Shown here piece after piece: positions 1 through 64,000 of a DNA stretch of 64,000 nt (its first letter is position 1; the number at the start of each line of letters is the position of its first letter). Source of the stretch: Escherichia phage QL01. The notes under the pieces are model-generated. The model saw only the letters and a program-made list of their open reading frames with translations, ran no database searches and was not told the origin of the DNA. A program made the position numbers and the translations under genes. The stretch lies in the sequence record NC_028847.1. One strand, written 5' to 3'.

Positions 1-52
1 GGGAAACTACTTTCTCTTGTTCAGATTCAGATAGACATTTAATATTGAACAT
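1..52 (-). CDS. rIIB: rIIB, N-terminal fragment (gene runs off the window start)
   Basis: Minus-strand ATG near 50-52 with AAGGAAA SD; translation MFNIKCLSESEQEKVV resembles T4 rIIB N-terminus (MYNIKCL...); lies directly downstream of rIIA stop. Hand-called. Confidence 0.6.
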   Translation of the reverse strand, partial: MFNIKCLSESEQEKVVS

Positions 53-66
53 AATATTTCCTTAGA

Positions 67-2277
67 TTAAGCCGCTTCCACGGCTTTCATGAATTTAACA
101 ATTTGAGCTACAGAAGCCTCGGTAATGGATGTTCCACGACGATACATGTAGTCTGAAACTAAATGGTAATCAGATTCAAACTGTACAGTCATTTTATCAT
201 TGTTGCTTGAAGCATTATCAGTCAACTTAAAAAAAGTATTGTTACAAATTTTCTTGATAACGGAAAGCTTGTCATCAGTGATATAACCATGGAAATTCAT
301 ATAACGGAATATATCATAGAAATTACTCAGACGAGTATATGCTTCAGTCACAGGTTTATCACTGAAATACTTGGTCATGAAACCGAGCTCAGGGAACTTG
401 GCAATAATTTCAAGGTAATACCGAGCACGGGTATTACTACCAAGGTAATCATCAACATCTACCGCATCTAGAGCTTCGGCATAGGCTTCTAATGTAGCTT
501 CCATCAAGCATTCACACTGGCCTAACTTTTTAATCTTTTTGGCAATCTGAGGGCGAATGATATGGAATTCGGTAGCACCAATCAAATTAGCCATACGACA
601 CATGGTAGTGGTATTGATGTCAAAGATACCATAAGCTTCATCCATTCCCATGATATCAGAACGGCTACCAAACAGAACATAACCTGTAATTTCTTCTGCT
701 TCGGCAGCAGTCAAATACATGGTCTCTTGTTGCCAGCGCCCGTCTTTAATAAACCAACGATAAGCACTTGGTGTTTTAGGGCGCGGTTCTGATGAACGGA
801 CAGTAACCGGAATCCATGGCTTAACAATTTTATTCAGTTCAGAGACTTTATAAAAATGAATTGTGTCACCTTTAAAAAGTTCTTTAACCTTTTCAAGTTG
901 TTGCATTTGCAACATTGAATTTGGGTCGACAAAAATAAGGTCAGTTCCGTATTTAGGAATATTGTTCTCTTTAACAATTTTCTTAGCCGAAGCACTGTTG
1001 TCCATTGCCAGAGCCCAAAGACCTCGAACTAATGGCACACGACCTTTTTCATCATCATAAACAACATGGATTTCTTTCTTATTAATGCCTAATAAATTAC
1101 TAAGTCCTGCTACCGAAGAAGTATTACCACTTGACTTAATTCGTTTCAAACGTGGGTCTGAAACGACTTCGTAAACCACACCTAAATTAATAAGGTCGTT
1201 TTGAAGGGTATAACGCTGGTATAATTTCTCATATGTCAATTTTTCTGTAGTAAACAGGCTAGTTCCACCTTTTTTGGTAAGATAGTCACGAGCACTGTAA
1301 CCAAGGTTAGAAAGGTCACGATAAACATGGCGTGGATTATCAGATTCAACCCATTCCTGTGTATCGTTTTTAAAGACCACTGCATCCAGTGCTTCGATAC
1401 GGGTTGCAATATTTTCCATCGTACGTTTATCAAGAGACAACACTTCACGAGAAGGAGCAATATCCAGTGAACCCATAGGGAACTTAATATAAACTACATC
1501 ATGGCGAGTACGCATCCATGTGCCTTTATTATAGGCAGAATCCAATGGATAAACAATACCACCATAAACTGCATAAAGTCCTGAACGTTCGAAGCTGCCA
1601 TAATTTGTAGTGGTTACAGGATGGTAATCGTCAAATTCAGGGAAATAATCAACTTCAACACCGTCTACATCACCAAGACCAATGAAAGGCCGCATGATAT
1701 AACGAACTTCAGTTTCAAACTTACGGAAATCTTCTTCATCAACAGGAACCGTGATTTCGATACCTGTTTTATCACCTGGCTGCATAGGTTCTACGAAAGT
1801 AGGTTTAATCTGCGGGCCATCACCATCCATATATGCTACATAACCGCGAACTTCGCCATTGTGCCATGAGGTGATATTAAACGTTTCGGTATAACTGAAC
1901 GGAGATTTTGAACCAAGGCCAAAGCCACCGATGAAATCGTTAGAAGCCGTTTTGGATGATGCGAAATAAGAGTTGTACAAACCTGTTTCGTTTTCATCAC
2001 CACGAATTTGGAAATCACTCATACCCGGACCGAAATCACGACATACAAAGCGAGGGTCTAGTTTACCAGGAACCTGTACTTTCCAACGTTCTTTATTACC
2101 ATTTAGAATATGGGCATCAATCATGTTGGTAATTAGTTCACGAACTACGGCACGTACTTTATTACTATAAAGGTCTGATGACAAAATTTTAAAGACCTTA
2201 GGCGATGCCTGAATAGTAAAGCCTGTGGACTTAGCACCATTACCAATGATTTGTTCTTTTTCGGTTTCAATAATCAT
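67..2277 (-). CDS. rIIA: rIIA membrane-associated protein
   Basis: 736 aa ORF; N-terminus MIIETEKEQIIGNGAKS...KVFKILSSDLYSNKVRAVVRELITNMIDAH matches T4 rIIA pattern and GHKL-ATPase-like motifs; position upstream of rIIB. Confidence 0.85.
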   Translation of the reverse strand: MIIETEKEQIIGNGAKSTGFTIQASPKVFKILSSDLYSNKVRAVVRELITNMIDAHILNGNKERWKVQVPGKLDPRFVCRDFGPGMSDFQIRGDENETGLYNSYFASSKTASNDFIGGFGLGSKSPFSYTETFNITSWHNGEVRGYVAYMDGDGPQIKPTFVEPMQPGDKTGIEITVPVDEEDFRKFETEVRYIMRPFIGLGDVDGVEVDYFPEFDDYHPVTTTNYGSFERSGLYAVYGGIVYPLDSAYNKGTWMRTRHDVVYIKFPMGSLDIAPSREVLSLDKRTMENIATRIEALDAVVFKNDTQEWVESDNPRHVYRDLSNLGYSARDYLTKKGGTSLFTTEKLTYEKLYQRYTLQNDLINLGVVYEVVSDPRLKRIKSSGNTSSVAGLSNLLGINKKEIHVVYDDEKGRVPLVRGLWALAMDNSASAKKIVKENNIPKYGTDLIFVDPNSMLQMQQLEKVKELFKGDTIHFYKVSELNKIVKPWIPVTVRSSEPRPKTPSAYRWFIKDGRWQQETMYLTAAEAEEITGYVLFGSRSDIMGMDEAYGIFDINTTTMCRMANLIGATEFHIIRPQIAKKIKKLGQCECLMEATLEAYAEALDAVDVDDYLGSNTRARYYLEIIAKFPELGFMTKYFSDKPVTEAYTRLSNFYDIFRYMNFHGYITDDKLSVIKKICNNTFFKLTDNASSNNDKMTVQFESDYHLVSDYMYRRGTSITEASVAQIVKFMKAVEAA

Positions 2278-2284
2278 ATTTTTC

Positions 2285-2488
2285 TCAATTCAGGTTACGT
2301 TTAAAAATGTCTGCCACTTCAAGGAGCTCGTCCTTAGTAGCGATGTCGTTGAGTATTTTATATCTGATTTCTTTAAAGCGTTCTTTAAAATCCTCAGCCG
2401 CATTGATATCAAAAAATCGTTGGATTAACCGGAATTCTTTATGGACGGCTTTATCGAACAAATCAATATTCACTTTAAAGTTTGACAT
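2285..2488 (-). CDS. hypothetical protein (rIIA.1 position)
   Basis: 67 aa ORF immediately upstream of rIIA, overlapping next ORF; synteny with T4 rIIA.1. Confidence 0.45.
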   Translation of the reverse strand: MSNFKVNIDLFDKAVHKEFRLIQRFFDINAAEDFKERFKEIRYKILNDIATKDELLEVADIFKRNLN

Positions 2489-2798
2489 TTTTAACTACCT
2501 CATGTTGAACATATTCTCTGGTAGAACCTAGTTCAGCCAGAATTCTTCTCATAGAACCCATTGTACTTTTGTGCTCTCTGTGGCGATACATTATCTCTAA
2601 AACCTTTTCCTGGACCACAGGAGAGAGCGCCTGGTTATCTTTAATCTTTAAGGCAATAGATTTTACAGCCTTAAGGTATTCAAGTCCCTTACCGCTTGTA
2701 GTCACTACTCCTTCGTCCTTACAGTTACGAATGGCTGTTTCCATAAAGGATAGAGCCAGGTTGTCAGTGTTCACTATACTGTTATCTTGCATAATCAT
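2475..2798 (-). CDS. hypothetical protein
   Basis: 107 aa ORF with GAGGTGA SD; preceded by early-type promoter and terminator. Confidence 0.5.
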   Translation of the reverse strand: MIMQDNSIVNTDNLALSFMETAIRNCKDEGVVTTSGKGLEYLKAVKSIALKIKDNQALSPVVQEKVLEIMYRHREHKSTMGSMRRILAELGSTREYVQHEVVKNVKL

Positions 2799-2816
2799 AT
2801 TCTCACCTCTTAGAGA

Positions 2817-2846
2817 ATCGTATCATACTTTTAATCAGTTGTAAAC
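2817..2846 (-). promoter_or_regulatory. early-type sigma70 promoter (GTTTAC -35, TACGAT -10)
   Basis: Minus-strand GTTTAC, 18 nt spacer, TACGAT; follows terminator. Confidence 0.45.
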
Positions 2847-2852
2847 CCCGAA

Positions 2853-2870
2853 AAGGGCCCGAAGGCCCTT
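2853..2870 (-). terminator. intrinsic terminator (UUCG tetraloop)
   Basis: GC stem AAGGGCC/GGCCCTT, loop UUCG on mRNA, U-tract follows. Confidence 0.6.
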
Positions 2871-2876
2871 ATTAGT

Positions 2877-3077
2877 TTAGTTACTTGAATCGACCTTATA
2901 GACTTGTCCGCGGGTTTGGTAAACTTCGCCGTCCCATGTTTCAACTGTGATAGTAACGTACTCTGCAAAAAGAGGACGTGTATCTGTCCAGAGATAACCA
3001 TATTCACCTGTGACGAGCGTAACCCAGTACTTTCTCATAAAGTCTCCTTTTGTATGGCACCAATTAGTACCATACAT
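2877..3077 (-). CDS. hypothetical protein
   Basis: 66 aa ORF directly downstream of gene 39, before terminator at 2853-2870. Confidence 0.4.
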   Translation of the reverse strand: MYGTNWCHTKGDFMRKYWVTLVTGEYGYLWTDTRPLFAEYVTITVETWDGEVYQTRGQVYKVDSSN

Positions 3078-3082
3078 ATTTA

Positions 3083-4900
3083 TTACGACATCCAGGCCTT
3101 ACGGAGTTGAGGGTCATTACCAAGGAGCATTTCGAACTGTTCTTTCCAATCTTCAGGTAATTGAACAACATCAAATTTAGGGTCTTGAATCATTCGGCGG
3201 TATTCAGCTTTCTCAAGAGAACCTAGTCCTTTGATATACCGAATAGAATGTTTTGGTAGAGAGTCCTTAGCTTTGGTATAACTAGGAACATCATAGAACC
3301 ATTCCTGTTCTTTACCGACCTGGGCAATAATTACCGGAGTTTTACAGAAACGTACTCGGCCTTGTTCGAACAATTCAGGCCATTGACTAAAGAAGGCTAG
3401 CAATGATGGATAAATCGAACCAGTACCATCCACATCGGCATCGGTCATAATAGCAATATTACGATAGTTGGTTTTCTCTGCGGGTTCACCAATAACCAAT
3501 CCAGTGATTGCACAGATATCAAATAGTTCCTTGTTCTTCATGATATCTGTTGCTGTCATTCCCCAGGTATTCATAACCTTACCACGTAATGGATAGCCAC
3601 CTTGAAGGTCTTTATTACGGACTTCAATGAAAGGACCCATAGCGGAATCACCTTCGGTTAGGAACAGGGTTGTATCAGCATCTTTGCCGTATAAGTTAGC
3701 TTTAATATGCTTATGGACCTTGGCTTTAGAAGCTTTCTTAGCGGCTTTAGTTTCAGCGGCCTTTTCAGCTGCTAATTTACGTGCTAAAGCAGCTTCAACG
3801 ATAGGCATAATCAACCCATCGACCTTAAGAATAGCTGTGGCAATTTTCTTAGCATCAATTTGGATATGATTGCGAATCTCACCAAAAGGAGAGGTCAAAC
3901 GTTCTTTAGTCTGTGAATCAAAACGCATGTTGCTCATATCACGAATGAACATCACCATCGTAAGGCATTCTTTAACACGAGCTTTAGTTACTTCAATTCC
4001 ACGGTATTTCTTTTTAATGCCTGGCAGAAGGTGTTCACAAATATCATCGAATACACATTCAACGTGGTGGCCACCGTTCTTGGTATGGATATTGTTTACA
4101 TAAGTCAGTTGACGGAATCCATCCGGAGAAGGAGTAAATGCCATCGAAACATTATCAGTTTCTTGGATTACAAAGTCTTCACCAAATTGCTTAGCATACT
4201 TTTTAAAGTTGCCATCTACTTTTTTACCATTAAAAGTAAATTGAATATCAGGATAAACTACGGCCAGAGTTTGCAATCGGTCTAATGTAATATCCAGATA
4301 AATTTGTGACAGGCTATTTTCTTCGAAATGATTAAAGTCTGGGGTGAATATAACCGAAGTACCCTTACCTTTAGATTTCTTAGTAGACCAACCTTTGTTT
4401 TCCATTCCGTTTGAACAGTTAACAGTAATCTCATTCTCACCATCAGAGGTGATGCCTGTGAACAAAACAGAGAAGATATTAGTTAAACTACTACCGACAC
4501 CGTTCATGCCGCCTGTCTTACGCTCAGCGTCATCTCCAAAGTTACCACCTGCCTTTGGAATAGTCCATGCAGCTACAGGACCTGGAATCTGTTCACCATT
4601 TTGGTCGGTGACCATTGCTTGTGGAATACCACGACCATTATCAGAAACTGAAACCTGGTTATTCTTAATTTGAACATCAATTTTATTTGCGAATTTAAAA
4701 TTGGTACGAATAGCTTCATCGACAGAGTTATCAATGATTTCATCAATTAATTTAACCAGTCCAGGAACATAGTTTACCTGTGTAAAATTGCCAAACAGGA
4801 ATCGACCGTGAGCTTCATTAGCACTGGAGCCAATATACATCCCACTACGTTTTTTGATATGTTCAATGTCGGACAGTACTTTAATTTCATTCTTAATCAT
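3083..4900 (-). CDS. 39: DNA topoisomerase II large subunit (ATPase; single 605 aa ORF, gene 60 part fused)
   Basis: GHKL/GyrB-type motifs (SGMYIGS, IDEIIDNSVDEA, DNGRGIP); 605 aa, i.e. not split as in T4. Confidence 0.9.
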   Translation of the reverse strand: MIKNEIKVLSDIEHIKKRSGMYIGSSANEAHGRFLFGNFTQVNYVPGLVKLIDEIIDNSVDEAIRTNFKFANKIDVQIKNNQVSVSDNGRGIPQAMVTDQNGEQIPGPVAAWTIPKAGGNFGDDAERKTGGMNGVGSSLTNIFSVLFTGITSDGENEITVNCSNGMENKGWSTKKSKGKGTSVIFTPDFNHFEENSLSQIYLDITLDRLQTLAVVYPDIQFTFNGKKVDGNFKKYAKQFGEDFVIQETDNVSMAFTPSPDGFRQLTYVNNIHTKNGGHHVECVFDDICEHLLPGIKKKYRGIEVTKARVKECLTMVMFIRDMSNMRFDSQTKERLTSPFGEIRNHIQIDAKKIATAILKVDGLIMPIVEAALARKLAAEKAAETKAAKKASKAKVHKHIKANLYGKDADTTLFLTEGDSAMGPFIEVRNKDLQGGYPLRGKVMNTWGMTATDIMKNKELFDICAITGLVIGEPAEKTNYRNIAIMTDADVDGTGSIYPSLLAFFSQWPELFEQGRVRFCKTPVIIAQVGKEQEWFYDVPSYTKAKDSLPKHSIRYIKGLGSLEKAEYRRMIQDPKFDVVQLPEDWKEQFEMLLGNDPQLRKAWMS

Positions 4901-4927
4901 GTTATTTCCTCATGTAGTAGGAGAATA

Positions 4928-4954
4928 TTATCCCATTTCACTTAAAGCATAAAA
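4928..4954 (-). promoter_or_regulatory. MotA-type middle promoter upstream of gene 39
   Basis: Minus-strand aTGCTTTA, 12 nt, TAATAT. Confidence 0.45.
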
Positions 4955-4955
4955 G

Positions 4956-4971
4956 GGCCGAAGCCCTTAAT
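4956..4971 (-). terminator. intrinsic terminator (UUCG tetraloop)
   Basis: Stem AAGGGC/GCCCTT, U-tract. Confidence 0.55.
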
Positions 4972-5227
4972 CAAATCGAATGGTCGACTTTTTAAAGAAT
5001 AATCCAGAACAAACAGTTCCTTCAACCCTTTTACCTGTCGGACCCACAGCAATAAAGCCTGTACGTTGGAAATCATCTTCAGAGCAGCCAAATAGGTTGT
5101 ATCCTGTGATTTGGATTTGTTCGTAGCCATTTGCATCCAATACACGGGTAGCATTATCGGCATCAGTACATCCAACCAAAGAAACTGCTAATACGAGAGC
5201 TGCAATAGAACGATTAATATATTTCAT
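4967..5227 (-). CDS. putative lipoprotein
   Basis: 86 aa; N-terminal signal peptide with lipobox LVGC; terminator immediately after stop. Confidence 0.5.
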   Translation of the reverse strand: MKYINRSIAALVLAVSLVGCTDADNATRVLDANGYEQIQITGYNLFGCSEDDFQRTGFIAVGPTGKRVEGTVCSGLFFKKSTIRFD

Positions 5228-5233
5228 AATTTC

Positions 5234-5410
5234 TCACTTAGTCAGCAGGTCGTAAAAACCGCCATTAACATGTTTAGGAGCCGAGACTAACCGAACAGCC
5301 AGCCGATGGCAATCAGGACAAACATCATTATCTCTTTCAGAGATTTTCTTGATTTTTTCGTATTCTTTTGCACAGTCTTCAGATTGGCATTTGTAATCAT
5401 AAAGTGGCAT
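5234..5410 (-). CDS. small zinc-ribbon protein (CxxC...CxxC)
   Basis: Hand-called 58 aa ORF MPLYDYKCQSEDCAKEYEK...CPDCHRLAV; two CxxC pairs; fills gap between track ORFs. Confidence 0.4.
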   Translation of the reverse strand: MPLYDYKCQSEDCAKEYEKIKKISERDNDVCPDCHRLAVRLVSAPKHVNGGFYDLLTK

Positions 5411-5411
5411 A

Positions 5412-5849
5412 TTATTCCTTAAAGTGAGCTTTCAACATCTGGAAAACTGACCAGGCTTCAGAATTATTAGAGATAGTGATTTTAGTTAAAGGAAAATCAC
5501 TCGGTTCGAATGGAGCTGCATCTTCAGACCGGTCTTCGTCTTCAGAGAAACCATCTTCAGCCCATTCGTCTTCACTGTCAACTACAACCATTTCTGTAAA
5601 GAATTTACGCTCGCTTGGATATAAAACCATATCAGTGTTATCACCATAAGCCAAGTCCACGTTCATCACATAACCTGCCGCTAATCTAACAGGGCAAAAA
5701 CCTTCAGAATTGACAATAATATCTGCTATAGAAGAATTATCAAGACTCCTAATATTACTGGAATTCAGGTTACGGAATTCAGCTTCTGCCGCATCATCTT
5801 TAAAATAATACCATTTACCTTTTTCAAATTCAAGTTCTTTATTAAGCAT
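5412..5849 (-). CDS. hypothetical acidic protein
   Basis: Track ORF trimmed to Met32 so it abuts the upstream gene (TAA/ATG overlap); acidic C-terminus. Confidence 0.5.
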   Translation of the reverse strand: MLNKELEFEKGKWYYFKDDAAEAEFRNLNSSNIRSLDNSSIADIIVNSEGFCPVRLAAGYVMNVDLAYGDNTDMVLYPSERKFFTEMVVVDSEDEWAEDGFSEDEDRSEDAAPFEPSDFPLTKITISNNSEAWSVFQMLKAHFKE

Positions 5850-6060
5850 TGTAAGTTTCCTTCCAGAAGTCGGTGCCTTCAGCAGTGATTTCACGGAACA
5901 CTGCATAGATAGGATTTTTATCGCCTTGATTTTCGTATACATAAACTGACGATAAATGAGAAAACGTATCAGAATGTTCCTTTTGAACCACGATTAAATC
6001 AGGGTTGAACAGAACATCTTCAAATTCTTCACGAGTAGAGTTCACAGTAACTTTAGCCAT
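5842..6060 (-). CDS. hypothetical protein
   Basis: 72 aa ORF downstream of promoter cassette 6091-6120. Confidence 0.45.
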   Translation of the reverse strand: MAKVTVNSTREEFEDVLFNPDLIVVQKEHSDTFSHLSSVYVYENQGDKNPIYAVFREITAEGTDFWKETYNA

Positions 6061-6090
6061 TTTATTTTCCTCTCATTTGTTGATAGGGTA

Positions 6091-6120
6091 ATAGTATCAC
6101 ACTACTACCCTGTTGTATAC
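6091..6120 (-). promoter_or_regulatory. early-type promoter cassette
   Basis: GTATAC -35 variant, 18 nt, TACTAT; conserved CCTATCAAC leader. Confidence 0.45.
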
Positions 6121-6132
6121 TGTTTTTAAACT

Positions 6133-6699
6133 TTATGCAAAATGAATATCAGCATACTCAACAATAAAACTTTCAGGAACTACTTTAAAGGTGCCAAGGA
6201 ACACGATGTTATACAGCTTAACACCTTCTTCAACCCATTGGTCTGTGATGTAACCGGACATACTAGTGGTTTCATAAGTCGGACCATACTTGCAATTGTA
6301 TTCAAACGGTTTAGGTGAAACGAAAAAGACACCTTTACCTAATTTCCATTTGAAATCAACACCAACATGAGATTGGTCAATAGTTTCAACGTCTTGAGCT
6401 ACTACGCCACGGATATCATTGCTTTCACATACATACCCATCATGGGATTCAACTTCTTCAACTACAGGAGCGATGTATCCGGTAAATTCAGTCGATTCCA
6501 AGAATTTAGCACGCACATAAGCGAATTGAGTTTCAGTTTGACCATTTTTAGGAATGATACGCACTTTTACTTCAGAATTTTCTACACTGACACCTTCTTT
6601 AAGTTGGATACTAACAACTTCAACTAAACAGCCTGCAGCTTTTGAACGAGACTTTTTGGATACACGAACAATACCGCCGATATCGGAAATAGTAATCAT
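6133..6699 (-). CDS. hypothetical protein, paralog of 6773-7321
   Basis: 188 aa; C-terminus GYITDQWVEEGVKLYNIVFLGTFKVVPESF shared with neighbouring ORF; own early-type promoter. Confidence 0.55.
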   Translation of the reverse strand: MITISDIGGIVRVSKKSRSKAAGCLVEVVSIQLKEGVSVENSEVKVRIIPKNGQTETQFAYVRAKFLESTEFTGYIAPVVEEVESHDGYVCESNDIRGVVAQDVETIDQSHVGVDFKWKLGKGVFFVSPKPFEYNCKYGPTYETTSMSGYITDQWVEEGVKLYNIVFLGTFKVVPESFIVEYADIHFA

Positions 6700-6741
6700 A
6701 ATTTTTCTCTCTTGGTTAAAGGTTTATTCTCCATGAGAGCC

Positions 6742-6770
6742 ATTATAACATGGCCCTCGATAAAGTAAAC
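6742..6770 (-). promoter_or_regulatory. early-type promoter cassette
   Basis: GTTTAC, 17 nt, TATAAT. Confidence 0.55.
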
Positions 6771-6772
6771 TA

Positions 6773-7321
6773 TTAATTCAATACATTAACCACTGCACTA
6801 CGAGGTACTACACTAAAATCACCAGCATGTACAACGTTCAGAAGCTCAACACCGTCTTCAACCCACTGGTCTGTTACCCAACCACAGATAGGATTATCAA
6901 AAGGACGACGGATAGACACAGCAGCACACAGAAGGTCGGTAGGGTCTTGTTCTTCAACTTCTTGGAACAGGATGAACTCATCTTCATAAACCAGGGTTTG
7001 CTCAATTTTGTTATTGTCTAAACGACGGCCGTGGAGAATATAGGCTTTAGAGAACCACTCACTTTTGGCAAATTCTTCAACAATAAATTCGCCTTCACCA
7101 AAAACATCAGTCAGGGTTTTATGGCCGGAAATCAAGGCCTTAGTTTTAATTTCAGGTTCAACCAGTTTGTAGGTTTTGCCGATTTCGATAGTCTGAGTAG
7201 TCATAGTGGTTTCCTTAATTTCCAGTGGTTTAACAGGGCATACATAAGTGCTTAAAACATCAAAATCAATCAGTTTAGCTGCAGGATTTGGTGTATATTC
7301 AGGGTTATAATTAAATTTCAT
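6773..7321 (-). CDS. hypothetical protein, paralog of 6133-6699
   Basis: 182 aa; C-terminus CGWVTDQWVEDGVELLNVVHAGDFSVVPRS. Confidence 0.55.
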   Translation of the reverse strand: MKFNYNPEYTPNPAAKLIDFDVLSTYVCPVKPLEIKETTMTTQTIEIGKTYKLVEPEIKTKALISGHKTLTDVFGEGEFIVEEFAKSEWFSKAYILHGRRLDNNKIEQTLVYEDEFILFQEVEEQDPTDLLCAAVSIRRPFDNPICGWVTDQWVEDGVELLNVVHAGDFSVVPRSAVVNVLN

Positions 7322-7827
7322 AATTTTCTCATTTCAATAAAATCTACGAGTTCGGCATAGGATTTGCGGAACATTAATTGACGGCTACCAATGACAACCT
7401 CATCTTCAGGGATTTCGTAAACAGCAAGATAGAATCCTTTAGAAGATAATTCTTCACGCTCTTCACGAGTGAACCAGCGCATCATATCATACTCGCTGGC
7501 AAAAGCAAAATGGTAGAGATTAACAAACCAACCTGGAATATAATCATCGCAGCCTTCATAATCAGGCTGGTCCCACTTAGTTCGAATGGTTTTATTAGAA
7601 TTTTCCACCAACAACTTGTCTTGACCTGGTAGCGGAATATTTTTATTATTGGTATGGTGGTGTCTAAAATTAGGTTTGTCGAAACCTACTTCTAATAACC
7701 AACCTTCGCTCCATTCATCAAACGAGCCTCTATACGGTGTTAATTGGCGGCACTGTTGGTGAGTGATTGCTATAACATCGCTGTTATCTAAGATACTGAA
7801 CGATGACTCCACTCGATAAATTTTCAT
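7318..7827 (-). CDS. hypothetical protein
   Basis: Track ORF trimmed to Met15 (MKIYRVESS) because the longer start lies inside promoter 7855-7883; GAGGAG SD. Confidence 0.5.
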   Translation of the reverse strand: MKIYRVESSFSILDNSDVIAITHQQCRQLTPYRGSFDEWSEGWLLEVGFDKPNFRHHHTNNKNIPLPGQDKLLVENSNKTIRTKWDQPDYEGCDDYIPGWFVNLYHFAFASEYDMMRWFTREEREELSSKGFYLAVYEIPEDEVVIGSRQLMFRKSYAELVDFIEMRKL

Positions 7828-7854
7828 TTTGTTCTCCTCATGTTGATAGGGTAG

Positions 7855-7883
7855 ATAATAACATGTCATGAGGAGAAGTAAAC
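7855..7883 (-). promoter_or_regulatory. early-type promoter cassette with 9-bp inverted repeat
   Basis: GTTTAC, 17 nt, TATTAT; arms CTCCTCATG/CATGAGGAG flank the -10. Confidence 0.55.
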
Positions 7884-7887
7884 ACTT

Positions 7888-8562
7888 TTATCGATTTTTT
7901 ATACTTAATGGGTCCGGATTCTCAGGGACATCTTCCAGGCCTAAGGCATAACGTTGGGCATATTTCAGCATCAAGATATCCTTAGCACAGTCATGGATGG
8001 AGTCATGAGCAACAAAGCCGTTCAATGTTCCGTTAGGCAGAGGACACATGCTCAATCCACGAGTTAGTGAATATGCTTCAATAGCTGTACGGATGTCACG
8101 TTGGTTCCAGAATTTAACCGGTTCTAATTTACTGGTATCGATTTCATTCTCAGGAACCCCTTCAGAACGATAAGCATCACGAATAAGGTCGACTAAGATA
8201 GGAAAGTCAAAGGACATTCCACGACACCACATCTGGGATTTCCATTGGTCTACTTCGTTTTTACGGCAGTATTCCAGGAAATTACCGAGACCAATAGAAG
8301 TGGACACATCAATTTCAGATGGAGCCAGGTTTTTACGCGCTTCAGGCCCTTGCTCTTTCCACCACTGCAACGTGCTTTTAGAAAACAGTCGTTTATCACG
8401 TTGAGAAGCGAGGTCAAATTTAATACGAAGGCCTCGTTGAGTAAGCTCTTCAAACGTTTCTACAACCTCTGGATTAGGGTCGTAAGCAATTACGGCTAGG
8501 TCGATAACCGCTGCATTTTGAGTAGTGGCAAAGGTTTCAAAGTCAATAATTATATCTTTCAT
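7888..8562 (-). CDS. dexA: exonuclease A (DEDDh 3'-5' exonuclease)
   Basis: 224 aa; N-terminal IIDFETF and C-terminal H-x4-D motif (AHDSIHDCAKD); synteny next to dda. Confidence 0.8.
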   Translation of the reverse strand: MKDIIIDFETFATTQNAAVIDLAVIAYDPNPEVVETFEELTQRGLRIKFDLASQRDKRLFSKSTLQWWKEQGPEARKNLAPSEIDVSTSIGLGNFLEYCRKNEVDQWKSQMWCRGMSFDFPILVDLIRDAYRSEGVPENEIDTSKLEPVKFWNQRDIRTAIEAYSLTRGLSMCPLPNGTLNGFVAHDSIHDCAKDILMLKYAQRYALGLEDVPENPDPLSIKNR

Positions 8563-8798
8563 TTAACGTACCTCATAAGGTCTCGGATTTGACCGACGGT
8601 GTAGTCTTCAATATAAACTGAAGAGATATTGTCGTCCAATAGACGCTGTACAGCAATAAAATCACTCTCAATCTCTTTAAGAGAGTTCAGGACAGTATGG
8701 GCCTTTTGCCTAATGCTGATATTATTTTGGTTGACTTTAATAATATGTTCGGTTTCAAATTTCAACTTATAAAATTGGTCTTTAGTTACTTTAATCAT
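8559..8798 (-). CDS. hypothetical protein (dda.1 position)
   Basis: Trimmed to Met18 with GAGGAA SD; sits between dda and dexA. Confidence 0.45.
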   Translation of the reverse strand: MIKVTKDQFYKLKFETEHIIKVNQNNISIRQKAHTVLNSLKEIESDFIAVQRLLDDNISSVYIEDYTVGQIRDLMRYVK

Positions 8799-8805
8799 AT
8801 TTTCC

Positions 8806-10137
8806 TCAAACGTAGTAGGCGTCAGTACGAGCACGAGTAATACTAACATAAGCCAGCTGTGAAGCTAAATTCGCATCAGCCATATGCATGCATGGAGTAT
8901 AGATGAAACTGTTTTGGACTGTAAGTCCTTGGGATTTATGAACAGTGCTCACAGGAAGAGCTCGAACCTTACTGAACATTCGCTTGGCTTTCCAGAAATC
9001 AGCCCACTTAGGTTTCTTACCACTACCACGCATGGCTTTGTACTCTGTAGCAACCTTAGCCAAGAAATAATGGAACTTCTCAACTGAAGCCTCATCGATA
9101 ACCTTTAAATGCTCTACATAGTACTCGTCGTCTTCATCAACAGATTCTACTTGCAGGTCCCAGTAATTAATCATTTGACGAGTGCCTACATCCTTAGCAG
9201 ACAAAAACAACGAGGTATGGTTCACATCCAGAATACGAACCATTTGTCCATTATTAAAAATGGTTTCAGAGAATTTCTTACCATCGTATTCAAGTTCCTT
9301 CATAAAAGGCTCTTGCATCACTAGGATTTCGCCCTTGATATAAGGTGCATCGGTTTCATAAAGCTTTTTACGAATAATGCTATTCAGCTTTTCAACCGAT
9401 TTATTGGTATAAGCAAACATCCTATTTTCAAATAAGGCATCAGCATCTTTTACAATGGAAAAATAATTCATCATAAAATCTTTTAATGCTGTTTGGGATT
9501 TAAAACCATGGACACCATGTCCTTCGAATACACAATCTCTAAACCATCCGCCATTACGGATTTCAGTAGCAACCTCAATGATTGGAGCATTGCTACGCAT
9601 TACTTCGGTCAAATGCAATTGCTTGATTTTTGGATGGGTAAAGAACGGAGACAACTGTGGACTACCATCACTTCCAGGTTCCACTGGCTGTAGCTGAGCT
9701 CTGTCGCCAATCCCTAATACAGTACACCATGGTGGCACTGAAGATTCGATAATCTTAAACAGCTTACCGTCAATCATCGAGCCTTCATCAACAACCAGAA
9801 CGTTACATTTGCTCAAGTCAGGAGCTTCGCGTTGTTCAAAGATGTCCTGGTCTTCGTACGTAGTAGGGTTAATTTTTAGAATTCTATGAATTGTTGATGC
9901 TTCTTGACCTGCGAGTTTCGACAATACCTTTTTGGCCGCATGAGTAGGCGCAGTCAAAATAACTCCGAGTTCACCATTCTTGACTAGATGGTCAAGAATA
10001 AATTTGGTAAGGGTTGTTTTACCTGTACCAGCAGGACCGTTCAATGTAATCCATTCACCCTTACGTCGTTTAATAGCTTCAATGATTTCTTTAAAGGCCG
10101 TCCTCTGGCCGTTGTTCAAGTCTTCAAATGTAATCAT
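8806..10137 (-). CDS. dda: Dda SF1B DNA helicase
   Basis: 443 aa; Walker A GPAGTGKTT, AAPTHAAKK, VVDEGSM; close match to T4 Dda N-terminus. Confidence 0.9.
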   Translation of the reverse strand: MITFEDLNNGQRTAFKEIIEAIKRRKGEWITLNGPAGTGKTTLTKFILDHLVKNGELGVILTAPTHAAKKVLSKLAGQEASTIHRILKINPTTYEDQDIFEQREAPDLSKCNVLVVDEGSMIDGKLFKIIESSVPPWCTVLGIGDRAQLQPVEPGSDGSPQLSPFFTHPKIKQLHLTEVMRSNAPIIEVATEIRNGGWFRDCVFEGHGVHGFKSQTALKDFMMNYFSIVKDADALFENRMFAYTNKSVEKLNSIIRKKLYETDAPYIKGEILVMQEPFMKELEYDGKKFSETIFNNGQMVRILDVNHTSLFLSAKDVGTRQMINYWDLQVESVDEDDEYYVEHLKVIDEASVEKFHYFLAKVATEYKAMRGSGKKPKWADFWKAKRMFSKVRALPVSTVHKSQGLTVQNSFIYTPCMHMADANLASQLAYVSITRARTDAYYV

Positions 10138-10433
10138 GCCAATTTTACTCGCTTAACATATAAAGTGTCTAAAACTAATTTAAGTTCTCGGGCTCGTTCT
10201 TCGGTAGGATATACTGTTTTAGTTTCCCACTTATCAAACCACCATTTTCTAGGTGTGCACACCGTTTCAAGGCGTCCAAGCCGAAGATATCTTTTTGTTG
10301 ACATTTCATAAACGGATAGAGCGGTATCGGCTCCAATCTTTGTCGAATACAAAGTCACTTCACCGGCCTCTTCTAATGGAATTTCGTACCCGTCTTTGTC
10401 CTTGTGAACTAATACGTATGCATAGTACATCAC
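10134..10433 (-). CDS. hypothetical protein
   Basis: 99 aa ORF translationally coupled to dda. Confidence 0.45.
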   Translation of the reverse strand: MMYYAYVLVHKDKDGYEIPLEEAGEVTLYSTKIGADTALSVYEMSTKRYLRLGRLETVCTPRKWWFDKWETKTVYPTEERARELKLVLDTLYVKRVKLA

Positions 10434-10434
10434 G

Positions 10435-11184
10435 TTAACCTCTAATCAGTGAAAAAATTGAAGCATTCAGCGGAAGACCTTTTTTCAACTTCATTTTGTC
10501 AATAAAAGAAAGGTGTTCTAAACGCTCCAGACCTTGAATAATTTTATCATACATATCGTAACGCGTTTCTGCTTCAGACAATTTAAACTTGACACGCCAA
10601 TCAGGCCCACCAATTAAAGATTTAAGACCCTTTTCCATAGTACCTATTGAAGCGTTAGAACCATGGATACGGGCCTTAACCGCGATGACAGAAGGGGTCT
10701 TATCAGTAGCTCCTGATTTAATAAGGTCCTTAAGACGTTTTTCACGCTTTTTAAGACCTCTTTGGGTATCTTTAATATTTTTAACTATTTTACGAATTTT
10801 ATAATAATTATCTGGGGTAACTTTAAAACTATTAGGCATTTTAGAACCACCTGAAATACGGGACGCTAAACGAGTCTGTGCACGTTTCAATTCATCTAAA
10901 GACAAATCAGCTCGCAACCCGTTGTACTTAACTTTAACCGGGATTACATTACCTTCGATATAACCTATATCGTTGTTAAAGCGTTCAAACGAAATCTTAT
11001 CTTTATCTGAATTCTCATCAAAGCGCTCGCCCGAATATGCACACACTTTTTGTTCAAGAAGTCTACGAACGTACTTACTAGACAGGTTAAAGTCCTTACC
11101 ACGTTTTTTGGCAGAGGCTTTAGTGTGTTCGCGACGTTTGTAAACCTTTAACTCAAATTCATCGTTAGTTTTAATAGTAGGCAT
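10435..11184 (-). CDS. Srd-position protein, lysine-rich (possible degenerate HNH-like segment)
   Basis: 249 aa basic protein at the T4 srd locus between dda and modA/B; identity by synteny and size only. Confidence 0.4.
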   Translation of the reverse strand: MPTIKTNDEFELKVYKRREHTKASAKKRGKDFNLSSKYVRRLLEQKVCAYSGERFDENSDKDKISFERFNNDIGYIEGNVIPVKVKYNGLRADLSLDELKRAQTRLASRISGGSKMPNSFKVTPDNYYKIRKIVKNIKDTQRGLKKREKRLKDLIKSGATDKTPSVIAVKARIHGSNASIGTMEKGLKSLIGGPDWRVKFKLSEAETRYDMYDKIIQGLERLEHLSFIDKMKLKKGLPLNASIFSLIRG

Positions 11185-11224
11185 AATATTTTTCTCATCT
11201 TACGGACGATTAGCTGATAGGTCT

Positions 11225-11253
11225 ATAGTATCATGTTGCTCGGTAAAGTAAAC
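11225..11253 (-). promoter_or_regulatory. early-type promoter cassette
   Basis: GTTTAC, 17 nt, TACTAT. Confidence 0.5.
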
Positions 11254-11322
11254 ACTTTTTTGCTTTAAATTTTCGACAGTATAATGAATCAAGGACTTTG
11301 CCTTTCAATTAAACCGGGTGGT

Positions 11323-11937
11323 TCAGTAAGAAAGAACGGAAAGATTCCAAATGGTGTAATTATTCCATTTAGGATTTCTCTCAATAGAGTCTACGCGCAG
11401 CGTAGTTCCCGCAGGGAACATCATCTCATCTTCATCATTGATTAATTGTAAGTTTGCTACACGGGTAGATTCAGGAAATGCACCTGGGAACTCTTCAGGG
11501 GGCGCGGCACATAACATTTTAAAGATTTCTTCCTGATAATTGTACACAAATGGTGCATCATTAATACAAAAGATATTAAATGTGCCGTAGAAGTTATAAG
11601 ATGCGAAGTTACGAGCTACATTGAAATCTTTTGAGAAGCTCATTACTCGGTCGAATTCAATTACGGCACCTACACACATAGTAGATTCAAGATATGCCAT
11701 AGTCTTCTTAGAAATCCCACGGTACAACTTGTCAGGCACTACAGAAGTCAGGTTCTTACGAATAATTTTGTTCAGAGTTTCCTGGATAGTATCCGGTTTA
11801 TTTTCCATACACTGCCAGAGGGTACTCTGTTCTAAATCAGAATACACCTCATCAATTTCTATCTGAGTATTCTCACGGAAATCATCGCATTTGGCATTGT
11901 TGATAAATTCTGCTAATTTATGGCTTGGATATAACAT
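11323..11937 (-). CDS. modB: ADP-ribosyltransferase, ModB-like
   Basis: 204 aa; R-S-ExE signature (LYRG with Arg73, MSFSKD, NDEDEM); tandem with a paralog. Confidence 0.6.
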   Translation of the reverse strand: MLYPSHKLAEFINNAKCDDFRENTQIEIDEVYSDLEQSTLWQCMENKPDTIQETLNKIIRKNLTSVVPDKLYRGISKKTMAYLESTMCVGAVIEFDRVMSFSKDFNVARNFASYNFYGTFNIFCINDAPFVYNYQEEIFKMLCAAPPEEFPGAFPESTRVANLQLINDEDEMMFPAGTTLRVDSIERNPKWNNYTIWNLSVLSY

Positions 11938-11962
11938 ATTATTCTCCTCAGTTGATAGAAAG

Positions 11963-11992
11963 ATAGTACCACAAGCTTCCTTGCCTGTAAAC
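11963..11992 (-). promoter_or_regulatory. early-type promoter cassette
   Basis: GTTTAC, 18 nt, TACTAT. Confidence 0.5.
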
Positions 11993-12561
11993 TAAAAATC
12001 CAACATTTTTAAATGAATTGTTTTGTACTCGATTTCGTACGGGTCCCTTTTGACGGTTTCGATTTCAACAATCTCAAATCTTGATAGGCTGGAGACCATG
12101 AACTCACATTCAGTTTCAACCATATCATAGAGGTCAATACGGGTTTCATCTATTTCAAGCTCATCCACATTCCCTGCAAGAACAAGGTCGATAGCATGAT
12201 TGTAGTAGTCGAAAATGAACGGTGCATTCCTGAGACTTAAAATGGTTTTGGTTCCATATTCCCATGCCCCTGCGAATTGACGAGCCTGAGAGTATTGTGT
12301 ACTAAAAGAAGTAACTCGACCAGGAGACCATTGACAACCTACTGAAAGGAGCTCTAATTGCTCAAGTTCTCTGGTGGTAATCCCACGATACAACTCTACT
12401 GGAACCGCTGAAGTAACATGCTTGCGAACCAGTTTGTCAAGGTCGTAATGGAAGTTAGGGTCTTTTTTAGCATCCAGACATTTTTCTAAAAGATTCTGTT
12501 CGTGTTTTGAGAATTTGGAATTGATTCGGTCTTGATAAAGACATTTTTGTTCGATGTTCAT
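11992..12561 (-). CDS. modA: ADP-ribosyltransferase, ModA-like
   Basis: 189 aa; LYRGIT, SFSTQ and acidic ExE-like region; upstream member of the pair. Confidence 0.55.
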   Translation of the reverse strand: MNIEQKCLYQDRINSKFSKHEQNLLEKCLDAKKDPNFHYDLDKLVRKHVTSAVPVELYRGITTRELEQLELLSVGCQWSPGRVTSFSTQYSQARQFAGAWEYGTKTILSLRNAPFIFDYYNHAIDLVLAGNVDELEIDETRIDLYDMVETECEFMVSSLSRFEIVEIETVKRDPYEIEYKTIHLKMLDF

Positions 12562-12585
12562 ATGACCTCCGGTGATTTAGAGGTC

Positions 12586-12615
12586 ATTATAACATGAAGG
12601 GAGGAGGTGTAAAAC
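12586..12615 (-). promoter_or_regulatory. early-type promoter with inverted repeat
   Basis: GTTTTAC, 17 nt, TATAAT; arms GACCTC/GAGGTC. Confidence 0.45.
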
Positions 12616-12616
12616 T

Positions 12617-12805
12617 TTATTTTACCCAAGGGGCCCAGGGTGGAGGGTCTAAGTAATAAGAAGCAAGGTCGCTAAGAGCATCTTTAGGCAACTTAAAACC
12701 GTGCTTCTGTATAATCATATCAAGTTCATTGACAAGGTCAACAGGCGGCTCCTGAGTTGTTTCAGGCTCAGGGTCCGGAATGACGAACATATCAAACAAG
12801 TCCAT
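12617..12805 (-). CDS. hypothetical protein
   Basis: 62 aa acidic ORF, coupled to next gene. Confidence 0.4.
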   Translation of the reverse strand: MDLFDMFVIPDPEPETTQEPPVDLVNELDMIIQKHGFKLPKDALSDLASYYLDPPPWAPWVK

Positions 12806-13293
12806 TAGTAACCACCGATAGGACCGTAGCCATACATACGAGCTCGCGCCTTAGCATCACGAATAGCGTCTTCAGTCATGGTAAAGCGCAATCCGATATC
12901 AAAGTGCTTCCAAATCTGACGTTCAACTTCATTAAGGTCTTCGGTAGCGGAAATAAGATAAGTACTACCTTTAAGACGTTCGTTGGACATTCTATCGGTA
13001 TCTTTATAGAAAATGTCCATTGTTCCTTCGCCATACGGGTCTGGATAACGATAACCCTTGATATGTAATGCTTCAGCCAGGCTAAAAGGACAACCTTCAG
13101 CAACATCAACATTTTTATTATGATACGCCTTCATCATAATATTTTCTGGAAGCTTAATATCTTTTAATCGTGTTTCTAACTGGGTTATAGAATTCGTGCC
13201 ATTATCGACAAGGATAAGACATGCCGTAGCATCATAAGGTCGCGTTTGTCCGGCAGAATCACGTACATGGAATTCGAGTTCATAGACTTTCAT
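12805..13293 (-). CDS. hypothetical protein (Mrh position)
   Basis: 162 aa; size and position match T4 mrh; no motif confirmation. Confidence 0.4.
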
Positions 13294-13443
13294 TATATTT
13301 TCCTCTTTTTAGTTTACCTACTAAAGGACCATCCGGAATTTTATTTTCTTGGATGTATTTCTCGTTTTCTTCCATCATTTTACTACCAATTTTAAGAAGC
13401 AAATCCAGTGCCTCTTTAGCTTGTTTTTCGGCCTCTTCAGTAG

Positions 13444-13644
13444 TCATGATTTATCCCCATAGATGTCACGCATAATTCTAAGAGCTTCGCGTTCTAATTT
13501 CTTTTCGCGTTCTTCACGGATACCTTTAAGAATCCATTCTTCGGACTCGCGTTTCATTTCTGCATTAGCTTGGTCCAACCACCCGTCATCAAGATAATCA
13601 CCAGGACGGTCTAGCCAATCTTTAAGCCATGATAAAGGTTTCAT
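13444..13644 (-). CDS. hypothetical protein
   Basis: 66 aa ORF, coupled. Confidence 0.4.
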
Positions 13645-13979
13645 TAATCACACGAGCCGGACGATGAGTCACAGCTTCCTGAGTCATAAGACGAATAAGA
13701 AGAATCACCAGTCCAAGAACTGACAGCAGCCGCAACCATAATAGGAGTAGTATCAATATGGCTTGTGCGACGAGCTTCTAGATGCTCTTTAAACTTTTTA
13801 GAATTCAAAGGAAGGGCACCCGGGCCTACATTACCGGCTTTTTCAGGTTGACGGATAACTTCTTCCATCATACCATCGCCCACATAAACATATTCCCTTA
13901 ACTTAACGTCTGATGGACTAATAGGAACCGGCCCTTCGCCAGGGGTAATCTTGAAAAAATTCTTAAGCCAACGAATCAT
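13644..13979 (-). CDS. hypothetical protein with Ser/Cys/Asp-rich tail
   Basis: 111 aa; C-terminal SSYSSYDSGSCDSSSGSCD low-complexity tail. Confidence 0.45.
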   Translation of the reverse strand: MIRWLKNFFKITPGEGPVPISPSDVKLREYVYVGDGMMEEVIRQPEKAGNVGPGALPLNSKKFKEHLEARRTSHIDTTPIMVAAAVSSWTGDSSYSSYDSGSCDSSSGSCD

Positions 13980-14185
13980 AGGAAACCTCGTTTAAATTCA
14001 ACTTTATCAATATCATCAGTCTCGTGACGGATTTCGGCATTAAATTCGATAGAACCGTCTTCATGCATCATAAATGAATGGACAATAACTTCGGTATACC
14101 AAGGCGTATAAAAGTACTTTTTCAATACGTGGTTAGCGATAATTTCATCCAAAGTTTTATTAGGTTTAATCCAACGATTTAACAT
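13976..14185 (-). CDS. hypothetical protein
   Basis: Trimmed to Met13 with GAGGAGA SD. Confidence 0.45.
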   Translation of the reverse strand: MLNRWIKPNKTLDEIIANHVLKKYFYTPWYTEVIVHSFMMHEDGSIEFNAEIRHETDDIDKVEFKRGFL

Positions 14186-14256
14186 AGCATTCTCCTCTAT
14201 AAGATAAGACCATCTTAACATAACCTTCTTAGAAAGTAAACCCTTAAAACCAAAAA

Positions 14257-14276
14257 AGGAACCCGAAGGTTCCTTA
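14257..14276 (-). terminator. intrinsic terminator after soc
   Basis: Stem AAGGAACC/GGTTCCTT, UUCG loop, U6 tract. Confidence 0.65.
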
Positions 14277-14279
14277 TAA

Positions 14280-14513
14280 TTAAACTACTGGGGTAGGCGT
14301 AAACATCGCCGCGTTCTTAGTTCGCCAATCGGCTGCATCAGTTACTACAGTAGTGTATGCCGCCTTTTCAGAAGGAAATGTCTGATAGTGTGCATTCGCA
14401 ATACGATGCTCGTTTGAATAGATTTCAAACGGGACAGATACTTCAACACCTTTAACTTCTTTACCTTCACCAGCCGGATGCGTAAAGGTTTTAATATTAA
14501 CGAAACCACCCAT
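14280..14513 (-). CDS. soc: small outer capsid protein
   Basis: 77 aa; VNIKTF and AHYQTFPSEKAAY motifs as in T4 Soc; late promoter upstream, terminator downstream. Confidence 0.85.
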   Translation of the reverse strand: MGGFVNIKTFTHPAGEGKEVKGVEVSVPFEIYSNEHRIANAHYQTFPSEKAAYTTVVTDAADWRTKNAAMFTPTPVV

Positions 14514-14544
14514 AATTAACTCCTTTGTTGTTTAATTACAGGTG

Positions 14545-14552
14545 TATTTATA
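14545..14552 (-). promoter_or_regulatory. late promoter (TATAAATA) for soc
   Basis: Exact TATAAATA on minus strand about 30 nt upstream of soc ATG. Confidence 0.6.
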
Positions 14553-14554
14553 AC

Positions 14555-15076
14555 TTAATAACCTCGGTCCTGGCGAGCAAAGTTCTCGGCATTTTTCAGG
14601 TAATACAGTTTAAAGATTTCTTCAGCAGTCAGTCCAAGACCTTGGAACATATTCAGAACAAAGTGCAGAATATCAATCATTTCGAATTTAATTTCGAGCT
14701 GGTCTTCAGGAGACAAATCGTTAATCAGGGTTTCACGACGTTCAGCATGTTGAGCTTTCCAAGGCTTCCATACAGCGCTCGCATCTTTTTCGCCATTGCT
14801 CATGCCACCAAGAGAAGTCAGAAGTTCGCGGAATTCATCATCAATATAATCTTTCTGATTGCGCAACCAATCAACAACTTCACCTGCAGTAGCCAAGTCA
14901 TCAGGATGACGGTTATATTCAGGTTTATCTTTAGCCAAACGGACCTGTAATGATTTCTGCATATCAAGCATAACCTGCAGAGGGTCTTTATCTTCGTGAA
15001 TCAGAGCATTAAAATAAGCTTCCTCAGCTTTATCAACACCAGCAATAAGTTGTGAGCATTCGTTAAAGTGTGCCAT
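14555..15076 (-). CDS. 56: dCTP pyrophosphatase (MazG-like)
   Basis: 173 aa; size, position between soc and 61; MazG-like helical NTP-PPase pattern. Confidence 0.8.
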   Translation of the reverse strand: MAHFNECSQLIAGVDKAEEAYFNALIHEDKDPLQVMLDMQKSLQVRLAKDKPEYNRHPDDLATAGEVVDWLRNQKDYIDDEFRELLTSLGGMSNGEKDASAVWKPWKAQHAERRETLINDLSPEDQLEIKFEMIDILHFVLNMFQGLGLTAEEIFKLYYLKNAENFARQDRGY

Positions 15077-15167
15077 TATATTTTTTCCTTTTCAATTCAT
15101 TAGTAAGTTAGATAATTATAAACTGTTAGATTAAAGCGAATAAATATTAATTTAACAGGAGGATAAC

Positions 15168-15368
15168 ATGGGCAGTATTTTTTACCAAATCTGGAAATTG
15201 GCCGAAAAGAAAGACAAGAAAATGATGTTAGGTTTTCTTGCGCTAGACGTATTCCTTTGGAATCTTCTAGTAGTCCCTGTAGCCGCTAGCCAAGGGATAA
15301 TTTTACCAGCGGTTACAATGGAACACGTATTAAGCATAATTGGATTCTTTAGCGGAGTTCCTGCCTAA
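15168..15368 (+). CDS. small hydrophobic membrane peptide, plus strand
   Basis: 66 aa; AGGAGG SD 5 nt before ATG; predicted TM segments; only well-supported plus-strand ORF in window. Confidence 0.4.
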   Translation: MGSIFYQIWKLAEKKDKKMMLGFLALDVFLWNLLVVPVAASQGIILPAVTMEHVLSIIGFFSGVPA

Positions 15369-16393
15369 ATTTTAGAATATTTTGAAAGTCTCATTTTTGC
15401 CATTAAACCTTGGGCTATATTAGCTTTCATATATGCCAGTACATCATTTATATCAGCTTTATCTTTCATAATCATATCATTTATATCTTTAGAAGGCCAT
15501 GGAGCCTTGTCCCAGAATAGAACCCTTTCGCCAGCATCAACTAATCGTTGCATACGCTTAATTGTGTCAGGATGGCGGGGTTCATTGTCCATTACCCAGG
15601 CACGAGTTTCTTTACATGGAACCATAGCCAAGTCCAACGACCCGCCAGTAATTGCTATTGCATTCGGAACAAACAAAGAGTCAATAGGGCCTTCCATTAC
15701 CCACACCAACTGACGTTCGTCAACTGTATCCATTCCATATATTTTTGTAGCTTGGTCATGAGCTTTTATTGTAATATATTTTTGTGGAGCATCTTTACGT
15801 AAGGCTCGACCCTGAAAACTTTCAATTTGTTTATTCTTATTGAAAATTGGAATAACCAAACGAGGCTCAGGCATTTCTTTAGAATAGGTCCCTGGATTGA
15901 CAGAGTTCACCAATGCCGGCCATTCTTTAGTAAACCATAAGCGATTCCATTTGTTTTCAGGAATGCAACGTAGTGTTACATATTTGATAATAGGATGGTC
16001 CTTTGGCATTCTATCCAGACGTTCACAGAAATTAAGCTTTTCGATGACAGGCATCTTGGCTTTAATCTTTTCTGATATCTCCACCTTAGGTGCAGCTTGT
16101 CTCCCGAACGATTGCTCTTTATGTTTCTCAAGAATATATTCTCGATATAAATCAGGCTCATATTCGTATAGATACTTCTTAATTCCTGCTGAATAGTCAC
16201 AGTTAAAACAGTGCAGCATTACGGAGCCGTCATTGGCCGGATAGGCCCAAAAACGAGCTTTGTTCTCATCTTTTAGGGAGTCGCCACATACACGACAACG
16301 ACAGTTTAATTTAAAATCACTACCAGTTACTTGTCTGAATTTAGGTTGATAATTCAAGGCACGTACAGCAAATTCTCTATCGACATATGACAT
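15365..16393 (-). CDS. 61: DNA primase
   Basis: 342 aa; zinc-binding CRCRVCGD...CFNC and TOPRIM-like region; matches T4 gp61 size. Confidence 0.9.
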   Translation of the reverse strand: MSYVDREFAVRALNYQPKFRQVTGSDFKLNCRCRVCGDSLKDENKARFWAYPANDGSVMLHCFNCDYSAGIKKYLYEYEPDLYREYILEKHKEQSFGRQAAPKVEISEKIKAKMPVIEKLNFCERLDRMPKDHPIIKYVTLRCIPENKWNRLWFTKEWPALVNSVNPGTYSKEMPEPRLVIPIFNKNKQIESFQGRALRKDAPQKYITIKAHDQATKIYGMDTVDERQLVWVMEGPIDSLFVPNAIAITGGSLDLAMVPCKETRAWVMDNEPRHPDTIKRMQRLVDAGERVLFWDKAPWPSKDINDMIMKDKADINDVLAYMKANIAQGLMAKMRLSKYSKI

Positions 16394-16609
16394 TATTTTT
16401 CCTTGGGCTCTAAATTAATAGAGCCATTATATCATTCGTTTTCGGATTTTTCTTTACGCTTTTTAGATGGGATTTGTTCAGGCCCTTTGTTGACGACTGC
16501 GCCTGAGGTAGTTCCGGAGGCAATATTAGATGGGTTTCCACCTGCATCGCCTGCGACCATATCTTCGTTCATAACTTCTTTAAAAGATTTCATAGGCTCC
16601 TGGCCTTAT

Positions 16610-16801
16610 TTATATTACGAAAATAGCTTTATCACCATTTGCATCAGTGACTTCGTACGTATCTTCGTGGTAAAGTGGAATAATCCAAGTCACACCATCA
16701 CCGGCAATAATATGGATAGCTTCTTGGTCCTTTGATACGATTTCATACTCTTCGAATAATTCGAATACAGAAATCTTAGAGCCCGTACACATTGCACTCA
16801 T
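16610..16801 (-). CDS. hypothetical protein
   Basis: Trimmed to Met7. Confidence 0.35.
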   Translation of the reverse strand: MSAMCTGSKISVFELFEEYEIVSKDQEAIHIIAGDGVTWIIPLYHEDTYEVTDANGDKAIFVI

Positions 16802-16997
16802 ATTGTTCCCTTCTCTCAATCAGTTGGCGATGGGCCTTTTTAAGTTTACGAAGCTGGCGCTTAGTCGGCCGTGCGACATAAGCTTGAGTAGTTACTCGTC
16901 CAAAAACACCATACTTAGGTGAAGGAGAATCGATAAAGACTTCCCACTGACAAGAGTAACTATACACGGCTTTAGAGAATTGAGTTAAGACAAACAT
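16776..16997 (-). CDS. hypothetical protein
   Basis: 73 aa ORF, basic. Confidence 0.4.
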   Translation of the reverse strand: MFVLTQFSKAVYSYSCQWEVFIDSPSPKYGVFGRVTTQAYVARPTKRQLRKLKKAHRQLIERREQYECNVYGL

Positions 16998-16998
16998 A

Positions 16999-17439
16999 TT
17001 AACCTCGATTCATAAAGGCATTAAAAATCTGGTCATCTATTGAATAAACCGGAGCTTCCAGAATTTTCAACAGACTGTTTTTGATATACTTGCTAGGGAT
17101 GTCCATATTAACGCGGTCGTTCAATTCGTTGTCTGGGAGGATGTCTTTAAATTCGAATCCATCAAACTCAACCTTGTCAGGAATACCTTCGGCGAAAAAA
17201 TAAACCAATTGGTGCATTGTATTGCGAGAAAATAATTTAGACCTCACCGCAATAAGTTCTTGCCAATGGTTTAATTCTCTGTTAAGAAGTTTATGAGCCA
17301 TTGTAATTCGATCATCGCTATCAACAAGAAAATAACCTAGGTATTGGTGGTCGTCGCTCCAAAACATCCTGTATGCTTGTGCATTTGGATTTTTACAACG
17401 AAGTTTTTTGATAACTAAATTTCTGTTAATCTTATTCAC
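16999..17439 (-). CDS. hypothetical protein
   Basis: 146 aa ORF coupled to neighbours. Confidence 0.45.
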   Translation of the reverse strand: MNKINRNLVIKKLRCKNPNAQAYRMFWSDDHQYLGYFLVDSDDRITMAHKLLNRELNHWQELIAVRSKLFSRNTMHQLVYFFAEGIPDKVEFDGFEFKDILPDNELNDRVNMDIPSKYIKNSLLKILEAPVYSIDDQIFNAFMNRG

Positions 17440-17725
17440 CTGTCACCTCTTTAACGATATTTTTGTTATCGAAATTGGCATCGCAATACAAAACATAGTT
17501 ATATTGCATAACACCGCTTGAAGCCAATTGGTCTGACACTTCTTTAACCATATCAGGGCGGTCGCGTTTAGTGATGTTCATGATATCAGCATAAATCTGA
17601 TGCTCAACCGCTTCTTGATCGGCAGTCATAGACCATTCACAAAGGTCTTTATCCAATCCAGCCGTAACTGGAGCCGTGCCACATGACGCTACTGTAAGGA
17701 TTGCTGCGATTAATAACTTTTTCAT
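17432..17725 (-). CDS. sp: periplasmic protein, Spackle-like (superinfection exclusion)
   Basis: Trimmed to Met11 giving 97 aa with signal peptide MKKLLIAAILTVASCG; position between 61 and dmd as T4 61.3. Confidence 0.5.
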   Translation of the reverse strand: MKKLLIAAILTVASCGTAPVTAGLDKDLCEWSMTADQEAVEHQIYADIMNITKRDRPDMVKEVSDQLASSGVMQYNYVLYCDANFDNKNIVKEVTGE

Positions 17726-17753
17726 AATGTTCTCCTCGGTAGTTGATAGGTCC

Positions 17754-17783
17754 ATAGTATCACTACCATAGACCGTTGTAAAC
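17754..17783 (-). promoter_or_regulatory. early-type promoter cassette
   Basis: GTTTAC, 18 nt, TACTAT. Confidence 0.5.
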
Positions 17784-17784
17784 T

Positions 17785-18024
17785 TTATTTTAATGAATCT
17801 TCCAAATAAATTTTACGGAATTTACGTTTTGTCTGACGAATCTGACGCTTAGTGGGCTTCACAGGAAATTCGAAGAACTCTACGTATTCTTGTTCATAAT
17901 CGTTGTGGCCCACTGAAAGAACTAGTTCCCAGTTGTTTACGGTACGTTGGATAAACATATTATGCTTACCGAAAGATTTATTCCAAAAAGAGCTAGGAGT
18001 TGGTTTCATTAGTACGATATTCAT
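17785..18024 (-). CDS. hypothetical protein
   Basis: 79 aa basic ORF. Confidence 0.4.
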   Translation of the reverse strand: MNIVLMKPTPSSFWNKSFGKHNMFIQRTVNNWELVLSVGHNDYEQEYVEFFEFPVKPTKRQIRQTKRKFRKIYLEDSLK

Positions 18025-18165
18025 TTATTCCTCGCCTTCATGTTTATGAGCAATTTCTTCGAATTCGCTGTCACAGTCTAAACAGGTTGCGTTGTCCCAA
18101 GCATCAAATACTGCCTGGTCTTCACAGACCGAACAACCACATACTACACATTCAAATTCTTCCAT
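18025..18165 (-). CDS. Cys-rich micro-protein (CxxC...C...CxxC)
   Basis: Hand-called 46 aa MEEFECVVCGCSVCEDQAVFDAWDNATCLDCDSEF; exactly fills gap between two track ORFs. Confidence 0.4.
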   Translation of the reverse strand: MEEFECVVCGCSVCEDQAVFDAWDNATCLDCDSEFEEIAHKHEGEE

Positions 18166-18360
18166 TTAGATTTCCTCAATACGGGCATCATGTTCATAAA
18201 CTTCTACGTCGTCGACATACGCCTTAACCAAAATATTATTGACTTCAGCGAATTGGGTAGTCACCCACACGATATCGTTTTCACGCACTGAAGCTTCTTT
18301 GGTAGCGGTATCACCGTTGGCGAAATGGCCGACAAATTTTACTTTAATTGATTCAGACAT
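18166..18360 (-). CDS. dmd: Dmd-like antitoxin (inhibitor of RnlA/LsoA)
   Basis: 64 aa; VKFVGHF...VTTQFAEVNNILVKAYVDD resembles T4 Dmd; position 61.5. Confidence 0.55.
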   Translation of the reverse strand: MSESIKVKFVGHFANGDTATKEASVRENDIVWVTTQFAEVNNILVKAYVDDVEVYEHDARIEEI

Positions 18361-18690
18361 TTAGATTTCCTCACAGAAGGCCCATTCAGCATGATAAACC
18401 GTAGCGCCTTTAGTATCATTTAAACAAACCACATCTACCGGAGCAATTACACGATAAAGACGAGGTTCTCCTCCCACTGAACGAGCTGCACGTCCAGCAT
18501 AAATCTTAGCCAAACCGATATCTTCAGTAAAGAACACACGATTTAGGTTTTTCTTACGACCGGTTTCAGACAGAACTCCTGTTTCCTCAGGAGGACAAAG
18601 CATATTACCGATATTAGCGACACTACAACTTCCATGGTAATACACTTTATATTCTGCTTTACAGTCGATGGTTTTCATTTTGTTCTCCAA
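18361..18690 (-). CDS. hypothetical protein
   Basis: 109 aa; own early promoter cassette upstream. Confidence 0.45.
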   Translation of the reverse strand: MENKMKTIDCKAEYKVYYHGSCSVANIGNMLCPPEETGVLSETGRKKNLNRVFFTEDIGLAKIYAGRAARSVGGEPRLYRVIAPVDVVCLNDTKGATVYHAEWAFCEEI

Positions 18691-18702
18691 GTTGATAGGT
18701 CT

Positions 18703-18731
18703 ATAGTATCACGCCTACAGGAGATGTAAAC
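18703..18731 (-). promoter_or_regulatory. early-type promoter cassette
   Basis: GTTTAC, 17 nt, TACTAT. Confidence 0.55.
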
Positions 18732-18746
18732 CCTTAAAAACAAAAA

Positions 18747-18764
18747 AGGAGCCGAAGCTCCTTA
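18747..18764 (-). terminator. intrinsic terminator after gene 41
   Basis: Stem AAGGAGC/GCTCCTT, UUCG loop, U-tract. Confidence 0.6.
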
Positions 18765-20201
18765 AAATTTGATAGATGCTGCTAAATCGTCCAAATCACT
18801 TCTATTAACACGCGTCTGTCGATTGACCTCGGCCTGGCGATTCATCTCACCTGTAGCCTCACGAACAGTGTTCACTGGGCCTGGGTTGGAATCATCTTCA
18901 ACTTCGTACCAACGTTGATTTCCTTTCTTAACGCCAATCTTAAATTTGTTGTAGTAGCTCTTATCGCCATAACGAGATTTAAGCTGCTTAACCATCTGCA
19001 TACCCATCTGAGCGAACTCTTCTGTCTCGACCACACCCAACATGAAGTCTGCAGTATGTGCAATACCAAAGGATTCAGCAATATCGGCCATATCGATTTC
19101 GGCTGCAACGTTCGCACCACGAGTAGTCTGGGCTGCAGTCCACAACAGTAATTTCTTCTCTACTGCAAGTCCACGTAGTTCTTCAGCAACCATCTTAATC
19201 AATCCGTAACTGTTTTCAGAGAAAACTTTCGTACGAGACGATGCACAGATAGCCAAGTAGTCAACGATAACGACCTGTGGGACAAAGTTTTGTTTGAGCT
19301 TGTATTCGTTTAATAATGCACGGAATGTATCGGCATTAGCACCGCCAGTAGGATACTGTTTAATCTTTAAACGACCTAAAGTAGCAGTTGAACGCCATTT
19401 ATCCATCTTAGCTTTATATTCAGGCCACGAGACGTGACCATCATCGATATCATCCAGCGACACGTCCAGAAGGTTGGCATCGATACGCTTAGCACATACT
19501 TCCTCTGCCATCTCCATGGAGATATAAAGAACATCGTAACCAGATTGAAGGTAATCAGCAGCCAATGAACAAAGACCAAGAGACTTACCTACGTTTGTTC
19601 CTGCCAACAATACGTTTTCAGTACCAAACTCAGCACCACCCTTGGTAATCTTATTCAGAATATTAAGACGGAATGGAACCTTACGTGCTTTATCGGAATA
19701 ACTTTTGAATCGTTCTTCATAGTCATCCATCCAGTCATGACCTAATTCAGAATCGAAACAAATCGATAATGCATCACGCATGATATCTGGGATAGCACCA
19801 ATACCTGGAAGTTTTCTATTTTGTTGCTCAACTGGAAGGTCGGCATTAGTTTGGATTTCAATGATTTTTGAAGTTGCATTATACATCGCTGCTTTCTGAA
19901 CGTATTTCTCCGTCTCTTTAACCAACCATTCTTGGTCTTCAGGCCCGGCGTTCAGCGAACTTAAAAGCTCTTTAGCGCCTTGGTGTTCAACTTCTGAAAG
20001 CGTACTGTTATCTAATGCAATGCTCAATGCGTTCTTAGAAGGCACTGCATTATATTCATTGACATGTTTTTTAATTTCTTTGAAAAGGGTCTTTGCAGGA
20101 CCCTGGTCAAAATAAGAATCATTCATATAAGGCCAGACCTTAGTGAAATAATCACTATTGCCTAGCAGTTGAGCCAAAATAGTTTCTACCACTTCCACCA
20201 C
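18762..20201 (-). CDS. 41: replicative DNA helicase (DnaB family)
   Basis: 479 aa; Walker A GTNVGKS, DnaB-like C-terminal RecA fold; terminator after stop. Confidence 0.9.
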   Translation of the reverse strand: MVEVVETILAQLLGNSDYFTKVWPYMNDSYFDQGPAKTLFKEIKKHVNEYNAVPSKNALSIALDNSTLSEVEHQGAKELLSSLNAGPEDQEWLVKETEKYVQKAAMYNATSKIIEIQTNADLPVEQQNRKLPGIGAIPDIMRDALSICFDSELGHDWMDDYEERFKSYSDKARKVPFRLNILNKITKGGAEFGTENVLLAGTNVGKSLGLCSLAADYLQSGYDVLYISMEMAEEVCAKRIDANLLDVSLDDIDDGHVSWPEYKAKMDKWRSTATLGRLKIKQYPTGGANADTFRALLNEYKLKQNFVPQVVIVDYLAICASSRTKVFSENSYGLIKMVAEELRGLAVEKKLLLWTAAQTTRGANVAAEIDMADIAESFGIAHTADFMLGVVETEEFAQMGMQMVKQLKSRYGDKSYYNKFKIGVKKGNQRWYEVEDDSNPGPVNTVREATGEMNRQAEVNRQTRVNRSDLDDLAASIKF

Positions 20202-20515
20202 CTCTTAGATTTAATTTTATCCAGTTCTTCTTGTATTTGCATTGTAACACATTTTTCTACATGAAGCGCCAGCTCTTCTTTTCGGTCTTCGGAAGGTGTT
20301 CCGAAATCAACCGACACTTTTCCATCTTTCTCAATAACAATATTCATCACATAAACGATGTGAGCAGTGCCATCGGGTAAAGTAAGCATAATTTCCTGCT
20401 TAACCGATCCCATTGACTTACGGATTATATCTAATGATTTCTCATAATAACGAGGGTCACTAGGACCCTCTTCGGTATCTTTAACAAAATTATCTAAATC
20501 AGATAAATCAGTCAT
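20186..20515 (-). CDS. hypothetical protein (gene 40 position)
   Basis: 109 aa between uvsX and 41. Confidence 0.4.
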   Translation of the reverse strand: MTDLSDLDNFVKDTEEGPSDPRYYEKSLDIIRKSMGSVKQEIMLTLPDGTAHIVYVMNIVIEKDGKVSVDFGTPSEDRKEELALHVEKCVTMQIQEELDKIKSKRWWKW

Positions 20516-21680
20516 CTAAATCCATCTCTTCTAAATCGCTTTCGATGTCAGCGGCGCTTTGGGTATTTCCGCCTAATTTAACAGCAACGTTCTTAGAGAC
20601 ACGAGAGTTAATAAGGTCATTTACCGCATCGTCAACTTCTTTAATAGAATTAATTGCACCAAGCTTATACTTATTCTCGATTGCTTCACGGAACGGGGCA
20701 TGTTTAAACAGCGGTCCCCAGAACTCGACACAATCGGTAGCTTTAGCACGCCATGCTTTTTCTTCTTGAACCATTTCGCCTGTGGTTTCGTCAAGGAATG
20801 CACGATTATACCAGCCAGCTTTAGGTTTCACGACAAAGCCAATATCAGTAGCCATTTCAAGCAATCCACTGAATGGGTCGATACCACCTTCGAAGTTAAC
20901 GGTGATAGGGAACGTTGATTTCTCTTTAACCGTACGAGATTTCTCAGCCTTCAGTGTGAAGTCATAACCAGTGAGCTCGGTACCATCTTTAACCTGACGT
21001 TTAGAGATAAAGAACACGGTAGAAGCAGAGTACAGAATACCAGTACCACCACCCATAATCTCTTTAGGATACATTCCACCAATTTCCATAGCCGTGTGGT
21101 TAATTGCTACACAAGGGATATCCTTGATGGTCAGATAAGGTGTTACGATACGGAACAGAGATTTCAGTGATTTAGCACGAGTCATATCACCTACAACTTT
21201 CTCGTTCAAAGCATCTTCGGTTTCTTTCTTAGAAGCAGTGTTACCGATGGAGTCGATAAAGATAATAACCTTTTCGCCACGAGTAATTTCTTCTAACTGG
21301 TTAGTCATATCAACTTTAAGCTGTTCGACTGACTGGATTGGTGTATGAACCACACGTTCCAAATCAACACCCATCGAACGGAAATAAGATTCTGAAGCAC
21401 CAAACTCAGAGTCATAGAACAAACAAATTGCGTCTGGATATTTCTTCATATATGCCGCAACCATGGTAAGTCCAAACAACGTTTTAAAGTGTTTAGATGG
21501 AGCAGCAAAGATTGTCAAACCTGATTGTAAGCCTGCATTCAACGCACCGCCCAATGCAATATTCAGCATAGGGATACGAGTAGGAACTTCGTCACGACCA
21601 TTAAACAATTTAGATTTGGTCAGGTCGGCGGTCATTTTAGAAGTAGAAGCTTTAATCAAACGGGATTTTAAATCAGACAT
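20508..21680 (-). CDS. uvsX: UvsX RecA-like recombinase
   Basis: 390 aa; RecA-fold motifs; N-terminus as T4 UvsX. Confidence 0.9.
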   Translation of the reverse strand: MSDLKSRLIKASTSKMTADLTKSKLFNGRDEVPTRIPMLNIALGGALNAGLQSGLTIFAAPSKHFKTLFGLTMVAAYMKKYPDAICLFYDSEFGASESYFRSMGVDLERVVHTPIQSVEQLKVDMTNQLEEITRGEKVIIFIDSIGNTASKKETEDALNEKVVGDMTRAKSLKSLFRIVTPYLTIKDIPCVAINHTAMEIGGMYPKEIMGGGTGILYSASTVFFISKRQVKDGTELTGYDFTLKAEKSRTVKEKSTFPITVNFEGGIDPFSGLLEMATDIGFVVKPKAGWYNRAFLDETTGEMVQEEKAWRAKATDCVEFWGPLFKHAPFREAIENKYKLGAINSIKEVDDAVNDLINSRVSKNVAVKLGGNTQSAADIESDLEEMDLDD

Positions 21681-21757
21681 TATATTTTTCCATAGGCATC
21701 ATTATATTTTACTCACGTTTTAAGATAGGGTAATTATATCACTTCACATTTACAGCG

Positions 21758-22651
21758 TTAAAGGACCACGTCCTCATAACTTGGCATTTCGTGCTCAGAA
21801 TGGATGTGGGCACCGAAATAAATGAATTCAGCTAGACCAGGATGGAATACTAAACCGGGATTCTCATGATAAATGATATGAGGTCTTGATTTCAGAATCT
21901 GATAATATTCAACCTTACTCGGTTTGAATTTAATAATCTCTACATCAGGACGATAGTCTTCACGCTTAAATGAATCATTCGGATCGGTGATATAAAGGCG
22001 AGAACCTTCAGCCGCAGCTTGGTCTACAACTCTTTCGAATTGATAACATTTATCAGAGATACGGAATGGATGGAAAATACCATCAATTTTAATAGGCGCT
22101 AGGCCTTCAGAGTAACGCTCAATTACTGCCGGATTAATTACCTTTTGGTCTACAAAAATCTTATCAGAGGACGCACCTCGTGACACCAGGACGTCTTTCT
22201 GGCATTGATTCAGGACTGTGGTATAAATCGAACGTTCAACTGAGGACACGTCGGTATCAATAAACTCGTCGATATAATAACGAGGAACTTCAGGGTCCAT
22301 TGTAATGTTAAAGTTGAATTGTACAGTCTGAGTGCCATCATAACCTGTGATATCGGTTACCAATCCTGAGCAGTCATAGTATTCGATTAACGAATCAACA
22401 ACGAACTCGTTTTCAGACCAAAAATGTTTACGAGTTTCATAAGCATTTTCTTTATACCAAAGCGGTACAAAATTCAGTTCAGGAAATAATTCAATGCATT
22501 CTTTGATATCGCTCGAATTTCTAGGATAAGCCAGATAATCACCTGGGCAAGCACGGTTTAAATGGAGTTGAAAATTACCGTCCTTAAGGACGGCATATTC
22601 ACCTGTTTCGTAACTACGCATACTGAAAATAGGAACGATAAACAAACTCAT
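21758..22651 (-). CDS. hypothetical protein at beta-gt locus; candidate DNA glycosyltransferase
   Basis: 297 aa between uvsX and 42; does not resemble T4 beta-gt as remembered; function inferred from locus only. Confidence 0.35.
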   Translation of the reverse strand: MSLFIVPIFSMRSYETGEYAVLKDGNFQLHLNRACPGDYLAYPRNSSDIKECIELFPELNFVPLWYKENAYETRKHFWSENEFVVDSLIEYYDCSGLVTDITGYDGTQTVQFNFNITMDPEVPRYYIDEFIDTDVSSVERSIYTTVLNQCQKDVLVSRGASSDKIFVDQKVINPAVIERYSEGLAPIKIDGIFHPFRISDKCYQFERVVDQAAAEGSRLYITDPNDSFKREDYRPDVEIIKFKPSKVEYYQILKSRPHIIYHENPGLVFHPGLAEFIYFGAHIHSEHEMPSYEDVVL

Positions 22652-23346
22652 TTCAGGAATCCTCGAACGTAGTCAAAATCACGTTCAAATACGTGTGCAC
22701 TAACCATAGTATGGGAATACGTACCCAGACCAACACCACACTGTTCAGCAATAAAGGCCATCAGTTTACCCTGCAGATAGAAATCCAGCTGCATAACAAT
22801 AGCACAGTTCTGTGAACGCATATGGGTATGTGCATAAAGACGTCCATCACGAATATAATATGTCACTGAATCAGTACATGGATATTCTAAGGATTCGTCA
22901 GAATCAAGGAGGGCTTGGTCTTGTTCTTGGAGAATTTGGAACACAACTCGTCTTGAGTTAGGCTTCTCTTTAAGCTCTTTAAGTAAGGCTGGGAGTTGGG
23001 CCACAATTCTAGGTCCATAGAAAGTGTTGAAGTTTGCAGGCAATACGTCACTTTTCGGCTTATCAATGAACTTAGCAACATTAGGGTATTCCTTAAATGC
23101 TTCGGCGGCGTCAGTACCACCAGAAATCATAAACTTCCAGAAAGATTCGGCATAATCATAGTTGATACGATTAATACGAGGGTCGGTGAATTTATAGGTG
23201 CTTGCATCCAGTACTTCTACCGAAGCAGAACCAATTTCATAACAACGGCCGATACGAGAATCAACTGCAAACTGTGGAGCTTCCAGGATTTCTTCGTTCA
23301 TTTGCTTAAACGCGTTTTCAAAACTAACAGCGGTAATGTGTTTCAT
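22648..23346 (-). CDS. 42: dCMP hydroxymethylase
   Basis: 232 aa; thymidylate-synthase-like motifs SRRVVFQ and YPCTDSVTYYIRDGRLYAHTHMRSQN. Confidence 0.8.
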   Translation of the reverse strand: MKHITAVSFENAFKQMNEEILEAPQFAVDSRIGRCYEIGSASVEVLDASTYKFTDPRINRINYDYAESFWKFMISGGTDAAEAFKEYPNVAKFIDKPKSDVLPANFNTFYGPRIVAQLPALLKELKEKPNSRRVVFQILQEQDQALLDSDESLEYPCTDSVTYYIRDGRLYAHTHMRSQNCAIVMQLDFYLQGKLMAFIAEQCGVGLGTYSHTMVSAHVFERDFDYVRGFLK

Positions 23347-23879
23347 TTATTCACCTTATTTTCAATATATTCATTCAGACGTTTTAATTCTACCATATCG
23401 ACGTTAAGCAAGTTATTATGGCCGTCGTGATTTAAGATTTTAAACACGTTTTCAAAACATGTTTCATATTGCCGGATAGTTAGGTTGAACTCATCTTTGG
23501 TTAATTTAATAAGGTCATCTTCAAAGTCTTTATCCAGTGGATTACGGGTTAAAATAACCTCAATAATATTGAATTCAGATTTAAACCCTTTCCAATCTTC
23601 CAGTTCTACATAAGGGTCCATTTCACCACGAAGGAATCCAGAGTAAACAATATTACTAGGATACCCACGGTCTAAGATGTAGACAAAATTAGGGTCTAAA
23701 AACTTATACAACGTCTCGACTAAAGCCTTGTCATTATCAGTCCCTAATGAAATGCATTTGCCATTAATCTTTTTAGGGAAATCAATAAGACGATATTTCT
23801 TATCAGATAAAAGTGATTCAATTAAAGTAGACTTCCCGGAATTATCCGGGCCGTCGATAACAATGATTTTTGGTTTCAC
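23343..23879 (-). CDS. P-loop nucleoside/nucleotide kinase-like protein
   Basis: 178 aa; Walker A IIVIDGPDNSGKST at N-terminus, dNK/dTMP-kinase-like. Confidence 0.55.
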   Translation of the reverse strand: MKPKIIVIDGPDNSGKSTLIESLLSDKKYRLIDFPKKINGKCISLGTDNDKALVETLYKFLDPNFVYILDRGYPSNIVYSGFLRGEMDPYVELEDWKGFKSEFNIIEVILTRNPLDKDFEDDLIKLTKDEFNLTIRQYETCFENVFKILNHDGHNNLLNVDMVELKRLNEYIENKVNK

Positions 23880-24250
23880 GGATGATATGCCTTATAGGTT
23901 TCAAGAGTTCCTTCACGAACCATTTCTTTAAAGTGGTCAGGACGGATTGCTCGGTCATCGATGATAAAAGTATAACTCGGCTTATGTGTAAGCAGATTGT
24001 GATATTTCAATCCAATCTTTTCAAGGTTCTTAACTAATGCAGGAACTACTTCAACCAAGATTCGACCCGGGCCGCATGAAGTCATACCACGGGCAGTGAA
24101 CAAGGTAATCTCGTACCCTTCATCATAAAGCTTATTAATCATAGACACCATTTCGGTGTCCGGTTTAAAGTTTTCGTAATCACGGTCATCTTGCCAGTGA
24201 GTAATGGTATTATCGATATCAAAACACAGATGCATTAAATTTTCTTCCAT
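23876..24250 (-). CDS. HAD-superfamily phosphatase (small)
   Basis: 124 aa; HAD motif I FDIDNT, motif II LFTARG, motif IV IIDDRA. Confidence 0.55.
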   Translation of the reverse strand: MEENLMHLCFDIDNTITHWQDDRDYENFKPDTEMVSMINKLYDEGYEITLFTARGMTSCGPGRILVEVVPALVKNLEKIGLKYHNLLTHKPSYTFIIDDRAIRPDHFKEMVREGTLETYKAYHP

Positions 24251-25908
24251 TGTTTGTGGAGTTCGGTAGAACCTGTAGGTTTATATTTTACACCAGTTTC
24301 CTGGTCAAGCAAAACCCACTTATCAGGACAACGAGTGATAATTTGAGCCGTGATAGGGTCGCGAACTTCATCAACGAATTCACCTGTGATAAGCTTACGC
24401 TTACGAGGATGCCGCTTCAGCAGCACACTCAGTTGATATAGCCCATTGTAATAAGCGCCCAGAGCTTTCAGAGGGTTATTTTTAAAGTAACCTGCCAATG
24501 CCATCCAGATAACAGCAATCCAGAGCTTGTGCTTAAATGTACACATCGGAATATCATCTAAAGGCATAACCTTTTCAATATCAACGAATACACGAGTTCC
24601 GTTACGAGTTAAGCCACCCCATAGAGGGTCAGAGTTAAATTTGTCATAACCATCGATAGAATAAAGCACCTTAGCTTCATCATAAATCGCAGGGCCTTTA
24701 GAACTATTACCAAAATAACCACGTGGGTCGATGATTTTAATATTACCTTCGTCCGACAACATAATATTACTGTAGTGCGGGTCGCCATGAATAAGTTGGT
24801 ACGGTTCTTTATGTTCAGACAGAATTTCTAAGGCGTGACGAAGAAGTTTTTCTGGGTCGCCTACCTTGAAGTCGTTAACATGGGTAATACCCTGTGGAGC
24901 AAAGCCTTCAATCAATCCGGCAATAGAAGCATTACGAATAAGGACCTTGTCCAATACTTCTTTCTTAACATCAGAATACCATTGCTCATCGGACGGATTA
25001 TCGATAGTTCCACCGAACGAACGTAATGCACTAATAACCTTATAAACCATTAGGACTTTAGTTTCTTTAGACATAAACCGGTAGGCATCTGCCATGGTTC
25101 GACCAAAGATACGTTCCATTTTAATGAATTCACCTGGAGCAAAGTCTACAATGCTAGGAACGAATTCAGAATCAATAGAATTGTACCAATTGATTTCTTT
25201 AGATTGGATTTCTTTACCTAATTCGTTTGTAGGTACTTTAATAGCTAGATTCTCAGTGAACTCTAATTTATTAAATTCACGGTTAATTTCAGAATCTTCA
25301 TGGGCCTTAGCCAGTTTCAGTTTGTCACCAACATCAACTACAAAGTCTAACTTACGTTCAGTCAAATGGACCATTGAATCCAGGTTGTCAGCAAGGTCTT
25401 CACCATAATTAGAACGGTCGAAACCTGTCCAATTAGCCACCTGATACAAGCCAACTACGCCACCACCGGTACCAATTTCACGCAAGTACGGTTCTTCAAA
25501 TGTAAAACGGCAGTCAGTCCCATAGGTATAACAGTAGTCGTTATCCCACTCAACTTTATGACCTTCAGGAATAATATCACACCAGTTAAACAAGACATTG
25601 TGCCCAATGATATCTTCGGCAATGCAATCGATAGCATGAGCCGAACCATTGGCAACATCAACGTTACGAATAGTGAATTTAGGCTTATCACTATTAATCA
25701 TGTTAATGGATTTAATATAGCCTTTAACGAGGTCGTTAAATTTGCTGTGAATAACCAGAATAATTTCATCTGATTGATTACTATACAAATCATACAAATG
25801 TTTTAATACAGTATGTTGTTTGTAGTTAACCAGTACCTTCGGGATTTCGTTGGTAATTGGATACAACCGTGAGCCAAGACCCGCGCCTAAAATAACAACC
25901 TTTTTCAT
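24235..25908 (-). CDS. bifunctional sugar-1-phosphate nucleotidyltransferase / APH-like (anomeric) kinase
   Basis: Start set at Met11 (GAGGAA SD); N-terminal VVILGAGLGSRLYPIT...PKVLV, C-terminal LIHGDPHYSNIM and IIDPRGYFG. Confidence 0.65.
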   Translation of the reverse strand: MKKVVILGAGLGSRLYPITNEIPKVLVNYKQHTVLKHLYDLYSNQSDEIILVIHSKFNDLVKGYIKSINMINSDKPKFTIRNVDVANGSAHAIDCIAEDIIGHNVLFNWCDIIPEGHKVEWDNDYCYTYGTDCRFTFEEPYLREIGTGGGVVGLYQVANWTGFDRSNYGEDLADNLDSMVHLTERKLDFVVDVGDKLKLAKAHEDSEINREFNKLEFTENLAIKVPTNELGKEIQSKEINWYNSIDSEFVPSIVDFAPGEFIKMERIFGRTMADAYRFMSKETKVLMVYKVISALRSFGGTIDNPSDEQWYSDVKKEVLDKVLIRNASIAGLIEGFAPQGITHVNDFKVGDPEKLLRHALEILSEHKEPYQLIHGDPHYSNIMLSDEGNIKIIDPRGYFGNSSKGPAIYDEAKVLYSIDGYDKFNSDPLWGGLTRNGTRVFVDIEKVMPLDDIPMCTFKHKLWIAVIWMALAGYFKNNPLKALGAYYNGLYQLSVLLKRHPRKRKLITGEFVDEVRDPITAQIITRCPDKWVLLDQETGVKYKPTGSTELHKQWKKI

Positions 25909-25968
25909 TATCTGTTCCTCAAGTGAATGTAGGTACATTATACACTATTTTTAATAAATTGGTATTGC

Positions 25969-26469
25969 TTAAATCTTATCTTTACCGATTTCAATACACT
26001 GTTCTATTGCCGCCGGTGCTTTGGTCTTGAGCTTATCGATTTGTTTCTTATAATCACGAGCTTTACCGAAGCTCTCGGTTTCGAGCATTTCGTAATAACG
26101 AGCCTCGTGGATGGAAATCTGTAGATTGATATGGTTTACGCACATCGCATACAGTTTCTGCTTTTTGTACAAATCATCTTGACGCTTCATTTCTGCCTGG
26201 TGTTTGGCTAGTACCGCTTCACGCTTAGACTCTTGTTCACGTTGGAATTCGATTTCCCTTTGAGCATATTTTGCACAGTTATTACCACATTGATTATTGG
26301 CTCGGGTGTACACAAGTCCAGAACCTGCACGGAATTTCATTTCGCCATCGAATTGTTTCTGTTCAGCTGCGATACGAGCTTTACCAACTTCATCAGCCGA
26401 AACTGCATCACCATATTGGACCGCGCAACCTGATAGGAGCATACTCATTGCGATAATTAACTTTTTCAT
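25969..26469 (-). CDS. putative lipoprotein with coiled-coil region
   Basis: 166 aa; signal peptide with lipobox LLSGC. Confidence 0.5.
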   Translation of the reverse strand: MKKLIIAMSMLLSGCAVQYGDAVSADEVGKARIAAEQKQFDGEMKFRAGSGLVYTRANNQCGNNCAKYAQREIEFQREQESKREAVLAKHQAEMKRQDDLYKKQKLYAMCVNHINLQISIHEARYYEMLETESFGKARDYKKQIDKLKTKAPAAIEQCIEIGKDKI

Positions 26470-26476
26470 AATATCC

Positions 26477-26614
26477 TCAATTAAAACAGTTATACTTAAT
26501 TTGTGCTATAAGAATAATCCATCCGATGATTAGTGTCGGAATCATTGGCGGAATTGCCACTGCCCAATAAATGGTAAAGGCAGTCATTATAAGAAATAAA
26601 ATAATTATTTTCAT
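26477..26614 (-). CDS. small hydrophobic membrane peptide (imm.1-like)
   Basis: Hand-called 45 aa MKIIILFLIMTAFTIYWAVAIPPMIPTLIIGWIILIAQ; ATGA overlap with upstream gene. Confidence 0.4.
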   Translation of the reverse strand: MKIIILFLIMTAFTIYWAVAIPPMIPTLIIGWIILIAQIKYNCFN

Positions 26615-26847
26615 TGCTTAACAATAATGATTTGTGCATTTGATTTACGTTCAGCGACGATAGCCCAGATTAAAGCCACTACCCAACCAATCATCGTCCA
26701 GCCTAACAGGAGATTAAGGAAGAAAATTCCGACATTACTACGAGTGCCTCGCAGAAGAGCCAGAATCCATGGTAAAAAGTAACCGATGAACATAATAACC
26801 AGAGAACCGAATCCTAAAACACCAGCACTAACGATTAAAGCTTCCAT
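26611..26847 (-). CDS. imm: Imm-like membrane protein (superinfection immunity)
   Basis: 78 aa, two predicted TM helices; immediately upstream of gene 43 as in T4. Confidence 0.5.
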   Translation of the reverse strand: MEALIVSAGVLGFGSLVIMFIGYFLPWILALLRGTRSNVGIFFLNLLLGWTMIGWVVALIWAIVAERKSNAQIIIVKQ

Positions 26848-26877
26848 TGTAATTTCCTCATGTAGTTGATAGGAAGG

Positions 26878-26907
26878 ATACTACCACGTTCCTTGTGGTA
26901 TGTAAAC
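26878..26907 (-). promoter_or_regulatory. early-type promoter cassette
   Basis: GTTTAC, 18 nt, TAGTAT. Confidence 0.5.
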
Positions 26908-26909
26908 AC

Positions 26910-29621
26910 TTAAAAGTCGAACATATCAAATAATGTTGCTTTTTTCTCGTAGTCGATTTTAGCAGACTCAGTAAAACCGGTCAGAGGTTTGATAAAGGTC
27001 TTTTGGAACAGTACGTTGTAGTCCATCCAACGGAGGACTTGGTCACGAATCTGAACCGGAAGTTCAATACCTGACGGCCATGCCATACAAGCTTCACCAA
27101 ACGGGTTGCCTTCTTTAAGTGGCAGTACATATACCTTTTCACCATCAACGATACGAGGCATAGTCAAATCACCTGCAGAAGCACGCATGTAAGCTAAGCA
27201 ACCTTTGATGTGGTATGGACATTTAGAACCCGGGAATCCACCTTCATTATATTTCTCGATGTTGTTAGCACTGGATACTGCTGCAATGCTTACATAATCG
27301 AGTTCGTTAAATTCCTTATTAAACTGTTTGAAATATTCTTGCAAAGATGCCTCGCCTTCCTGAAGCATACGACGGATACATTCCTTCAGAGCTTTCTGAA
27401 CTGCTTTAGGTGTACTTGATTTCTGAGTTTCGAGACCCATGATTTTCAAGTGTGGTTCAGCATAACGAGTACCTTCCATGTCCCAAACGTTAAGTGCATA
27501 ACGTTTCTTGCCTGTCCAGAATCCACCAAGGCCTTTAGAACCAAGTGGAGGACCTGCGATAGCTTCTCGGTCCATGAACATCAAGTGTTGTTTGTTGTTC
27601 ATGTATTCGCACATCTCACGGAAGCCTGCATCAATAGCTGGTTCCATACGTTCACGTGCAAATTTATCTAAGAAGTCGACCCAGTGGTTAGTATCACGGA
27701 ATTTATCTTCGCCTACTTTATTGATGATTGCATCTGCCTTAACATAAATGGAGTCAGTATCACCGTAGAGCACGAACTTCTGGTTTTCAGTCTTACACAC
27801 GCTATTCAGATATTCGTTAACCTTACGTTCAATCCATTGGAGGGCCATTTGACCAAACAATGTGATTGCAGTTGCGTTCCTGAGGTCATAGTAACGGAAC
27901 CATACGTTACCAAGTGCACCATAAAGGGAGTTGATAAGCAACTTACGGTTAATCTGAGCAGTGTTACCTGCAACTTCAGTGAGCTCGGCTTTCTTCAACA
28001 TTTCTCTTAAAGAAGGCGCTGACAGTGCTTTAATCTGGGCTTTGATTTCGTCAGAGAAGTCAAAACGATAATCGATATCCAGTGGACTATCAACTGAGAG
28101 ATTAGGATTTTCCAATGCTTCTTTAATTAACTCACCATTACGTTGAGCTGCAAGCATGTAACCTTTATGTTCTTTACGCTGCAAGAATACCTTGGTGATT
28201 TCTGTCGGAATCACACCTTCACGGTCTTTATAGTACATCATGCCGTTAGGAGAGCAACTGTAGGTGTCGCTAGGACGCTGAGCAGTTCCGGCAATATATT
28301 CATGTATCGGTGCGTTAGCGAATGTCCCTGCGATGGTCTCTGGGCTTATATTCACTTGTCGAATGATACTCGGATACAGAGATGTAAGGTCGAAACTCAT
28401 TACATATTTGTAAGCGTTAGGAATCGGTTCCTTAACGAAAGCACCAGGATAAGGTTGGACCACGTGTGAGCGAGCTTGTGGAATTACCTTGCCTTGTTCT
28501 TTAAGGCTATTAAAGATAATAGCGTCCCAAGTCTTAATTGGGCTGAACACCGACTGAATCTGCATCTTGGCATAATAACCCATGTCCAAACTCAGAAGAA
28601 TGAACTGACGCTTCATATCAATCTGCACTACACGATATACGTCGATAATGTTATAGGAAATATATCGTTGGTGGTTCGTCTCACGTAACTTGGAGATTGG
28701 GCCATCATATTTCAACTTACCTACTTTCAATTCATATTCAGAAACATAATCCAGAGAATAAGAAGGCTGGTTGGTGAAGCTGAATTTTTTATAGAGGTCG
28801 ATATAATCCAGAACAGAGATACCGAACAATGTAATGATTTCACGAGCACCGTACATGTTCTCAATAACTTTAACACGAGTTTTACGATGTGGGCTTAATC
28901 GCTTAGCAGTGTTCTCACCGAACAGATTTTTCAGACGGTTATAAACGTACGGTACGTCAAACGACTCAACGTTCCATCCAGTCAAAATCACAGGAGTTTT
29001 CTGTTGCCAGAAATTCAAGTACTCAAGCATCATTTCTTCTTCAGAATTAAACGGAAGATAAACGATTTTGTCAATGATTTCTTGTGGAACTTCGTCACCG
29101 CCTTCGTCTTGGAGTTTCTCAGCGATTTTAATCGACCACTCTTCGACAGTACCATAAGGCGAAACTAAAAGGTCGAATACATAGAATTTATCGTCAATCG
29201 AGTCGTAGTGGGTAATGGCATCGATAGGATGTTTAGCCTGAGCTGGTTCAGGGAATCCATCAGGAGATGTTACCTCGATGTCGAAGTTAGCAATACGAAT
29301 CTTAGAAGAATCATATTTGATTTCTTTACGATAGGTATCAGACAAATAGGCTAATTTATAGTCGTCCATACCCAGGGCTTCGAGACCCATATCATCCATA
29401 CGTTTCATCCATTGGGATGCATCACGCATAGAATCGAATTCTTTCTTAACACAACCCTTACCATAGATATCAATGTATTTTACGGCTTGCTCTGGATTAG
29501 CATGCATAAACATTGTAGGCTTGTAAGGAACTTCACGACTACGTTCGTTACCATTTTTATCGATGTAACGTTCGAGAATATTATCACCGATTTGTTCGAC
29601 TGTCAAATAGAATTCTTGCAT
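26910..29621 (-). CDS. 43: DNA polymerase (family B)
   Basis: Start at MQEFYLTVEQIGD (AAGGAA SD), 903 aa; exonuclease FDIEV and polymerase YGDTDS motifs; very close to RB69 gp43 as remembered. Confidence 0.95.
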   Translation of the reverse strand: MQEFYLTVEQIGDNILERYIDKNGNERSREVPYKPTMFMHANPEQAVKYIDIYGKGCVKKEFDSMRDASQWMKRMDDMGLEALGMDDYKLAYLSDTYRKEIKYDSSKIRIANFDIEVTSPDGFPEPAQAKHPIDAITHYDSIDDKFYVFDLLVSPYGTVEEWSIKIAEKLQDEGGDEVPQEIIDKIVYLPFNSEEEMMLEYLNFWQQKTPVILTGWNVESFDVPYVYNRLKNLFGENTAKRLSPHRKTRVKVIENMYGAREIITLFGISVLDYIDLYKKFSFTNQPSYSLDYVSEYELKVGKLKYDGPISKLRETNHQRYISYNIIDVYRVVQIDMKRQFILLSLDMGYYAKMQIQSVFSPIKTWDAIIFNSLKEQGKVIPQARSHVVQPYPGAFVKEPIPNAYKYVMSFDLTSLYPSIIRQVNISPETIAGTFANAPIHEYIAGTAQRPSDTYSCSPNGMMYYKDREGVIPTEITKVFLQRKEHKGYMLAAQRNGELIKEALENPNLSVDSPLDIDYRFDFSDEIKAQIKALSAPSLREMLKKAELTEVAGNTAQINRKLLINSLYGALGNVWFRYYDLRNATAITLFGQMALQWIERKVNEYLNSVCKTENQKFVLYGDTDSIYVKADAIINKVGEDKFRDTNHWVDFLDKFARERMEPAIDAGFREMCEYMNNKQHLMFMDREAIAGPPLGSKGLGGFWTGKKRYALNVWDMEGTRYAEPHLKIMGLETQKSSTPKAVQKALKECIRRMLQEGEASLQEYFKQFNKEFNELDYVSIAAVSSANNIEKYNEGGFPGSKCPYHIKGCLAYMRASAGDLTMPRIVDGEKVYVLPLKEGNPFGEACMAWPSGIELPVQIRDQVLRWMDYNVLFQKTFIKPLTGFTESAKIDYEKKATLFDMFDF

Positions 29622-29636
29622 TTCATTTCCTTTATA

Positions 29637-29652
29637 GACGAGTGATTGTCTT
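29637..29652 (-). promoter_or_regulatory. gene 43 translational operator-like hairpin
   Basis: mRNA hairpin AGAC-AAUCACUC-GUCU (8-nt loop) just 5' of UAUAAAGGAAAUG... resembles the gp43 autoregulatory operator of T4/RB69. Confidence 0.45.
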
Positions 29653-29681
29653 TTGTTTGTTGATGAATCATTATACTCCAA

Positions 29682-29699
29682 AAGGGACCGAAGTCCCTT
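29682..29699 (-). terminator. intrinsic terminator upstream of gene 43 leader
   Basis: Stem AAGGGAC/GTCCCTT, UUCG loop, U-tract. Confidence 0.55.
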
Positions 29700-29702
29700 T
29701 GC

Positions 29703-29918
29703 TTAAATTTCTATTGTAAAACGTTTAATGGATGGATTGCCATATTCGTCTTTAGTTCTAATCATAGCCTGGAAGACTTGCTGGCCAGGATGTAGTAACT
29801 TTTGGAGGTCCTTTTGAAATTCTATTTGGAGCTCTTCGGAAAGGTCAAAAACAGTTTGAGTTGGAGAAAGTCCGTATACCTCTTTAAGACGTTCACACGT
29901 TTCAATTTCAAGAATCAT
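29703..29918 (-). CDS. hypothetical small protein
   Basis: Track ORF trimmed to Met23; between regA and the gene 43 leader. Confidence 0.35.
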   Translation of the reverse strand: MILEIETCERLKEVYGLSPTQTVFDLSEELQIEFQKDLQKLLHPGQQVFQAMIRTKDEYGNPSIKRFTIEI

Positions 29919-29919
29919 A

Positions 29920-30282
29920 TTAATTACCAATGGTGTACTTAGACAGTAGTTCCCAGTCATTTTTCTGCTTAAAGGAAATGACACGGAAGTTATTGGTGAT
30001 TTCGAACAGTTCAGAGTCGTCTACGATATCAATCAGTCCCCACTCCTTAAGAAGCTGGGCAATTGAATCACGACGTTGGTAGTCTTCACCATCGATATCA
30101 ACTTGGCGGCCATCCATACGCAACATCTCTTTAAAGTGGACGATATAGTATAGCCCTTGCTTTTGCAGAATGTGGCAGGATTGATATAGTTTCTTTTCTT
30201 TATTATTAGCGATACCCATACGAGTTAGGGTCTCTTTCACTTTCAAGAAGTCTTCAGGTTGTTTCAGAGTAATTTCAATCAT
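29920..30282 (-). CDS. regA: RegA translational repressor
   Basis: 120 aa; near-identical to T4 RegA (MIEITLK.PEDFLKVKETLTRMGIAN...). Confidence 0.95.
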   Translation of the reverse strand: MIEITLKQPEDFLKVKETLTRMGIANNKEKKLYQSCHILQKQGLYYIVHFKEMLRMDGRQVDIDGEDYQRRDSIAQLLKEWGLIDIVDDSELFEITNNFRVISFKQKNDWELLSKYTIGN

Positions 30283-30288
30283 TTTAAT

Positions 30289-30861
30289 TTACCATTCCAA
30301 TGCTTTCTTTTTCAAGTCTTTTTGTTCTTTAACATTTTTAGTTACGGATTTCAGGAATTCGTCCGTAACCAACCCTTTCATCTTCTTAAGCACTGCCGGA
30401 AGATGGCCTTTAATTTTATAAGTCTCGAGATAACGATAAGCGTCATCATTATTAATTGAATGGTATTTCATCAATAAACGAGTAATAAAAACTACACTAA
30501 CTTCATCATCATGGGCCTTAGCCCATTTACCAAACCTCTTACCCTTAGGAACAGTGTGTAAAAGATAGTTGAAATGACTTTGGTCATCAAGTTTCAGACA
30601 GTTAACCATTGCAGCCTGCATAATACAATCCACATGTTGGCTCAAACTATTATCGAGCCAAAATTGATTGTAGTTTTCCGACTGAGCCAAGTTACGTTGG
30701 TTCTTACCATATGTGATATCGTTCATAATGGCGAACAGTTCGTTTTCAGCCTTTTCTTTAAATGAATCGGCCAAGGCTTGAATTGCAGCGTCGTTACGTG
30801 ATTTCCAAGCAACTTCATGTTCGTTCAGTTCAACGTCATCATCAAAAAGACTTATAGCCAT
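30289..30861 (-). CDS. 62: clamp loader small subunit
   Basis: 190 aa; matches T4 gp62 (NEHEVAW, FKEKAENE, VTKNVKEQK.LKK.ALEW). Confidence 0.9.
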   Translation of the reverse strand: MAISLFDDDVELNEHEVAWKSRNDAAIQALADSFKEKAENELFAIMNDITYGKNQRNLAQSENYNQFWLDNSLSQHVDCIMQAAMVNCLKLDDQSHFNYLLHTVPKGKRFGKWAKAHDDEVSVVFITRLLMKYHSINNDDAYRYLETYKIKGHLPAVLKKMKGLVTDEFLKSVTKNVKEQKDLKKKALEW

Positions 30862-31811
30862 TGGAGCTCCAGAGCAAGTTGGATGAACAGATAAGTCATG
30901 TGAATTTCTGGGTTAGCCGCAATACCGTGGTATTGGTTATTTTCACCGACAATTTCGTACATTCTAACAATGCTTGGCCCAGGCAATTTACCATAGAGTT
31001 CGTTAGCCAGCGACATAATAAAGTTGGAATAATCGTTGACATGACGTGGAGCTAATGCACGGAGTTCTTTAAAGTTTTTATCTTTAAGTGCAGCCACTAC
31101 TTCATCGATAGGCGAATTGGTATTCATTACAATACTCAAAATGCCTGTATCGATTTTACCACTGGATGAGTAACGGTCCAGTTGGTTAACTGTTTTACGG
31201 AAGTCAGGAAAGTTTTGTTTAACTAAGGCAGCAATAACTTTAAGGTCTTCGGCTTCGATATTTTCGTTTTTACAGATTGCTACAGCACGATGAATCATTT
31301 CTTTCATCATGGATGTTTGGTCGGCCGGGGTGGCTTCACCAAATTTAATAACACGACAACGGGATTGAAGTGGACCGATAATACCATCAATATTGTTTGC
31401 TGTAATAATTACAGAACAGTTTGAGGAATAGGCTTCTAAGAACGAACGAAGGTGACGTTGAGCTTCAGCAACACCGGCGCGGTCGAATTCGTCGATAACA
31501 ATTACCTTACGCTTACCTTCGATAGATTTGGAAGATGCAAAACGAGTAAGTTCATTACGAACGAAATCAATACGGCAGTCAGAACCGTTAACAAACAACA
31601 TGTCTGAATTTGTATCAGCACACAATGCTTTAGCTACGGTAGTTTTACCTGTGCCTGGTGAAGCAGAGACTAGGATAATGTTAGGGATTAGGCCCTTATT
31701 AACAATGGCTTGGAGGGTTTCTTTATCATGCGCAGGCAGAATACACTCAGATAAAGTACCTGGACGATATTTCTGTTCCCACATGAATTCATTATTGTTT
31801 ACTGTAAGCAT
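30852..31811 (-). CDS. 44: clamp loader large subunit (AAA+)
   Basis: 319 aa; Walker A SPGTGKTT, Walker B VIDEFD; stop overlaps gene 62 start. Confidence 0.9.
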   Translation of the reverse strand: MLTVNNNEFMWEQKYRPGTLSECILPAHDKETLQAIVNKGLIPNIILVSASPGTGKTTVAKALCADTNSDMLFVNGSDCRIDFVRNELTRFASSKSIEGKRKVIVIDEFDRAGVAEAQRHLRSFLEAYSSNCSVIITANNIDGIIGPLQSRCRVIKFGEATPADQTSMMKEMIHRAVAICKNENIEAEDLKVIAALVKQNFPDFRKTVNQLDRYSSSGKIDTGILSIVMNTNSPIDEVVAALKDKNFKELRALAPRHVNDYSNFIMSLANELYGKLPGPSIVRMYEIVGENNQYHGIAANPEIHMTYLFIQLALELQWL

Positions 31812-31872
31812 ATTAATTTCCTCAGGTTTGTTTTTACATTATACTCCAAGGGAGGAATTTCCTCCCTATGCT

Positions 31873-32571
31873 TTAGAACGAGTGGCTTGAGCCTGCTTCC
31901 ATAGCCAATACATAAGAAGCTTGTGAACCTTCAAACTTGGCTGCGAAACGAGCGTCCTGGCCTTCACCACGGGCCCATAACAATACATGGTAATCGGCAG
32001 GCATCATTTTCATATTAGTTTTGTTGATAATGAATTTGAATTCAGGGCCATCATGATCTGCAACCACTAAGGAATACAATGGACGGGCCAGGTCCTTATC
32101 ATCAACTTGTTTGTAGCCATTGATTACAATTTTACCATTGTCTACAGTAATAGCAAATGTATCAATACTCAGTCCAGAGGACACACGCATCAACTGCTGG
32201 TAATCTTCGGCTTTAAGGTCAAAAATAACTTCAGCCACCGGGAACGGAATAGCTTTGCTTGGGAATGCAATTGTGCTTGGGTCGGCAATAGGCCACTTAA
32301 TAGTTGAACGTTGGTCTTTAATAATTAAAGTGGTTTGGTCTTCACTTACCGAAACTTCAGCACTTTCAGATACCAATGACAGAATACTTAAGAAGCCGTT
32401 CAGGTCGTAGATTGCGGCTTCGATATCAAAGGTGTCATTTACAGTAGCTTCACCATAACTTGCACCCGTTACTGAACGAGTTAGAATAGTGTTACCAGGT
32501 TTAAGCATGATACCTGGGTTAATACCGGAGAAGTTTTTCAGAATGTTCAGAGTTTCTTTAGAGAATTTCAT
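31873..32571 (-). CDS. 45: sliding clamp
   Basis: 232 aa; high similarity to T4 gp45 along full length. Confidence 0.9.
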   Translation of the reverse strand: MKFSKETLNILKNFSGINPGIMLKPGNTILTRSVTGASYGEATVNDTFDIEAAIYDLNGFLSILSLVSESAEVSVSEDQTTLIIKDQRSTIKWPIADPSTIAFPSKAIPFPVAEVIFDLKAEDYQQLMRVSSGLSIDTFAITVDNGKIVINGYKQVDDKDLARPLYSLVVADHDGPEFKFIINKTNMKMMPADYHVLLWARGEGQDARFAAKFEGSQASYVLAMEAGSSHSF

Positions 32572-32599
32572 AATGTTTCCTTATCAAGTCAAAAATTAA

Positions 32600-33013
32600 T
32601 TAAGCAATAACGATCATTTGTTTACGAATGGATTCAGGCAGAGATTCAATATACTCTGGAATCTGGGAAGCAACAATAGCACCAGCTTCAAGCAGTTGTT
32701 CGTCAAAATCTACACAATAATCATCTTCGAGACGTTCAGAACCATCACGGTCGATAACCAGTTTAGCACCTGCGGCCAGTGAATCATTATAGTGGCGACG
32801 CATAATTTCTACCCACTTATCGGATACGTCGTTATCAATGATACCGTAGAGCATGAACTTAGTTTCTTGTGGAAGAGACTGCAGACGACGTGCAGAGTCG
32901 GTATCAATATTCAGTACCCATGATTTACGGATACGGTTTTGATTATGTGGGTTGGAATCAGTACGAATGGTTTTAACTTGGATATCTTTAACAGTAATAG
33001 CGTTAGCAAACAT
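32600..33013 (-). CDS. rpbA: RNA polymerase binding protein A-like
   Basis: Start at MFANAI; position downstream of 46/45.2 and upstream of 45; MotA-type promoter upstream. Confidence 0.5.
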   Translation of the reverse strand: MFANAITVKDIQVKTIRTDSNPHNQNRIRKSWVLNIDTDSARRLQSLPQETKFMLYGIIDNDVSDKWVEIMRRHYNDSLAAGAKLVIDRDGSERLEDDYCVDFDEQLLEAGAIVASQIPEYIESLPESIRKQMIVIA

Positions 33014-33043
33014 AATATTTTCTCTCATTTGGTTGGTAGATGT

Positions 33044-33067
33044 ATTATAAATCAATATTTTAAAGCA
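33044..33067 (-). promoter_or_regulatory. MotA-type middle promoter upstream of rpbA
   Basis: Minus-strand TGCTTTA, 11 nt, TATAAT. Confidence 0.45.
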
Positions 33068-33073
33068 CTTAAT

Positions 33074-33265
33074 TTAATCAAAGTATTCATAAACGAACCA
33101 GGCAGGATTCCTGTTCGACATGATTCTATCATACTCTGACTTAAAAGCATTTCGGAGATAATCTTCAGTAACAAGATGTTCGTCTCCAGAGAAGTTATTA
33201 ACTAAAACATACCGCTTTAGTTCAGGAACGGCCAACAAATGCTGGCCTGTTATAAAATCACTCAT
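33074..33265 (-). CDS. hypothetical protein (45.2 position)
   Basis: 63 aa ORF coupled to gene 46. Confidence 0.45.
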   Translation of the reverse strand: MSDFITGQHLLAVPELKRYVLVNNFSGDEHLVTEDYLRNAFKSEYDRIMSNRNPAWFVYEYFD

Positions 33266-34944
33266 TCCATCACCGTGAATCGTCCAACTTTCTTCATTTG
33301 AAGATGTTGGCCATAAGCTTGTGGGTCATGGTCTCGGTGAGAGATAATGAACACGTTCGTATCCTCAAGGCTATTCAAGATGGTTGCAATGGTCTTAACG
33401 CCTTCAGCGTCAGTAGCACTGTCAAATACCTCATCAAGAATTAACGTGCTGATATTAACACCTGATACCTTAGAAGCAATATCGCGCCATGTAAAAAGTA
33501 GTGCGATATCAATACGTGCTTTCTCACCCTGTGAAAATGAAGCATAACTAAAGTCTTCACGTCCACGTGATTTAATCGTCTCATTGAACTCTTCGTCTAG
33601 TGTAAAGACGTAGTCGGCTTCCATAATCTTCAAATAAGAATTTATCTGCTTATTAAAGATAGGAATGTATTTCTTAATAATGGAACCTTTAATACCAGTA
33701 TCCTTCAACATTTCTGTCAGAATTCCACGATGGTATTTTTCCATTACCAAGGACGATTTGGTAGAGACGATTTTATCAAGCTCTGCTTGAAGCGCGGCAA
33801 TCTCTTCGGCATTACTTACGAACTCAGCAGCTGCTTGGTCGATTAATACTTTAACTTTTTTAGCTTTCTCTACGGCAGTAATGGCTTGTTGCTTATGAGT
33901 AGCTATCTGAGATTTAATAGCCAGAGCTTTATTACGTTGTTCGGTTACTTGGTCCTTAATGAGCTTGAGTTCTTGGTACTGTTCGTTAATCTTATCCAAA
34001 GATTTTTGAAGCTCAAAGTTCTTATCCTTAATTTTAGTAAGGATATTTCCATGCTCTTCCAGTCCTTGCATACATGTAGGACAACTACCACCGGTTTCGT
34101 ATAATTTCACGACCTTAGTAAAGGTTGCCATATCATTCTTGATTGCAAATCCTTTATTGCTCAGGTCACTCATAGAGTTGCTAGGGTCATCATCGACGAT
34201 GACATTGAGTAATTCATCAGTCAGTTTTTCTATATTGCCCTTCGCAGTCCTGGCTTCTTTAACGAGCTCATCGTACATTGTTTGTAGACGTGCTGCGTTC
34301 TCACCTGATAATTTACGCTGACGTTCTTCGTTGTCATTATAAATTTTAATTTGCTGGATAATAGAATCCTGTTTAACGTCGATTACTTGGATTTGGCTAT
34401 TAGTCTCACGAATCAAAGATTTGTTCAACTTGTCCATATCCGCTAATACAGAAACCTCTAAGAGGTCTTCCACAAGCTTTCGGCGCGCAGGGGTCGACAA
34501 ACCCATGAAAGGGGTATACCCTGCTGTACCAAGTACGACAATCTGTTTGAAACTGGTATATGACATTCCGATAAGCTGTTCAAATTCTGCTTGGAAGTCT
34601 TTACTGCTGGCAGATTCATCAAGACGTTCACCGCCACAAGAGATTTCAAAAACGTTCGGTTTTTGCCCGCGCTTGATATAGTATTCTTTGCCATCATATT
34701 CCATCCACAGTTCGACCAAAAGGTCTTTCTTATTACTTGAGTTAATCAACTGCCCTTTCTTAACATCACGAAAAGGCTTACCGAACAGAGCAAATGTAAC
34801 GGCTTCAAGGAACGTAGATTTACCAGCGCCGTTTTTACCGGTGACTAAGGTCTTTTGGACCTTATCAAGTTGGATTGTAATAGGTTGCTGGCCTACCGAC
34901 ATAATATTTTTATACGTTACTTTCTTTAACTTAAACGTTTTCAT
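33262..34944 (-). CDS. 46: recombination endonuclease subunit (Rad50/SbcC-like)
   Basis: 560 aa; Walker A GKNGAGKST, long coiled coil, C-terminal LILDEVFD signature. Confidence 0.9.
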   Translation of the reverse strand: MKTFKLKKVTYKNIMSVGQQPITIQLDKVQKTLVTGKNGAGKSTFLEAVTFALFGKPFRDVKKGQLINSSNKKDLLVELWMEYDGKEYYIKRGQKPNVFEISCGGERLDESASSKDFQAEFEQLIGMSYTSFKQIVVLGTAGYTPFMGLSTPARRKLVEDLLEVSVLADMDKLNKSLIRETNSQIQVIDVKQDSIIQQIKIYNDNEERQRKLSGENAARLQTMYDELVKEARTAKGNIEKLTDELLNVIVDDDPSNSMSDLSNKGFAIKNDMATFTKVVKLYETGGSCPTCMQGLEEHGNILTKIKDKNFELQKSLDKINEQYQELKLIKDQVTEQRNKALAIKSQIATHKQQAITAVEKAKKVKVLIDQAAAEFVSNAEEIAALQAELDKIVSTKSSLVMEKYHRGILTEMLKDTGIKGSIIKKYIPIFNKQINSYLKIMEADYVFTLDEEFNETIKSRGREDFSYASFSQGEKARIDIALLFTWRDIASKVSGVNISTLILDEVFDSATDAEGVKTIATILNSLEDTNVFIISHRDHDPQAYGQHLQMKKVGRFTVME

Positions 34945-35165
34945 GTATTGTTCTCACGAATTGTTTGTTCAGCATATTCTAGCATTTCTTCGGAAGAAGC
35001 AAACACGTCGTCAAGTTCCATGGCCCATGAAACACCTTCAGAATATTCAGAAGTGACATACATAGTTCCGGTATACCAAGAACCATCCACGTCCCATTCT
35101 ACATTACCGAACCAGCCATCGCCAATATGAAAATCATGTTTATACATTTTCATCATTATAAGCAT
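34941..35165 (-). CDS. hypothetical protein
   Basis: 74 aa ORF between 47 and 46. Confidence 0.4.
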   Translation of the reverse strand: MLIMMKMYKHDFHIGDGWFGNVEWDVDGSWYTGTMYVTSEYSEGVSWAMELDDVFASSEEMLEYAEQTIRENNT

Positions 35166-35403
35166 CCTTGATGCATGATTCAGCCATATGAATTAATGTT
35201 TCTGGAGTATCATCTACCATTACATTAAAGCTAAATTCCACAGCCCAATCAGTAGCAACATAAACTTTAATAAGCTCGTTGGTATCGCGAGTGCTCACGG
35301 CTTCAAACCAGAACTTAATGATATTCGTTTGGTTATCGTCATCAATAACGATGCAGTCGTGTTCTAGTTCAAGGCCTGATTTTTTGAATTCATCTAAAGT
35401 CAT
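35140..35403 (-). CDS. hypothetical protein
   Basis: 87 aa ORF between 47 and 46. Confidence 0.4.
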   Translation of the reverse strand: MTLDEFKKSGLELEHDCIVIDDDNQTNIIKFWFEAVSTRDTNELIKVYVATDWAVEFSFNVMVDDTPETLIHMAESCIKDAYNDENV

Positions 35404-36422
35404 CGTGTAACCTCATTATAAAGTTGTGCGGTCATAGTCTTAAGGGCTTTAACATCGTCTTCAGTGTGGCCATCAGGAAGGGCATCGATATAATCATACA
35501 TCATATCCAAGAGGGACTTAACTTCATCTTCCTCTTCAGAATCATCGATATCAACACTGTTATCTACCTTAGACACAATACGTAAAGAGTGAACAACCTT
35601 TTCAAGTTCAGATTCGAACTTGGTAAGCCCGTCATCAATTTTATCGACTATAACACGAACCGCAATATTTGTAAAATCTTTGTAATCGATAGTCGCATTC
35701 GGATAATGAATCTTACGATGCCAACAAGTTTCATTGATGATGAAATCCATTTTATGGGTTTCTGTATCGAAAATCCAGAAGCCACGAGGGTCGTTCTCAT
35801 CACCTGCAGTCAGGGTCCATGGCGTACCAATATACTTGACGTTTGCTGCATCAGAAATGGTGTGGAAGTGACCAGACCATACTTGCTTATACTTCTTAAG
35901 GAAATCAGGTTCTAAACCATGTGATTTCATTCCTTTATAGAAATAGAAACCATTTAATTCCCAGTGGCCAATACAGAAATCGGCAGTAGTATTTTTGATA
36001 TGGTCCATGATATCAGTCGTGTTTTCTTCACACATCCATGGAATCAAATCAATTTCTGTACCATCAAAGTTAACCGTAGTAGGTTTCTCAATAACCTTGA
36101 TATGGTCGTATTTACCCAGAACTTCAGAAGCAGCGTTCGGTGTCAAGGTATTTTTGTAGTGTGCATCATGGTTACCAACAACAGTATACATGGTAATGCC
36201 ATTTTCTTTAAGCAAATCTGAAATATGTCTGGCAAATTCCATGCACTTATGAGTAATTGCTTTACGAACATCAAAAATATCACCATACTGAATCCAGACA
36301 GTGATACCATTTGCTTTAGAATAATTGATGGCGTCTTTAATGCCTGCCAATTGAATATTTTGCACCCAAGGGTCGTCGTTCTTCACTCCAAGGTGCCAGT
36401 CACCCGTATTAAGAATTTTCAT
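35400..36422 (-). CDS. 47: recombination endonuclease subunit (Mre11/SbcD-like)
   Basis: Start at MKILNTGDWHLG (340 aa); calcineurin-like phosphoesterase motifs GDWH, GNHD, GHFH. Confidence 0.85.
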   Translation of the reverse strand: MKILNTGDWHLGVKNDDPWVQNIQLAGIKDAINYSKANGITVWIQYGDIFDVRKAITHKCMEFARHISDLLKENGITMYTVVGNHDAHYKNTLTPNAASEVLGKYDHIKVIEKPTTVNFDGTEIDLIPWMCEENTTDIMDHIKNTTADFCIGHWELNGFYFYKGMKSHGLEPDFLKKYKQVWSGHFHTISDAANVKYIGTPWTLTAGDENDPRGFWIFDTETHKMDFIINETCWHRKIHYPNATIDYKDFTNIAVRVIVDKIDDGLTKFESELEKVVHSLRIVSKVDNSVDIDDSEEEDEVKSLLDMMYDYIDALPDGHTEDDVKALKTMTAQLYNEVTR

Positions 36423-37026
36423 TACGTATCCGTTCCCACATTTTGGAGGCTGCTTTAGAAGCAGAGCCAGGAAGTTTACCTTTGACCCACCCATCAGGAA
36501 TATTAGATGGGTTAATCAGTTTATGTTCTATTCCGTTATTATACCACTTCCTGCCCTTATTATGACTAGATGCTTTATAATTAGGTGAACGACCTTCTAC
36601 ATATCCTTCGGGGACTGTAGGTGCAAAGGTTTGTTCTAATGTAATAGGATTATAGGAATGAATATACCCTTTAGCATTATGAGAGCCGTAAAGAGGGTGT
36701 TGCTCTTTAGGTAGCGAAAGCCCAAAGAATCCTTTAGGAGCTGCGACAGCCCTATTAAAGAATAGAGGATTTTGGGCCGCATTGGTTCTTAACTGGTACA
36801 TTCTTTCAGCTTCTAAAGCCTCTTCTCTTGTAGGGTGTTCACTTACAATACATGAGTCAAATAATTCTGGATGCTCTAAAAGCTCATTTTTATAGATTTC
36901 TTTATATGCTTTAGAAAGGACACTCCCGTGATATCCTTTTAAATGCTTCTCTAAAGTGGTAGACCCTATATAAAACGGTGGAAGCTTAGTCCCGGAATAT
37001 ATTGTCAGGTATGTGATGTATTTCAT
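36409..37026 (-). mobile_element. GIY-YIG homing endonuclease gene (Seg-like) with NUMOD3-like C-terminus
   Basis: 205 aa; KYITYLTIY...FYIGST (GIY/YIG), conserved R/E/N block (CIVSEHPTREEALEAERMYQL); C-terminal KWYNNG...PDGWVKG; overlaps 47 start; weak RBS. Confidence 0.7.
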
Positions 37027-37058
37027 AGATTTATTTTATCATCCGAATATAAAGCAAA

Positions 37059-37078
37059 AAAGGAGCCTAAGCTCCTTT
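37059..37078 (-). terminator. intrinsic terminator
   Basis: Stem AAAGGAGC/GCTCCTTT, U6 tract. Confidence 0.55.
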
Positions 37079-37240
37079 ACCAACTAATACACCGTACAGA
37101 GGTTCGTGATTAGACCTGAACTTGATAGGCTTATAGGTAATAGTACCTTCATTTTCTGCTTTAATACGAGCGGCTTCAAATTGAAGTATCATCTCATTTT
37201 TGTCAGATTTAATCTTATCAAAATCCATCGAATTCGTCAT
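37067..37240 (-). CDS. hypothetical small protein
   Basis: Hand-called 57 aa ORF with AAGAGG SD; stop lies in terminator loop. Confidence 0.35.
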   Translation of the reverse strand: MTNSMDFDKIKSDKNEMILQFEAARIKAENEGTITYKPIKFRSNHEPLYGVLVGKGA

Positions 37241-37298
37241 TCATACAACCTCTTAAACTTTTTCGTATTCGTCTTTCATTAGCCGCCTGTCCACGTTA

Positions 37299-37499
37299 TC
37301 ATCGTTGCCACCATTTCTTAAGTTGATGAGAATCTACCCAAACCTTGGCTACGGGCTCAATCCGAAAAATTCCATCGGAATACTGGCCGACCATTTTATA
37401 TTCGGTTTCGGACTGCTTAATACAGATATTACCGTATGAGCGAAGTCTAAAGGCGGCTCCAATAAGAAGCCGTTTAAAGGGTTTATTTACTAGGGCCAT
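37299..37499 (-). CDS. hypothetical protein
   Basis: 66 aa ORF. Confidence 0.4.
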   Translation of the reverse strand: MALVNKPFKRLLIGAAFRLRSYGNICIKQSETEYKMVGQYSDGIFRIEPVAKVWVDSHQLKKWWQR

Positions 37500-37794
37500 T
37501 GACGATTTCCCAAATTTGTTTGCGGGTAGATTCCCACATCAATTGAACAAGTTCATCAGTAACAGGTTGACGGTAAATACCACGTAATTTAATTAAAGCG
37601 TACTTATATGCTTCAAAGTTGTTTTCAAGTACAGCGCCTTGGGCATGGAGATTTAAACGACGGATTTCACGAGCATTCTTCTTAAGAATCTTAGCCGCTT
37701 GAGAATTAGCTTCTTTAATATTGTGCTCTTCTAAACGTTGCTGGGCTTCTTCAATTTGCTCATCAGTCAATTGAGAAATGTCATGGCTTTGCAT
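37483..37794 (-). CDS. hypothetical protein
   Basis: 103 aa helical, basic ORF. Confidence 0.45.
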   Translation of the reverse strand: MQSHDISQLTDEQIEEAQQRLEEHNIKEANSQAAKILKKNAREIRRLNLHAQGAVLENNFEAYKYALIKLRGIYRQPVTDELVQLMWESTRKQIWEIVNGPSK

Positions 37795-37795
37795 A

Positions 37796-38026
37796 TTAAT
37801 CCTTTGGAGTCAATTCAATAGTGAAGTAGAAATTAGCGTTCTCAACATGATAACGGTAATCTACGTTATTGTCAGGAGAAGTGAATTCAATATTCCTGAC
37901 GTTAAGTGGGTCAATATCAATAGGAAGACCTTTAACATCCCGTAATATCAATTTAATAAAATAAGGGAGTGCTTCGAAGTCTTCCATTCCATCTAAAAGT
38001 GGAGTGATATTAATCTGATGTTCCAT
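37796..38026 (-). CDS. hypothetical protein
   Basis: Trimmed to Met13; overlaps 3' end of gene 55. Confidence 0.4.
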
Positions 38027-38567
38027 ATAAAAAATCCAGTTCACCAACTTTAGGTTCGGCACTCTTATCAGACCCTGGTGCTTTAGTTAAAGAGGTTTCA
38101 TACTGAGTCATTTTGTCGTAGATATCTTGGATAAAGGTTTCATCTGCAATACCTACCATGTCGTCATCATTACTGTCATAGACATTATGGACGAAGTAGC
38201 TATATTTCTTTGCCATTTCTTTACGTTCTTTTTTGATACGCTGAACGAAGGCATTAAAACAAGCCATAGTGATATATGCATGTGGGTTGTCGTATTTTGT
38301 TTCGTCGAAGTTGTGAAGACCTTTAATCGAAGCTTCGATTCCATCAGCAATCATTTCTTGCTTCCAAGATTGGGTATATCCTGAGAAGTTGAAACGTTTA
38401 CTTAGTCCTTCAGCAATGAGCATAATAGCCAAGCCGATAACGTCGTTCTGGCGAACTATTTTATTAGGATCGGTATTTTCTCTGAGTTCTGTTTTCCATT
38501 GGGTGATAGCTTTCAGAAGCTCCTTATTATTTACATAGTTATTTTTAGTCAGTTTAATTTCGGTCAT
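38010..38567 (-). CDS. 55: late-transcription sigma factor
   Basis: 185 aa; size and sequence pattern of T4 gp55 (sigma region-2-like segment). Confidence 0.85.
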
Positions 38568-38633
38568 TGTTACCTCAGATAACTCAAATCATAGGTCTAT
38601 TATATCATAGTATTTGAAGACCCTTTTAAAGCA

Positions 38634-38897
38634 TCAACGGAGTAAGCAATAAGCCTGAAATACGGTTTCAAGGATTTGTGTGAACTCGGAATAAGAAATT
38701 GTATCAGTACATCCATGTTCAGACATATATCCACAAAATTCTTTAAAAAGACCTGGATATTCGCGATGGTTGTATTTGGAAATATGAGACTTCCATACTA
38801 AAGAAGTCTCACCACAAACAAACTCAACATCCATACAGTTATCTATTAAGAAAAATCCGAGACCTTCGTAGGCGAGGGTAGTGGATACAGGGGTCAT
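38634..38897 (-). CDS. hypothetical protein
   Basis: 87 aa ORF. Confidence 0.4.
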   Translation of the reverse strand: MTPVSTTLAYEGLGFFLIDNCMDVEFVCGETSLVWKSHISKYNHREYPGLFKEFCGYMSEHGCTDTISYSEFTQILETVFQAYCLLR

Positions 38898-39160
38898 TGT
38901 AGGAATCGAGCTCCTTCTAGTGCGTCATCAAGATTATCAAACTCGTCGACATAATCAACACCGCCAACTTCGTCCTTCGCATAAAGCCAGTACTGTTTAA
39001 ATTCGTATTCGATGATGAAGTGGTCACCCTCAATCTGGAGAGCCCCATCACCATTAAATTGAACTGCATAACCGGTAAAGCGGACATCATTCAAGAGTTC
39101 TTCTTTCATAGCAATCATTTCCAAGTTTTTATCGTAATTAGAGAGTTTTATTTTAATCAT
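38894..39160 (-). CDS. hypothetical protein
   Basis: 88 aa acidic ORF. Confidence 0.4.
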   Translation of the reverse strand: MIKIKLSNYDKNLEMIAMKEELLNDVRFTGYAVQFNGDGALQIEGDHFIIEYEFKQYWLYAKDEVGGVDYVDEFDNLDDALEGARFLQ

Positions 39161-39486
39161 TTCGCTGCCTTAACAATTTTCAGGTCAACGAATTTTTTCT
39201 TACGTTGGTTTTTCATACGACGGATAGTTTTATCCGTGATTTCGCCAGGGCACCAAGCTTTGGATTCAACACCAAAGGCAGCGACATCGAATTCATCAAG
39301 GATATATTGAACCAGGATTTCACGAATACCGTTCTTACCAATTTTCTGGTCTTTAGAGTGCATGATTGGTAACAGTTCAGCAACCCATTGGTCAAGAACC
39401 TGAGGAGTTACAAAACCTGTTTTCATCAGTTCGTTTACTTTATCGAAAGCGAAAGAGTTCAGTACGTTTTTAATAGCTTGTGACAT
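39157..39486 (-). CDS. hypothetical protein
   Basis: Start at MSQAIKNV; leader nearly identical to that of gene at 45854-46696. Confidence 0.45.
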   Translation of the reverse strand: MSQAIKNVLNSFAFDKVNELMKTGFVTPQVLDQWVAELLPIMHSKDQKIGKNGIREILVQYILDEFDVAAFGVESKAWCPGEITDKTIRRMKNQRKKKFVDLKIVKAAK

Positions 39487-39554
39487 AATAATTTCCTCAG
39501 TTTTAAAGTTATAATCCGTAGGACCATTATACTCTGGTCCCAAGAGTTTGTAAA

Positions 39555-39755
39555 CTATTTTTGACTCATTGCACCTTTCCAGCCTTCGTACATAGATGCA
39601 GCTGAAATTAATAAAGCGCCTGAACAACTTGAATATTTGTGGTTCCAAAACCAGTTCAGAAAAACTTCGTCATCAATACCTTGGGCTATCATATTTTCAA
39701 AGAACTGACGACGAGCTTCAGCAATTCGCTGTGATAATTTAGATTCAGGATTCAT
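39555..39755 (-). CDS. hypothetical protein
   Basis: 66 aa ORF. Confidence 0.4.
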   Translation of the reverse strand: MNPESKLSQRIAEARRQFFENMIAQGIDDEVFLNWFWNHKYSSCSGALLISAASMYEGWKGAMSQK

Positions 39756-39894
39756 TTAAATTTTCCAATTGCCATTTTCATCAATGAATTTAACCCAGTC
39801 ATTTACCGACCACTTGGTTGTATCGCCTTTTGGAGCAACATTTAAGGTATATAACCCCTGCTTAAAAAGCATTCGTTTGATATTCATATTTTCC

Positions 39895-40188
39895 TCAGCT
39901 ATAACGATAACATTCGTTTGATTTACGTTTTGCAACTCGATGAGAAGTATTGTAATCAGGTTCATCGTCATTGTAAACATCTTTTTTCAGCTTTCTCACT
40001 TCTTTACGAAGCTGGCGGTTCATTTCGTTCTTAACTTCAGAATCAACACCGCGCATACGTTTCCACTTGTCGGAACGGAAGATATTTTCTTCAACCAGTT
40101 CCTGACTTACGCCGTCCGGTGCTTTACGACGTCCGGAATAATAAAAATCTTTTACAGACAATTCTTTACGACGAATAGTTTTACCCAT
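39895..40188 (-). CDS. hypothetical highly basic protein
   Basis: 97 aa, Lys/Arg-rich. Confidence 0.45.
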   Translation of the reverse strand: MGKTIRRKELSVKDFYYSGRRKAPDGVSQELVEENIFRSDKWKRMRGVDSEVKNEMNRQLRKEVRKLKKDVYNDDEPDYNTSHRVAKRKSNECYRYS

Positions 40189-40190
40189 AG

Positions 40191-40445
40191 TTACCTCAGC
40201 AGTTTGTATCCAATAAGATTTTTAATGTATTGGACATCTTTGACATCCAAATCTAACTTAATATCTTTCAGGCGGTCGCACAGGGTCAAAAAGGTTACAT
40301 GTTTCCAATTCTTCACTGGGCAGCAATAAGTTTTCGGGCCGTTGGCGATTTCAATATTCTTATCAGTGACGGTGAGAAAAATCAGGCGCTCATCATCCAG
40401 ATTAAGGGTAATGATATTTTTCATTGAATGTAATTTCAGACTCAT
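40191..40445 (-). CDS. hypothetical protein
   Basis: 84 aa ORF. Confidence 0.4.
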   Translation of the reverse strand: MSLKLHSMKNIITLNLDDERLIFLTVTDKNIEIANGPKTYCCPVKNWKHVTFLTLCDRLKDIKLDLDVKDVQYIKNLIGYKLLR

Positions 40446-40624
40446 GATTTGATTTCCTTAGCTATTGAACAAAACACGCTACGGTCACATACCATCATTG
40501 GAATATTTCTATGGTCCAGTACACGATACCATACGTCTGAATCGCTAGCAGCAATTACACGAACCGCACGCCCATTCACCAAATAATACTGGTCGGCTTT
40601 AATTTCTTTATCTTGGATAGTCAT
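40442..40624 (-). CDS. hypothetical protein
   Basis: 60 aa ORF downstream of promoter cassette 40654-40682. Confidence 0.4.
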   Translation of the reverse strand: MTIQDKEIKADQYYLVNGRAVRVIAASDSDVWYRVLDHRNIPMMVCDRSVFCSIAKEIKS

Positions 40625-40653
40625 AATGTTCTCCTCATGTGTTGATAGGATAG

Positions 40654-40682
40654 ACTATAACACGTGAGGAGAGGAAGTAAAT
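40654..40682 (-). promoter_or_regulatory. early-type promoter cassette with inverted repeat
   Basis: ATTTAC, 17 nt, TATAGT; arms CTCCTCA(C/T)GTG. Confidence 0.45.
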
Positions 40683-40683
40683 A

Positions 40684-41001
40684 CTAATCTTCAATTAAAT
40701 CTTGGTCATAACCAAGTTCAATCAAAAGCGATTTGAAGGCAGGAATATTTTCTATTTTCTTATTATCGACAAATATGACAGGATAGCGTATCGCTAAGCT
40801 CTTGAAGCCTGCACGTTTGGCCAATGATACTATAAGAGGCTTGTCGTATACTGCGCCTGACGGCGTCTGGTTAATCACAGGATAGAAAGTATGTGGGATA
40901 GAAAGGGAATTTAGGAGCGATAGAACAGCAATGCACCCTGGACAGCGCATGACTGTCTCAGGGATACCGTAAATCTCAATTTTAGTTAACTTTTGGTCCA
41001 C
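40684..41001 (-). CDS. nrdH: glutaredoxin/NrdH-like redoxin
   Basis: 105 aa; CPGC active-site motif near N-terminus; thioredoxin-fold length; T4 nrdH position after 55. Confidence 0.5.
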   Translation of the reverse strand: MDQKLTKIEIYGIPETVMRCPGCIAVLSLLNSLSIPHTFYPVINQTPSGAVYDKPLIVSLAKRAGFKSLAIRYPVIFVDNKKIENIPAFKSLLIELGYDQDLIED

Positions 41002-41278
41002 AGGAAATAACTCCTTGGTAGTCCCAGGTTTTTAGAACTTCGTCCTCATTAGTTCCATACGGGACGTAAATCTGGATAAGGAACCCGGTGTCATCAAAAG
41101 AGAAGTAGACAGTCGGTTTAATACCATGAATCTCTGACAGAGCATAGATGTCCTTGAGGTCGTCTTCCTTACCTTTAAAGAATTCAGGGTTCAGGTCACA
41201 GTCATGGAAGTACCAATCATCACCAAACTTGTCCCAAGCGGTCCAATTCAAAGCTACATATTCTTCAAAACGTTTCAT
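40982..41278 (-). CDS. hypothetical protein
   Basis: 98 aa acidic ORF. Confidence 0.4.
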   Translation of the reverse strand: MKRFEEYVALNWTAWDKFGDDWYFHDCDLNPEFFKGKEDDLKDIYALSEIHGIKPTVYFSFDDTGFLIQIYVPYGTNEDEVLKTWDYQGVISCGPKVN

Positions 41279-41502
41279 TCTTTCACCTTCATCATTTTTG
41301 CAATAACACTATGAACAGCCTGGATTCGTTTGTCGAACTCGGACCCTTCAAGACCTTTTTCAGTACTCAGAGCACCAATAATCATGAACAGCAATCCAAA
41401 CGGAATAGCCAGGATTAAAAGGCATACGATAAACAGAACCAATGTTATATTAGCCAGGATATCAGAAACAGCATTACGAAATTTATTCATTAAAGAACCC
41501 AC
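41275..41502 (-). CDS. small membrane protein
   Basis: 75 aa with hydrophobic core. Confidence 0.4.
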   Translation of the reverse strand: MGSLMNKFRNAVSDILANITLVLFIVCLLILAIPFGLLFMIIGALSTEKGLEGSEFDKRIQAVHSVIAKMMKVKE

Positions 41503-41611
41503 ATGTTAGTTACAACAAATAACCATTGAGCAGGATACTCAACACCCATAATACGCACCGCATCATTCAGAGATTCGGCTAAAGCATAAAATGTGTAGCC
41601 ATAAAAATTAA

Positions 41612-42085
41612 TCATTTAAGCGATTTCCTCAGTTGTTTTTTAAATGAATCGACCATTTGTTTCTTAGTGTCAGATTCATTATAAGTCATTCCATGTGAAA
41701 GCATTTCAGCAATCATTTCTTCCTTACCTAACCTGCTGAACTCTTTGGTTTTATCAGGAACGAAATTAGGATGGATATTGTTTTCAGTATAATCAGCTTT
41801 CAGATAGACCAGCAAATTCTCTAACCATTCGAGGTAGTCAACGTTTTGACCTTTAAGACCAGAACGGTTGAACTTATGCTTCATTTGTCCTTCTGCAGCA
41901 TTGCACAGATTACATAGTAAACCACGAACCTTACCGGCTTTTGGCCCGTTCAATTCATGGTCGTGGTCAAGGTGGTTACTTTGAACATCAGGGTTTAATT
42001 CACGTTTACAAATCAAACACTTACCACATTGTGCATCATAAAGTTTTTGTTTTTCTTCTTTGTATAATTTGCCGGTCAACAACAT
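41612..42085 (-). CDS. 49: endonuclease VII (Holliday junction resolvase)
   Basis: 157 aa; near-identical to T4 gp49 (MLLTGKLYKEEKQK.YDAQ, zinc motif, HLDHDHELNGPKAGKVRGLLCNLCNAAEG). Confidence 0.95.
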   Translation of the reverse strand: MLLTGKLYKEEKQKLYDAQCGKCLICKRELNPDVQSNHLDHDHELNGPKAGKVRGLLCNLCNAAEGQMKHKFNRSGLKGQNVDYLEWLENLLVYLKADYTENNIHPNFVPDKTKEFSRLGKEEMIAEMLSHGMTYNESDTKKQMVDSFKKQLRKSLK

Positions 42086-42120
42086 AATAAACCCTTACCA
42101 TTATTAGATAAGGGTATTTA

Positions 42121-42330
42121 TTATTTTTCAAATGTACTATAAAACGAGCGATGCAACCGTTTAAATTGACGAATCATCTTTTTAGTAGGACGGGTGTATA
42201 ACCCTACACAAGTGGCCATAAACTGATCAGTAGGACTTCCTTTAATAAGAAGTTTCCAGACTTTACCGCCATTTAACTTTTCAGTATAAATCAGTTCAGT
42301 TTTCATAGTAAAACCCATATTCCATATCAA
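42121..42330 (-). CDS. hypothetical protein
   Basis: 69 aa basic ORF. Confidence 0.4.
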   Translation of the reverse strand: MIWNMGFTMKTELIYTEKLNGGKVWKLLIKGSPTDQFMATCVGLYTRPTKKMIRQFKRLHRSFYSTFEK

Positions 42331-42437
42331 TTAAATCATTGTTTGAAGGTTCATTATACTCTATTTCGGAATCGTTGTAAACGGGTTCCTCTGGCTCGGT
42401 AGGTTCTATCGTATCCCACCGAGCGACATACCATGGC

Positions 42438-42815
42438 TTAACGGTCACACCACCAACTACTTACTTCAAAATCAGGTTCACCGTGTTCCCAGTACCAAGG
42501 ACCGACTGGATGCCAATCACCGTGTTCATCTTCTTCAAATTCTTCAGATTCAAGGCCAACGTATTGCCATTGGACTTCATAAGCAGTGCCGCCGATTACA
42601 ACAGTGTTCTCGCCATATGGATGGGCTACAGCAAAGTCTATACCTTCTGCTTTAGCCAACCAAACCATATATTCGTATAGTTTATATTCCAGGTCATCTT
42701 CGGTACCATCACCTAGAAAAATGGTTTGTTCGTTTAATTCAATCATTTGAAGTTCCAGAATGAAGCACCAACCAGAAATAAAGGCCAACAAATCATAGAC
42801 GTCAACCACCAACAA
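42438..42815 (-). CDS. hypothetical acidic Trp-rich protein
   Basis: 125 aa; track start appears to be TTG with AGGTGA SD; start uncertain. Confidence 0.35.
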   Translation of the reverse strand: MLVVDVYDLLAFISGWCFILELQMIELNEQTIFLGDGTEDDLEYKLYEYMVWLAKAEGIDFAVAHPYGENTVVIGGTAYEVQWQYVGLESEEFEEDEHGDWHPVGPWYWEHGEPDFEVSSWWCDR

Positions 42816-42900
42816 AAGTCACCTGAATCATCTAATTTAGCTAGGGTCTTAGCATAACCAATACCGATGATAAGATACAAAACAACCAACATTAATTCAA

Positions 42901-43164
42901 TCATTTGAAATACGCTCGCAGTTGGTCAAAGCCACCAATATGACTTCCATCAGGGGCAAATACTTGCGGCATGGTCAAACCGATTTGAGATTCGCGACCA
43001 AGCGCAGCCAGGAGTTGAGCAATCTTCTCATCATCAAATACGCCTTTTTCCGGCATCACGTTAATGAATTCGTAAGGTTGTTTCTTAACATCAAGCAGAC
43101 GTTTGGCATTATCACAGAAAACACAACGGTGAATATTTGAATCATAACCATAAACTTTAAACAT
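42901..43164 (-). CDS. nrdC: thioredoxin (glutaredoxin-like) NrdC
   Basis: 87 aa; near-identical to T4 NrdC, CVFC active site. Confidence 0.9.
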   Translation of the reverse strand: MFKVYGYDSNIHRCVFCDNAKRLLDVKKQPYEFINVMPEKGVFDDEKIAQLLAALGRESQIGLTMPQVFAPDGSHIGGFDQLRAYFK

Positions 43165-43165
43165 T

Positions 43166-43402
43166 TTAAATTCCTAATATTTGTTTGAATGCTTCAGAAC
43201 GGTCAAGTTCTGTTCCATATTTTTCCATGTGCTCATATTTTAAATTATACACATCAGATAGTATATTATTATACGAGCGAGTTAAAGCAGATTTCAATAC
43301 TGAATAACTGTCCGGAAATTTACCATGCTCTTTATAATAAGCTAAAGTAAGTTCGCGGACTGCCTTATCGGCAGCCTCTACATATTCTTTACGCTTTGCC
43401 AT
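43166..43402 (-). CDS. hypothetical protein
   Basis: Trimmed to Met39 to remove overlap. Confidence 0.4.
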
Positions 43403-43700
43403 TTTCTTCTCGCTCAAATTTATGTTTACAATGGCGGCATTTGTAACGAAGATTACTAGTCTGCCAATGGACCAATTGAACCTGTTCTGTGCCGCACTTA
43501 GGACAGTTAGGAACATTCTTAGAAGCTTGTTCTCGTCGTGCGACCATAGCCATTACAGCATCCCAATTAACGGCATCATCATAATCATCACAACCATGAA
43601 TTTTACCAACCAATTCAACTTCAACATCCGCGGCTTTAATAAATTTCAATAAACCAGTATTAGATGCTGAAGCAATATCTTCAGCTAAACGTTGTTTCAT
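43389..43700 (-). CDS. zinc-ribbon protein
   Basis: 103 aa; C-terminal CPKCG...CRHCKHKF. Confidence 0.45.
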
Positions 43701-44707
43701 TTCAGCAGCTCCAGAGCCTGTTCAAGACGGTCTAAACGATTGGTAGACTCTTCCCAAAGTTTCTTGGCAGCAGTATATTGGCCAGTCAGTTTTTTGTTGA
43801 TAGCAAGGGCGTCTTTATACGCTTTTTCCAAGGCAACGACTTCCGGTAACTTGGATTTAGTAATTGGTGTAGGGGCCATGATAGGGCTGTTCAAGTCGTT
43901 AATCAAATCTTCTAATGTAGCAGGCTCTTTATCAGTGTTCACAATTTCCTCACATTTTTCTTTGTAAATTTCAGCATCAGTTTTTGGAACGGTACATTTG
44001 ATTTCACGGACTGTTACTAAGACCTCATATCCTTTCCAGCCTAAGTGGTGTTTAACTTCTTGGGTCTCATATTTCTCTACGGTATCCATCAGAGCTAAAG
44101 CTTGTTCGATAGTATTCAAGGTATCGTAAGCAATATCTTGATACTTTACAACTTCCGCATCATCTTTAGGTTTCCTATTAGGTGACCAAATAACAGAAAT
44201 AATAGCTTTTCCTTTATAACTATTTGTTTTAATCATGCAATTAGCCATCGGGTGAATAGTACGACAATCACCGGAAACTATAGTTTTAGAGGCCGCTTTG
44301 AGAATTAATGCAGAGTTAGCCTTGAATTCGCTAACCCAACGTTGCGGAAATAAACTATTAGGGTCCATACCTTTAATTTTGATATAACCTTTTATGGTAT
44401 CACCAAACCATTTGTAGCTAACAACACGGTTGGAACCTGGATATTTCTCTTTACCGAACTCAGAAAGGATGTCCTTATTGACCAGGCGCGAAAGCAGTCG
44501 AGAACCTTTAAATGTTTTAATGATATCATGAATGCACAAACGGCCTGCAATCTTTTCGATTTCAGCTTTGAAACAGCGCGATAATGCATCATCAATTTGG
44601 TCGACCCATTTATTGATATTAGAAACTATTACCTCGTATGGGGTTAACGGAGGGGTGTTGGTAGTGATATACGTAGTAAAGGCATTGATGTATTCAGTAC
44701 GAGTCAT
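43697..44707 (-). CDS. hypothetical protein with C-terminal coiled coil
   Basis: 336 aa; own promoter cassette 44734-44763. Confidence 0.5.
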   Translation of the reverse strand: MTRTEYINAFTTYITTNTPPLTPYEVIVSNINKWVDQIDDALSRCFKAEIEKIAGRLCIHDIIKTFKGSRLLSRLVNKDILSEFGKEKYPGSNRVVSYKWFGDTIKGYIKIKGMDPNSLFPQRWVSEFKANSALILKAASKTIVSGDCRTIHPMANCMIKTNSYKGKAIISVIWSPNRKPKDDAEVVKYQDIAYDTLNTIEQALALMDTVEKYETQEVKHHLGWKGYEVLVTVREIKCTVPKTDAEIYKEKCEEIVNTDKEPATLEDLINDLNSPIMAPTPITKSKLPEVVALEKAYKDALAINKKLTGQYTAAKKLWEESTNRLDRLEQALELLK

Positions 44708-44733
44708 GATATTCTCCTCAGTAGATTTAAAAG

Positions 44734-44763
44734 ATTATACTCCATCCATCCTTGGATGTAAAC
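44734..44763 (-). promoter_or_regulatory. early-type promoter cassette
   Basis: GTTTAC, 18 nt, TATAAT. Confidence 0.55.
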
Positions 44764-44764
44764 A

Positions 44765-45658
44765 TTATTTTAGAGCTAATACTGCCGCGCGGAGCTTGTC
44801 ACGCTGGAGTTCCATGTTCTTGATGCGAATCAATACGTCTTGAATACTCTTTTTCTCATCTTCGATCTGGCCGTTTAAACGGTGGATTGATTCCTGGAGG
44901 TGGTCCTCATGATACTTCTCGATAGGTTTCATCGTAGGGTTAGTAACCACCAAAGAATTCTCGGGTTTAATTTTCCAATGATACGGTTCAGAATTGAATG
45001 GACTCGGTACAGCCGTGGTTTTGAATCTGTCATAGGCTGCATACTGGCCTACGCTGTCACATGATACTGCAGAGATACGACGTTCCATTTGTGGTTCCTT
45101 TTGTTGGGATTGATAAGGGGCATAAGACAAAAGATATTCACGAGTTAGTTTAATATTAAAATAAACTGCATCAGCCCGCTCAAAACAATCAGCATATTCA
45201 TCGGTTGTAACTTTATATGATTCTACTGCCTTAATACGGGTCATTGCCTCTCTGAATAAGGTTTCGAATGCTTCACGAAGAGCCTTATTGCCTTTTGAGG
45301 TGGGACGGAAACGAACTTGAATACCGTCAGGCAGAATATTAATGACTAGGTTACGAGCCGTAAAATTAATATTCTTGATATTGACAGGAACCGTAGAAAT
45401 ACGTCCTGCGGTAGCCAAGAGGTCTTTGATATTAGCTCGCAGTGTTGCACCAAATAAATGAGCAGGGCAACGGCAATAATCGTTCAAAGAACTAATATAA
45501 GTCCCTTTACGACCTACACCATAAGTATAATTACCATTACAAATATGGCCAAAGTCTGCCAGCCGATCGATAGCGATACGACGAGTCGTGTCATGGTCAT
45601 AGATGGAATATTCTTTACGTGTTTTAATGTTCATATCAGAGTCCAAATAATTTTTCAT
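44765..45658 (-). CDS. hypothetical protein with C-terminal coiled coil
   Basis: 297 aa. Confidence 0.5.
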   Translation of the reverse strand: MKNYLDSDMNIKTRKEYSIYDHDTTRRIAIDRLADFGHICNGNYTYGVGRKGTYISSLNDYCRCPAHLFGATLRANIKDLLATAGRISTVPVNIKNINFTARNLVINILPDGIQVRFRPTSKGNKALREAFETLFREAMTRIKAVESYKVTTDEYADCFERADAVYFNIKLTREYLLSYAPYQSQQKEPQMERRISAVSCDSVGQYAAYDRFKTTAVPSPFNSEPYHWKIKPENSLVVTNPTMKPIEKYHEDHLQESIHRLNGQIEDEKKSIQDVLIRIKNMELQRDKLRAAVLALK

Positions 45659-45851
45659 AGAGTTTAGCGATAGGCCACAGAATTAGCATACATAACCAGG
45701 CAAAGCAAAATACTGGCCATACAAATGTAATGAATACCGCATCATAGCTTGATTCAATTTTAACCGGGTTCCACGCGCCTGTTTTATGCGCAATCAAAGC
45801 AGTAATAAATCCTATCACAAGATAAGCAAGAATAAAACCAATAATTTCCAT
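45636..45851 (-). CDS. small membrane protein
   Basis: 71 aa, two hydrophobic helices. Confidence 0.45.
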   Translation of the reverse strand: MEIIGFILAYLVIGFITALIAHKTGAWNPVKIESSYDAVFITFVWPVFCFAWLCMLILWPIAKLYEKLFGL

Positions 45852-45853
45852 AA

Positions 45854-46696
45854 TTAATCCTTAAGAAGATTTAGGATATCGATATATTTTTGACGTTCAG
45901 CCTTGGCTTTAGCATTCAGACCAGAGAGTCGGAAAATCTCATCATCTTGTTGTTGAATTGTAACATTCAAGCAAGTAAGCAAATTGCTAAAATACTCAAT
46001 CTGGGCTTGATGCTTCTCATTGCTGCGCACTGGCACAGGTTCCGGTTTAGGAGCTTGTTCTGAATGCTCTTCAGCCAGGTCTTTAATTTTATAAAGTTTA
46101 ATACGCTGACCCACCCCAGTTTCGGCATCACCAAAACTAAGAACACCGTGCTGTTCTAATTCGGACAAGGCTAATCGGAGATGGAACTTCCAGTTGTCAT
46201 ATTGACAACCACTAAAAGTTGAAATGGTATACTCATTTTCATTTCTGGGGTGGTTAACAATACTAAAGATAATCCAATCACCTGAACCATTAGTCTTAAA
46301 GGTCATTTGTTTATCTTGACCTTTTGCAAGGCGAGCACCTAGTGCTAGTAGACGTCGTTGGTTGGCATGAAGGTCTTGAACCACTTCGTCAAATGACATC
46401 GCCGGGATTAAACGACCATAGAGGTCGTAGCCTTTGTTATAATTTTTAAGAATAATTTTGGCATTAGCACGAGACAACATACCTGTTTTACGAAGAGTTT
46501 TCATGACCCGGTCTTCTAAGGTAAACGACCTGGTCTTGTCAAAGATTTTAGTGAAGTCATCTTTAACAGTACAAACGTTGAACTTGTCCCACATCATATA
46601 TAGAACCTTTTCAACCACTTCTTTAGAACTCGGAATACGACCAAATTTAACAACTTTTTTAACTTCAGAACGAATTTGATTAATTGCCTGTGACAT
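45854..46696 (-). CDS. hypothetical protein with C-terminal coiled coil
   Basis: 280 aa; starts MSQAI with same leader as 39157-39486. Confidence 0.5.
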   Translation of the reverse strand: MSQAINQIRSEVKKVVKFGRIPSSKEVVEKVLYMMWDKFNVCTVKDDFTKIFDKTRSFTLEDRVMKTLRKTGMLSRANAKIILKNYNKGYDLYGRLIPAMSFDEVVQDLHANQRRLLALGARLAKGQDKQMTFKTNGSGDWIIFSIVNHPRNENEYTISTFSGCQYDNWKFHLRLALSELEQHGVLSFGDAETGVGQRIKLYKIKDLAEEHSEQAPKPEPVPVRSNEKHQAQIEYFSNLLTCLNVTIQQQDDEIFRLSGLNAKAKAERQKYIDILNLLKD

Positions 46697-46759
46697 AATA
46701 ATTTCCTCAGTAAGTAATTAAGAACCTAGAACCATTATACCATCCTTGGTATAAAGCGT

Positions 46760-47284
46760 TTATGCGAGAACCGTCTTTAAACGCTCTTCAAATTTCTGAA
46801 GCAGAGCTTGGCGTTCAGCTCGTTGTGATTTGTACTGCTCGATACGACCTGAAGTGAGGGCGTACTGTTCGTTTACTGATTCCCGCATGAATTCAGGAAT
46901 CTCTTTACAAGCTTTGATTTCGTCAAACTTATCAATAACAGCTTGTTGTTCAGCAATCAGATTATCGAAATAAGCGATATCAGATTTAACGTTTGCCAGG
47001 TCAGATTCGGTAGGCATTAAACGTTTGTTACGTTCAGCTTGATAAGCTTGATTGGTTTCACGACTCCAGTGAAGAGTACGTTTTTTGTTAGTGTTTTTAT
47101 AGAGCTCTACAATACCAACTGAATCGATGACAACAATCCAGTTCCAACGGCTTTTGTAAATCTCTCCTCCAGATACAGTAATCTCATTACCACAAGCAAC
47201 GTCGTTAAAGAACTTGCTTTGTTTTTCGGATTTGAAATTACCATTGTTATAATTGATGAGTGAAAAAATATCTTTAGCGTTCAT
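46760..47284 (-). CDS. hypothetical protein with C-terminal coiled coil
   Basis: 174 aa; promoter cassette 47311-47339. Confidence 0.5.
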   Translation of the reverse strand: MNAKDIFSLINYNNGNFKSEKQSKFFNDVACGNEITVSGGEIYKSRWNWIVVIDSVGIVELYKNTNKKRTLHWSRETNQAYQAERNKRLMPTESDLANVKSDIAYFDNLIAEQQAVIDKFDEIKACKEIPEFMRESVNEQYALTSGRIEQYKSQRAERQALLQKFEERLKTVLA

Positions 47285-47310
47285 GTTAACCTCCAGTAGT
47301 TGATAGGTCT

Positions 47311-47339
47311 ATAGTATCATTTCTACTGGAGATGTAAAC
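47311..47339 (-). promoter_or_regulatory. early-type promoter cassette with inverted repeat
   Basis: GTTTAC, 17 nt, TACTAT; arms CTCCAGTAG/CTACTGGAG. Confidence 0.55.
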
Positions 47340-47341
47340 AA

Positions 47342-47683
47342 CTAATAGAAACTTTTTTCACCGGCTTGACCACTAAACCATGCGGATTGAGTGTTCTCTT
47401 TCCGTTGGTGTTCAATACGAATGCGATATTCATTCCTGATGGCGCAGAGTTCATCTCGGAAGTCGCCTGCCAACTTTACCTGCTTGCGGTCTAGATTTAT
47501 TAAGGCCTGGGTGTTAACGGCCAAGCGCAGTCTCCTGAAGTCTCCTCCACTACACGGATTTTTATAGAATTTCTCAGAAAACTTAGTACTACATTCATTA
47601 GTATAGTCTTCAACAGACTGTTTCATAGCTTTGGAAAAAGTCTGACCTGCGTTATAAAGATTGTAAATAAATTGTTCAAACAT
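47342..47683 (-). CDS. hypothetical protein
   Basis: 113 aa. Confidence 0.45.
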   Translation of the reverse strand: MFEQFIYNLYNAGQTFSKAMKQSVEDYTNECSTKFSEKFYKNPCSGGDFRRLRLAVNTQALINLDRKQVKLAGDFRDELCAIRNEYRIRIEHQRKENTQSAWFSGQAGEKSFY

Positions 47684-47692
47684 AATTCACCC

Positions 47693-48673
47693 TTATTTCA
47701 GAAGTGTAACTTCAGCGATTTCGCTCCAGTCATTTTTATCGGTGGCAATGAAGTCCGCCAGATAAAGAGCTGTACGTAATGATACGTTACGAAGACGAGA
47801 TACATTAGCCTTCATCCATGCTAAAGCTTGGTAAGTCTCGGCATCAGTCAGACCACGGTTTTGCATCATATCAGTGGACAGGATAACGTCTTCAACACGA
47901 ACCATAATCTCTTCGTTCGAGTGAACTCCGAGGTCTAAGTAAACTGAACGCGATACTAAAGCCTGGAGGTGTGGAGCAAGTTTAGTTCCACGCTCTAATT
48001 CACGGTCAATATCAACGTTGGTGATGAACACGATGGTGCCTTCATACTCAAATTCTTTATCGATATTTTTATCATCAAGATAAGAACTTGAAGTGCTCCA
48101 GCACACCTTACGTTTTTCACCAGTATCCAATGCTGCTTTTAACAGGTTCAGGATATCCATATCAGAGAATACATCAACATCATCAATAAGAAGAACACTA
48201 TTAGGGCCGCGGTTATTCCAAAGCTGCTCGTAAAGACCGATTCCACTAATCTTTCCGTTGATTGATTTATATTCGATAGTTTCATTTTCGTGGGCATTCT
48301 GTAATGCTTTATCCAAAGAATATGTTTTACCAATACCTGCGGCACCAGAGATGATAAGGGAACGAATTTTACCATCGATGATTCCATTAGTCATCATGTT
48401 CATTACTTTAAAACGTTTGTTAATGCGATGTTTCATTTCTTCAGCGGATTCAGTAACAACTGCAGGAGCTTCAGCACCTTCCATTTCAACGTCACATTTG
48501 AACACCCATACACCACGTTCAACACCATCAATCTGTACAAATACCTTACCATCACCGAGGTGAGCTTCGGATTCATGAATTTTATTAGGGAACCAGGTTT
48601 TACCTGAACTCATGAACGTACCGGAGATTACATTACCGCGATAGATACCTTTGTTGATTTTGATAGTTAACAT
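47693..48673 (-). CDS. AAA+ ATPase with N-terminal extra domain
   Basis: Start at Met49 because the longer ORF covers promoter 48711-48739; Walker A GAAGIGKT, Walker B LLIDDVD. Confidence 0.55.
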   Translation of the reverse strand: MLTIKINKGIYRGNVISGTFMSSGKTWFPNKIHESEAHLGDGKVFVQIDGVERGVWVFKCDVEMEGAEAPAVVTESAEEMKHRINKRFKVMNMMTNGIIDGKIRSLIISGAAGIGKTYSLDKALQNAHENETIEYKSINGKISGIGLYEQLWNNRGPNSVLLIDDVDVFSDMDILNLLKAALDTGEKRKVCWSTSSSYLDDKNIDKEFEYEGTIVFITNVDIDRELERGTKLAPHLQALVSRSVYLDLGVHSNEEIMVRVEDVILSTDMMQNRGLTDAETYQALAWMKANVSRLRNVSLRTALYLADFIATDKNDWSEIAEVTLLK

Positions 48674-48710
48674 TATATTCTCCATTTCACTCAGTAGATT
48701 TGATAGGTCC

Positions 48711-48739
48711 ATAATAACATGCTCTACGAAGGTGTAAAC
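48711..48739 (-). promoter_or_regulatory. early-type promoter cassette
   Basis: GTTTAC, 17 nt, TATTAT. Confidence 0.5.
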
Positions 48740-48762
48740 TCTTTTTTGCACTAAACCCAAAA

Positions 48763-48782
48763 AAGGAACCCGAAGGTTCCTA
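48763..48782 (-). terminator. intrinsic terminator
   Basis: Stem AAGGAACC/GGTTCCT, UUCG loop, U6 tract. Confidence 0.6.
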
Positions 48783-49022
48783 AATTGCGCTCCAAAAATT
48801 ATGGAAGCGTATATCATTTATAGCCCAGTTAACAAATTGTCTTGTCTGTTTAGGCGTAGGTTTGCACACGTACTTGATATTGACTCGACGTCCGGTTTCT
48901 TTACAGACAGCTTCAAGATACCAACGTCGGGTTTTATGGGGTCTTCCATATGATAAAAAGACCTTCATTTCTTCGTTATCGATAATAAGAGTTGTGGTTG
49001 TCAAGGTATACCTCTTCAACAA
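48780..49022 (-). CDS. hypothetical protein
   Basis: 80 aa; stop lies inside terminator stem. Confidence 0.4.
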   Translation of the reverse strand: MLKRYTLTTTTLIIDNEEMKVFLSYGRPHKTRRWYLEAVCKETGRRVNIKYVCKPTPKQTRQFVNWAINDIRFHNFWSAI

Positions 49023-49986
49023 ACTTGTCCCAGAACTTCATATCTACCTTAGCAGGCATACCGTTCTTAGATGCCTGGATGGCCAGGACTTCAACCAGGT
49101 CAACAGTGTCTTCAAGAAGTTCTTGGACCTCTTTAAATGGAAGTTCACCGGCCTTAATCAGCTTAATGATAGAGGCTTCGCGCAATGGGAATACCAGGTC
49201 GCCTGTTTGGTAGATTTCCAACAATTGATATCCAGCCCGATAAGCATGGCTCAGAGCTTTCCAATCGATACCTTCATTAGCTTCAGCCTTACGAGCACGT
49301 TCGCCATATTCAGCATCAAGCTTATTCAGAGATTGCTTGAGCTCGATTAAAGACAAAGTAGTTTGGTACTTACGTCCTAGAACAGTATAGAACGTTTGAG
49401 GGCCTGTTTTCTCATGGTTATGGAATACCCATTCACAGAACTCATTTTCAGGGAGTCTGTGTTTGATATCTTCTACCTTAGTACGACGAAGTCTATCAGG
49501 GATTCCTTCTTGATAGTCAACCCACTGTTCAGGAATCTGGTTAACGATTGCCAGTACACCACGCAGAGCAGCCAGACGAGAACCTTTAACACCATATTTA
49601 GAAGCTTGCTTACGGACGTACCCTAAATAGGCTTTCATGTTGGTTGTATAGAACCGTGAACGATTGTCTTGGATAAATTTCCATACATCAGGTAAATCAG
49701 ATTTAACCACCATTTCAGGTGGAGTGTGGAGCATATCCAGAGCAACGGTTTCGCCTTCAGCAGCCAGTTTAAAGAAATATTTCAGACTGTAAAGCTCGTG
49801 GTCAACATCATCTTTAGTGTTTTTGGAAGCAGTGTTATTCGTATTCAGGTTGGTATGGTTCATAGCCGTACCTAACAGAATATCACGCGGATGTGGAACA
49901 AAGATTTCTTTAAAATCAACATCAGATTCTGGAGTACTTGTTCCATAAAGGTGGCTACCGAAGTAGCCTTTCATAACTGTTCTCAT
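48976..49986 (-). CDS. Pol-beta-superfamily nucleotidyltransferase-like protein
   Basis: 336 aa; N-terminal GSHLYGTSTPESDVDF fits the G[GS]-x(9-13)-DxD nucleotidyltransferase signature. Confidence 0.5.
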   Translation of the reverse strand: MRTVMKGYFGSHLYGTSTPESDVDFKEIFVPHPRDILLGTAMNHTNLNTNNTASKNTKDDVDHELYSLKYFFKLAAEGETVALDMLHTPPEMVVKSDLPDVWKFIQDNRSRFYTTNMKAYLGYVRKQASKYGVKGSRLAALRGVLAIVNQIPEQWVDYQEGIPDRLRRTKVEDIKHRLPENEFCEWVFHNHEKTGPQTFYTVLGRKYQTTLSLIELKQSLNKLDAEYGERARKAEANEGIDWKALSHAYRAGYQLLEIYQTGDLVFPLREASIIKLIKAGELPFKEVQELLEDTVDLVEVLAIQASKNGMPAKVDMKFWDKFVEEVYLDNHNSYYR

Positions 49987-50441
49987 TCTTTGTCCTCGAA
50001 GTGGATTACCGGACAGACCTTAGATTTACGAGCTTTAATGTATTGAATAACGATATTTTCTTTAGTTTCTCGGCCTTCACGCTCAGCTTGAATACGTTGC
50101 CATTCCTTTTCTTCTCTACGGGCATCATACCATGCGTGTAAATTCATCGCACCGAATGCCAAACCAATGGATAGCGCAATAATAAGAGCTATTGCAACCA
50201 ATCCTAAAACAAACCCTAGACTCAACAGAACAGGGGTACTTAATACAAAGAAATGCTCTAATACACCAACACCTGCAACAGTTAATCCAAAAAGCGTACT
50301 ACCTGCAACAACAGCACAAGCAAAACAAGCCCAAACCATTTTCCAGAAGTAAGCACATAAAGAGTGCGGTCGAGAATGACTGTCATAAAAACGGTCATGA
50401 AGTTTAGCGTGCCAAGAGTTTGCATTGATAATCATAATCAT
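49983..50441 (-). CDS. integral membrane protein
   Basis: 152 aa with 3-4 hydrophobic segments. Confidence 0.5.
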   Translation of the reverse strand: MIMIINANSWHAKLHDRFYDSHSRPHSLCAYFWKMVWACFACAVVAGSTLFGLTVAGVGVLEHFFVLSTPVLLSLGFVLGLVAIALIIALSIGLAFGAMNLHAWYDARREEKEWQRIQAEREGRETKENIVIQYIKARKSKVCPVIHFEDKE

Positions 50442-50451
50442 AATATTTTCC

Positions 50452-51012
50452 TTAAGAGTTCATAGTTGGGATAACAGAGTTCAGATAAGAGACTAAAACT
50501 TTTAGTTCGTCTTTAGTAAATACCACTTCACTTTCACCATCGTGTCTTTGGGTCAAGGATAACAAATCACGGCCCTGATGTTGATACACGGTTAATTCAG
50601 TATCATAATTCAGTTCTTCTTCATCACCTTCAAAGGTTTCACTAGAACGAATCACGGCATCTTGGCCAGGGACTTTCCATTCAACTTCCGGCTTGCATTC
50701 TTCCTGGAACAGTTTGAAAATACAATCAAAGAATTTATCAGAATCGCTGATGCTCAGACATTCAATACCATTTTCCAGATTAAACCCGGTTTCATTTTTA
50801 TAGATATAGGCAAACATATCATCATTGATATCGATAGGAGCACTAGCCCGACCGTTAAGATAATCGTGTCTATCTAAAACCATTAAATCATAAAGCGGTT
50901 TAATATCAGCGATAGTCAGTACGATTTTATCGTCTTCTTGTGAAAGCTCAATTGCGTTATTAACTACTTCAGCGGACAGTTCGCCAAACAATTCAGTTGT
51001 TTCAATAATCAT
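50452..51012 (-). CDS. hypothetical acidic protein
   Basis: 186 aa. Confidence 0.45.
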   Translation of the reverse strand: MIIETTELFGELSAEVVNNAIELSQEDDKIVLTIADIKPLYDLMVLDRHDYLNGRASAPIDINDDMFAYIYKNETGFNLENGIECLSISDSDKFFDCIFKLFQEECKPEVEWKVPGQDAVIRSSETFEGDEEELNYDTELTVYQHQGRDLLSLTQRHDGESEVVFTKDELKVLVSYLNSVIPTMNS

Positions 51013-51022
51013 TTTCTATTCC

Positions 51023-51220
51023 TCAACGGTTATGTTTTAAAATACTATAAAGCTCTTCGACTTGGTCTGCATTCAGACAAATCATATCATTTTCTTGTTG
51101 GAGCGTGATTCCACCTTTTTCTTCCCAATCTTTAACAAAGACGTCATCGTCAGATTCTTCAACATCTGCTAAAAGGGCAATCACACCATCTTCAGAACAA
51201 CCATTTGGATCGTATAACAT
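51023..51220 (-). CDS. hypothetical acidic protein
   Basis: 65 aa. Confidence 0.4.
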   Translation of the reverse strand: MLYDPNGCSEDGVIALLADVEESDDDVFVKDWEEKGGITLQQENDMICLNADQVEELYSILKHNR

Positions 51221-51341
51221 TTACAATTTCCTCACTAACCATGAAAAGAATAAACCGATTAAAATAGGGCCTATAATCATTGTTGACCAAGCCCAAGGTT
51301 CAAGATAGTAAATCATCTTCAGGCTCCTGTGCCATCAGCCA

Positions 51342-51524
51342 TTATGCTTTCAACTCATTAAGATACTCAACCAAGGCCGCTTTAGAATTAGCCAAATCTC
51401 GTTTACACTGCTCTATTCCGGAATATGAATAGCCTTCGCAATGTTCTACTGCACTATCATAAGAATCACGTTCAATAGCAGTAGCTAGTTTAAGGATTTG
51501 TTCAATCTGTTCAGTAGTTAACAT
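51342..51524 (-). CDS. hypothetical protein
   Basis: 60 aa. Confidence 0.35.
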   Translation of the reverse strand: MLTTEQIEQILKLATAIERDSYDSAVEHCEGYSYSGIEQCKRDLANSKAALVEYLNELKA

Positions 51525-51528
51525 AATA

Positions 51529-51765
51529 TCACCAGTATTTGTTGATAGTAGAAATTAATTCTTGGGCTTGGGTAGTCTTCAGTTTACATCCACAACCCTT
51601 TAATGTGTCTTTAAGGAGCCACGGTTCCTTGAGCTCGTCCTTTTCTAGACGAATTCTGTATCCTCGATAATCAGCGAAGATACTTCGGTCGTCGAATATC
51701 TTAATCTCAAGGATACGACCGTTGATTTCATATTCTAATGAAACCGTAGTACTTGTAAGTTTCAT
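51529..51765 (-). CDS. hypothetical protein
   Basis: 78 aa; promoter cassette 51794-51822 upstream. Confidence 0.45.
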   Translation of the reverse strand: MKLTSTTVSLEYEINGRILEIKIFDDRSIFADYRGYRIRLEKDELKEPWLLKDTLKGCGCKLKTTQAQELISTINKYW

Positions 51766-51793
51766 ACTGTTCTCCTCATTAGTTGATAGGTCT

Positions 51794-51822
51794 ATAGTAT
51801 CATGTTCCTAGAGGATGTAAAC
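51794..51822 (-). promoter_or_regulatory. early-type promoter cassette
   Basis: GTTTAC, 17 nt, TACTAT. Confidence 0.5.
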
Positions 51823-51844
51823 ACCTAAACGAAAAAAGGTCCCA

Positions 51845-51870
51845 CCGAAGTGAGACCTTTGATTATTCTA
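51845..51870 (-). terminator. intrinsic terminator
   Basis: Stem GGTCCCAC/GTGAGACC (one mismatch), UUCG loop, U-tract. Confidence 0.5.
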
Positions 51871-52246
51871 ACGTCAGCAAATACTTAGTCTGGTAAAAGA
51901 CGCCAGTGATATCGTCCAAAGTCGACTGGATGGCCTTAGGAAGTGTATCATAGATTTTATCAGATGCTTTAAGAAGCTCGTCAAGGAAATCTACAGGGTC
52001 CTTAGGCAAGTCTGAAGCAGACGGTAATGATGCTTTATATTCTTTGCCACTGAATCCAAGATATTGCTCACTAAATTGGTCCAGCGGTCCTTGAACTTCT
52101 ACATAATAGAAGTCATACGCTTTGTGTCTTGCATAGCTTTTGGTTTCTAAATGGGCTGACTTAAAATAGGCTAAAGAAACCAGTAGCCAACCAATATAAG
52201 AATCCACTTCAGACCCTCGACTGGGTACGAAATCATTGAACTTCAT
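51863..52246 (-). CDS. hypothetical protein
   Basis: 127 aa; terminator after stop. Confidence 0.45.
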   Translation of the reverse strand: MKFNDFVPSRGSEVDSYIGWLLVSLAYFKSAHLETKSYARHKAYDFYYVEVQGPLDQFSEQYLGFSGKEYKASLPSASDLPKDPVDFLDELLKASDKIYDTLPKAIQSTLDDITGVFYQTKYLLTLE

Positions 52247-52526
52247 CTTCCACCTTCATTAGTTTTACATAACGCTCTCCGATGGCCCGACCTTCAATTG
52301 AGCACGCTTCTATAGTCCGACAACTTGAAATCTTCCAGGAAGCCGTAACATAGGCCCAATAGTCTTCGGAGGCCTTTACGCTGGGTCTACTCATTTGCGC
52401 ATAAACAGGCATCGCACTACTAGCAAATGCATCCATCAATTTATCATTGGCACCATTTGCTAGTGAAACTGTAGGGCTTAAACATCCCGCCATAAGGATA
52501 CAAGCCGCTGTACGGAAAATATCCAT
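52233..52526 (-). CDS. putative secreted/lipoprotein
   Basis: 97 aa; N-terminal hydrophobic signal with AGC. Confidence 0.4.
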   Translation of the reverse strand: MDIFRTAACILMAGCLSPTVSLANGANDKLMDAFASSAMPVYAQMSRPSVKASEDYWAYVTASWKISSCRTIEACSIEGRAIGERYVKLMKVEDEVQ

Positions 52527-52618
52527 ACAAAAGTCCTTTGTTGTTTTATACTATTTGCCTTTCGGCCTTAACCGATAGCGATTACCAAAAGCTAAAGCTC
52601 TACGGTTAGTATTATTAT

Positions 52619-52897
52619 TTATAGCTTTTTAAGCTTACGACAATAAGAATAGAACACGTCGTTAAAATTATATTCAACCCAATTCCTCTGTATAGGCGAG
52701 GTAATGGAAAGCATATAATGCGCTTTAATTAAATCCATCCCGTTTTTATTAGGACACTCTTTATTATTAGCATTATACGTCGCTGCTACAACCTCTATCT
52801 CTCTTTTGTAAGCCACATCATCCATGATAGGCGAAAGAACAATATAAGAAATAGCCACAGCGAACGCTAGAATTAAAATCTTTGAATTTAGGTCCAT
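52619..52897 (-). CDS. signal-anchored periplasmic protein (rI-position candidate)
   Basis: 92 aa; N-terminal TM/signal anchor; immediately upstream of tk as T4 rI; no motif confirmation. Confidence 0.3.
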   Translation of the reverse strand: MDLNSKILILAFAVAISYIVLSPIMDDVAYKREIEVVAATYNANNKECPNKNGMDLIKAHYMLSITSPIQRNWVEYNFNDVFYSYCRKLKKL

Positions 52898-52904
52898 AAT
52901 ACCC

Positions 52905-53477
52905 TCAACTCGTTATTTCTATCCAGTGCTTCCTGCACAATGACACGTAAGAATCGTTGCCACCTATAGAAACTTGGGCGCCGTCCTTAATTGCGATACC
53001 ATCCTGGACCCTAGCAGTCATAGTAGCTTTACGGCCACAATGGCACACACCTTTGTACTCAACGAGTTTATCTGCCGTAGCGAGTAATTCAGCAGAGCCA
53101 GGAAACAGTTTACCCTGAAAATCAGTTCTTAGCCCATAGCACATAACCGGAACATTATAATTGTCTACTATCTTTGCCAGTTGTTTTATCTGTGCAGGTT
53201 CTAAGAACTGTGCTTCATCCACAAATACACAGTGGATATCTTTTTGAGATTCAGCCCAACGATAGAACTCGTATAGGTCCATATCCGGAGTCACGGCATT
53301 AGCCTCTTGACTAATCCCTATACGAGACGAAATGCTATGGCTTGATTCTCTATTGTCTATCGCAGGCTTTAAAAGGAGTACACCCATACCGCGTTCTTTG
53401 TAGTTATGAGCGGCCGTTAGCAATGAAGCAGTCTTCCCGGAATTCATCGCCGCATAATGAAAATAAAGTTGAGCCAT
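52905..53477 (-). CDS. tk: thymidine kinase
   Basis: 190 aa; P-loop MNSGKT, FVDEAQF, C-terminal zinc motif CHCGRKA...C. Confidence 0.9.
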   Translation of the reverse strand: MAQLYFHYAAMNSGKTASLLTAAHNYKERGMGVLLLKPAIDNRESSHSISSRIGISQEANAVTPDMDLYEFYRWAESQKDIHCVFVDEAQFLEPAQIKQLAKIVDNYNVPVMCYGLRTDFQGKLFPGSAELLATADKLVEYKGVCHCGRKATMTARVQDGIAIKDGAQVSIGGNDSYVSLCRKHWIEITS

Positions 53478-53486
53478 ATTACCTTC

Positions 53487-53681
53487 TTAAAGACTATTTA
53501 CATAAGCAATTAATTCATTTTCCTTTTTAGAAAACTCATCCTCTTCACCACCTCTCCAATCCCAATCCAGAGAGTTATCAAATTCACATTCTATGTTGAG
53601 TTCCATAAGCTCATGGATAAGCTCAAACAATTTATCTTTCTGTTCTTTACTCAGACTCATAACCATTGCACCTTTAAGCAA
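53487..53681 (-). CDS. hypothetical protein
   Basis: 64 aa acidic. Confidence 0.4.
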   Translation of the reverse strand: MLKGAMVMSLSKEQKDKLFELIHELMELNIECEFDNSLDWDWRGGEEDEFSKKENELIAYVNSL

Positions 53682-53869
53682 TATTCTTCTACATGCTGTT
53701 TACGTTTATTTTTATCTATAAAAGTATATTCAACATATTCACCAATATACCATTTATCGGTGTTGTGTTGACTTTTTATAGGGCATTTAGTTACTCGTGT
53801 TTCGGTCCAGCGTCGAATAATTTCCGCTTTGTTTTTAGGGTCAAACGGATGCGGGTAATGGGCTTTCAT
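53657..53869 (-). CDS. hypothetical protein
   Basis: 70 aa. Confidence 0.4.
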   Translation of the reverse strand: MKAHYPHPFDPKNKAEIIRRWTETRVTKCPIKSQHNTDKWYIGEYVEYTFIDKNKRKQHVEEYCLKVQWL

Positions 53870-54308
53870 AATCTACCACCACTAAATTAATATCAGGAGT
53901 AAACAAATTAATCAATTGGTAAACCTTGTCCCAATCACCACCAGCAATACCACAACCAATGCGAGGGATATAAATTCTTGGTTTAAACAAAAGACCTTTT
54001 GCTTGTTGATTTAATTCTATCATACAGTTTACTAAAGCACCATAATCAAGATTAGGGCCTGGTTCGTATTGGGTATATAAATTATAGCAAATTTGGCCAT
54101 TATTACCTGTGGCTTGAGTAAACGTGCCAAGTTTTGCCAAATTACCTAAATAAGTAGTTTTATCGATAGCGAGAATAGGCGGATAAGCCTTAGCTAATTG
54201 TCCAGCTACACCTGAACCCATTGTGTGGAAACAGTTGCACCCGTGTGCAACATTATTACCTTGAAGAAACAGGGCGACGATATCGCCCTTAATATAATCA
54301 ATAATCAT
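53841..54308 (-). CDS. macro-domain-like protein (possible ADP-ribose binding/hydrolase)
   Basis: 155 aa; N-terminal IKGDIV then G-rich stretch MGSGVAGQLAKA resembling macro-domain GDIT...GGGV motifs; tentative. Confidence 0.35.
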   Translation of the reverse strand: MIIDYIKGDIVALFLQGNNVAHGCNCFHTMGSGVAGQLAKAYPPILAIDKTTYLGNLAKLGTFTQATGNNGQICYNLYTQYEPGPNLDYGALVNCMIELNQQAKGLLFKPRIYIPRIGCGIAGGDWDKVYQLINLFTPDINLVVVDYESPLPASV

Positions 54309-54661
54309 TTAGAGTTTAATCCTCGATTGTATGAGTCAACGAGTCTGTCTACCATAGACGCGCACATTTCTTTGTACTTTTTATCAGATGGAATACATTC
54401 AGTAACGTTTAGACGTTGCTCGTATCTTTTAGAAAGAGTTTTCTCTTTCATTCGGCGATGCTCTACGTCATTCTGGCCATCTTTAAAAGCAGCTGTGATT
54501 TTTGAACTGAATTCGATAATGCATTCAGTATTGCTCGGATGACAATAATCTTTTGCTGTACGGGTAGCATACTCGACAATTGAATTATTACTATCATCAA
54601 CTTGTGACGCTAATACTCCCGGAGCAATCAACATAAGCGCTATAGTCATCTGCTTAATCAT
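54305..54661 (-). CDS. secreted Cys-containing protein
   Basis: 118 aa; signal peptide MIKQMTIALMLIAPGVLASQ. Confidence 0.45.
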   Translation of the reverse strand: MIKQMTIALMLIAPGVLASQVDDSNNSIVEYATRTAKDYCHPSNTECIIEFSSKITAAFKDGQNDVEHRRMKEKTLSKRYEQRLNVTECIPSDKKYKEMCASMVDRLVDSYNRGLNSK

Positions 54662-55201
54662 TTAATACACCGCCTCAAACATCTTTTTAGATTTTAGGTA
54701 ATTGGCCTTTTCTAGAACTTCAGAAGCATATTTACTGCCTGCTTTGGCGTTCCAGCCCGCATTATAAGAAGCAATCGCTTTTCTCAGGTCACCTTTGTGA
54801 ACATCAATCCAATAAGACAGTTCAATGTAGGCCCAAGAGGCACTGTTCTGTCGTTTTTGGACCATACGAATTATTTCTTTGTCAGACATCTTCCAACCTA
54901 CCTGTTGAACACGACTTCTTAACGTAGGCAAGTAATTTTGGAACATGCCATAAGCATGGTGCTTATCTTTATTTAAACCCTGATTAATTCCGGCAGATGA
55001 TTCCTGCCATAGTAATCCGGCCATAATATATCCTAATCCTTTTTGATTAGGGTTTTCTTTGAACTTTCCCGACTTTTGGTATTGTTCACCGAAAGCATAC
55101 GCATAATGTAAATTATCGAGTTGTTCATTACTGAAAGTAGGCTCTACGCTATGGGCAGACATACTAACTGTCAATAGTAAAGTGGCTAATACTTTTTTCA
55201 T
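54662..55201 (-). CDS. periplasmic lytic transglycosylase-like protein (SLT domain)
   Basis: 179 aa; signal peptide; GLLWQESS (catalytic Glu-Ser) and AYNAG-like ASYNAGWN motifs. Confidence 0.5.
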   Translation of the reverse strand: MKKVLATLLLTVSMSAHSVEPTFSNEQLDNLHYAYAFGEQYQKSGKFKENPNQKGLGYIMAGLLWQESSAGINQGLNKDKHHAYGMFQNYLPTLRSRVQQVGWKMSDKEIIRMVQKRQNSASWAYIELSYWIDVHKGDLRKAIASYNAGWNAKAGSKYASEVLEKANYLKSKKMFEAVY

Positions 55202-55213
55202 GAGACCTCATTA

Positions 55214-55672
55214 TTAAAGATAGATTACTTTCGTGCTGGTTTTACCTTCTAAACGTTTAGAGTTAACAAATGCCATACGACATTTAAGGGAATATCCTTT
55301 ATCAGGATGTTTACGGTCTACTGTCATACCTAGCCATAAGGTTTTATCGGTAATTTCGAGACGCAATGGACGATACACTTTACCAGGGACAATTTCGGAT
55401 TCTACATCAGGTAGAGGTTCCTGGATTAAAAATTCATGAATTTCTTTAACATGGTTATGGAGTTGCTTGAATAAAGCAAAAACGTATTTTTCGTCGATTT
55501 CACGTTGGATAGCACGGTCCAACAAGTGATTAGAGTACTTAATAAAGAAGGCTGGGACTCCGCTCTTGATGGCGGCTTTTTTGATGGACGTATTCAGTTC
55601 ACGGAATTCGGTTTCGAACTGACGACGTAATTTATTGCGGCGGATGAATACTTCTGAATTAATTTCTGACAT
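55214..55672 (-). CDS. regB: RegB site-specific endoribonuclease
   Basis: 152 aa; strong match to T4 RegB (EVFIRRNKLRR.FE.EFR, YSNHLLDRAIQREIDE). Confidence 0.85.
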   Translation of the reverse strand: MSEINSEVFIRRNKLRRQFETEFRELNTSIKKAAIKSGVPAFFIKYSNHLLDRAIQREIDEKYVFALFKQLHNHVKEIHEFLIQEPLPDVESEIVPGKVYRPLRLEITDKTLWLGMTVDRKHPDKGYSLKCRMAFVNSKRLEGKTSTKVIYL

Positions 55673-55700
55673 TTTGTAATCTCCTGTAGTTGATAGGTCT

Positions 55701-55729
55701 ATAGTACCACGTCTACAGGAGATGTAAAC
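55701..55729 (-). promoter_or_regulatory. early-type promoter cassette with inverted repeat (regB)
   Basis: GTTTAC, 17 nt, TACTAT; arms CTCCTGTAG/CTACAGGAG. Confidence 0.55.
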
Positions 55730-55733
55730 TGCT

Positions 55734-55985
55734 TTATTCTTGGAATGGGGTAAGTTTTCCAGCAGCTGAACAAATTTCTACCAGTACAGGGTAAAACTCT
55801 TTCACTTGTTCAAGGCGTTGGGCTGCATACTGTACTTCACCTTCTTCGAGACAAGCCATTTGGTCGTCAAGCAAGTATTTGTGGTAGCCAGTACAGGCTT
55901 CACCGATGATACGCTGGAAATCTTGTAAACTTTCAATTTTCATCAGTATTTTTCCTCGGGTTGGAAAACGGAACGACACGCCCAC
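55734..55985 (-). CDS. hypothetical protein
   Basis: 83 aa. Confidence 0.4.
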   Translation of the reverse strand: MGVSFRFPTRGKILMKIESLQDFQRIIGEACTGYHKYLLDDQMACLEEGEVQYAAQRLEQVKEFYPVLVEICSAAGKLTPFQE

Positions 55986-56221
55986 ATGCTTGCTTCTTTC
56001 AGACGGTCAATTGCATTACGAATCTGGGTGATGCGTTCATGAGCCTGGTCTAGTTCTTGTTCAGAAACCTCTTCGGTATCTAAGTTCATATAATGAGTAA
56101 CATGTTCTTCTTCCAGAGCTTTAAACATTAACCCAAGACGAACTTCAGCATCTTTGATAGCGTTTACTTTACCGATTTTATCGTCGGTATGCGGCTTATA
56201 ACCCTTGATATCTTCAATCAT
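55943..56221 (-). CDS. hypothetical helical protein (vs.4/Acb2-position candidate)
   Basis: 92 aa; MIEDIKGYKPHTDDKIGKVNAIKDAEVRLG...KEASMWACRSVFQPEEKY; T4 vs.x region downstream of regB; tentative. Confidence 0.35.
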   Translation of the reverse strand: MIEDIKGYKPHTDDKIGKVNAIKDAEVRLGLMFKALEEEHVTHYMNLDTEEVSEQELDQAHERITQIRNAIDRLKEASMWACRSVFQPEEKY

Positions 56222-56436
56222 TTCACTTCCTCGCCAGTTGCGATATCATATTCTACCAAACGAAGGCCTTCAGTCCAACCTTGCACGGAGATATAGGTAG
56301 TCGGGTAAATCATTTCTTTACCATTCCACCGACCGCCATCCCAGACTTCCAGAAAGTCTTGTTCACCTGGTCCATTAAGCCATTCAACAAATCTTTTCAG
56401 AGCTTCTTCAGAACCTTCAATTGTCAATTTAGACAT
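56218..56436 (-). CDS. hypothetical protein
   Basis: 72 aa. Confidence 0.4.
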   Translation of the reverse strand: MSKLTIEGSEEALKRFVEWLNGPGEQDFLEVWDGGRWNGKEMIYPTTYISVQGWTEGLRLVEYDIATGEEVK

Positions 56437-56773
56437 ATTTTTTCCAATCAGAAATCATATGAATCTCTTGGTCATAAGTCAAGAGACTACGAGCAATAAT
56501 ACCCTTACAAGGCCCTGAGATGAACTCGAGAGTGAAGTAAGGAACCTGTTTCATTAATCGGATACTAGGAGCATGACATCTAAAACGAGAGCCCTTAAAG
56601 GGCCCTGTCATGAATACATATTCCAATGGGTAGAAATAAGCATATTCGAAATTTGCAGTAAGGTCCTCTCTTCGAACCTTACGTGAGAAATAACAGAACT
56701 CAAAAAGTTCTTCATCAGTCATCATTGCATTCCTATCACAAAGAACAGAGGCAAAGGCTTGTCGCCTTGGCAC
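56429..56773 (-). CDS. hypothetical protein
   Basis: 114 aa. Confidence 0.4.
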   Translation of the reverse strand: MPRRQAFASVLCDRNAMMTDEELFEFCYFSRKVRREDLTANFEYAYFYPLEYVFMTGPFKGSRFRCHAPSIRLMKQVPYFTLEFISGPCKGIIARSLLTYDQEIHMISDWKKYV

Positions 56774-57249
56774 ATAAATTTATTAATCATTACCTGGTAA
56801 GCTTCATAGAACTTATCCATCGCTGGAAGGCGCATTGGCTCTTCGATAATAATCAATAATCGAGTAACAGATAGTCCACGATACTTATGGAAATTGTCTT
56901 CATCAAGGAAACTGCGCACAGTATCATAGACAACAAAACCAGGACCTTCGACTTGGAGATGTGGGTGTGCCTTAGAAACCTGTTTTATTACATTACAAAT
57001 TTCTCGCGAGCGATGCGAAGAACTCGACATAACAATCACATCATTACCCTTGGAAACCCAATCAGCGGCGAACTGAGCAAGGGCACTTGTTTTACCTGTT
57101 TGGCGTCCGCCATCAAGTCGAAGAGTACCAAACTCTTGCATTCTTGAAGTAGGTTCATACCATGTGTATTGGTCTGAGTCTAAACGTTCAATGGCGCGTT
57201 CAGCGAAGGCGTGCATTAAGGTTAGATAAATGGGAGTTAAAAATTTCAT
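56722..57249 (-). CDS. P-loop NTPase-like protein
   Basis: 175 aa; Walker A GGRQTGKTSA, hydrophobic Walker B-like IIIEEP. Confidence 0.45.
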   Translation of the reverse strand: MKFLTPIYLTLMHAFAERAIERLDSDQYTWYEPTSRMQEFGTLRLDGGRQTGKTSALAQFAADWVSKGNDVIVMSSSSHRSREICNVIKQVSKAHPHLQVEGPGFVVYDTVRSFLDEDNFHKYRGLSVTRLLIIIEEPMRLPAMDKFYEAYQVMINKFMCQGDKPLPLFFVIGMQ

Positions 57250-57409
57250 AGTAGTCTCTTAGTGGTGGGGCCATTCCTTGGCACATAATTCGTCCATGTA
57301 TCCGTATGTAAACCCTTTACCGCACTTGGGCTCGACCTTATTACAGGTAGGGAAAGGTCCATCACTCAGAGGACGCGACGTTCATGAGGAGAGGGCCGGC
57401 TTGCCTTTA

Positions 57410-57709
57410 TTAGAAAGAACCAGAACCTCTAATTGTGTTCTGGCGACCTTTATTTTCTAATTCGGAGTGGTCGATTTCATATGCTTGTGCTACGCCAAAG
57501 GCCTTTTTAACTTTAGCTAAAGAACCTTTAGATGTAACAATATTAAAAGTATTACCTTTGGTAAAATCAACAAAATCGACTTGTACGCCCTGTTTACCGA
57601 GGCTTGCTACAATAGCATCAACATATTCTTGGTCTAAATTGCCTTGAACTCCAATTTGAAATGCTTTAGGAGCTTTGGCTTCTGTGATAAATTCTTGATA
57701 AGTTTTCAT
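57410..57709 (-). CDS. internal protein (capsid-targeting sequence)
   Basis: 99 aa; N-terminal CTS MKTYQEFITEA typical of T4 internal proteins. Confidence 0.6.
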   Translation of the reverse strand: MKTYQEFITEAKAPKAFQIGVQGNLDQEYVDAIVASLGKQGVQVDFVDFTKGNTFNIVTSKGSLAKVKKAFGVAQAYEIDHSELENKGRQNTIRGSGSF

Positions 57710-57752
57710 TGTTATTCCTTAAGTTGATAGAAGTATTCTATCACGGATTTAA

Positions 57753-58169
57753 TTAAGCGTAAATAGCCTTGCCATAATGTTTGTACCAGGTAGGACGCTG
57801 TGCAATTTTTTCATCCAAACGGGTCTGAGATATAGCAATAGAAGCTTCGTGTGGAGTATAGTCACCACGGAATTCCTGAGGAATGTCACTAATGTCCTGG
57901 ACAGTAGTATCCTTGATATTAAAACCACGTTTTAAACATTCGGCTATAAGCTCAATTTGTCGCTTACGTAAAAATTCAAGCTTATCGTAAAAGAATGTAA
58001 CATGGCCTGTGCCAAGGATAAAAGTAGGACTGATTTTGAAATCACGGACACGTTTACCATTAGCAACATGCTTACGAACTGCACCGAAAACACGTGGTAA
58101 TTCACGATATTCAGCCATTAAGTGTTGGTCAGCCAATTCAGATACTAAGGTAAGGTTGATACGAGTCAT
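57753..58169 (-). CDS. denV: endonuclease V (pyrimidine dimer DNA glycosylase)
   Basis: 138 aa; essentially identical to T4 DenV ([29 protein letters not shown]...). Confidence 0.95.
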
Positions 58170-58196
58170 TTTTAATCTCCTGTAGTTGATAGGTCT

Positions 58197-58225
58197 ATAG
58201 TATCATGACTACAGGAGATGTAAAC
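58197..58225 (-). promoter_or_regulatory. early-type promoter cassette with inverted repeat (denV)
   Basis: GTTTAC, 17 nt, TACTAT; arms CTCCTGTAG/CTACAGGAG. Confidence 0.55.
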
Positions 58226-58249
58226 AACTTTTATCAAGTATAGGCTTTA

Positions 58250-58846
58250 TTAATTACCACGGGCTGCATTAGCAACGGCGTAAGCGTACTGAATATTAGC
58301 GTCTTTAAACGTACCTTTAGAGGTATCTATCTCTGCCTTAAAGCCGCCTTTAACCATAACATCAGCAAATTCTTTACGGAAAGTCATTGCATCAAGACCT
58401 TTCCATGCGGATTTATGCTTGGCAAATTCAAGACCGGCGAAGTTAACTGCTTTAGCCAATTTATTATCAATAGTCCATTTACCTGCTTTAGGTACAAACA
58501 CCGGGCCTTTCTGTTTAGAGAACAGTTTTAAATTCCAGCGACGAAGGTCACCGTCAGCTTTAACAAAAGCTGCGTCCAAGTTACTAGCAACAACATCTTG
58601 GATATGGGCAAATTTAAGTCCATCAGCTTCAATATTTAGGTCGTTACGCCAGCGAAGTCCTTCCCAGGCGAAAGCTTTAAAATCAGAAGCTTTTGTAGCC
58701 AAGTACCGTTCAATAGGAGCTGTTTTAGCGTCAAAACCGTTTCCTGGGTTGTCAACGCCGTTTCCTTTGTAAGTCCACTCATCTTTATTAATGCCTTGGA
58801 CCTTTCCTACAGAAGCTTCGGCGATAAATTCTTTATACGTTTTCAT
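58250..58846 (-). CDS. internal protein (capsid-targeting sequence)
   Basis: 198 aa; N-terminal MKTYKEFIAEA. Confidence 0.6.
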   Translation of the reverse strand: MKTYKEFIAEASVGKVQGINKDEWTYKGNGVDNPGNGFDAKTAPIERYLATKASDFKAFAWEGLRWRNDLNIEADGLKFAHIQDVVASNLDAAFVKADGDLRRWNLKLFSKQKGPVFVPKAGKWTIDNKLAKAVNFAGLEFAKHKSAWKGLDAMTFRKEFADVMVKGGFKAEIDTSKGTFKDANIQYAYAVANAARGN

Positions 58847-58899
58847 ACGGGTTCCTTAAAGGAAAATATTTTAATTGGTCTGTTCAAGTAACTGTAGAT

Positions 58900-58928
58900 A
58901 TACTATCACAATTCTAGGAGATGTAAAC
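58900..58928 (-). promoter_or_regulatory. early-type promoter cassette
   Basis: GTTTAC, 17 nt, TAGTAT. Confidence 0.5.
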
Positions 58929-59327
58929 TTATTTATAGGTCTTCATCCAATTCTTGAACAAAGCCGCGACGTCTTTCTCTTTAACGTTCAGTTTAATGTC
59001 CAACATTTTACCACCCGCTGCTCTGGTTTGGCGAATCTTAGCAGTACCGGTTTCGCCATTCCACTCAACATAATACTGTCCAGTGTTCATTGCAATACCA
59101 TCACCGTAGTCTTCATTTTTAGAAGTGGTGAATGCTAGCTTCATAGTCTTAGATACACGAGCCTGCATGCCTGTCTGAAGGGCATTACGAACGCGAATAA
59201 CCTGAGGAGTGGCCTGGGTCAAGTTCTCATTCAGTTCTTCAGTGAACTCTTCAGATTCAAACATCGCCAAAAGTTCTTTAGATGCAGGAATTACATTCTC
59301 TGCGATAAATTCATTATAAGTTTTCAT
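58929..59327 (-). CDS. internal protein (capsid-targeting sequence)
   Basis: 132 aa; N-terminal [11 protein letters not shown]. Confidence 0.6.
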
Positions 59328-59808
59328 ATGCTTTCCAAGTACCTGTTTTAAATGTTGAAATCACGCGCTTAGCACGATTAGGAGTTTGTTTATACCAACG
59401 GGATTGAGCCAGGTTAACTGCCGCATCGTTCCAACGTTTCTGTTGGAGCATACGTAAAGAGTTAGTGAACCCTGCTACGCCTGCTTCACCCATTTGGAAG
59501 ACCATGTTAATTAAAGCACAACGACGAACTTCGTCCAGTACATCATAAACAGGTTTCAATTTAGGATTACGCAGAATAGCTCTACGAGCATTTTCAACCG
59601 ATTGGTTAAAGAGTTGTTCAGCTTCAGCCATAGTAATACGACCATTACAAACTCGACCCATAAGCTTATCAAGTTCAGCACGAGCAACATCTTTAGAAGG
59701 GTTCTTAGTAATCAATTGGCCAATACCAATAGTCCAATAACCTTCAGTGTCTTTATAAAGATTTAAATCAAGACCTTCGTCTTGACGTAACATATCAAAA
59801 ATATCCAT
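59314..59808 (-). CDS. e: lysozyme (endolysin)
   Basis: 164 aa; T4 lysozyme match incl. catalytic E11/D20/T26 context ([21 protein letters not shown]). Confidence 0.95.
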
Positions 59809-59812
59809 AATA

Positions 59813-59838
59813 CCTCCTGAGTATAGGAGGTATTTATA
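59813..59838 (-). promoter_or_regulatory. late promoter (TATAAATA) plus SD-sequestering hairpin for gene e
   Basis: TATAAATA on minus strand; CCUCCU...AGGAGG inverted repeat pairs the SD; late start falls inside the hairpin. Confidence 0.6.
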
Positions 59839-60288
59839 TCAAAAGAGCGAATCTAAAACCTTAAACATCGACGGGCCCATGACATATTCCCATTGCGGAC
59901 GTTTAATCAAAGCGAACGCATCGAATTCAGGAATAGTACGACCATCAGGGAACGTATGGTAAGCCGTACATTTGCAATCCTTGAACTGCTCGTGTTCCAC
60001 AGGCACTGTATATAAGAACAGATGTAGATTCTTATTGCTTGAATATTTGAACTCACCTAGGTCTTTCAGGAACGCAGGATCGTATGCTGTGAATCCAATC
60101 TCTTCTTCGGTTTCGCGCATTGCCGCTTGAATGGGCTCTTCGCCTGGTTCGACATGACCCTTAGGAATGTCCCATTTATGACGCATATTCTCTGGATTAC
60201 GAGAGCCTGTTACACGGCCCATGACCAGTTCTTTATCAACGGTCATGAATAAAATACCGGCAGATAGTTCTTTCACTTTCTTACTCAT
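59839..60288 (-). CDS. nudE: Nudix hydrolase
   Basis: Start at MSKKVKEL; Nudix box GHVEPGEEPIQAAMRETEEEIG. Confidence 0.8.
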   Translation of the reverse strand: MSKKVKELSAGILFMTVDKELVMGRVTGSRNPENMRHKWDIPKGHVEPGEEPIQAAMRETEEEIGFTAYDPAFLKDLGEFKYSSNKNLHLFLYTVPVEHEQFKDCKCTAYHTFPDGRTIPEFDAFALIKRPQWEYVMGPSMFKVLDSLF

Positions 60289-60517
60289 CGTCTCGTTCCC
60301 ATGATTGTTTAAAAATATCTTGCATAATAATTTGAAGTCTATTTTCTGATGATGGACTTTCACTATCAGACACTTGAAGCATATAGTCACCAATAGGACA
60401 GAACATATCCATATCGCTTTCTAAGTCTTCTTTAATTTTCTCTTCTGATGTTCCGGTATCATAGGAATACAGGTAAGAATCACATGACTCAGATTTAATA
60501 TAAATTGCAATACTCAT
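60281..60517 (-). CDS. hypothetical acidic protein
   Basis: 78 aa. Confidence 0.4.
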   Translation of the reverse strand: MSIAIYIKSESCDSYLYSYDTGTSEEKIKEDLESDMDMFCPIGDYMLQVSDSESPSSENRLQIIMQDIFKQSWERDDE

Positions 60518-61107
60518 TTACGGCATTCCTCAATAAACTCATTTAAATTCTGTTTGATTTTACCTTCGTCGTAAAGACGTTGTTGACGACGTAAACGCCA
60601 TGGCATTTCAATAGCCAAGCACCAAATACTTAAAGCAGCGCCAGCGGCGGCAAGGTTCATTAATCCAGCGCCAATAATAGTTCGTTCTAGCGCATCATTC
60701 CAGTTGGCATCGATTAAAAATGAACTCAGCACTAACATTGGAAGTAAAGTAATAAAATACGCTACAACATATCGTCCGAACGTAAGCCATTCAGTATCAA
60801 TGAGCCTGGCCTTTCCATCTTGGAGACAAATATACTTATCGTCAGTGCGAGTGATTTTCTTTACTGGTTGCCAGCCGTTTACAATATAGCCCATTTTATA
60901 TTCCTCAATTAAAAGCTGTTTCATTTCGGCAGTACAACCTGACCAATCTATTGTACTGGCTGAAATTCCTTCATCACCATCATCAATATTTCGCCAGGAC
61001 TTTTTAATAATCATAGTCTCACCACTTGGGATAATAATTCCAGCATTTTCCGACCGACGGATGAAGTTTGTATCAATACCCATACAACCAGGTTCATAAA
61101 GGGCCAT
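60514..61107 (-). CDS. membrane protein
   Basis: 197 aa; C-terminal TM helices. Confidence 0.45.
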   Translation of the reverse strand: MALYEPGCMGIDTNFIRRSENAGIIIPSGETMIIKKSWRNIDDGDEGISASTIDWSGCTAEMKQLLIEEYKMGYIVNGWQPVKKITRTDDKYICLQDGKARLIDTEWLTFGRYVVAYFITLLPMLVLSSFLIDANWNDALERTIIGAGLMNLAAAGAALSIWCLAIEMPWRLRRQQRLYDEGKIKQNLNEFIEECRK

Positions 61108-61793
61108 TACCAGCCCTCCATAGGGAATTCCAGATATACTTGAGCATTAACGCGGATTTCATTTGTAATCTTTTTAACACGGTCTGTATTACGAGACACA
61201 CGACCAAACCAGCGCCACCCGTTACTTACTGCACGAGAACCTGTATGCCATGTTTGCCAATCAAACTGGAGTAACGTGCGGTCAGGAGCATCCCACTTGG
61301 TTAATTCATTGGACTCAATTTTTTCCAGAACTTCTTTATGCCACTGGCGATAGATAAGTTCGCCTTCAGGAATCTGACTGAACTGTGCAGTTCCGGTTGC
61401 AAAATGAGTAGGACACACATCAGCGTTAACAAGACCAAGAATATGTTCAGAATGGTATCGAGGATTATCATAATCAGGTTGCCCTGCGGTAATAAAGTGT
61501 TGACCCACCGGAATATCCGGACGTGGTACATCATCATGGTGATAACCTGGGATAGCAGGATACCAGCCAGGCATTAACATGTGTACACGGGAATCAAATA
61601 CTACATCCGAGTCTTTCCAATCGTCAGGAAGATTTTGGATAAAGCTACGAGTAATTGGGCCGCCATTATCAAAAGCAAAATTCAAATCACAGTTAAAGAA
61701 CATAGGCTCGTTTTTAATCTGGTCGTTTTTAATTGCATGAGCAAAACCGCCTACTGCACGAGCTTGACTATTAAACACTTTAGAACTATTCAT
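61107..61793 (-). CDS. hypothetical protein
   Basis: 228 aa, Trp/His-rich. Confidence 0.45.
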   Translation of the reverse strand: MNSSKVFNSQARAVGGFAHAIKNDQIKNEPMFFNCDLNFAFDNGGPITRSFIQNLPDDWKDSDVVFDSRVHMLMPGWYPAIPGYHHDDVPRPDIPVGQHFITAGQPDYDNPRYHSEHILGLVNADVCPTHFATGTAQFSQIPEGELIYRQWHKEVLEKIESNELTKWDAPDRTLLQFDWQTWHTGSRAVSNGWRWFGRVSRNTDRVKKITNEIRVNAQVYLEFPMEGW

Positions 61794-61807
61794 AATATTT
61801 TCCTCAC

Positions 61808-62020
61808 TTACTTTTTGTTGAAAAAGTACATTTTACCTTTAGGGGATAAGGATACACGAAGTGCGTTACCAATACCAACTGAACATTTAACCAGGTCAGC
61901 AGATTTCAATTCACCAAATGCTTGACGAAGGTCACCGTCACGAGTGTTAACCATCAGGCATTTAGCACCAGCTGCACGAACTTCGTTTAACATGTTGATT
62001 GCTTGGTTAGAAAGTTTCAT
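61808..62020 (-). CDS. hypothetical protein
   Basis: Trimmed to Met27 because the longer ORF overlaps promoter 62057-62085. Confidence 0.4.
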   Translation of the reverse strand: MKLSNQAINMLNEVRAAGAKCLMVNTRDGDLRQAFGELKSADLVKCSVGIGNALRVSLSPKGKMYFFNKK

Positions 62021-62056
62021 TTTATTCTCCATTTCACTCTGTTGTTTTGATAGGTC

Positions 62057-62085
62057 TATAGTATCACACCTATAGACCTTGTACA
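62057..62085 (-). promoter_or_regulatory. early-type promoter cassette (variant -35) with palindrome
   Basis: GTGTAC -35 variant, 17 nt, TACTAT; GGTCTATAG...CTATAGACC. Confidence 0.4.
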
Positions 62086-62098
62086 CTGTTTTGTGCAA

Positions 62099-63058
62099 TT
62101 ATTTTTCGAAAGGACGAATTAAATGTTGGTTACGCTTAAACCGTTCAATGTAGTCGTTTTCACCTAAAGTCTTATACATATTCACTACAGCTTGGTAGTT
62201 TTCCCATGCATAAGTGCGGAACCAACCTGAAGTGATTGAGGTGCACACTTTCTCAAGGGCCATATAGAAACTTAATGATGGTGAAATATTGAAGTCATTA
62301 GGAACCTGTGAACGTTCTAGTGCCAGGACACAAGTTTCTTCATACACACCAGCCAGTTTAATAGCTTCAGGCAAAGCCTCGAACTTCTCACGAGAGGTCA
62401 TGACTTCAGAACCTTCCTTCATATAAAAGGTATATGCAGGGCGCCCTGCCAATGCCACTGCTTCATGAATAGAGTCATGGTCCAGCGTATAAATGGTATC
62501 ATTAAAGAACGATGATTTGTTTACGTCCAATTTAGGGTGAGAATAGCTCAACGTTTCTTTTTGACGTTGCAGCATAATTTCCTGGAGTTCTTCGTTAAGG
62601 GTGATACCTTTATTACGAAGGTATTTGATGTGTGACATAGTTTTCAAGAAGAACGGATTATTCTTAAGGAAACGATGAGAGGTTTTGATAGCCAGACAGA
62701 TATCAGGGGTGGCCCAATAGAAACCAGTAAGACGGTCCTTTTTAATATGATTTTCAGCATATTTCAGGAGACGATAGCTTGAAGTGAAATCTTCGTCTTG
62801 AAGCTCACCGGTAATTTCTCGTACGTTAGTCAGAGCACGAACGATATAAGCTTCAAAATAGGTTTCTTTACCATTATGCATACATTTGAAAGCCTGGACA
62901 TCAGGATTGTCAACGTGTACATGGGCGCCGAACATACGTGCTTTAAAGTGATTCCATGAGCCTTGGTCGGCAATGAAATCCCAATCAGAATTTTCGATAT
63001 GCTTACTTTCAATCAGACCAGCGTGGTGCAGTGCACGAGAACCAATAACTAACATCAT
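62099..63058 (-). CDS. hypothetical protein
   Basis: Start at MMLVIGSRALHH with GAGGAAA SD. Confidence 0.45.
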   Translation of the reverse strand: MMLVIGSRALHHAGLIESKHIENSDWDFIADQGSWNHFKARMFGAHVHVDNPDVQAFKCMHNGKETYFEAYIVRALTNVREITGELQDEDFTSSYRLLKYAENHIKKDRLTGFYWATPDICLAIKTSHRFLKNNPFFLKTMSHIKYLRNKGITLNEELQEIMLQRQKETLSYSHPKLDVNKSSFFNDTIYTLDHDSIHEAVALAGRPAYTFYMKEGSEVMTSREKFEALPEAIKLAGVYEETCVLALERSQVPNDFNISPSLSFYMALEKVCTSITSGWFRTYAWENYQAVVNMYKTLGENDYIERFKRNQHLIRPFEK

Positions 63059-63077
63059 AATATTTTCCTCAGTAAAC

Positions 63078-63317
63078 TTAAATTTCAGCGACGTAATCGT
63101 TATGCAATTCCCACATATCATCAGAATTATTCTTAATGATAGGAATTATCTCATTAGAGATTTCTTCAGCATAAGGGTCATTGATACAGTGGGCATCTTC
63201 AAAACGAACACCGTAATCAGACTTCTTATAAGAGAAGCCATAAATCTTTTTAAACTTGGCGCGAGTAATGCGTACCGGTTCATTAGACTTATCGGACATC
63301 GGAGCGTAATACCACAT
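63078..63317 (-). CDS. hypothetical protein
   Basis: 79 aa. Confidence 0.4.
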   Translation of the reverse strand: MWYYAPMSDKSNEPVRITRAKFKKIYGFSYKKSDYGVRFEDAHCINDPYAEEISNEIIPIIKNNSDDMWELHNDYVAEI

Positions 63318-63360
63318 ATGTTCTCCTCATGTTTGTGTAGGGTAATAGTAACATGATTTT

Positions 63361-63711
63361 CTAGAGTTGTACATCACTTCTGCAATATTCTAAAAATAAT
63401 TTATCATTGTCTACTGTATCCCAACGACGCCAAGACGGGTTCCAGACCAAAGCGTTGTCACCACAATCATTGAGCTTAAAATGGTCGTAGTACATAGCTA
63501 TGTGTCTAGTCTCGTCACCAGAGAACCCCAGTATAGGCTCACCGCGGGTGTGATACATATGATGGTGCATTGAGAGGTCGCATTTGTAAAACATCTCACG
63601 TTTACCACGAACGAACAAGAAGGCCTGTCCATTCATATAGAATTCTTTATTTGTTTTCAAAAGATATTTGAATACTGAATCTTTATGCATAAGTCCTCCT
63701 ACCACATCCAT
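63361..63711 (-). CDS. hypothetical His-rich protein
   Basis: 116 aa. Confidence 0.4.
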   Translation of the reverse strand: MDVVGGLMHKDSVFKYLLKTNKEFYMNGQAFLFVRGKREMFYKCDLSMHHHMYHTRGEPILGFSGDETRHIAMYYDHFKLNDCGDNALVWNPSWRRWDTVDNDKLFLEYCRSDVQL

Positions 63712-63720
63712 GTGGTTAAA

Positions 63721-63948
63721 TTATTTTCCTAACGAAATACGAGTAGGTTTTTTACCGAAATAGTCTTCATAAGAACCATCTAAACGACCTGCTTTAGACC
63801 GACAATATGAATCGTACTTTTTGTAATAAGTCATCTCAGTATTATAACGCGGGTGTCTATCAGCCATAATAATACTTAACGGCCAACCTTTGGCATAATC
63901 GCGAAGACCATTTATTTTACGAATGTATCTTTTCTTTAATTTTAGCAT
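63721..63948 (-). CDS. hypothetical basic protein
   Basis: 75 aa. Confidence 0.4.
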   Translation of the reverse strand: MLKLKKRYIRKINGLRDYAKGWPLSIIMADRHPRYNTEMTYYKKYDSYCRSKAGRLDGSYEDYFGKKPTRISLGK

Positions 63949-64000
63949 GAGCTCGGATACCAGATTTTACCATCGGCCTGAGCAACGAAGGTGCGACCAG

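Follow-up and report, generated by a model that had tools for sequence, protein, structure and literature searches.

Early promoters embedded in Shine-Dalgarno-pairing hairpins in a Dhakavirus: a putative early-only translational gate in T4-like phages

Early-promoter cassettes of the window

The stretch analysed here, called the window, comprises 64,000 nucleotides of Escherichia phage QL01 (NC_028847.1) and represents the early region of a T4-type phage resembling JS98 (Dhakavirus). Its minus strand carries about 22 T4-type early-promoter cassettes (GTTTAC-N17-18-TAnnAT), and all 22 that were catalogued are followed by a Shine-Dalgarno (SD) sequence and the ATG of an open reading frame of at least 60 amino acids (Table 1). 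The motif GTTTAC-N15-20-TAYWAT has 16 strict matches in the window where 0.45 are expected, of which 15 fall on the minus (coding) strand, and CTATCAAC has 16 versus 2.1 expected. Only the T4-specific motif is enriched: a generic sigma-70 promoter scan (TTGACA/TATAAT) gave 56 calls against 52.9 expected, without overall enrichment. Its calls include 48738, 58224, 55728, 51821 and 47338, with TG. By sequence these are T4-type early promoters, with GTTTAC, a spacer of 17 ± 1 nt, TGn, TAnnnT and a gene downstream. They share hexamers, spacing, extended -10 and A-rich upstream region with the early promoters described for T4 (GTTTAC, ~17 nt, TGn TAnnAT; PMC2988021, PMC1524935), to which the promoter of T4 regB belongs as a typical member (PMC3014915).

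The site that drew attention, 55681-55729 on the minus strand, precedes the RegB orthologue and reads GTTTAC AT[CTCCTGTAG]ACGTGG TACTAT AGACCTATCAA[CTACAGGAG]ATTACAAAATG, with the arms in brackets. The cassette anatomy that an earlier note described here is confirmed. The note's family of about 20 agrees with the 22 promoters found, but the SD lies in a hairpin arm in only six of them.

The cassettes are the Dhakavirus version of the PeSL (promoter-early stem-loop) modules known from other T4-like phages, namely RB49/phi1 (Arbiol et al. 2010, PMC2839356), PST/T4 and nt-1/KVP40 (Comeau et al. 2014, PMC4122927); PeSL-like sequences in JS98 are mentioned in the first of these papers. Like PeSLs, they are repeated intergenic modules in which an AT-rich upstream stretch is followed by a strong early promoter of sigma-70 type and which also contain a stable stem-loop, the SD and the ATG start codon. 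The earlier note did not identify them as cassettes of the known PeSL or T4 early-promoter kind. The family is present again in all JS98-like contigs. A search of the whole window against Rfam 15 gave 0 matches at the gathering threshold.

Table 1. Early-promoter cassettes of the window, their paired segments and neighbouring terminators. Cassettes are cited in the text by their higher coordinate; opening gives the predicted cost (kcal/mol) of exposing the ribosome-binding site (RBS) in read-through versus promoter-initiated RNA.
Feature	Position	Strand	Elements	Opening
regB (flagged site; RegB orthologue), SD-masking	55670..55729	-	-35 55724-55729; -10 55701-55706; predicted start site ~55694; 5' arm ATCTCCTGTAG 55713-55723; 3' arm CTACAGGAGAT (SD inside) 55679-55689; ATG 55672	12.1 vs 4.5
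denV, SD-masking	58167..58225	-	-10 58197-58202; 5' arm ATCTCCTGTAGT 58208-58219; 3' arm ACTACAGGAGAT 58175-58186; ATG 58169	20.3 vs 3.4
nrdC.8, SD-masking	47282..47339	-	5' arm ATCTCCAGTAG 47323-47333; 3' arm CTACTGGAGGT 47289-47299; ATG 47284	18.5 vs 2.8
55.6, SD-masking	40622..40682	-	5' arm TCTCCTCACGTGTT 40659-40672; 3' arm AACACATGAGGAGA 40630-40643; one C.A mismatch; ATG 40624	15.0 vs 2.8
modB, SD-masking, short-range geometry	12559..12614	-	5' arm ATGACCTC 12580-12587 (end of -10 + discriminator); 3' arm GAGGTCAT 12562-12569, abutting ATG 12561	15.9 vs 3.4
motB.2, SD-masking	7825..7883	-	5' arm TTCTCCTCATG 7867-7877; 3' arm CATGAGGAGAA 7832-7842; ATG 7827	17.6 vs 4.7
Before 107-aa ORF, possible weak short-range mask	2796..2846	-	ATTCTC 2813-2818 with GAGAAT 2799-2804; terminator just upstream, 2851-2868	10.8 vs 3.6
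-10-enclosing cassette	62018..62086	-	AGGTCTATAG 62070-62079 pairs CTATAGACCT 62052-62061	4.7 vs 3.8
Before internal-head-protein gene, -10-enclosing type	57707..57764	-	TGATAGAA 57736-57743 pairs TTCTATCA 57725-57732	
55.2, -10-enclosing	39484..39555	-	TGGGACCA 39535-39542 pairs TGGTCCTA 39519-39526	
sp (spackle), -10-enclosing	17723..17783	-	GGTCTATGGTA 17764-17774 pairs TACTATGGACC 17749-17759	
motB, -10-enclosing	6697..6770	-	GAGGGCCAT 6750-6758 pairs ATGGCTCTC 6735-6743; one G.U	
cef, -10-enclosing	6058..6120	-	AGGGTAGTAGT 6101-6111 pairs ACTATTACCCT 6085-6095; one G.U	
Cassette with weak bulged SD pairing only	51763..51822	-	TCCTC/GAGGA + TAG/CTA	4.9 vs 6.9
Intrinsic terminator immediately upstream of 51822	51832-51860	-		
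Cassette with SD-masking 5' arm kept, 3' arm truncated	18676..18731	-	CTCCTGTAG; CTTGGAG	6.3 vs 2.3
Terminator upstream of 18731	18742-18761	-		
nrdC.10, no hairpin	48671..48739	-	terminator upstream, 48759-48780	
mrh.2, no hairpin	14183..14241	-	terminator upstream, 14252-14273	
ipIII, no significant stem across promoter	58844..58928	-		
nrdC.4, no significant stem	44705..44763	-		
imm, small spacer-internal hairpin only	26845..26907	-	ACCAC..GTGGT	
modA, no significant stem	11935..11992	-		
srd, no significant stem	11182..11253	-	unmasked in all relatives examined	
Gene e late promoter (positive control)	59806..59838	-	TATAAATA in RBS-masking hairpin ACCTCCT/AGGAGGT	14.3 vs 4.6

Two hairpin geometries

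Folding of all 22 cassettes separates three groups, and a single hairpin model for the whole family is ruled out. In six the stem pairs the SD, in six it encloses the -10, and about ten have no significant stem; a stem of at least 7-8 bp is tied to the promoter in 12-13 of the 22. The SD-pairing group precedes denV, regB, modB, motB.2, nrdC.8 and 55.6, with the cassette at 2846 as a possible seventh. These are the six sites that the earlier note had listed, and folding gives every one of them an SD-containing hairpin. Their stems measure 8-14 bp, longer than the 6-9 bp first proposed, and the long-range stems close loops of 23 nt. With the start site assumed to lie 7 nt past the -10, the 5′ arm ends upstream of it in all six, so that transcripts from the embedded promoter are predicted to lack this arm, and only 0-6 nt separate the SD-containing 3′ arm from the ATG. 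The arms were said to flank the -10; at modB the effective 5′ arm consists of the last part of the -10 and the discriminator rather than the spacer, which holds a second, weaker 5′ copy (ACCTCC). The nrdC.8 arms differ from those of denV and regB by a compensated T>A / A>T change. This arrangement departs from the published PeSLs, since 6 of the 22 use the SD itself as 3′ arm, carry the -10 together with the start site in the loop and lack a T tract behind the stem.

The -10-enclosing hairpins end at the predicted start site, 15-35 nt away from the SD, and cannot act on it. At 62086, for example, the SD lies 31 nt downstream of the hairpin and is uninvolved. These hairpins resemble the RB49 PeSLs, where the stem-loop is often found between the -35 and -10 or over the -10. 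Their arms also change in concert: the L031 orthologue of the 55.2 cassette carries a compensated change (GGGAGC..GCTCC), and the sp orthologue in MX01 has wholly different yet complementary arms, AGGGATAAT/ATTATCCCT.

In the six SD-pairing cassettes, opening the RBS is predicted to cost 12-20 kcal/mol (mean 16.6) in read-through RNA versus ~3.6 in promoter-initiated RNA, as in-silico equilibrium values that take no account of folding during transcription or of ribosomes translating the gene upstream. The predicted unpaired probability of the SD in read-through RNA is 0.00, with the SD held in a stable helix. The remaining cassettes give ~4-5 versus 3-4 kcal/mol. Shuffling the spacer removes the effect wherever the arm lies in the spacer, and masking at modB survives it. 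Gene e served as positive control; by the identical measure its hairpin in T4 gives 15.5 versus 1.9-4.7, and the SD-pairing cassettes match the values of this hairpin in both the window and T4. In T4 the gene e hairpin is reported to cut translation 100-fold (PMC3014915). The gene e logic, which had been extended to early promoters at large, fits the six cassettes, where it held in each computational test applied, but not the rest of the family.

In four of the six cassettes just 8-11 nt separate the stop codon of the upstream gene from the 5′ arm, close enough that a ribosome terminating there might loosen the outermost base pairs. This raises the option of translational coupling, in which read-through RNA would be translated only when the ribosome ending the upstream gene reaches the stem base and melts the stem. 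However, the gap is ~30 nt for denV and modB, and a ribosome at the stop, given its footprint, would open at most the first 0-3 of 11-14 bp. Coupling also requires no embedded promoter, yet one is always present, and this explanation is very improbable.

Covariation and conservation of the stems

Arms that vary between copies and stay complementary within each copy, as the earlier note had reported, are far more frequent than chance allows: perfect stems of at least 8 bp occur in 6 of 22 cassettes versus 0.08 expected from spacer shuffles. Covariation, for which it had called for a statistical test, is significant. Aligned without bias, 43 distinct cassettes give a covariation score of 0.254; shuffled sets give 0.143 ± 0.013, and 0 of 500 reached the observed value. 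In the same alignment every slid register scores at most 0.075. RNAalifold run on 16 diverse SD-masking cassettes recovers the same core helix of 7 pairs, 3 of them compensated, and lends the masking stem weak support, since differences in arm register from lineage to lineage bring the consensus energy close to zero.

The few non-Watson-Crick positions inside the stems are unevenly distributed, with 11 of the G.U type and one of the A.C type, although G.U was scored as an ordinary mismatch during the stem search. Counted as events the ratio is about 8:2, and the cassettes are paralogues and orthologues whose counts are not independent. Four further positions in the T4 regB and nrdC.8 stems are G.U by eye, the denV orthologue stems add three more, and uncompensated A.C mismatches occur in some orthologues (window 40682, MX01 7642). 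This bias points to pairing in the sense-strand RNA. G-T pairs have been noted in PeSL stems as well.

The same structure is found at orthologous genes of T4, RB69 and many further T4-like phages with different arm sequences. For regB the arms are TTTTCCTCTTGACTG/CAGTTAAGAGGAGAA in T4, TTCTCCTCTAGTTG/CAACTAGAGGAGAA in RB69 and TTTCTCCTCTTTATG/CATAAAGAGGAGAAA in L053. The T4 denV promoter is almost identical to the denV cassette of the window, and in a set drawn from diverse phages masking is present at 27 of 32 distinct denV promoters, in two geometries. Together, the masked regB and denV promoters comprise 22 distinct arm pairs, and in 41 orthologues of these two genes the end of the 5′ arm falls at positions -24 to +1, counted from the predicted start. 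The promoter of modB, identified by tblastn as the gene downstream of both the 12614 cassette and T4 13186, is masked in T4 and the Dhakaviruses, again with different arms. The srd promoter is never masked in the relatives examined, and the motB orthologue loci could not be placed in register. For modB, srd and motB a single-protein search reached close Dhakavirus relatives only, and gene specificity consequently rests on denV and regB compared with a baseline of ~20-25% masked early promoters per genome. Masking had been proposed for the family as a whole; it holds for about a quarter of early promoters, the others being -10-enclosing or hairpin-free. It is also not indispensable for the genes concerned, as a non-masking -10-enclosing hairpin replaces it elsewhere at regB (L044-51, L055-56) and nrdC.8 (RB69).

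Cassettes may also move as units or in parts. One hybrid cassette (L035:307) carries arms of two different types, and whole cassettes have been replaced at orthologous genes (window 17783 versus MX01 18916); both are consistent with shuffling between copies. The inverted repeats could act at the DNA level, by forming a cruciform, binding a dimeric protein or serving as recombination signals for cassette shuffling, or they could serve no function and owe their perfect pairing to template switching at quasi-palindromes and to duplication or gene conversion of cassettes. PeSLs have been proposed as recombination sites (PMC2839356, PMC4122927). The mismatched arms of the hybrid suggest recombination within the loop, and many cassettes are clearly copies of each other. 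Quasi-palindrome template switching is reportedly a documented mutational route in T4, according to Ripley. A protein operator would, however, keep its sequence, whereas at least 22 arm pairs differ; cruciform and template-switch models are strand-symmetric, yet G.U exceeds A.C by 11:1; and loops of 23 nt are unfavourable for cruciforms. Neither the constant geometry relative to start site and SD, nor the frequency of masking at denV (27/32 versus 20-25%), nor the anti-correlation with terminators described below is predicted by these models, which have very little likelihood.

Hairpins, terminators and read-through RNA

Early transcripts are known to run on into downstream genes (PMC2988021), and the distribution of hairpins appears related to such read-through. 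Five of the ~10 hairpin-free cassettes sit just downstream of an intrinsic terminator, and jumbo-phage denV genes with a terminator are unmasked. In a pooled set that includes orthologues and whose members are not independent, a promoter hairpin occurs in 1 of 15 cassettes with an upstream terminator versus 35 of 72 without (Fisher p = 0.003); in the window alone the anti-correlation is not significant (p = 0.26 with the automated classifier, ~0.03 with manual classification). Since both hairpin types occur without an upstream terminator, both SD-masking and -10-enclosing hairpins probably deal with read-through RNA.

How they do so is where the published view of PeSLs differs. Those papers interpret the stem-loop, which is G/C-rich in RB49 and precedes the promoter in PST/T4, as a terminator or attenuator and draw the SD as a separate 3′ element. 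Applied here, the stem-loops would insulate each cassette by ending or reducing upstream transcription and the involvement of the SD would be incidental. One G/C-rich RB49 PeSL stem-loop did cut lacZ expression about as much as rrnB terminators (PMC2839356), the near-exclusive occurrence of both hairpin types at cassettes without an intrinsic terminator is as expected of a terminator substitute, and the exchange of SD-masking and -10-enclosing hairpins at orthologous genes suggests a shared role. The promoter hairpins nevertheless lack the combination of G+C-rich stem, short loop and T/U tract that marks intrinsic terminators. No T tract follows them, their 3′ flank being A-rich (ATTACAAAATG, ATCAAAAC), and a terminator scan of 45000-64000 calls the true terminators at 51860-51835 and 48781-48764 and none of the promoter hairpins; the reading was downgraded on these grounds. 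The 23-nt loops of the long-range stems are also unlike those of intrinsic terminators, and the SD-specific pairing of 27 of 32 denV promoters in two geometries, along with a 3′ arm that always ends 0-6 nt from the ATG, is left unexplained. Termination is an unlikely account of these stems.

A further option is that the hairpin shields GGAG-containing SDs on read-through RNA from the RegB endoribonuclease and spares long polycistronic RNAs cuts at internal early-gene SDs. RegB cleaves the GGAG of such SDs, and folding of the RNA into secondary structure is protective (PMC3014915). In T4 the SDs of regB, motB.2 and nrdC.8 are among those cleaved (PMC1702504), and the masked SD GGAGAACAAAA at 7883 fits the strong RegB/S1 consensus GGAGRAYARAA. 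The reading was downgraded because the T4 denV SD is RegB-resistant through its 3′ context (PMC1702504), yet the denV hairpin is the most widely conserved (27/32). Many unmasked cassettes, moreover, have equally good RegB sites (18731: GGAGAACAAAA). Shielding would at any rate be a by-product of the masking structure and is compatible with translational masking; as the reason for the hairpins it is most unlikely.

A proposed early-only gate

Masking of the SD on read-through RNA is the explanation that probably applies at the six cassettes, where the promoter lies inside a predicted RNA hairpin. Its 5′ arm is in the -35/-10 spacer or, at modB, in the end of the -10 and the discriminator, always upstream of the predicted start site, and its 3′ arm is the leader with the SD. 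Sequence anatomy, covariation and conservation between phages are observed, and the course of events is inferred from them. RNA polymerase that started at early or middle promoters further upstream would copy both arms, and on this read-through RNA the 8-14 bp stem may close over the SD and prevent translation of that gene. RNA from the embedded promoter would begin 3-5 nt before the 3′ arm, lack the 5′ arm and be freely translated. The likely outcome is an 'early-only' gate: denV, regB, modB, motB.2, nrdC.8 and 55.6 would be made only while their own early promoter fires, and would still be transcribed by read-through yet remain silent on that RNA.

Such a gate would be the mirror image of the 'late-only' gate at T4 genes e, soc, 49 and I-TevI. 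There, too, the promoter lies between the arms or within the first arm and the second arm has the SD/AUG; long transcripts are masked and internal-promoter transcripts open (PMC3014915), as is predicted here. Those gates, however, use gp55-dependent late promoters (TATAAATA) and delay translation (same source), whereas the promoters of the window are early sigma-70 promoters and their gate would confine translation to the first minutes, across a set of early genes in place of single late or endonuclease genes. Within the window TATAAATA is present only at the gene e control and not at the early cassettes. By these features the cassettes would work like the e gate, outside the described late-promoter set. 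Hairpins that sequester the RBS are also known from homing-endonuclease genes, such as mobE of phage Aeh1 and segB of T4 (cited in PMC3014915); unlike those of the window, they are not described with an internal early promoter in the accessible part of that source.

SD masking at early promoters was not found described in the reachable literature. Those T4 early-promoter consensus descriptions that were accessible (PMC2988021, PMC1524935) regard the spacer as carrying no information and are silent on any complementarity of the spacer to the leader or SD; all that a T4 omics paper says about RegB is that it is an early product. It is possible, if somewhat short of probable, that the Tevenvirinae including T4 share a conserved, previously unrecognised early-only gate on about a quarter of their early promoters. 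It might confine potentially harmful enzymes (the DenV nuclease, the RegB RNase and the ModB ADP-ribosyltransferase) to the first minutes of infection and, together with -10-enclosing hairpins and terminators, might make each cassette an insulated, portable unit.

T4 is among the most thoroughly studied systems of gene expression, yet the abrupt stop in the synthesis of many of its early proteins is described as incompletely understood (PMC3014915). If confirmed, a gate of this kind would add a simple cis-acting layer of early shut-off that depends neither on RegB nor on the inactivation of promoters. It would explain the immediate-early protein profile of genes that lie inside long read-through units, and some of the PeSL stem-loops, so far seen as terminators, would be reinterpreted. 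Insulated units would also help to explain the free shuffling of cassettes. The prediction is testable in T4 itself, at denV, regB, modB, nrdC.8 and motB.2. A promoter placed inside an RBS-masking hairpin would, in addition, be a compact design for insulating synthetic genes from upstream transcription.

Early-promoter cassettes and their hairpins

The window covers the early-gene region of a T4-type myovirus, from rIIA to genes past e, with nearly every gene on the minus strand. Its nearest records are vB_EcoM_FB (98%) and AnYang, MX01 and C6 (about 95%); MX01 is classified in the Tevenvirinae, genus Dhakavirus (JS98-like phages). The motif GTTTAC-N15-20-TAYWAT has 16 matches where 0.45 would be expected, and 15 of these lie on the minus strand; for the leader CTATCAAC the count is likewise 16, with 2.1 expected. 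A looser motif search, requiring in addition a Shine-Dalgarno sequence (SD) and the ATG of an ORF, catalogued about 22 cassettes, named here by their 5′ coordinate on the minus strand. One of them, 55729-55670(-), reads GTTTAC AT[CTCCTGTAG]ACGTGG TACTAT AGACCTATCAA[CTACAGGAG]ATTACAAAATG. Motif enrichment, leader enrichment and catalogue size together establish the promoter family as real, in agreement with the earlier note, which had counted about 20 near-identical early-promoter cassettes. The conserved leader ATCAAC(TAC) forms the first transcribed bases in 12 window cassettes (e.g. 55689-55696, 58185-58192, 47299-47306) and is common to T4 and RB69 early promoters; in SD-masking cassettes it contributes to the 3′ arm, yet hairpin-free ones keep it too. 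Downstream of a further early-promoter-like sequence, GTTTACAACGATTCCGAAATAGAGTATAAT at 42353-42382(-), the scan found no SD-preceded start codon. This sequence appears from the ORF and CDS tables to lie inside coding sequence, and is kept in MX01 (43983) and T4 (47452).

Every cassette was folded, which separated two hairpin classes (Table). In class A, a helix of 8-14 bp pairs the 5′ arm with leader and SD and stops 0-6 nt 5′ of the ATG. In class B the helix surrounds the -10 alone: a 5′ arm in the spacer pairs with the -10 end and discriminator. This helix reaches no further than the predicted start site, leaving 15-35 nt to the SD, which it cannot mask. Folding gave no significant stem in about ten window cassettes. 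The proposal that inverted repeats place the SD in one hairpin arm thus stands for 6 of the 22 cassettes, including all six sites cited for it; the figure of about 20 fits the promoters only. The genes 3′ of class A cassettes are denV, regB, nrdC.8, 55.6, modB and motB.2. At orthologous genes (regB, nrdC.8), class B swaps with the SD-masking type. The cassette at 18676-18731 retains the SD-masking 5′ arm CTCCTGTAG with a truncated 3′ arm. At its MX01 counterpart (L001:19493), one G>A change (CTGTAG to CTATAG) re-pairs the retained arm with CTATAG overlapping the end of the -10 hexamer (TACTATAG), resulting in a short -10-enclosing pairing. The two sequences show a putative route by which one hairpin type becomes the other.

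Promoter hairpins and intrinsic terminators of the window, all on the minus strand
Feature	Cassette	Span
Class A hairpin	58225	
Class A hairpin	55729	
Class A hairpin	47339	
Class A hairpin	40682	
Class A hairpin	12614	
Class A hairpin	7883	
Class B hairpin	62086	62052-62079
Class B hairpin	57764	57725-57743
Class B hairpin	39555	39519-39542
Class B hairpin	17783	17749-17774
Class B hairpin	6770	6735-6758
Class B hairpin	6120	6085-6111
UUCG-tetraloop terminator		48759-48780
UUCG-tetraloop terminator		14252-14273
UUCG-tetraloop terminator		51832-51860
UUCG-tetraloop terminator		18742-18761
UUCG-tetraloop terminator		2851-2868

Predicted masking of the SD

Transcription was taken to start 7 nt past the -10, as is general for sigma-70 promoters. 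RNA from this predicted start was compared with read-through RNA from 120 nt upstream of the -35, using the predicted cost of opening the SD-to-AUG segment. For class A the predicted cost is 12-20 kcal/mol (mean 16.6) in read-through RNA vs 3.6 in promoter-initiated RNA, for class B 3.9 vs 4.2, and for the remaining cassettes 5.1 vs 3.1. An SD hidden in read-through transcripts and free in promoter-initiated ones, as had been supposed for the family at large, is therefore predicted for roughly one cassette in four and not for the rest. Spacer shuffling removes the masking except in the modB cassette, whose effective arm is the -10 end plus discriminator.

The gene e hairpin, which holds a late promoter and reportedly lowers translation 100-fold (PMC3014915), served as positive control. 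In the window it is found at 59806-59838(-), where ACCTCCT/AGGAGGT pair to mask the ribosome-binding site of gene e and the 5′ arm overlaps the late promoter TATAAATA; opening costs 14.3 vs 4.6 kcal/mol there and 15.5 vs 1.9-4.7 in T4. Class A energies are similar, so their predicted strength equals that of a validated example. A translational-coupling role for the hairpins has little to recommend it: the gap between the upstream stop codon and the 5′ arm is 8-30 nt, a distance at which a terminating ribosome would leave most of the stem closed.

Covariation and probable pairing in RNA

Stems of 8 or more uninterrupted Watson-Crick pairs occur in 6 of 22 cassettes vs 0.08 expected from spacer shuffles, none of which (n=500) gave more than 2 such cassettes. 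Viral contigs were scanned with a pattern fixing promoter and leader alone, both arms being free, which together with MX01 yielded 150 distinct cassettes. These include complementary arm pairs not found in the window, such as CATCTCCATTAG/CTAATGGAGATG, TTCTCCAGTAGTTG/CAACTACTGGAGAA and TTCTCCTCTAGTTG/CAACTAGAGGAGAA, and orthologous compensations, for example GGGACC..GGTCC (window 39555) vs GGGAGC..GCTCC (contig L031). The compensatory covariation claimed in the earlier note was confirmed on the full set of 43 distinct cassettes that carry the CCTATCAAC leader, aligned without bias and irrespective of whether they form a hairpin. The class A helix scored 0.254 vs 0.143 +/- 0.013 in shuffles (0/500 attained 0.254) and at most 0.075 in every slid register; doubly changed cells numbered 43 vs 20.5 expected. 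RNAalifold on 16 diverse maskers recovered the class A core helix, 3 of its 7 pairs being compensated; arm registers differ among lineages, which brings the consensus energy close to zero.

Internal non-Watson-Crick pairs in the stems are G.T or T.G (11), A.C (1) and T.C (1), or roughly 8:2 for G.U to A.C as independent events; in class B, 9/9 are of G.U type. The stem search counted G.U as an ordinary mismatch and hence was not biased towards it. Cruciforms, protein-binding palindromes and template-switch homogenisation are all strand-symmetric; the G.U bias speaks for sense-strand pairing, i.e. for RNA. A DNA-level or neutral origin of the repeats, contradicted also by the sequence diversity of the arms and their fixed geometry, is highly improbable. 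The single T.C mismatch belongs to a hybrid cassette, L035:307 (IMGVR_UViG_641509422_000001), in which a CATTAG-type 5′ arm meets a CTACTGG-type 3′ arm with only 5+3 bp paired. Its mismatched arms indicate recombination within the loop between two cassettes.

Conservation across phages

At all four orthologous T4 promoters, those of regB, nrdC.8, motB.2 and denV, the SD is paired. By eye, the regB stem has 15 bp with both non-Watson-Crick positions G.U, and the nrdC.8 stem 12 bp with two G.U and an arm displaced towards the -10. T4 modB is also masked (14.1 vs 2.7). RB69 masks regB with a 14-bp stem and denV with a 10-bp stem, again of different sequence, and at nrdC.8 carries a class B hairpin. 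In IMG/VR contigs, 27 of 32 distinct early-type denV promoters count as masked, with a read-through excess of 6 kcal/mol or more over promoter-initiated RNA. Of 14 distinct regB promoters, 7 are masked and the others have class B hairpins. Per genome, the baseline among predicted early promoters is 6/21, 5/25, 6/27 and 3/14; among the controls, masking is seen in every modB relative and in no srd relative. Distinct arm pairs total 22, and the 5′ arm invariably ends at -24 to +1, counted from the predicted start. The idea that the hairpin shields the SD against RegB is hard to credit, as the T4 denV SD is already RegB-resistant (PMC1702504), yet the best-conserved hairpin is that of denV.

Terminator context

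Five window cassettes lie directly 3′ of UUCG-type intrinsic terminators (GGAACCTTCGGGTTCCTTTTTT and relatives), all five without a strong hairpin. Across four pooled phages, whose orthologues are non-independent, hairpins are present at 1/15 promoters with a terminator vs 35/72 without (Fisher p = 0.003). This anti-correlation implies that hairpins occur where read-through RNA is expected. It would also fit hairpins that are themselves terminators or attenuators, as would the class A/class B interchange. However, the promoter hairpins have no T tract and none in 45000-64000 is called by the terminator scan, 23-nt loops do not fit, and SD involvement is specific and conserved, which leaves this explanation unlikely. 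The denV promoters at four jumbo-phage loci, each with an upstream terminator, are unmasked. At these loci (L085, L086, L087, L091; 345-378 kb contigs) the -35 TTGAC lies within the terminator stem and the T tract is the promoter spacer (GGGTTGACTTCGGTCAGCCCTTTTTGCTATAAT), a very compact overlap. In the window, UUCG terminators and adjoining hairpin-free early promoters form composite terminator-promoter modules; those at 48759-48780 and 14252-14273 are identical copies.

Relation to known systems

The probable function of class A is an early-only translational gate, whereby a gene's own early promoter would be the sole source of its translation. The window cassettes are of the same kind as PeSLs, repeated early promoter and stem-loop modules (Arbiol 2010, PMC2839356; Comeau 2014, PMC4122927) with proposed roles as terminator/attenuator and in modular shuffling. 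The 2010 paper already points to such sequences in JS98, and L035:307 is the product expected from the recombination proposed for PeSLs. As published, however, PeSLs have the SD as a separate 3′ element. In T4, the genes e, soc, 49 and I-TevI are known to have their ribosome-binding sites masked around an internal promoter, which in every case is a late one (PMC3014915). The early-only gate would be a new variant combining these two known kinds. Of the papers covered, namely reviews of T4 transcription and post-transcriptional control, a five-genome promoter survey and papers on RegB, none mentions early promoters in SD-masking hairpins; older literature may do so. Judged from its promoter sequences, the arrangement is kept in T4 itself, which allows direct testing. 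Upstream of T4 gene 1 (L038:25429, T4 about 75429), the ribosome-binding site is masked in read-through RNA (13.3 vs 3.1 kcal/mol); a MotA-box-like TGCTT at about -30 marks this as probably a middle promoter, and middle promoters may employ the same gate.

Follow-up and report, generated by a model that had tools for sequence, protein, structure and literature searches.

Three internal-protein genes bearing the T4 capsid-targeting sequence in the e–denV locus of a JS98-like Dhakavirus

The e–denV region described here can be recognised, from its homologies, as the classical T4 e–ipIII–ipII–denV internal-protein locus, holding in this case three internal-protein (Ip) genes, whose products we designate IP99, IP198, and IP132. 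The whole stretch of DNA that was analysed (64,000 nt, hereafter the window) shares 99% identity with Dhakavirus vB_EcoM_FB and 96.5% with MX01, identifying its source as a JS98-like Dhakavirus, a T4-type coliphage. The explanation that we favor, and consider probable, is that the locus encodes three proteins with a capsid-targeting sequence (CTS) that would be injected as counter-defence; their packaging, cleavage, and injection, as well as an anti-restriction activity of IP99 and IP132, are what we infer by analogy.

Results

The analysis observed sequences, homologies, locus structure, and breakpoints, and the features concerned are collected in Table 1. The gene order is e–IP132–IP198–denV–IP99–vs.8, as compared to e–ipIII–ipII–denV–vs.8 in T4. 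T-even phages have two Ip loci, namely the e–denV region and the ipI locus beside 57B, and the genes of all three proteins fall inside the former. They flank denV, as a preliminary description of this DNA had noted, and denV itself, lying between the IP99 and IP198 genes, is by its homology a conserved non-Ip gene within the Ip locus. The head module (in T4, the gp21 protease and the gp22/gp67/gp68 scaffolding core) is not covered by the 64 kb window; in MX01, a close relative that is 96.5% identical across the locus, genes for a head maturation protease, scaffold proteins, and the Inh protease inhibitor are present.

Table 1. Positions of genes, repeats, and expression signals in the window.
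Feature	Position	Strand	Remarks
IP99 ORF	57410-57709	minus	99 aa; N-terminus MKTYQEFITE / AKAPK
45-nt repeat, copy 1 (IP99)	57678-57722	minus	spans ribosome-binding region and CTS codons
denV, pyrimidine-dimer DNA glycosylase (endonuclease V)	57753-58169	minus	Pfam PF03013 (Pyr_excise) E 1.3e-14; 97% identity to T4 DenV
denV stem-loop (PeSL-like)	58170-58224	minus	holds denV early-type promoter, buries denV Shine-Dalgarno
Repeat partner of early-promoter element	58196-58225		upstream of denV; direct repeat D3, 80% identity
IP198 ORF	58250-58846	minus	198 aa; N-terminus MKTYKEFIAE / ASVGK
45-nt repeat (IP198)	58815-58859		
T4-type early-promoter element (GTTTACATCTCCT...TAGTAT)	58899-58928	minus	upstream of IP198
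IP132 ORF	58929-59327	minus	132 aa; NVIPAS after the 10-residue CTS
Late promoter consensus TATAAATA, putative	58930-58937	minus	in last codons and stop of IP132 (…T-Y-K-stop), 83 nt upstream of IP198 start
IP132 acidic linker, codons 11-34	59226-59297	minus	pI 4.05; ends at second L-x-E site, LNE34
45-nt repeat (IP132)	59296-59340		
Parts of IP132	residues 1-10, 11-34, 35-132		CTS; acidic linker ending L-N-E; conserved basic core
Lysozyme gene e	59314-59808	minus	Pfam Phage_lysozyme E 5e-13
Late promoter TATAAATA with hairpin	59809-59838 (TATAAATA at 59831-59838)	minus	promoter overlaps 5' arm; hairpin buries e Shine-Dalgarno

The start MKTY(Q/K/N)EFI(A/T)E is carried by exactly three ORFs of the window, and each of them lies on the minus strand. 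A six-frame scan of the 64 kb with the pattern M[KR]T[YF]x[ED]F[ILV] matched IP99, IP132, and IP198 only, and a search with the degenerate DNA pattern ATGAARACNTAYMANGARTTYAT, allowing up to two mismatches, likewise matched only the three CTS starts; because 100 dinucleotide-preserving shuffles of the sequence gave 0.00 matches, these starts are not attributable to chance. The motif and its number of copies thus stand as the preliminary description gave them, as does its identification of these N-termini as the T4 CTS: the genes occupy the T4 ipIII/ipII/denV locus, and for two of them the counterparts in close relatives already bear the annotation of an internal head or virion protein. Sites of the prohead protease (gp21) are known from T4 literature to follow the rule (L/I)-x-E, and residues 8-10 read I-x-E in all three proteins (ITE10 in IP99, IAE10 in both IP198 and IP132). 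The rule fits in that the ITE at residue 19 of T4 IPI is consistent with its mature form of 76 residues (PMC3012670). The predicted mature forms are basic, with pI values of 8.8-9.9 (9.6 for T4 IpII and IpIII). Behind the tag, the bodies of the three proteins (99, 198, and 132 aa) had been called unrelated, and remote homology among them was indeed rejected, as BLASTP alignments ended at about residue 15 and profile-profile alignment (hhalign) aligned the N-terminal tag only. Searches of Pfam, NCBIfam, and PDB sequences returned no above-threshold match for any of the three bodies.

IP198 is identifiable as the ortholog of T4 IpIII (Ip3) and is not divergent. It is 87% identical to T4 IpIII over its full length of 198 aa (E 4e-129), 99% identical to MX01 gp114, and 94% identical to JS10 ipIII, and it matches phrog_5341 ‘internal virion protein’ (E 7e-115). 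The preliminary description had put forward divergent bodies as candidates for new injected effectors and had named a close match to T4 IPII/IPIII as the result that would count against this; for IP198, the full-length identity overturns the proposal. The two proteins share the CTS bar one substitution (Q5K); both genes lie downstream of e and are preceded by homologous promoter regions. They differ by a 5-6 residue insertion near residue 28 of IP198 (…GNGVDNPGNG…) and by substitutions at ∼13% of positions, and the cytosines of the IP198-encoding phage are probably arabinosylated, not glucosylated as in T4.

IP99 is, by its matches, a member of the Ip7 family: it is 50% identical to T2 Ip7 over the full length (E 1e-29), it matches the full profile of phrog_2667 ‘internal head protein’ (E 7e-43), and its orthologs in JS10 and MX01 carry the RefSeq label ‘internal head protein’. 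A total of 282 phage records match it. The CTS is the same in T2 Ip7, which is also similar in size and basic in pI; however, the IP99 gene lies downstream of denV and not in the ipI locus (57B–tRNA interval), where T2 ip7 is found, flanked by 57B and the tRNA genes and adjoining ip5. Location is no strict criterion for an Ip family, since Ips move as cassettes. PMC3012670 and PMC12373910, referring to Repoila et al. 1994, describe the T-even ipI locus as holding polymorphic internal proteins. IP99 is missing or replaced in close relatives such as Dhakavirus WG01, which has a further Ip7-like match at 70463-70732, ∼13 kb away from the e–denV locus of that phage and 47.8% identical to the body of IP99. 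That IP99/Ip7 might be the McrBC inhibitor Bas37_0260 was rejected, by size only (77 aa vs. 99-102 aa); the Bas37_0260 gene adjoins an 85-aa ‘ipI’ gene (bioRxiv 10.1101/2025.11.20.689424).

IP132 matches phrog_15461, a family of ‘unknown function’ (E 8e-92). It is matched by 48 phage records, and among the matches listed, 40 of 40 are named ‘hypothetical protein’; an exhaustive HMM search of 1.84 billion proteins found only 5 true representatives of the family. We found no prior naming of the 132-aa protein in the searchable literature. The family alignment has an invariant CTS and core, and every full-length homolog read has the CTS. The second site (L/I-N-E, then N) is kept in most homologs and is absent in Erwinia phage Cronus, and in IP132 cleavage at this site by the prohead protease is predicted to remove the linker, leaving after Glu34 a 98-aa core with a computed pI of 9.9. 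A working model is T4 IPI/IPI* (Ip1), likewise a small CTS-type protein, whose precursor is also cut beyond residue 10 (after ITE19); its mature fold is described as beta sheets with helices on either side, at the N- and C-termini (PMC3012670). IP132 did not show the similarity in sequence or fold that would place it in the IPI* (T4 Ip1) family. The structure prediction (AF2) that the preliminary description had recommended for the bodies yielded a ferredoxin-like fold for IP99 (mean pLDDT 76) and a low-confidence arrangement of a helix, five strands, and a helix for IP132 (pLDDT 53.5, with residues 1-34 below 50), so that fold matches of the latter carry little weight.

The start of IP132 overlaps the e stop codon by 14 nt (gcATATGAAAACTTATAAt), implying co-transcription and translational coupling. 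The gene directly follows e in six lineages, overlapping it in five and lying 9 nt downstream in Cronus; holders of this post-e slot include Dhakavirus, Roskildevirus, Serratia phage 4S, and two metagenomic lineages, and Marfa-like Klebsiella phages also have the family (gene presence only). In JS10/JS98, the gene is situated away from e, between ipIII and denV, and retains the CTS. The position of IP132 is fixed across genera, unlike that of freely swapped Ips, which could hint at a more general role. Dhakaviruses are predicted to carry arabinosylated 5-hydroxycytosine, not glucosyl-hmC, and Marfaviruses are predicted to have arabinosylated DNA (PMC13326640). An arabinose gene cluster is present in both Dhakavirus (in the window) and Serratia phage 4S, each with the IP132 family, but that the family tracks arabinosylated DNA was rejected as a rule because Cronus has a dCMP hydroxymethylase and an alpha-glucosyltransferase instead.

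Expression signals accompany these genes. The TATAAATA consensus occurs five times in the window, always on the minus strand, as compared to 6.6 expected occurrences; it is thus not above chance, and only the positions of the sites are informative. Judged from the consensus, the site at the end of IP132 is the putative late promoter of IP198. The hairpin upstream of e (inverted repeat I19; RNA fold −14.1 kcal/mol, z −3.3) and its promoter are likely a late expression signal for e plus IP132, and their design is said to match that described for T4 gene e by McPheeters et al. in 1986. The early-promoter motif (promoter-like sites of the form TTTACA-N16-TA(G/C)TAT with TG) is found in 10 copies, all minus, vs. 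1.7 expected. The stem-loop upstream of denV (inverted repeat I1, 17-nt arms) has an RNA fold of −22.8 kcal/mol (z −5.6), and the sequence upstream of denV in T4 is almost the same as that in the window; for the element upstream of IP198, the hairpin was not significant (RNA fold z 0.0).

The breakpoints fall at two kinds of sequence. Synteny with WG01 and KIT01 breaks within copies of the 45-nt CTS repeat, a direct-repeat family (D1) with 67-80% identity, and the rearrangement junctions of IME281 and JS10 fall at the early-promoter repeat, at 58225 and 58916. The denV element combines a promoter, a significant hairpin, and junctions (58225/58236), as is characteristic of promoter-early stem-loops (PeSLs), while the IP198 element has a promoter and a junction at 58916 without a significant hairpin. 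In the e–denV interval, at least six different CTS cassettes are found among Dhakavirus relatives. The locus evolves by cassette exchange, with recombination in CTS-coding sequence and in the repeated early-promoter/stem-loop elements.

Discussion

Under the explanation that we favor, the three Ips would be made late in infection, IP132 probably through coupling to e translation from the late transcript and IP198 from its own TATAAATA promoter just upstream. The 10-residue CTS would carry each protein into the prohead scaffolding core, and a gp21-type prohead protease would cut after Glu10 and, in IP132, probably also after Glu34, removing the acidic linker. The basic mature proteins (pI 9-10) would remain with the packaged DNA and be injected together, acting in the cell as first-line counter-defence. 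A virion proteome of a Dhakavirus or of JS98 was looked for in the searchable literature, with no result.

The function proposed here follows from what is published on related proteins. T4 Ip1, Ip2, and Ip3 are inhibitors of GmrSD-type Type IV restriction enzymes, with a different enzyme as the target of each (PMC12373910), and Bas37_0260, a fourth CTS protein, inhibits McrBC (bioRxiv 10.1101/2025.11.20.689424). In the published model, the CTS proteins are injected anti-restriction factors that form a polymorphic set (PMC3012670, citing Repoila 1994; PMC12373910; PMC9391042). The target of Ip3 is the GmrSD-type Type IV system of ECOR17 (PMC12373910; PMC9391042); Ip3 is required for infection of ECOR17, and its cytoplasmic supply without the CTS still works (PMC9391042). 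By analogy, the most likely target of IP198 is a GmrSD-type Type IV enzyme like that of ECOR17, although the target of T4 Ip3 may not carry over unchanged because the predicted cytosine modification of Dhakaviruses differs. Indeed, the restriction enemies of Dhakaviruses may differ from those of T4 because their cytosines are probably arabinosylated. IP99 and IP132 would, on the same analogy, most likely inhibit other modification-dependent restriction enzymes.

Alternatively, IP99 and IP132 may be packaged in a structural or physico-chemical capacity, neutralising DNA charge and aiding packaging or ejection while inhibiting no defence. Their basic mature forms (pI 8.8-9.9) would suit such a role, in T4, lysines of the internal proteins make contact with DNA phosphates, as a proposed aid to packaging (PMC3012670), IP132 is fixed beside e across genera, unlike a typical arms-race cassette, and the predicted folds of both proteins point to no specific inhibitor function. 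We nevertheless regard this role as unlikely, since the CTS proteins that have been tested (Ip1, Ip2, Ip3, and Bas37_0260) are all specific Type IV inhibitors (PMC12373910; bioRxiv 10.1101/2025.11.20.689424) and the T4 ip genes are non-essential (PMC12373910). Furthermore, the absence or replacement of IP99 in relatives such as WG01 argues against a general structural need, and evolution is faster in the IP132 family (45-48% identity) than in the flanking e (59-77%) and denV (62-82%). That IP99 and/or IP132 are injected as counter-defence against something other than Type IV restriction is an idea to which we give similarly little credence; another early-acting nuclease, an abortive-infection sensor, or a sensor of arabinosylated DNA or its precursors would be candidates.

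It has also to be considered whether IP132 is packaged at all or whether its MKTY start is a by-product of the 3' overlap with e, the protein acting late in the cell, perhaps with lysozyme. The start does overlap the e stop, the C-terminal codons of e (…A-Y-E-N-L-stop) reading M-K-T-Y-N in the other frame, the overlap recurs in five of six lineages, and no database labels IP132 an internal protein. However, the CTS match extends past the overlap to E-F-I-A-E at residues 6-10 and is retained both in JS10/JS98, whose copy of the gene no longer adjoins e, and in Cronus, which lacks the overlap; conservation of the whole motif and the I/L-x-E site across 45%-identical homologs is hard to account for without selection for targeting. 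We thus find a by-product origin very improbable. Returning to injected counter-defence, the proposal that the divergent bodies are new effectors is not supported for IP198 (T4 IpIII, 87%) or for IP99 (Ip7, 50%); only IP132 has no Ip annotation, yet it occurs in 48 sequenced phages. Taken together, the observations on IP132 allow the tentative reading, plausible rather than probable, that phrog_15461 is an unrecognised family of injected Ips, a conserved occupant of the post-e slot in several Straboviridae genera that would mature in two steps (Glu10, Glu34) to a basic core of ∼11 kDa inhibiting a defence for which no phage inhibitor is known. Candidate targets of the core would include a subtype of Type IV enzyme and other nucleases of the first response.

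A diverse set of injected anti-restriction factors is an already published model and not new, and our finding is mostly ordinary: the current model is unchanged, IP132 is a modest addition to a known kind, from a family that databases list as ‘hypothetical’ without internal-protein annotation, and the practical gain is small but concrete. The IP132 family merits re-annotation as a putative internal protein, and the denV-adjacent Ip7-like gene merits recognition as such. Host immunity encounters injected internal proteins before any other phage molecule, and because the four characterised CTS proteins each disable a specific Type IV enzyme, each uncharacterised one is a probe for an unknown defence variant. 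For Dhakaviruses, whose uses include phage therapy and biocontrol cocktails, IP99 and IP132 are testable candidates for determinants of host range.

Among known systems, the Dar proteins of phage P1 resemble Ips in being packaged in the head, injected with the DNA, and shielding it from restriction, but they are unrelated proteins with a different packaging route that act on Type I, not Type IV, restriction (PMC12810830; PMC9024508). With regard to evolution, cassette exchange at two kinds of conserved sequence, the CTS codons and the promoter element, can be seen cleanly in this natural locus. PeSLs are known from T4-like phages, whose modules are shuffled through them (Arbiol 2010, PMC2839356; Comeau 2014, PMC4122927), with a published T4/PST-pair consensus of TTTACW-N17-TAYWAT, and the cassette exchange seen here fits this model (PMC4122927): as in PeSL systems, repeated early promoters (TTTACA…TA(C/G)TAT) lie between Ip genes of the window and coincide with junctions among relatives. 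Unlike in a system of PeSLs alone, the CTS-coding sequence of the window provides a second recombination site, inside the genes.

Results

ORF calls and motif scans bore out the preliminary description of three ORFs (IP99, IP198 and IP132) that carry a T4-type capsid-targeting sequence (CTS, the 10 N-terminal residues cut by the prohead protease) and flank denV, the pyrimidine-dimer glycosylase gene. A six-frame motif scan found no further ORF with a CTS-type start in the 64 kb, and a degenerate DNA pattern of the motif, allowing two mismatches, matched the three starts only (0 matches in 100 shuffles). The bodies are mutually unrelated, in that BLASTP similarity stops at about residue 15 and profile-profile comparison aligns the tag alone. 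The middle body, however, is not divergent as supposed: IP198 is 87% identical to T4 IpIII over its full length (E 4e-129), matches phrog_5341 'internal virion protein', and has an upstream region homologous to that of T4 ipIII. By sequence, IP198 is the T4 IpIII ortholog, an already known protein. IP99 matches phrog_2667 'internal head protein' across the whole profile, its orthologs in JS10, MX01, IME281 and AnYang carry the same RefSeq label, and it shares 50% full-length identity with T2 Ip7 (E 1e-29). Whereas the T2 Ip7 gene adjoins 57B in the other internal-protein (Ip) locus, the IP99 gene lies between e, the lysozyme gene, and vs.8, in the e–denV locus; IP99 belongs to a known family but occupies another locus.

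Positions of features in the window and, where marked, in loci of relatives (L008, L009, L011, L017)
Feature	Position	Strand	Remarks
IP99	57410-57709	minus	99 aa, start MKTYQEFITE
denV	57753-58169		between the tagged ORFs; Pfam Pyr_excise; 97% identity to T4 DenV
IP198	58250-58846	minus	198 aa, start MKTYKEFIAE
IP132	58929-59327	minus	132 aa, CTS start
e/IP132 overlap	59314-59327		last e codons (…A-Y-E-N-L-stop, gcATATGAAAACTTATAAt); other frame, CTS start M-K-T-Y-N
e hairpin	59809-59838	minus	10 bp
denV hairpin	58165-58230	minus
45-nt ribosome-binding-site-plus-CTS repeat	57678-57722, 58815-58859, 59296-59340		synteny breaks
30-nt promoter repeat	58196-58225, 58899-58928		synteny breaks
GTTTACATCTCCT copies	7871, 12602, 18719, 29262, 37646, 47327, 51810, 55717, 58213, 58916	minus
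vs.8–IP99 gap	57246-57409		~160 nt
Acb2/Tad1-domain protein	55943-56221	minus	92 aa
Arabinosylation-type cluster	21758-26469	minus
Thymidylate-synthase homolog	22648-23346	minus
Kinase-like ORF	23343-23879	minus
Nucleotidyltransferase fused to APH-type kinase	24235-25938	minus
119-aa/85-aa region	L008 500-1125 (WG01)
119-aa region	L009 820-1179 (KIT01)
119-aa region	L011 820-1179 (AnYang)
P0040	L017 4001-4585		metagenomic contig SRR14654591_561

The region matches T4-like phages of the genus Dhakavirus, with an identity of 99.1% for Escherichia phage vB_EcoM_FB, 96.5% for MX01 and 92-93% for JS10 and JS98. Its gene order (regB – Acb2-like vs.4 – vs.x – vs.7 – vs.8 – IP99 – denV – IP198 – IP132 – e – nudE), set against that of T4 (vs.8 – denV – ipII – ipIII – e – nudE), identifies it as the classical second Ip locus of T-even phages. 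The gap that separates vs.8 from the IP99 end differs among relatives, and over 57200-57351 WG01 aligns at just 85% identity. Some 1.2 kb away from the Ip locus, a protein with an Acb2/Tad1 hairpin domain (Pfam PF24729, E 1.3e-15) corresponds to T4 vs.4, known as the anti-CBASS sponge Acb2.

Order of genes between e and vs.8 in close relatives and T4
Phage	Order
Window / FB	IP132, Ip3, denV, IP99
MX01	IP132, Ip3, Ip2, denV, IP99
AnYang	IP132, Ip3, Ip2, denV, 119-aa, IP99
KIT01	IP132, Ip2, denV, 119-aa, IP99
WG01	IP132, Ip3, denV, 119-aa, 85-aa
IME281	IP132, denV, IP99
JS10	Ip3, IP132, denV, IP99
T4	Ip3, Ip2, denV

All six non-denV cassette types begin with a CTS, and pairwise BLASTN among relatives places the breaks in synteny at repeats of two kinds, which fits the published model of modular shuffling mediated by promoter-early stem-loops (PeSLs) in T4-like phages (PMC4122927; PMC2839356). 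The array likewise agrees with what Repoila (1994, as cited in PMC3012670 and PMC12373910) described earlier as polymorphism of the Ips. Dhakavirus relatives encode two more CTS proteins downstream of denV, both labelled 'hypothetical protein': one of 119 aa (start MKTYQQFITE; residues 15-17 form a second site, LNE or INE) and one of 85 aa (start MKTYQEFITE).

In a profile search IP132 matched phrog_15461 'unknown function' and no other. Its family occurs in 48 phage records (annotated 'hypothetical protein' in 40 of the 40 matches listed), forms 17 clusters in a word-indexed search of 5.8 billion proteins, and has five true members among 1.84 billion cluster representatives by exhaustive HMM search. 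It was found in Straboviridae of Enterobacterales alone: Dhakavirus, Marfa-like Klebsiella phages, Serratia phage 4S, Erwinia phage Cronus (Roskildevirus) and two metagenomic lineages. In each full-length member read, the N-terminus is a CTS or closely resembles one (MKTY[NK]EF[IL]xE, MKSYNQFLDE or MKSFDQYIME). Divergence is faster in this family, whose members share 45-48% identity with the window protein, than in the flanking genes of the same genomes (e, 59-77%; denV, 62-82%).

The gene directly follows that for lysozyme in all six lineages with context read, its start overlapping the e stop codon in five (Cronus has a 9-nt gap); the exception within Dhakavirus is JS10, with the cassette between ipIII and denV. 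In the IP132 tag, the unusual Asn5 falls on the e stop codon. Because Asn5 is retained in JS10, where the gene is clear of e, the overlap appears to be the older arrangement. In most members another L/I-N-E site immediately precedes the conserved core; in the window protein, a cut there would free a 24-residue acidic linker (calculated pI 4.05) and leave a core of 98 residues (calculated pI 9.9); AF2 gives residues 1-34 a pLDDT below 50. We infer a two-step maturation, for which T4 IPI, whose precursor is cut at ITE19 to a 76-residue form (PMC3012670), is a loose precedent. One metagenomic member, P0040 (194 aa), whose gene overlaps the lysozyme stop codon and lies upstream of denV, has a CTS-like start (MKSFDQYIMES) followed by an extra N-terminal segment of ~90 residues before the conserved core.

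Upstream of e, the e Shine-Dalgarno (AGGAGG) is buried in a hairpin (-14.1 kcal/mol, z -3.3) whose 5' arm is overlapped by the late-promoter consensus TATAAATA. The design is the one known from T4 lysozyme, reportedly described by McPheeters et al. (1986). A scan for promoter-like sites showed none belonging to IP132; because of this, and because its start overlaps the e stop, IP132 is most likely translated late and coupled to e, as would suit a prohead component. The final IP132 codons (…T-Y-K-stop) create another TATAAATA, 83 nt ahead of IP198. A T4-type early-promoter-like site (TTTACA-N16/17-TA(G/C/…)AT with TG) lies upstream of each of IP198, denV and IP99. The denV site is enclosed in a strong hairpin (-22.8 kcal/mol, z -5.6), in which the Shine-Dalgarno of denV is also buried. 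The window contains 10 copies of the core motif GTTTACATCTCCT against 1.7 expected, all on the transcribed strand, and they look like a dispersed PeSL-type promoter family.

Discussion

By homology with T4, the CTS would steer each protein into the prohead scaffolding core and a gp21-type protease would cut off the tag, leaving some 1000 internal-protein molecules with the packaged DNA to be injected together (PMC3012670; PMC12373910). The head module lies outside the 64-kb window, and the close relative MX01 encodes a maturation protease, scaffold proteins and Inh.

Functional knowledge of CTS proteins rests on Ip1, Ip2, Ip3 and Bas37_0260. Each of the three T4 proteins blocks its own GmrSD-type Type IV restriction enzyme, without cross-protection (PMC12373910); infection of ECOR17 requires Ip3, which is also effective if provided in a form lacking the CTS (PMC9391042); and Bas37_0260 inhibits McrBC (bioRxiv 10.1101/2025.11.20.689424). 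According to a proposal by the authors of PMC12373910, the other proteins encoded at both Ip loci act against additional variants of the same immune family. From these functions and this proposal we assign Ip3 function to IP198 with fair confidence, and with moderate confidence a role as injected inhibitors of modification-dependent restriction enzymes to IP99 and IP132. That the IP132 family inhibits a defence with no known phage inhibitor is a tentative suggestion, to which we give somewhat less weight than to its negation. Structure prediction of the bodies, proposed as a check in the preliminary description, was run and left function unsettled.

The host enzymes relevant here may differ from those attacking T4, because the window carries a cytosine-arabinosylation-type gene cluster at the site of gene 42 and beta-gt in T4, and Dhakavirus DNA is predicted to contain arabinosyl-5-hydroxycytosine (2026 NAR paper, PMC13326640). 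The IP132 family has no strict link to arabinosylation, as Serratia phage 4S has arabinose genes and Cronus a dCMP hydroxymethylase and an alpha-glucosyltransferase.

The earlier reading of the three ORFs as candidates for new injected effectors is largely right in kind, although already published for this class of proteins, and is wrong for IP198. Beside that known protein and IP99 with its known family, the new element is IP132, an unannotated CTS protein family as far as databases and the searchable literature show, with features of its own: a conserved e-coupled position, a further site at which it is probably processed and, in one variant, an additional N-terminal domain.
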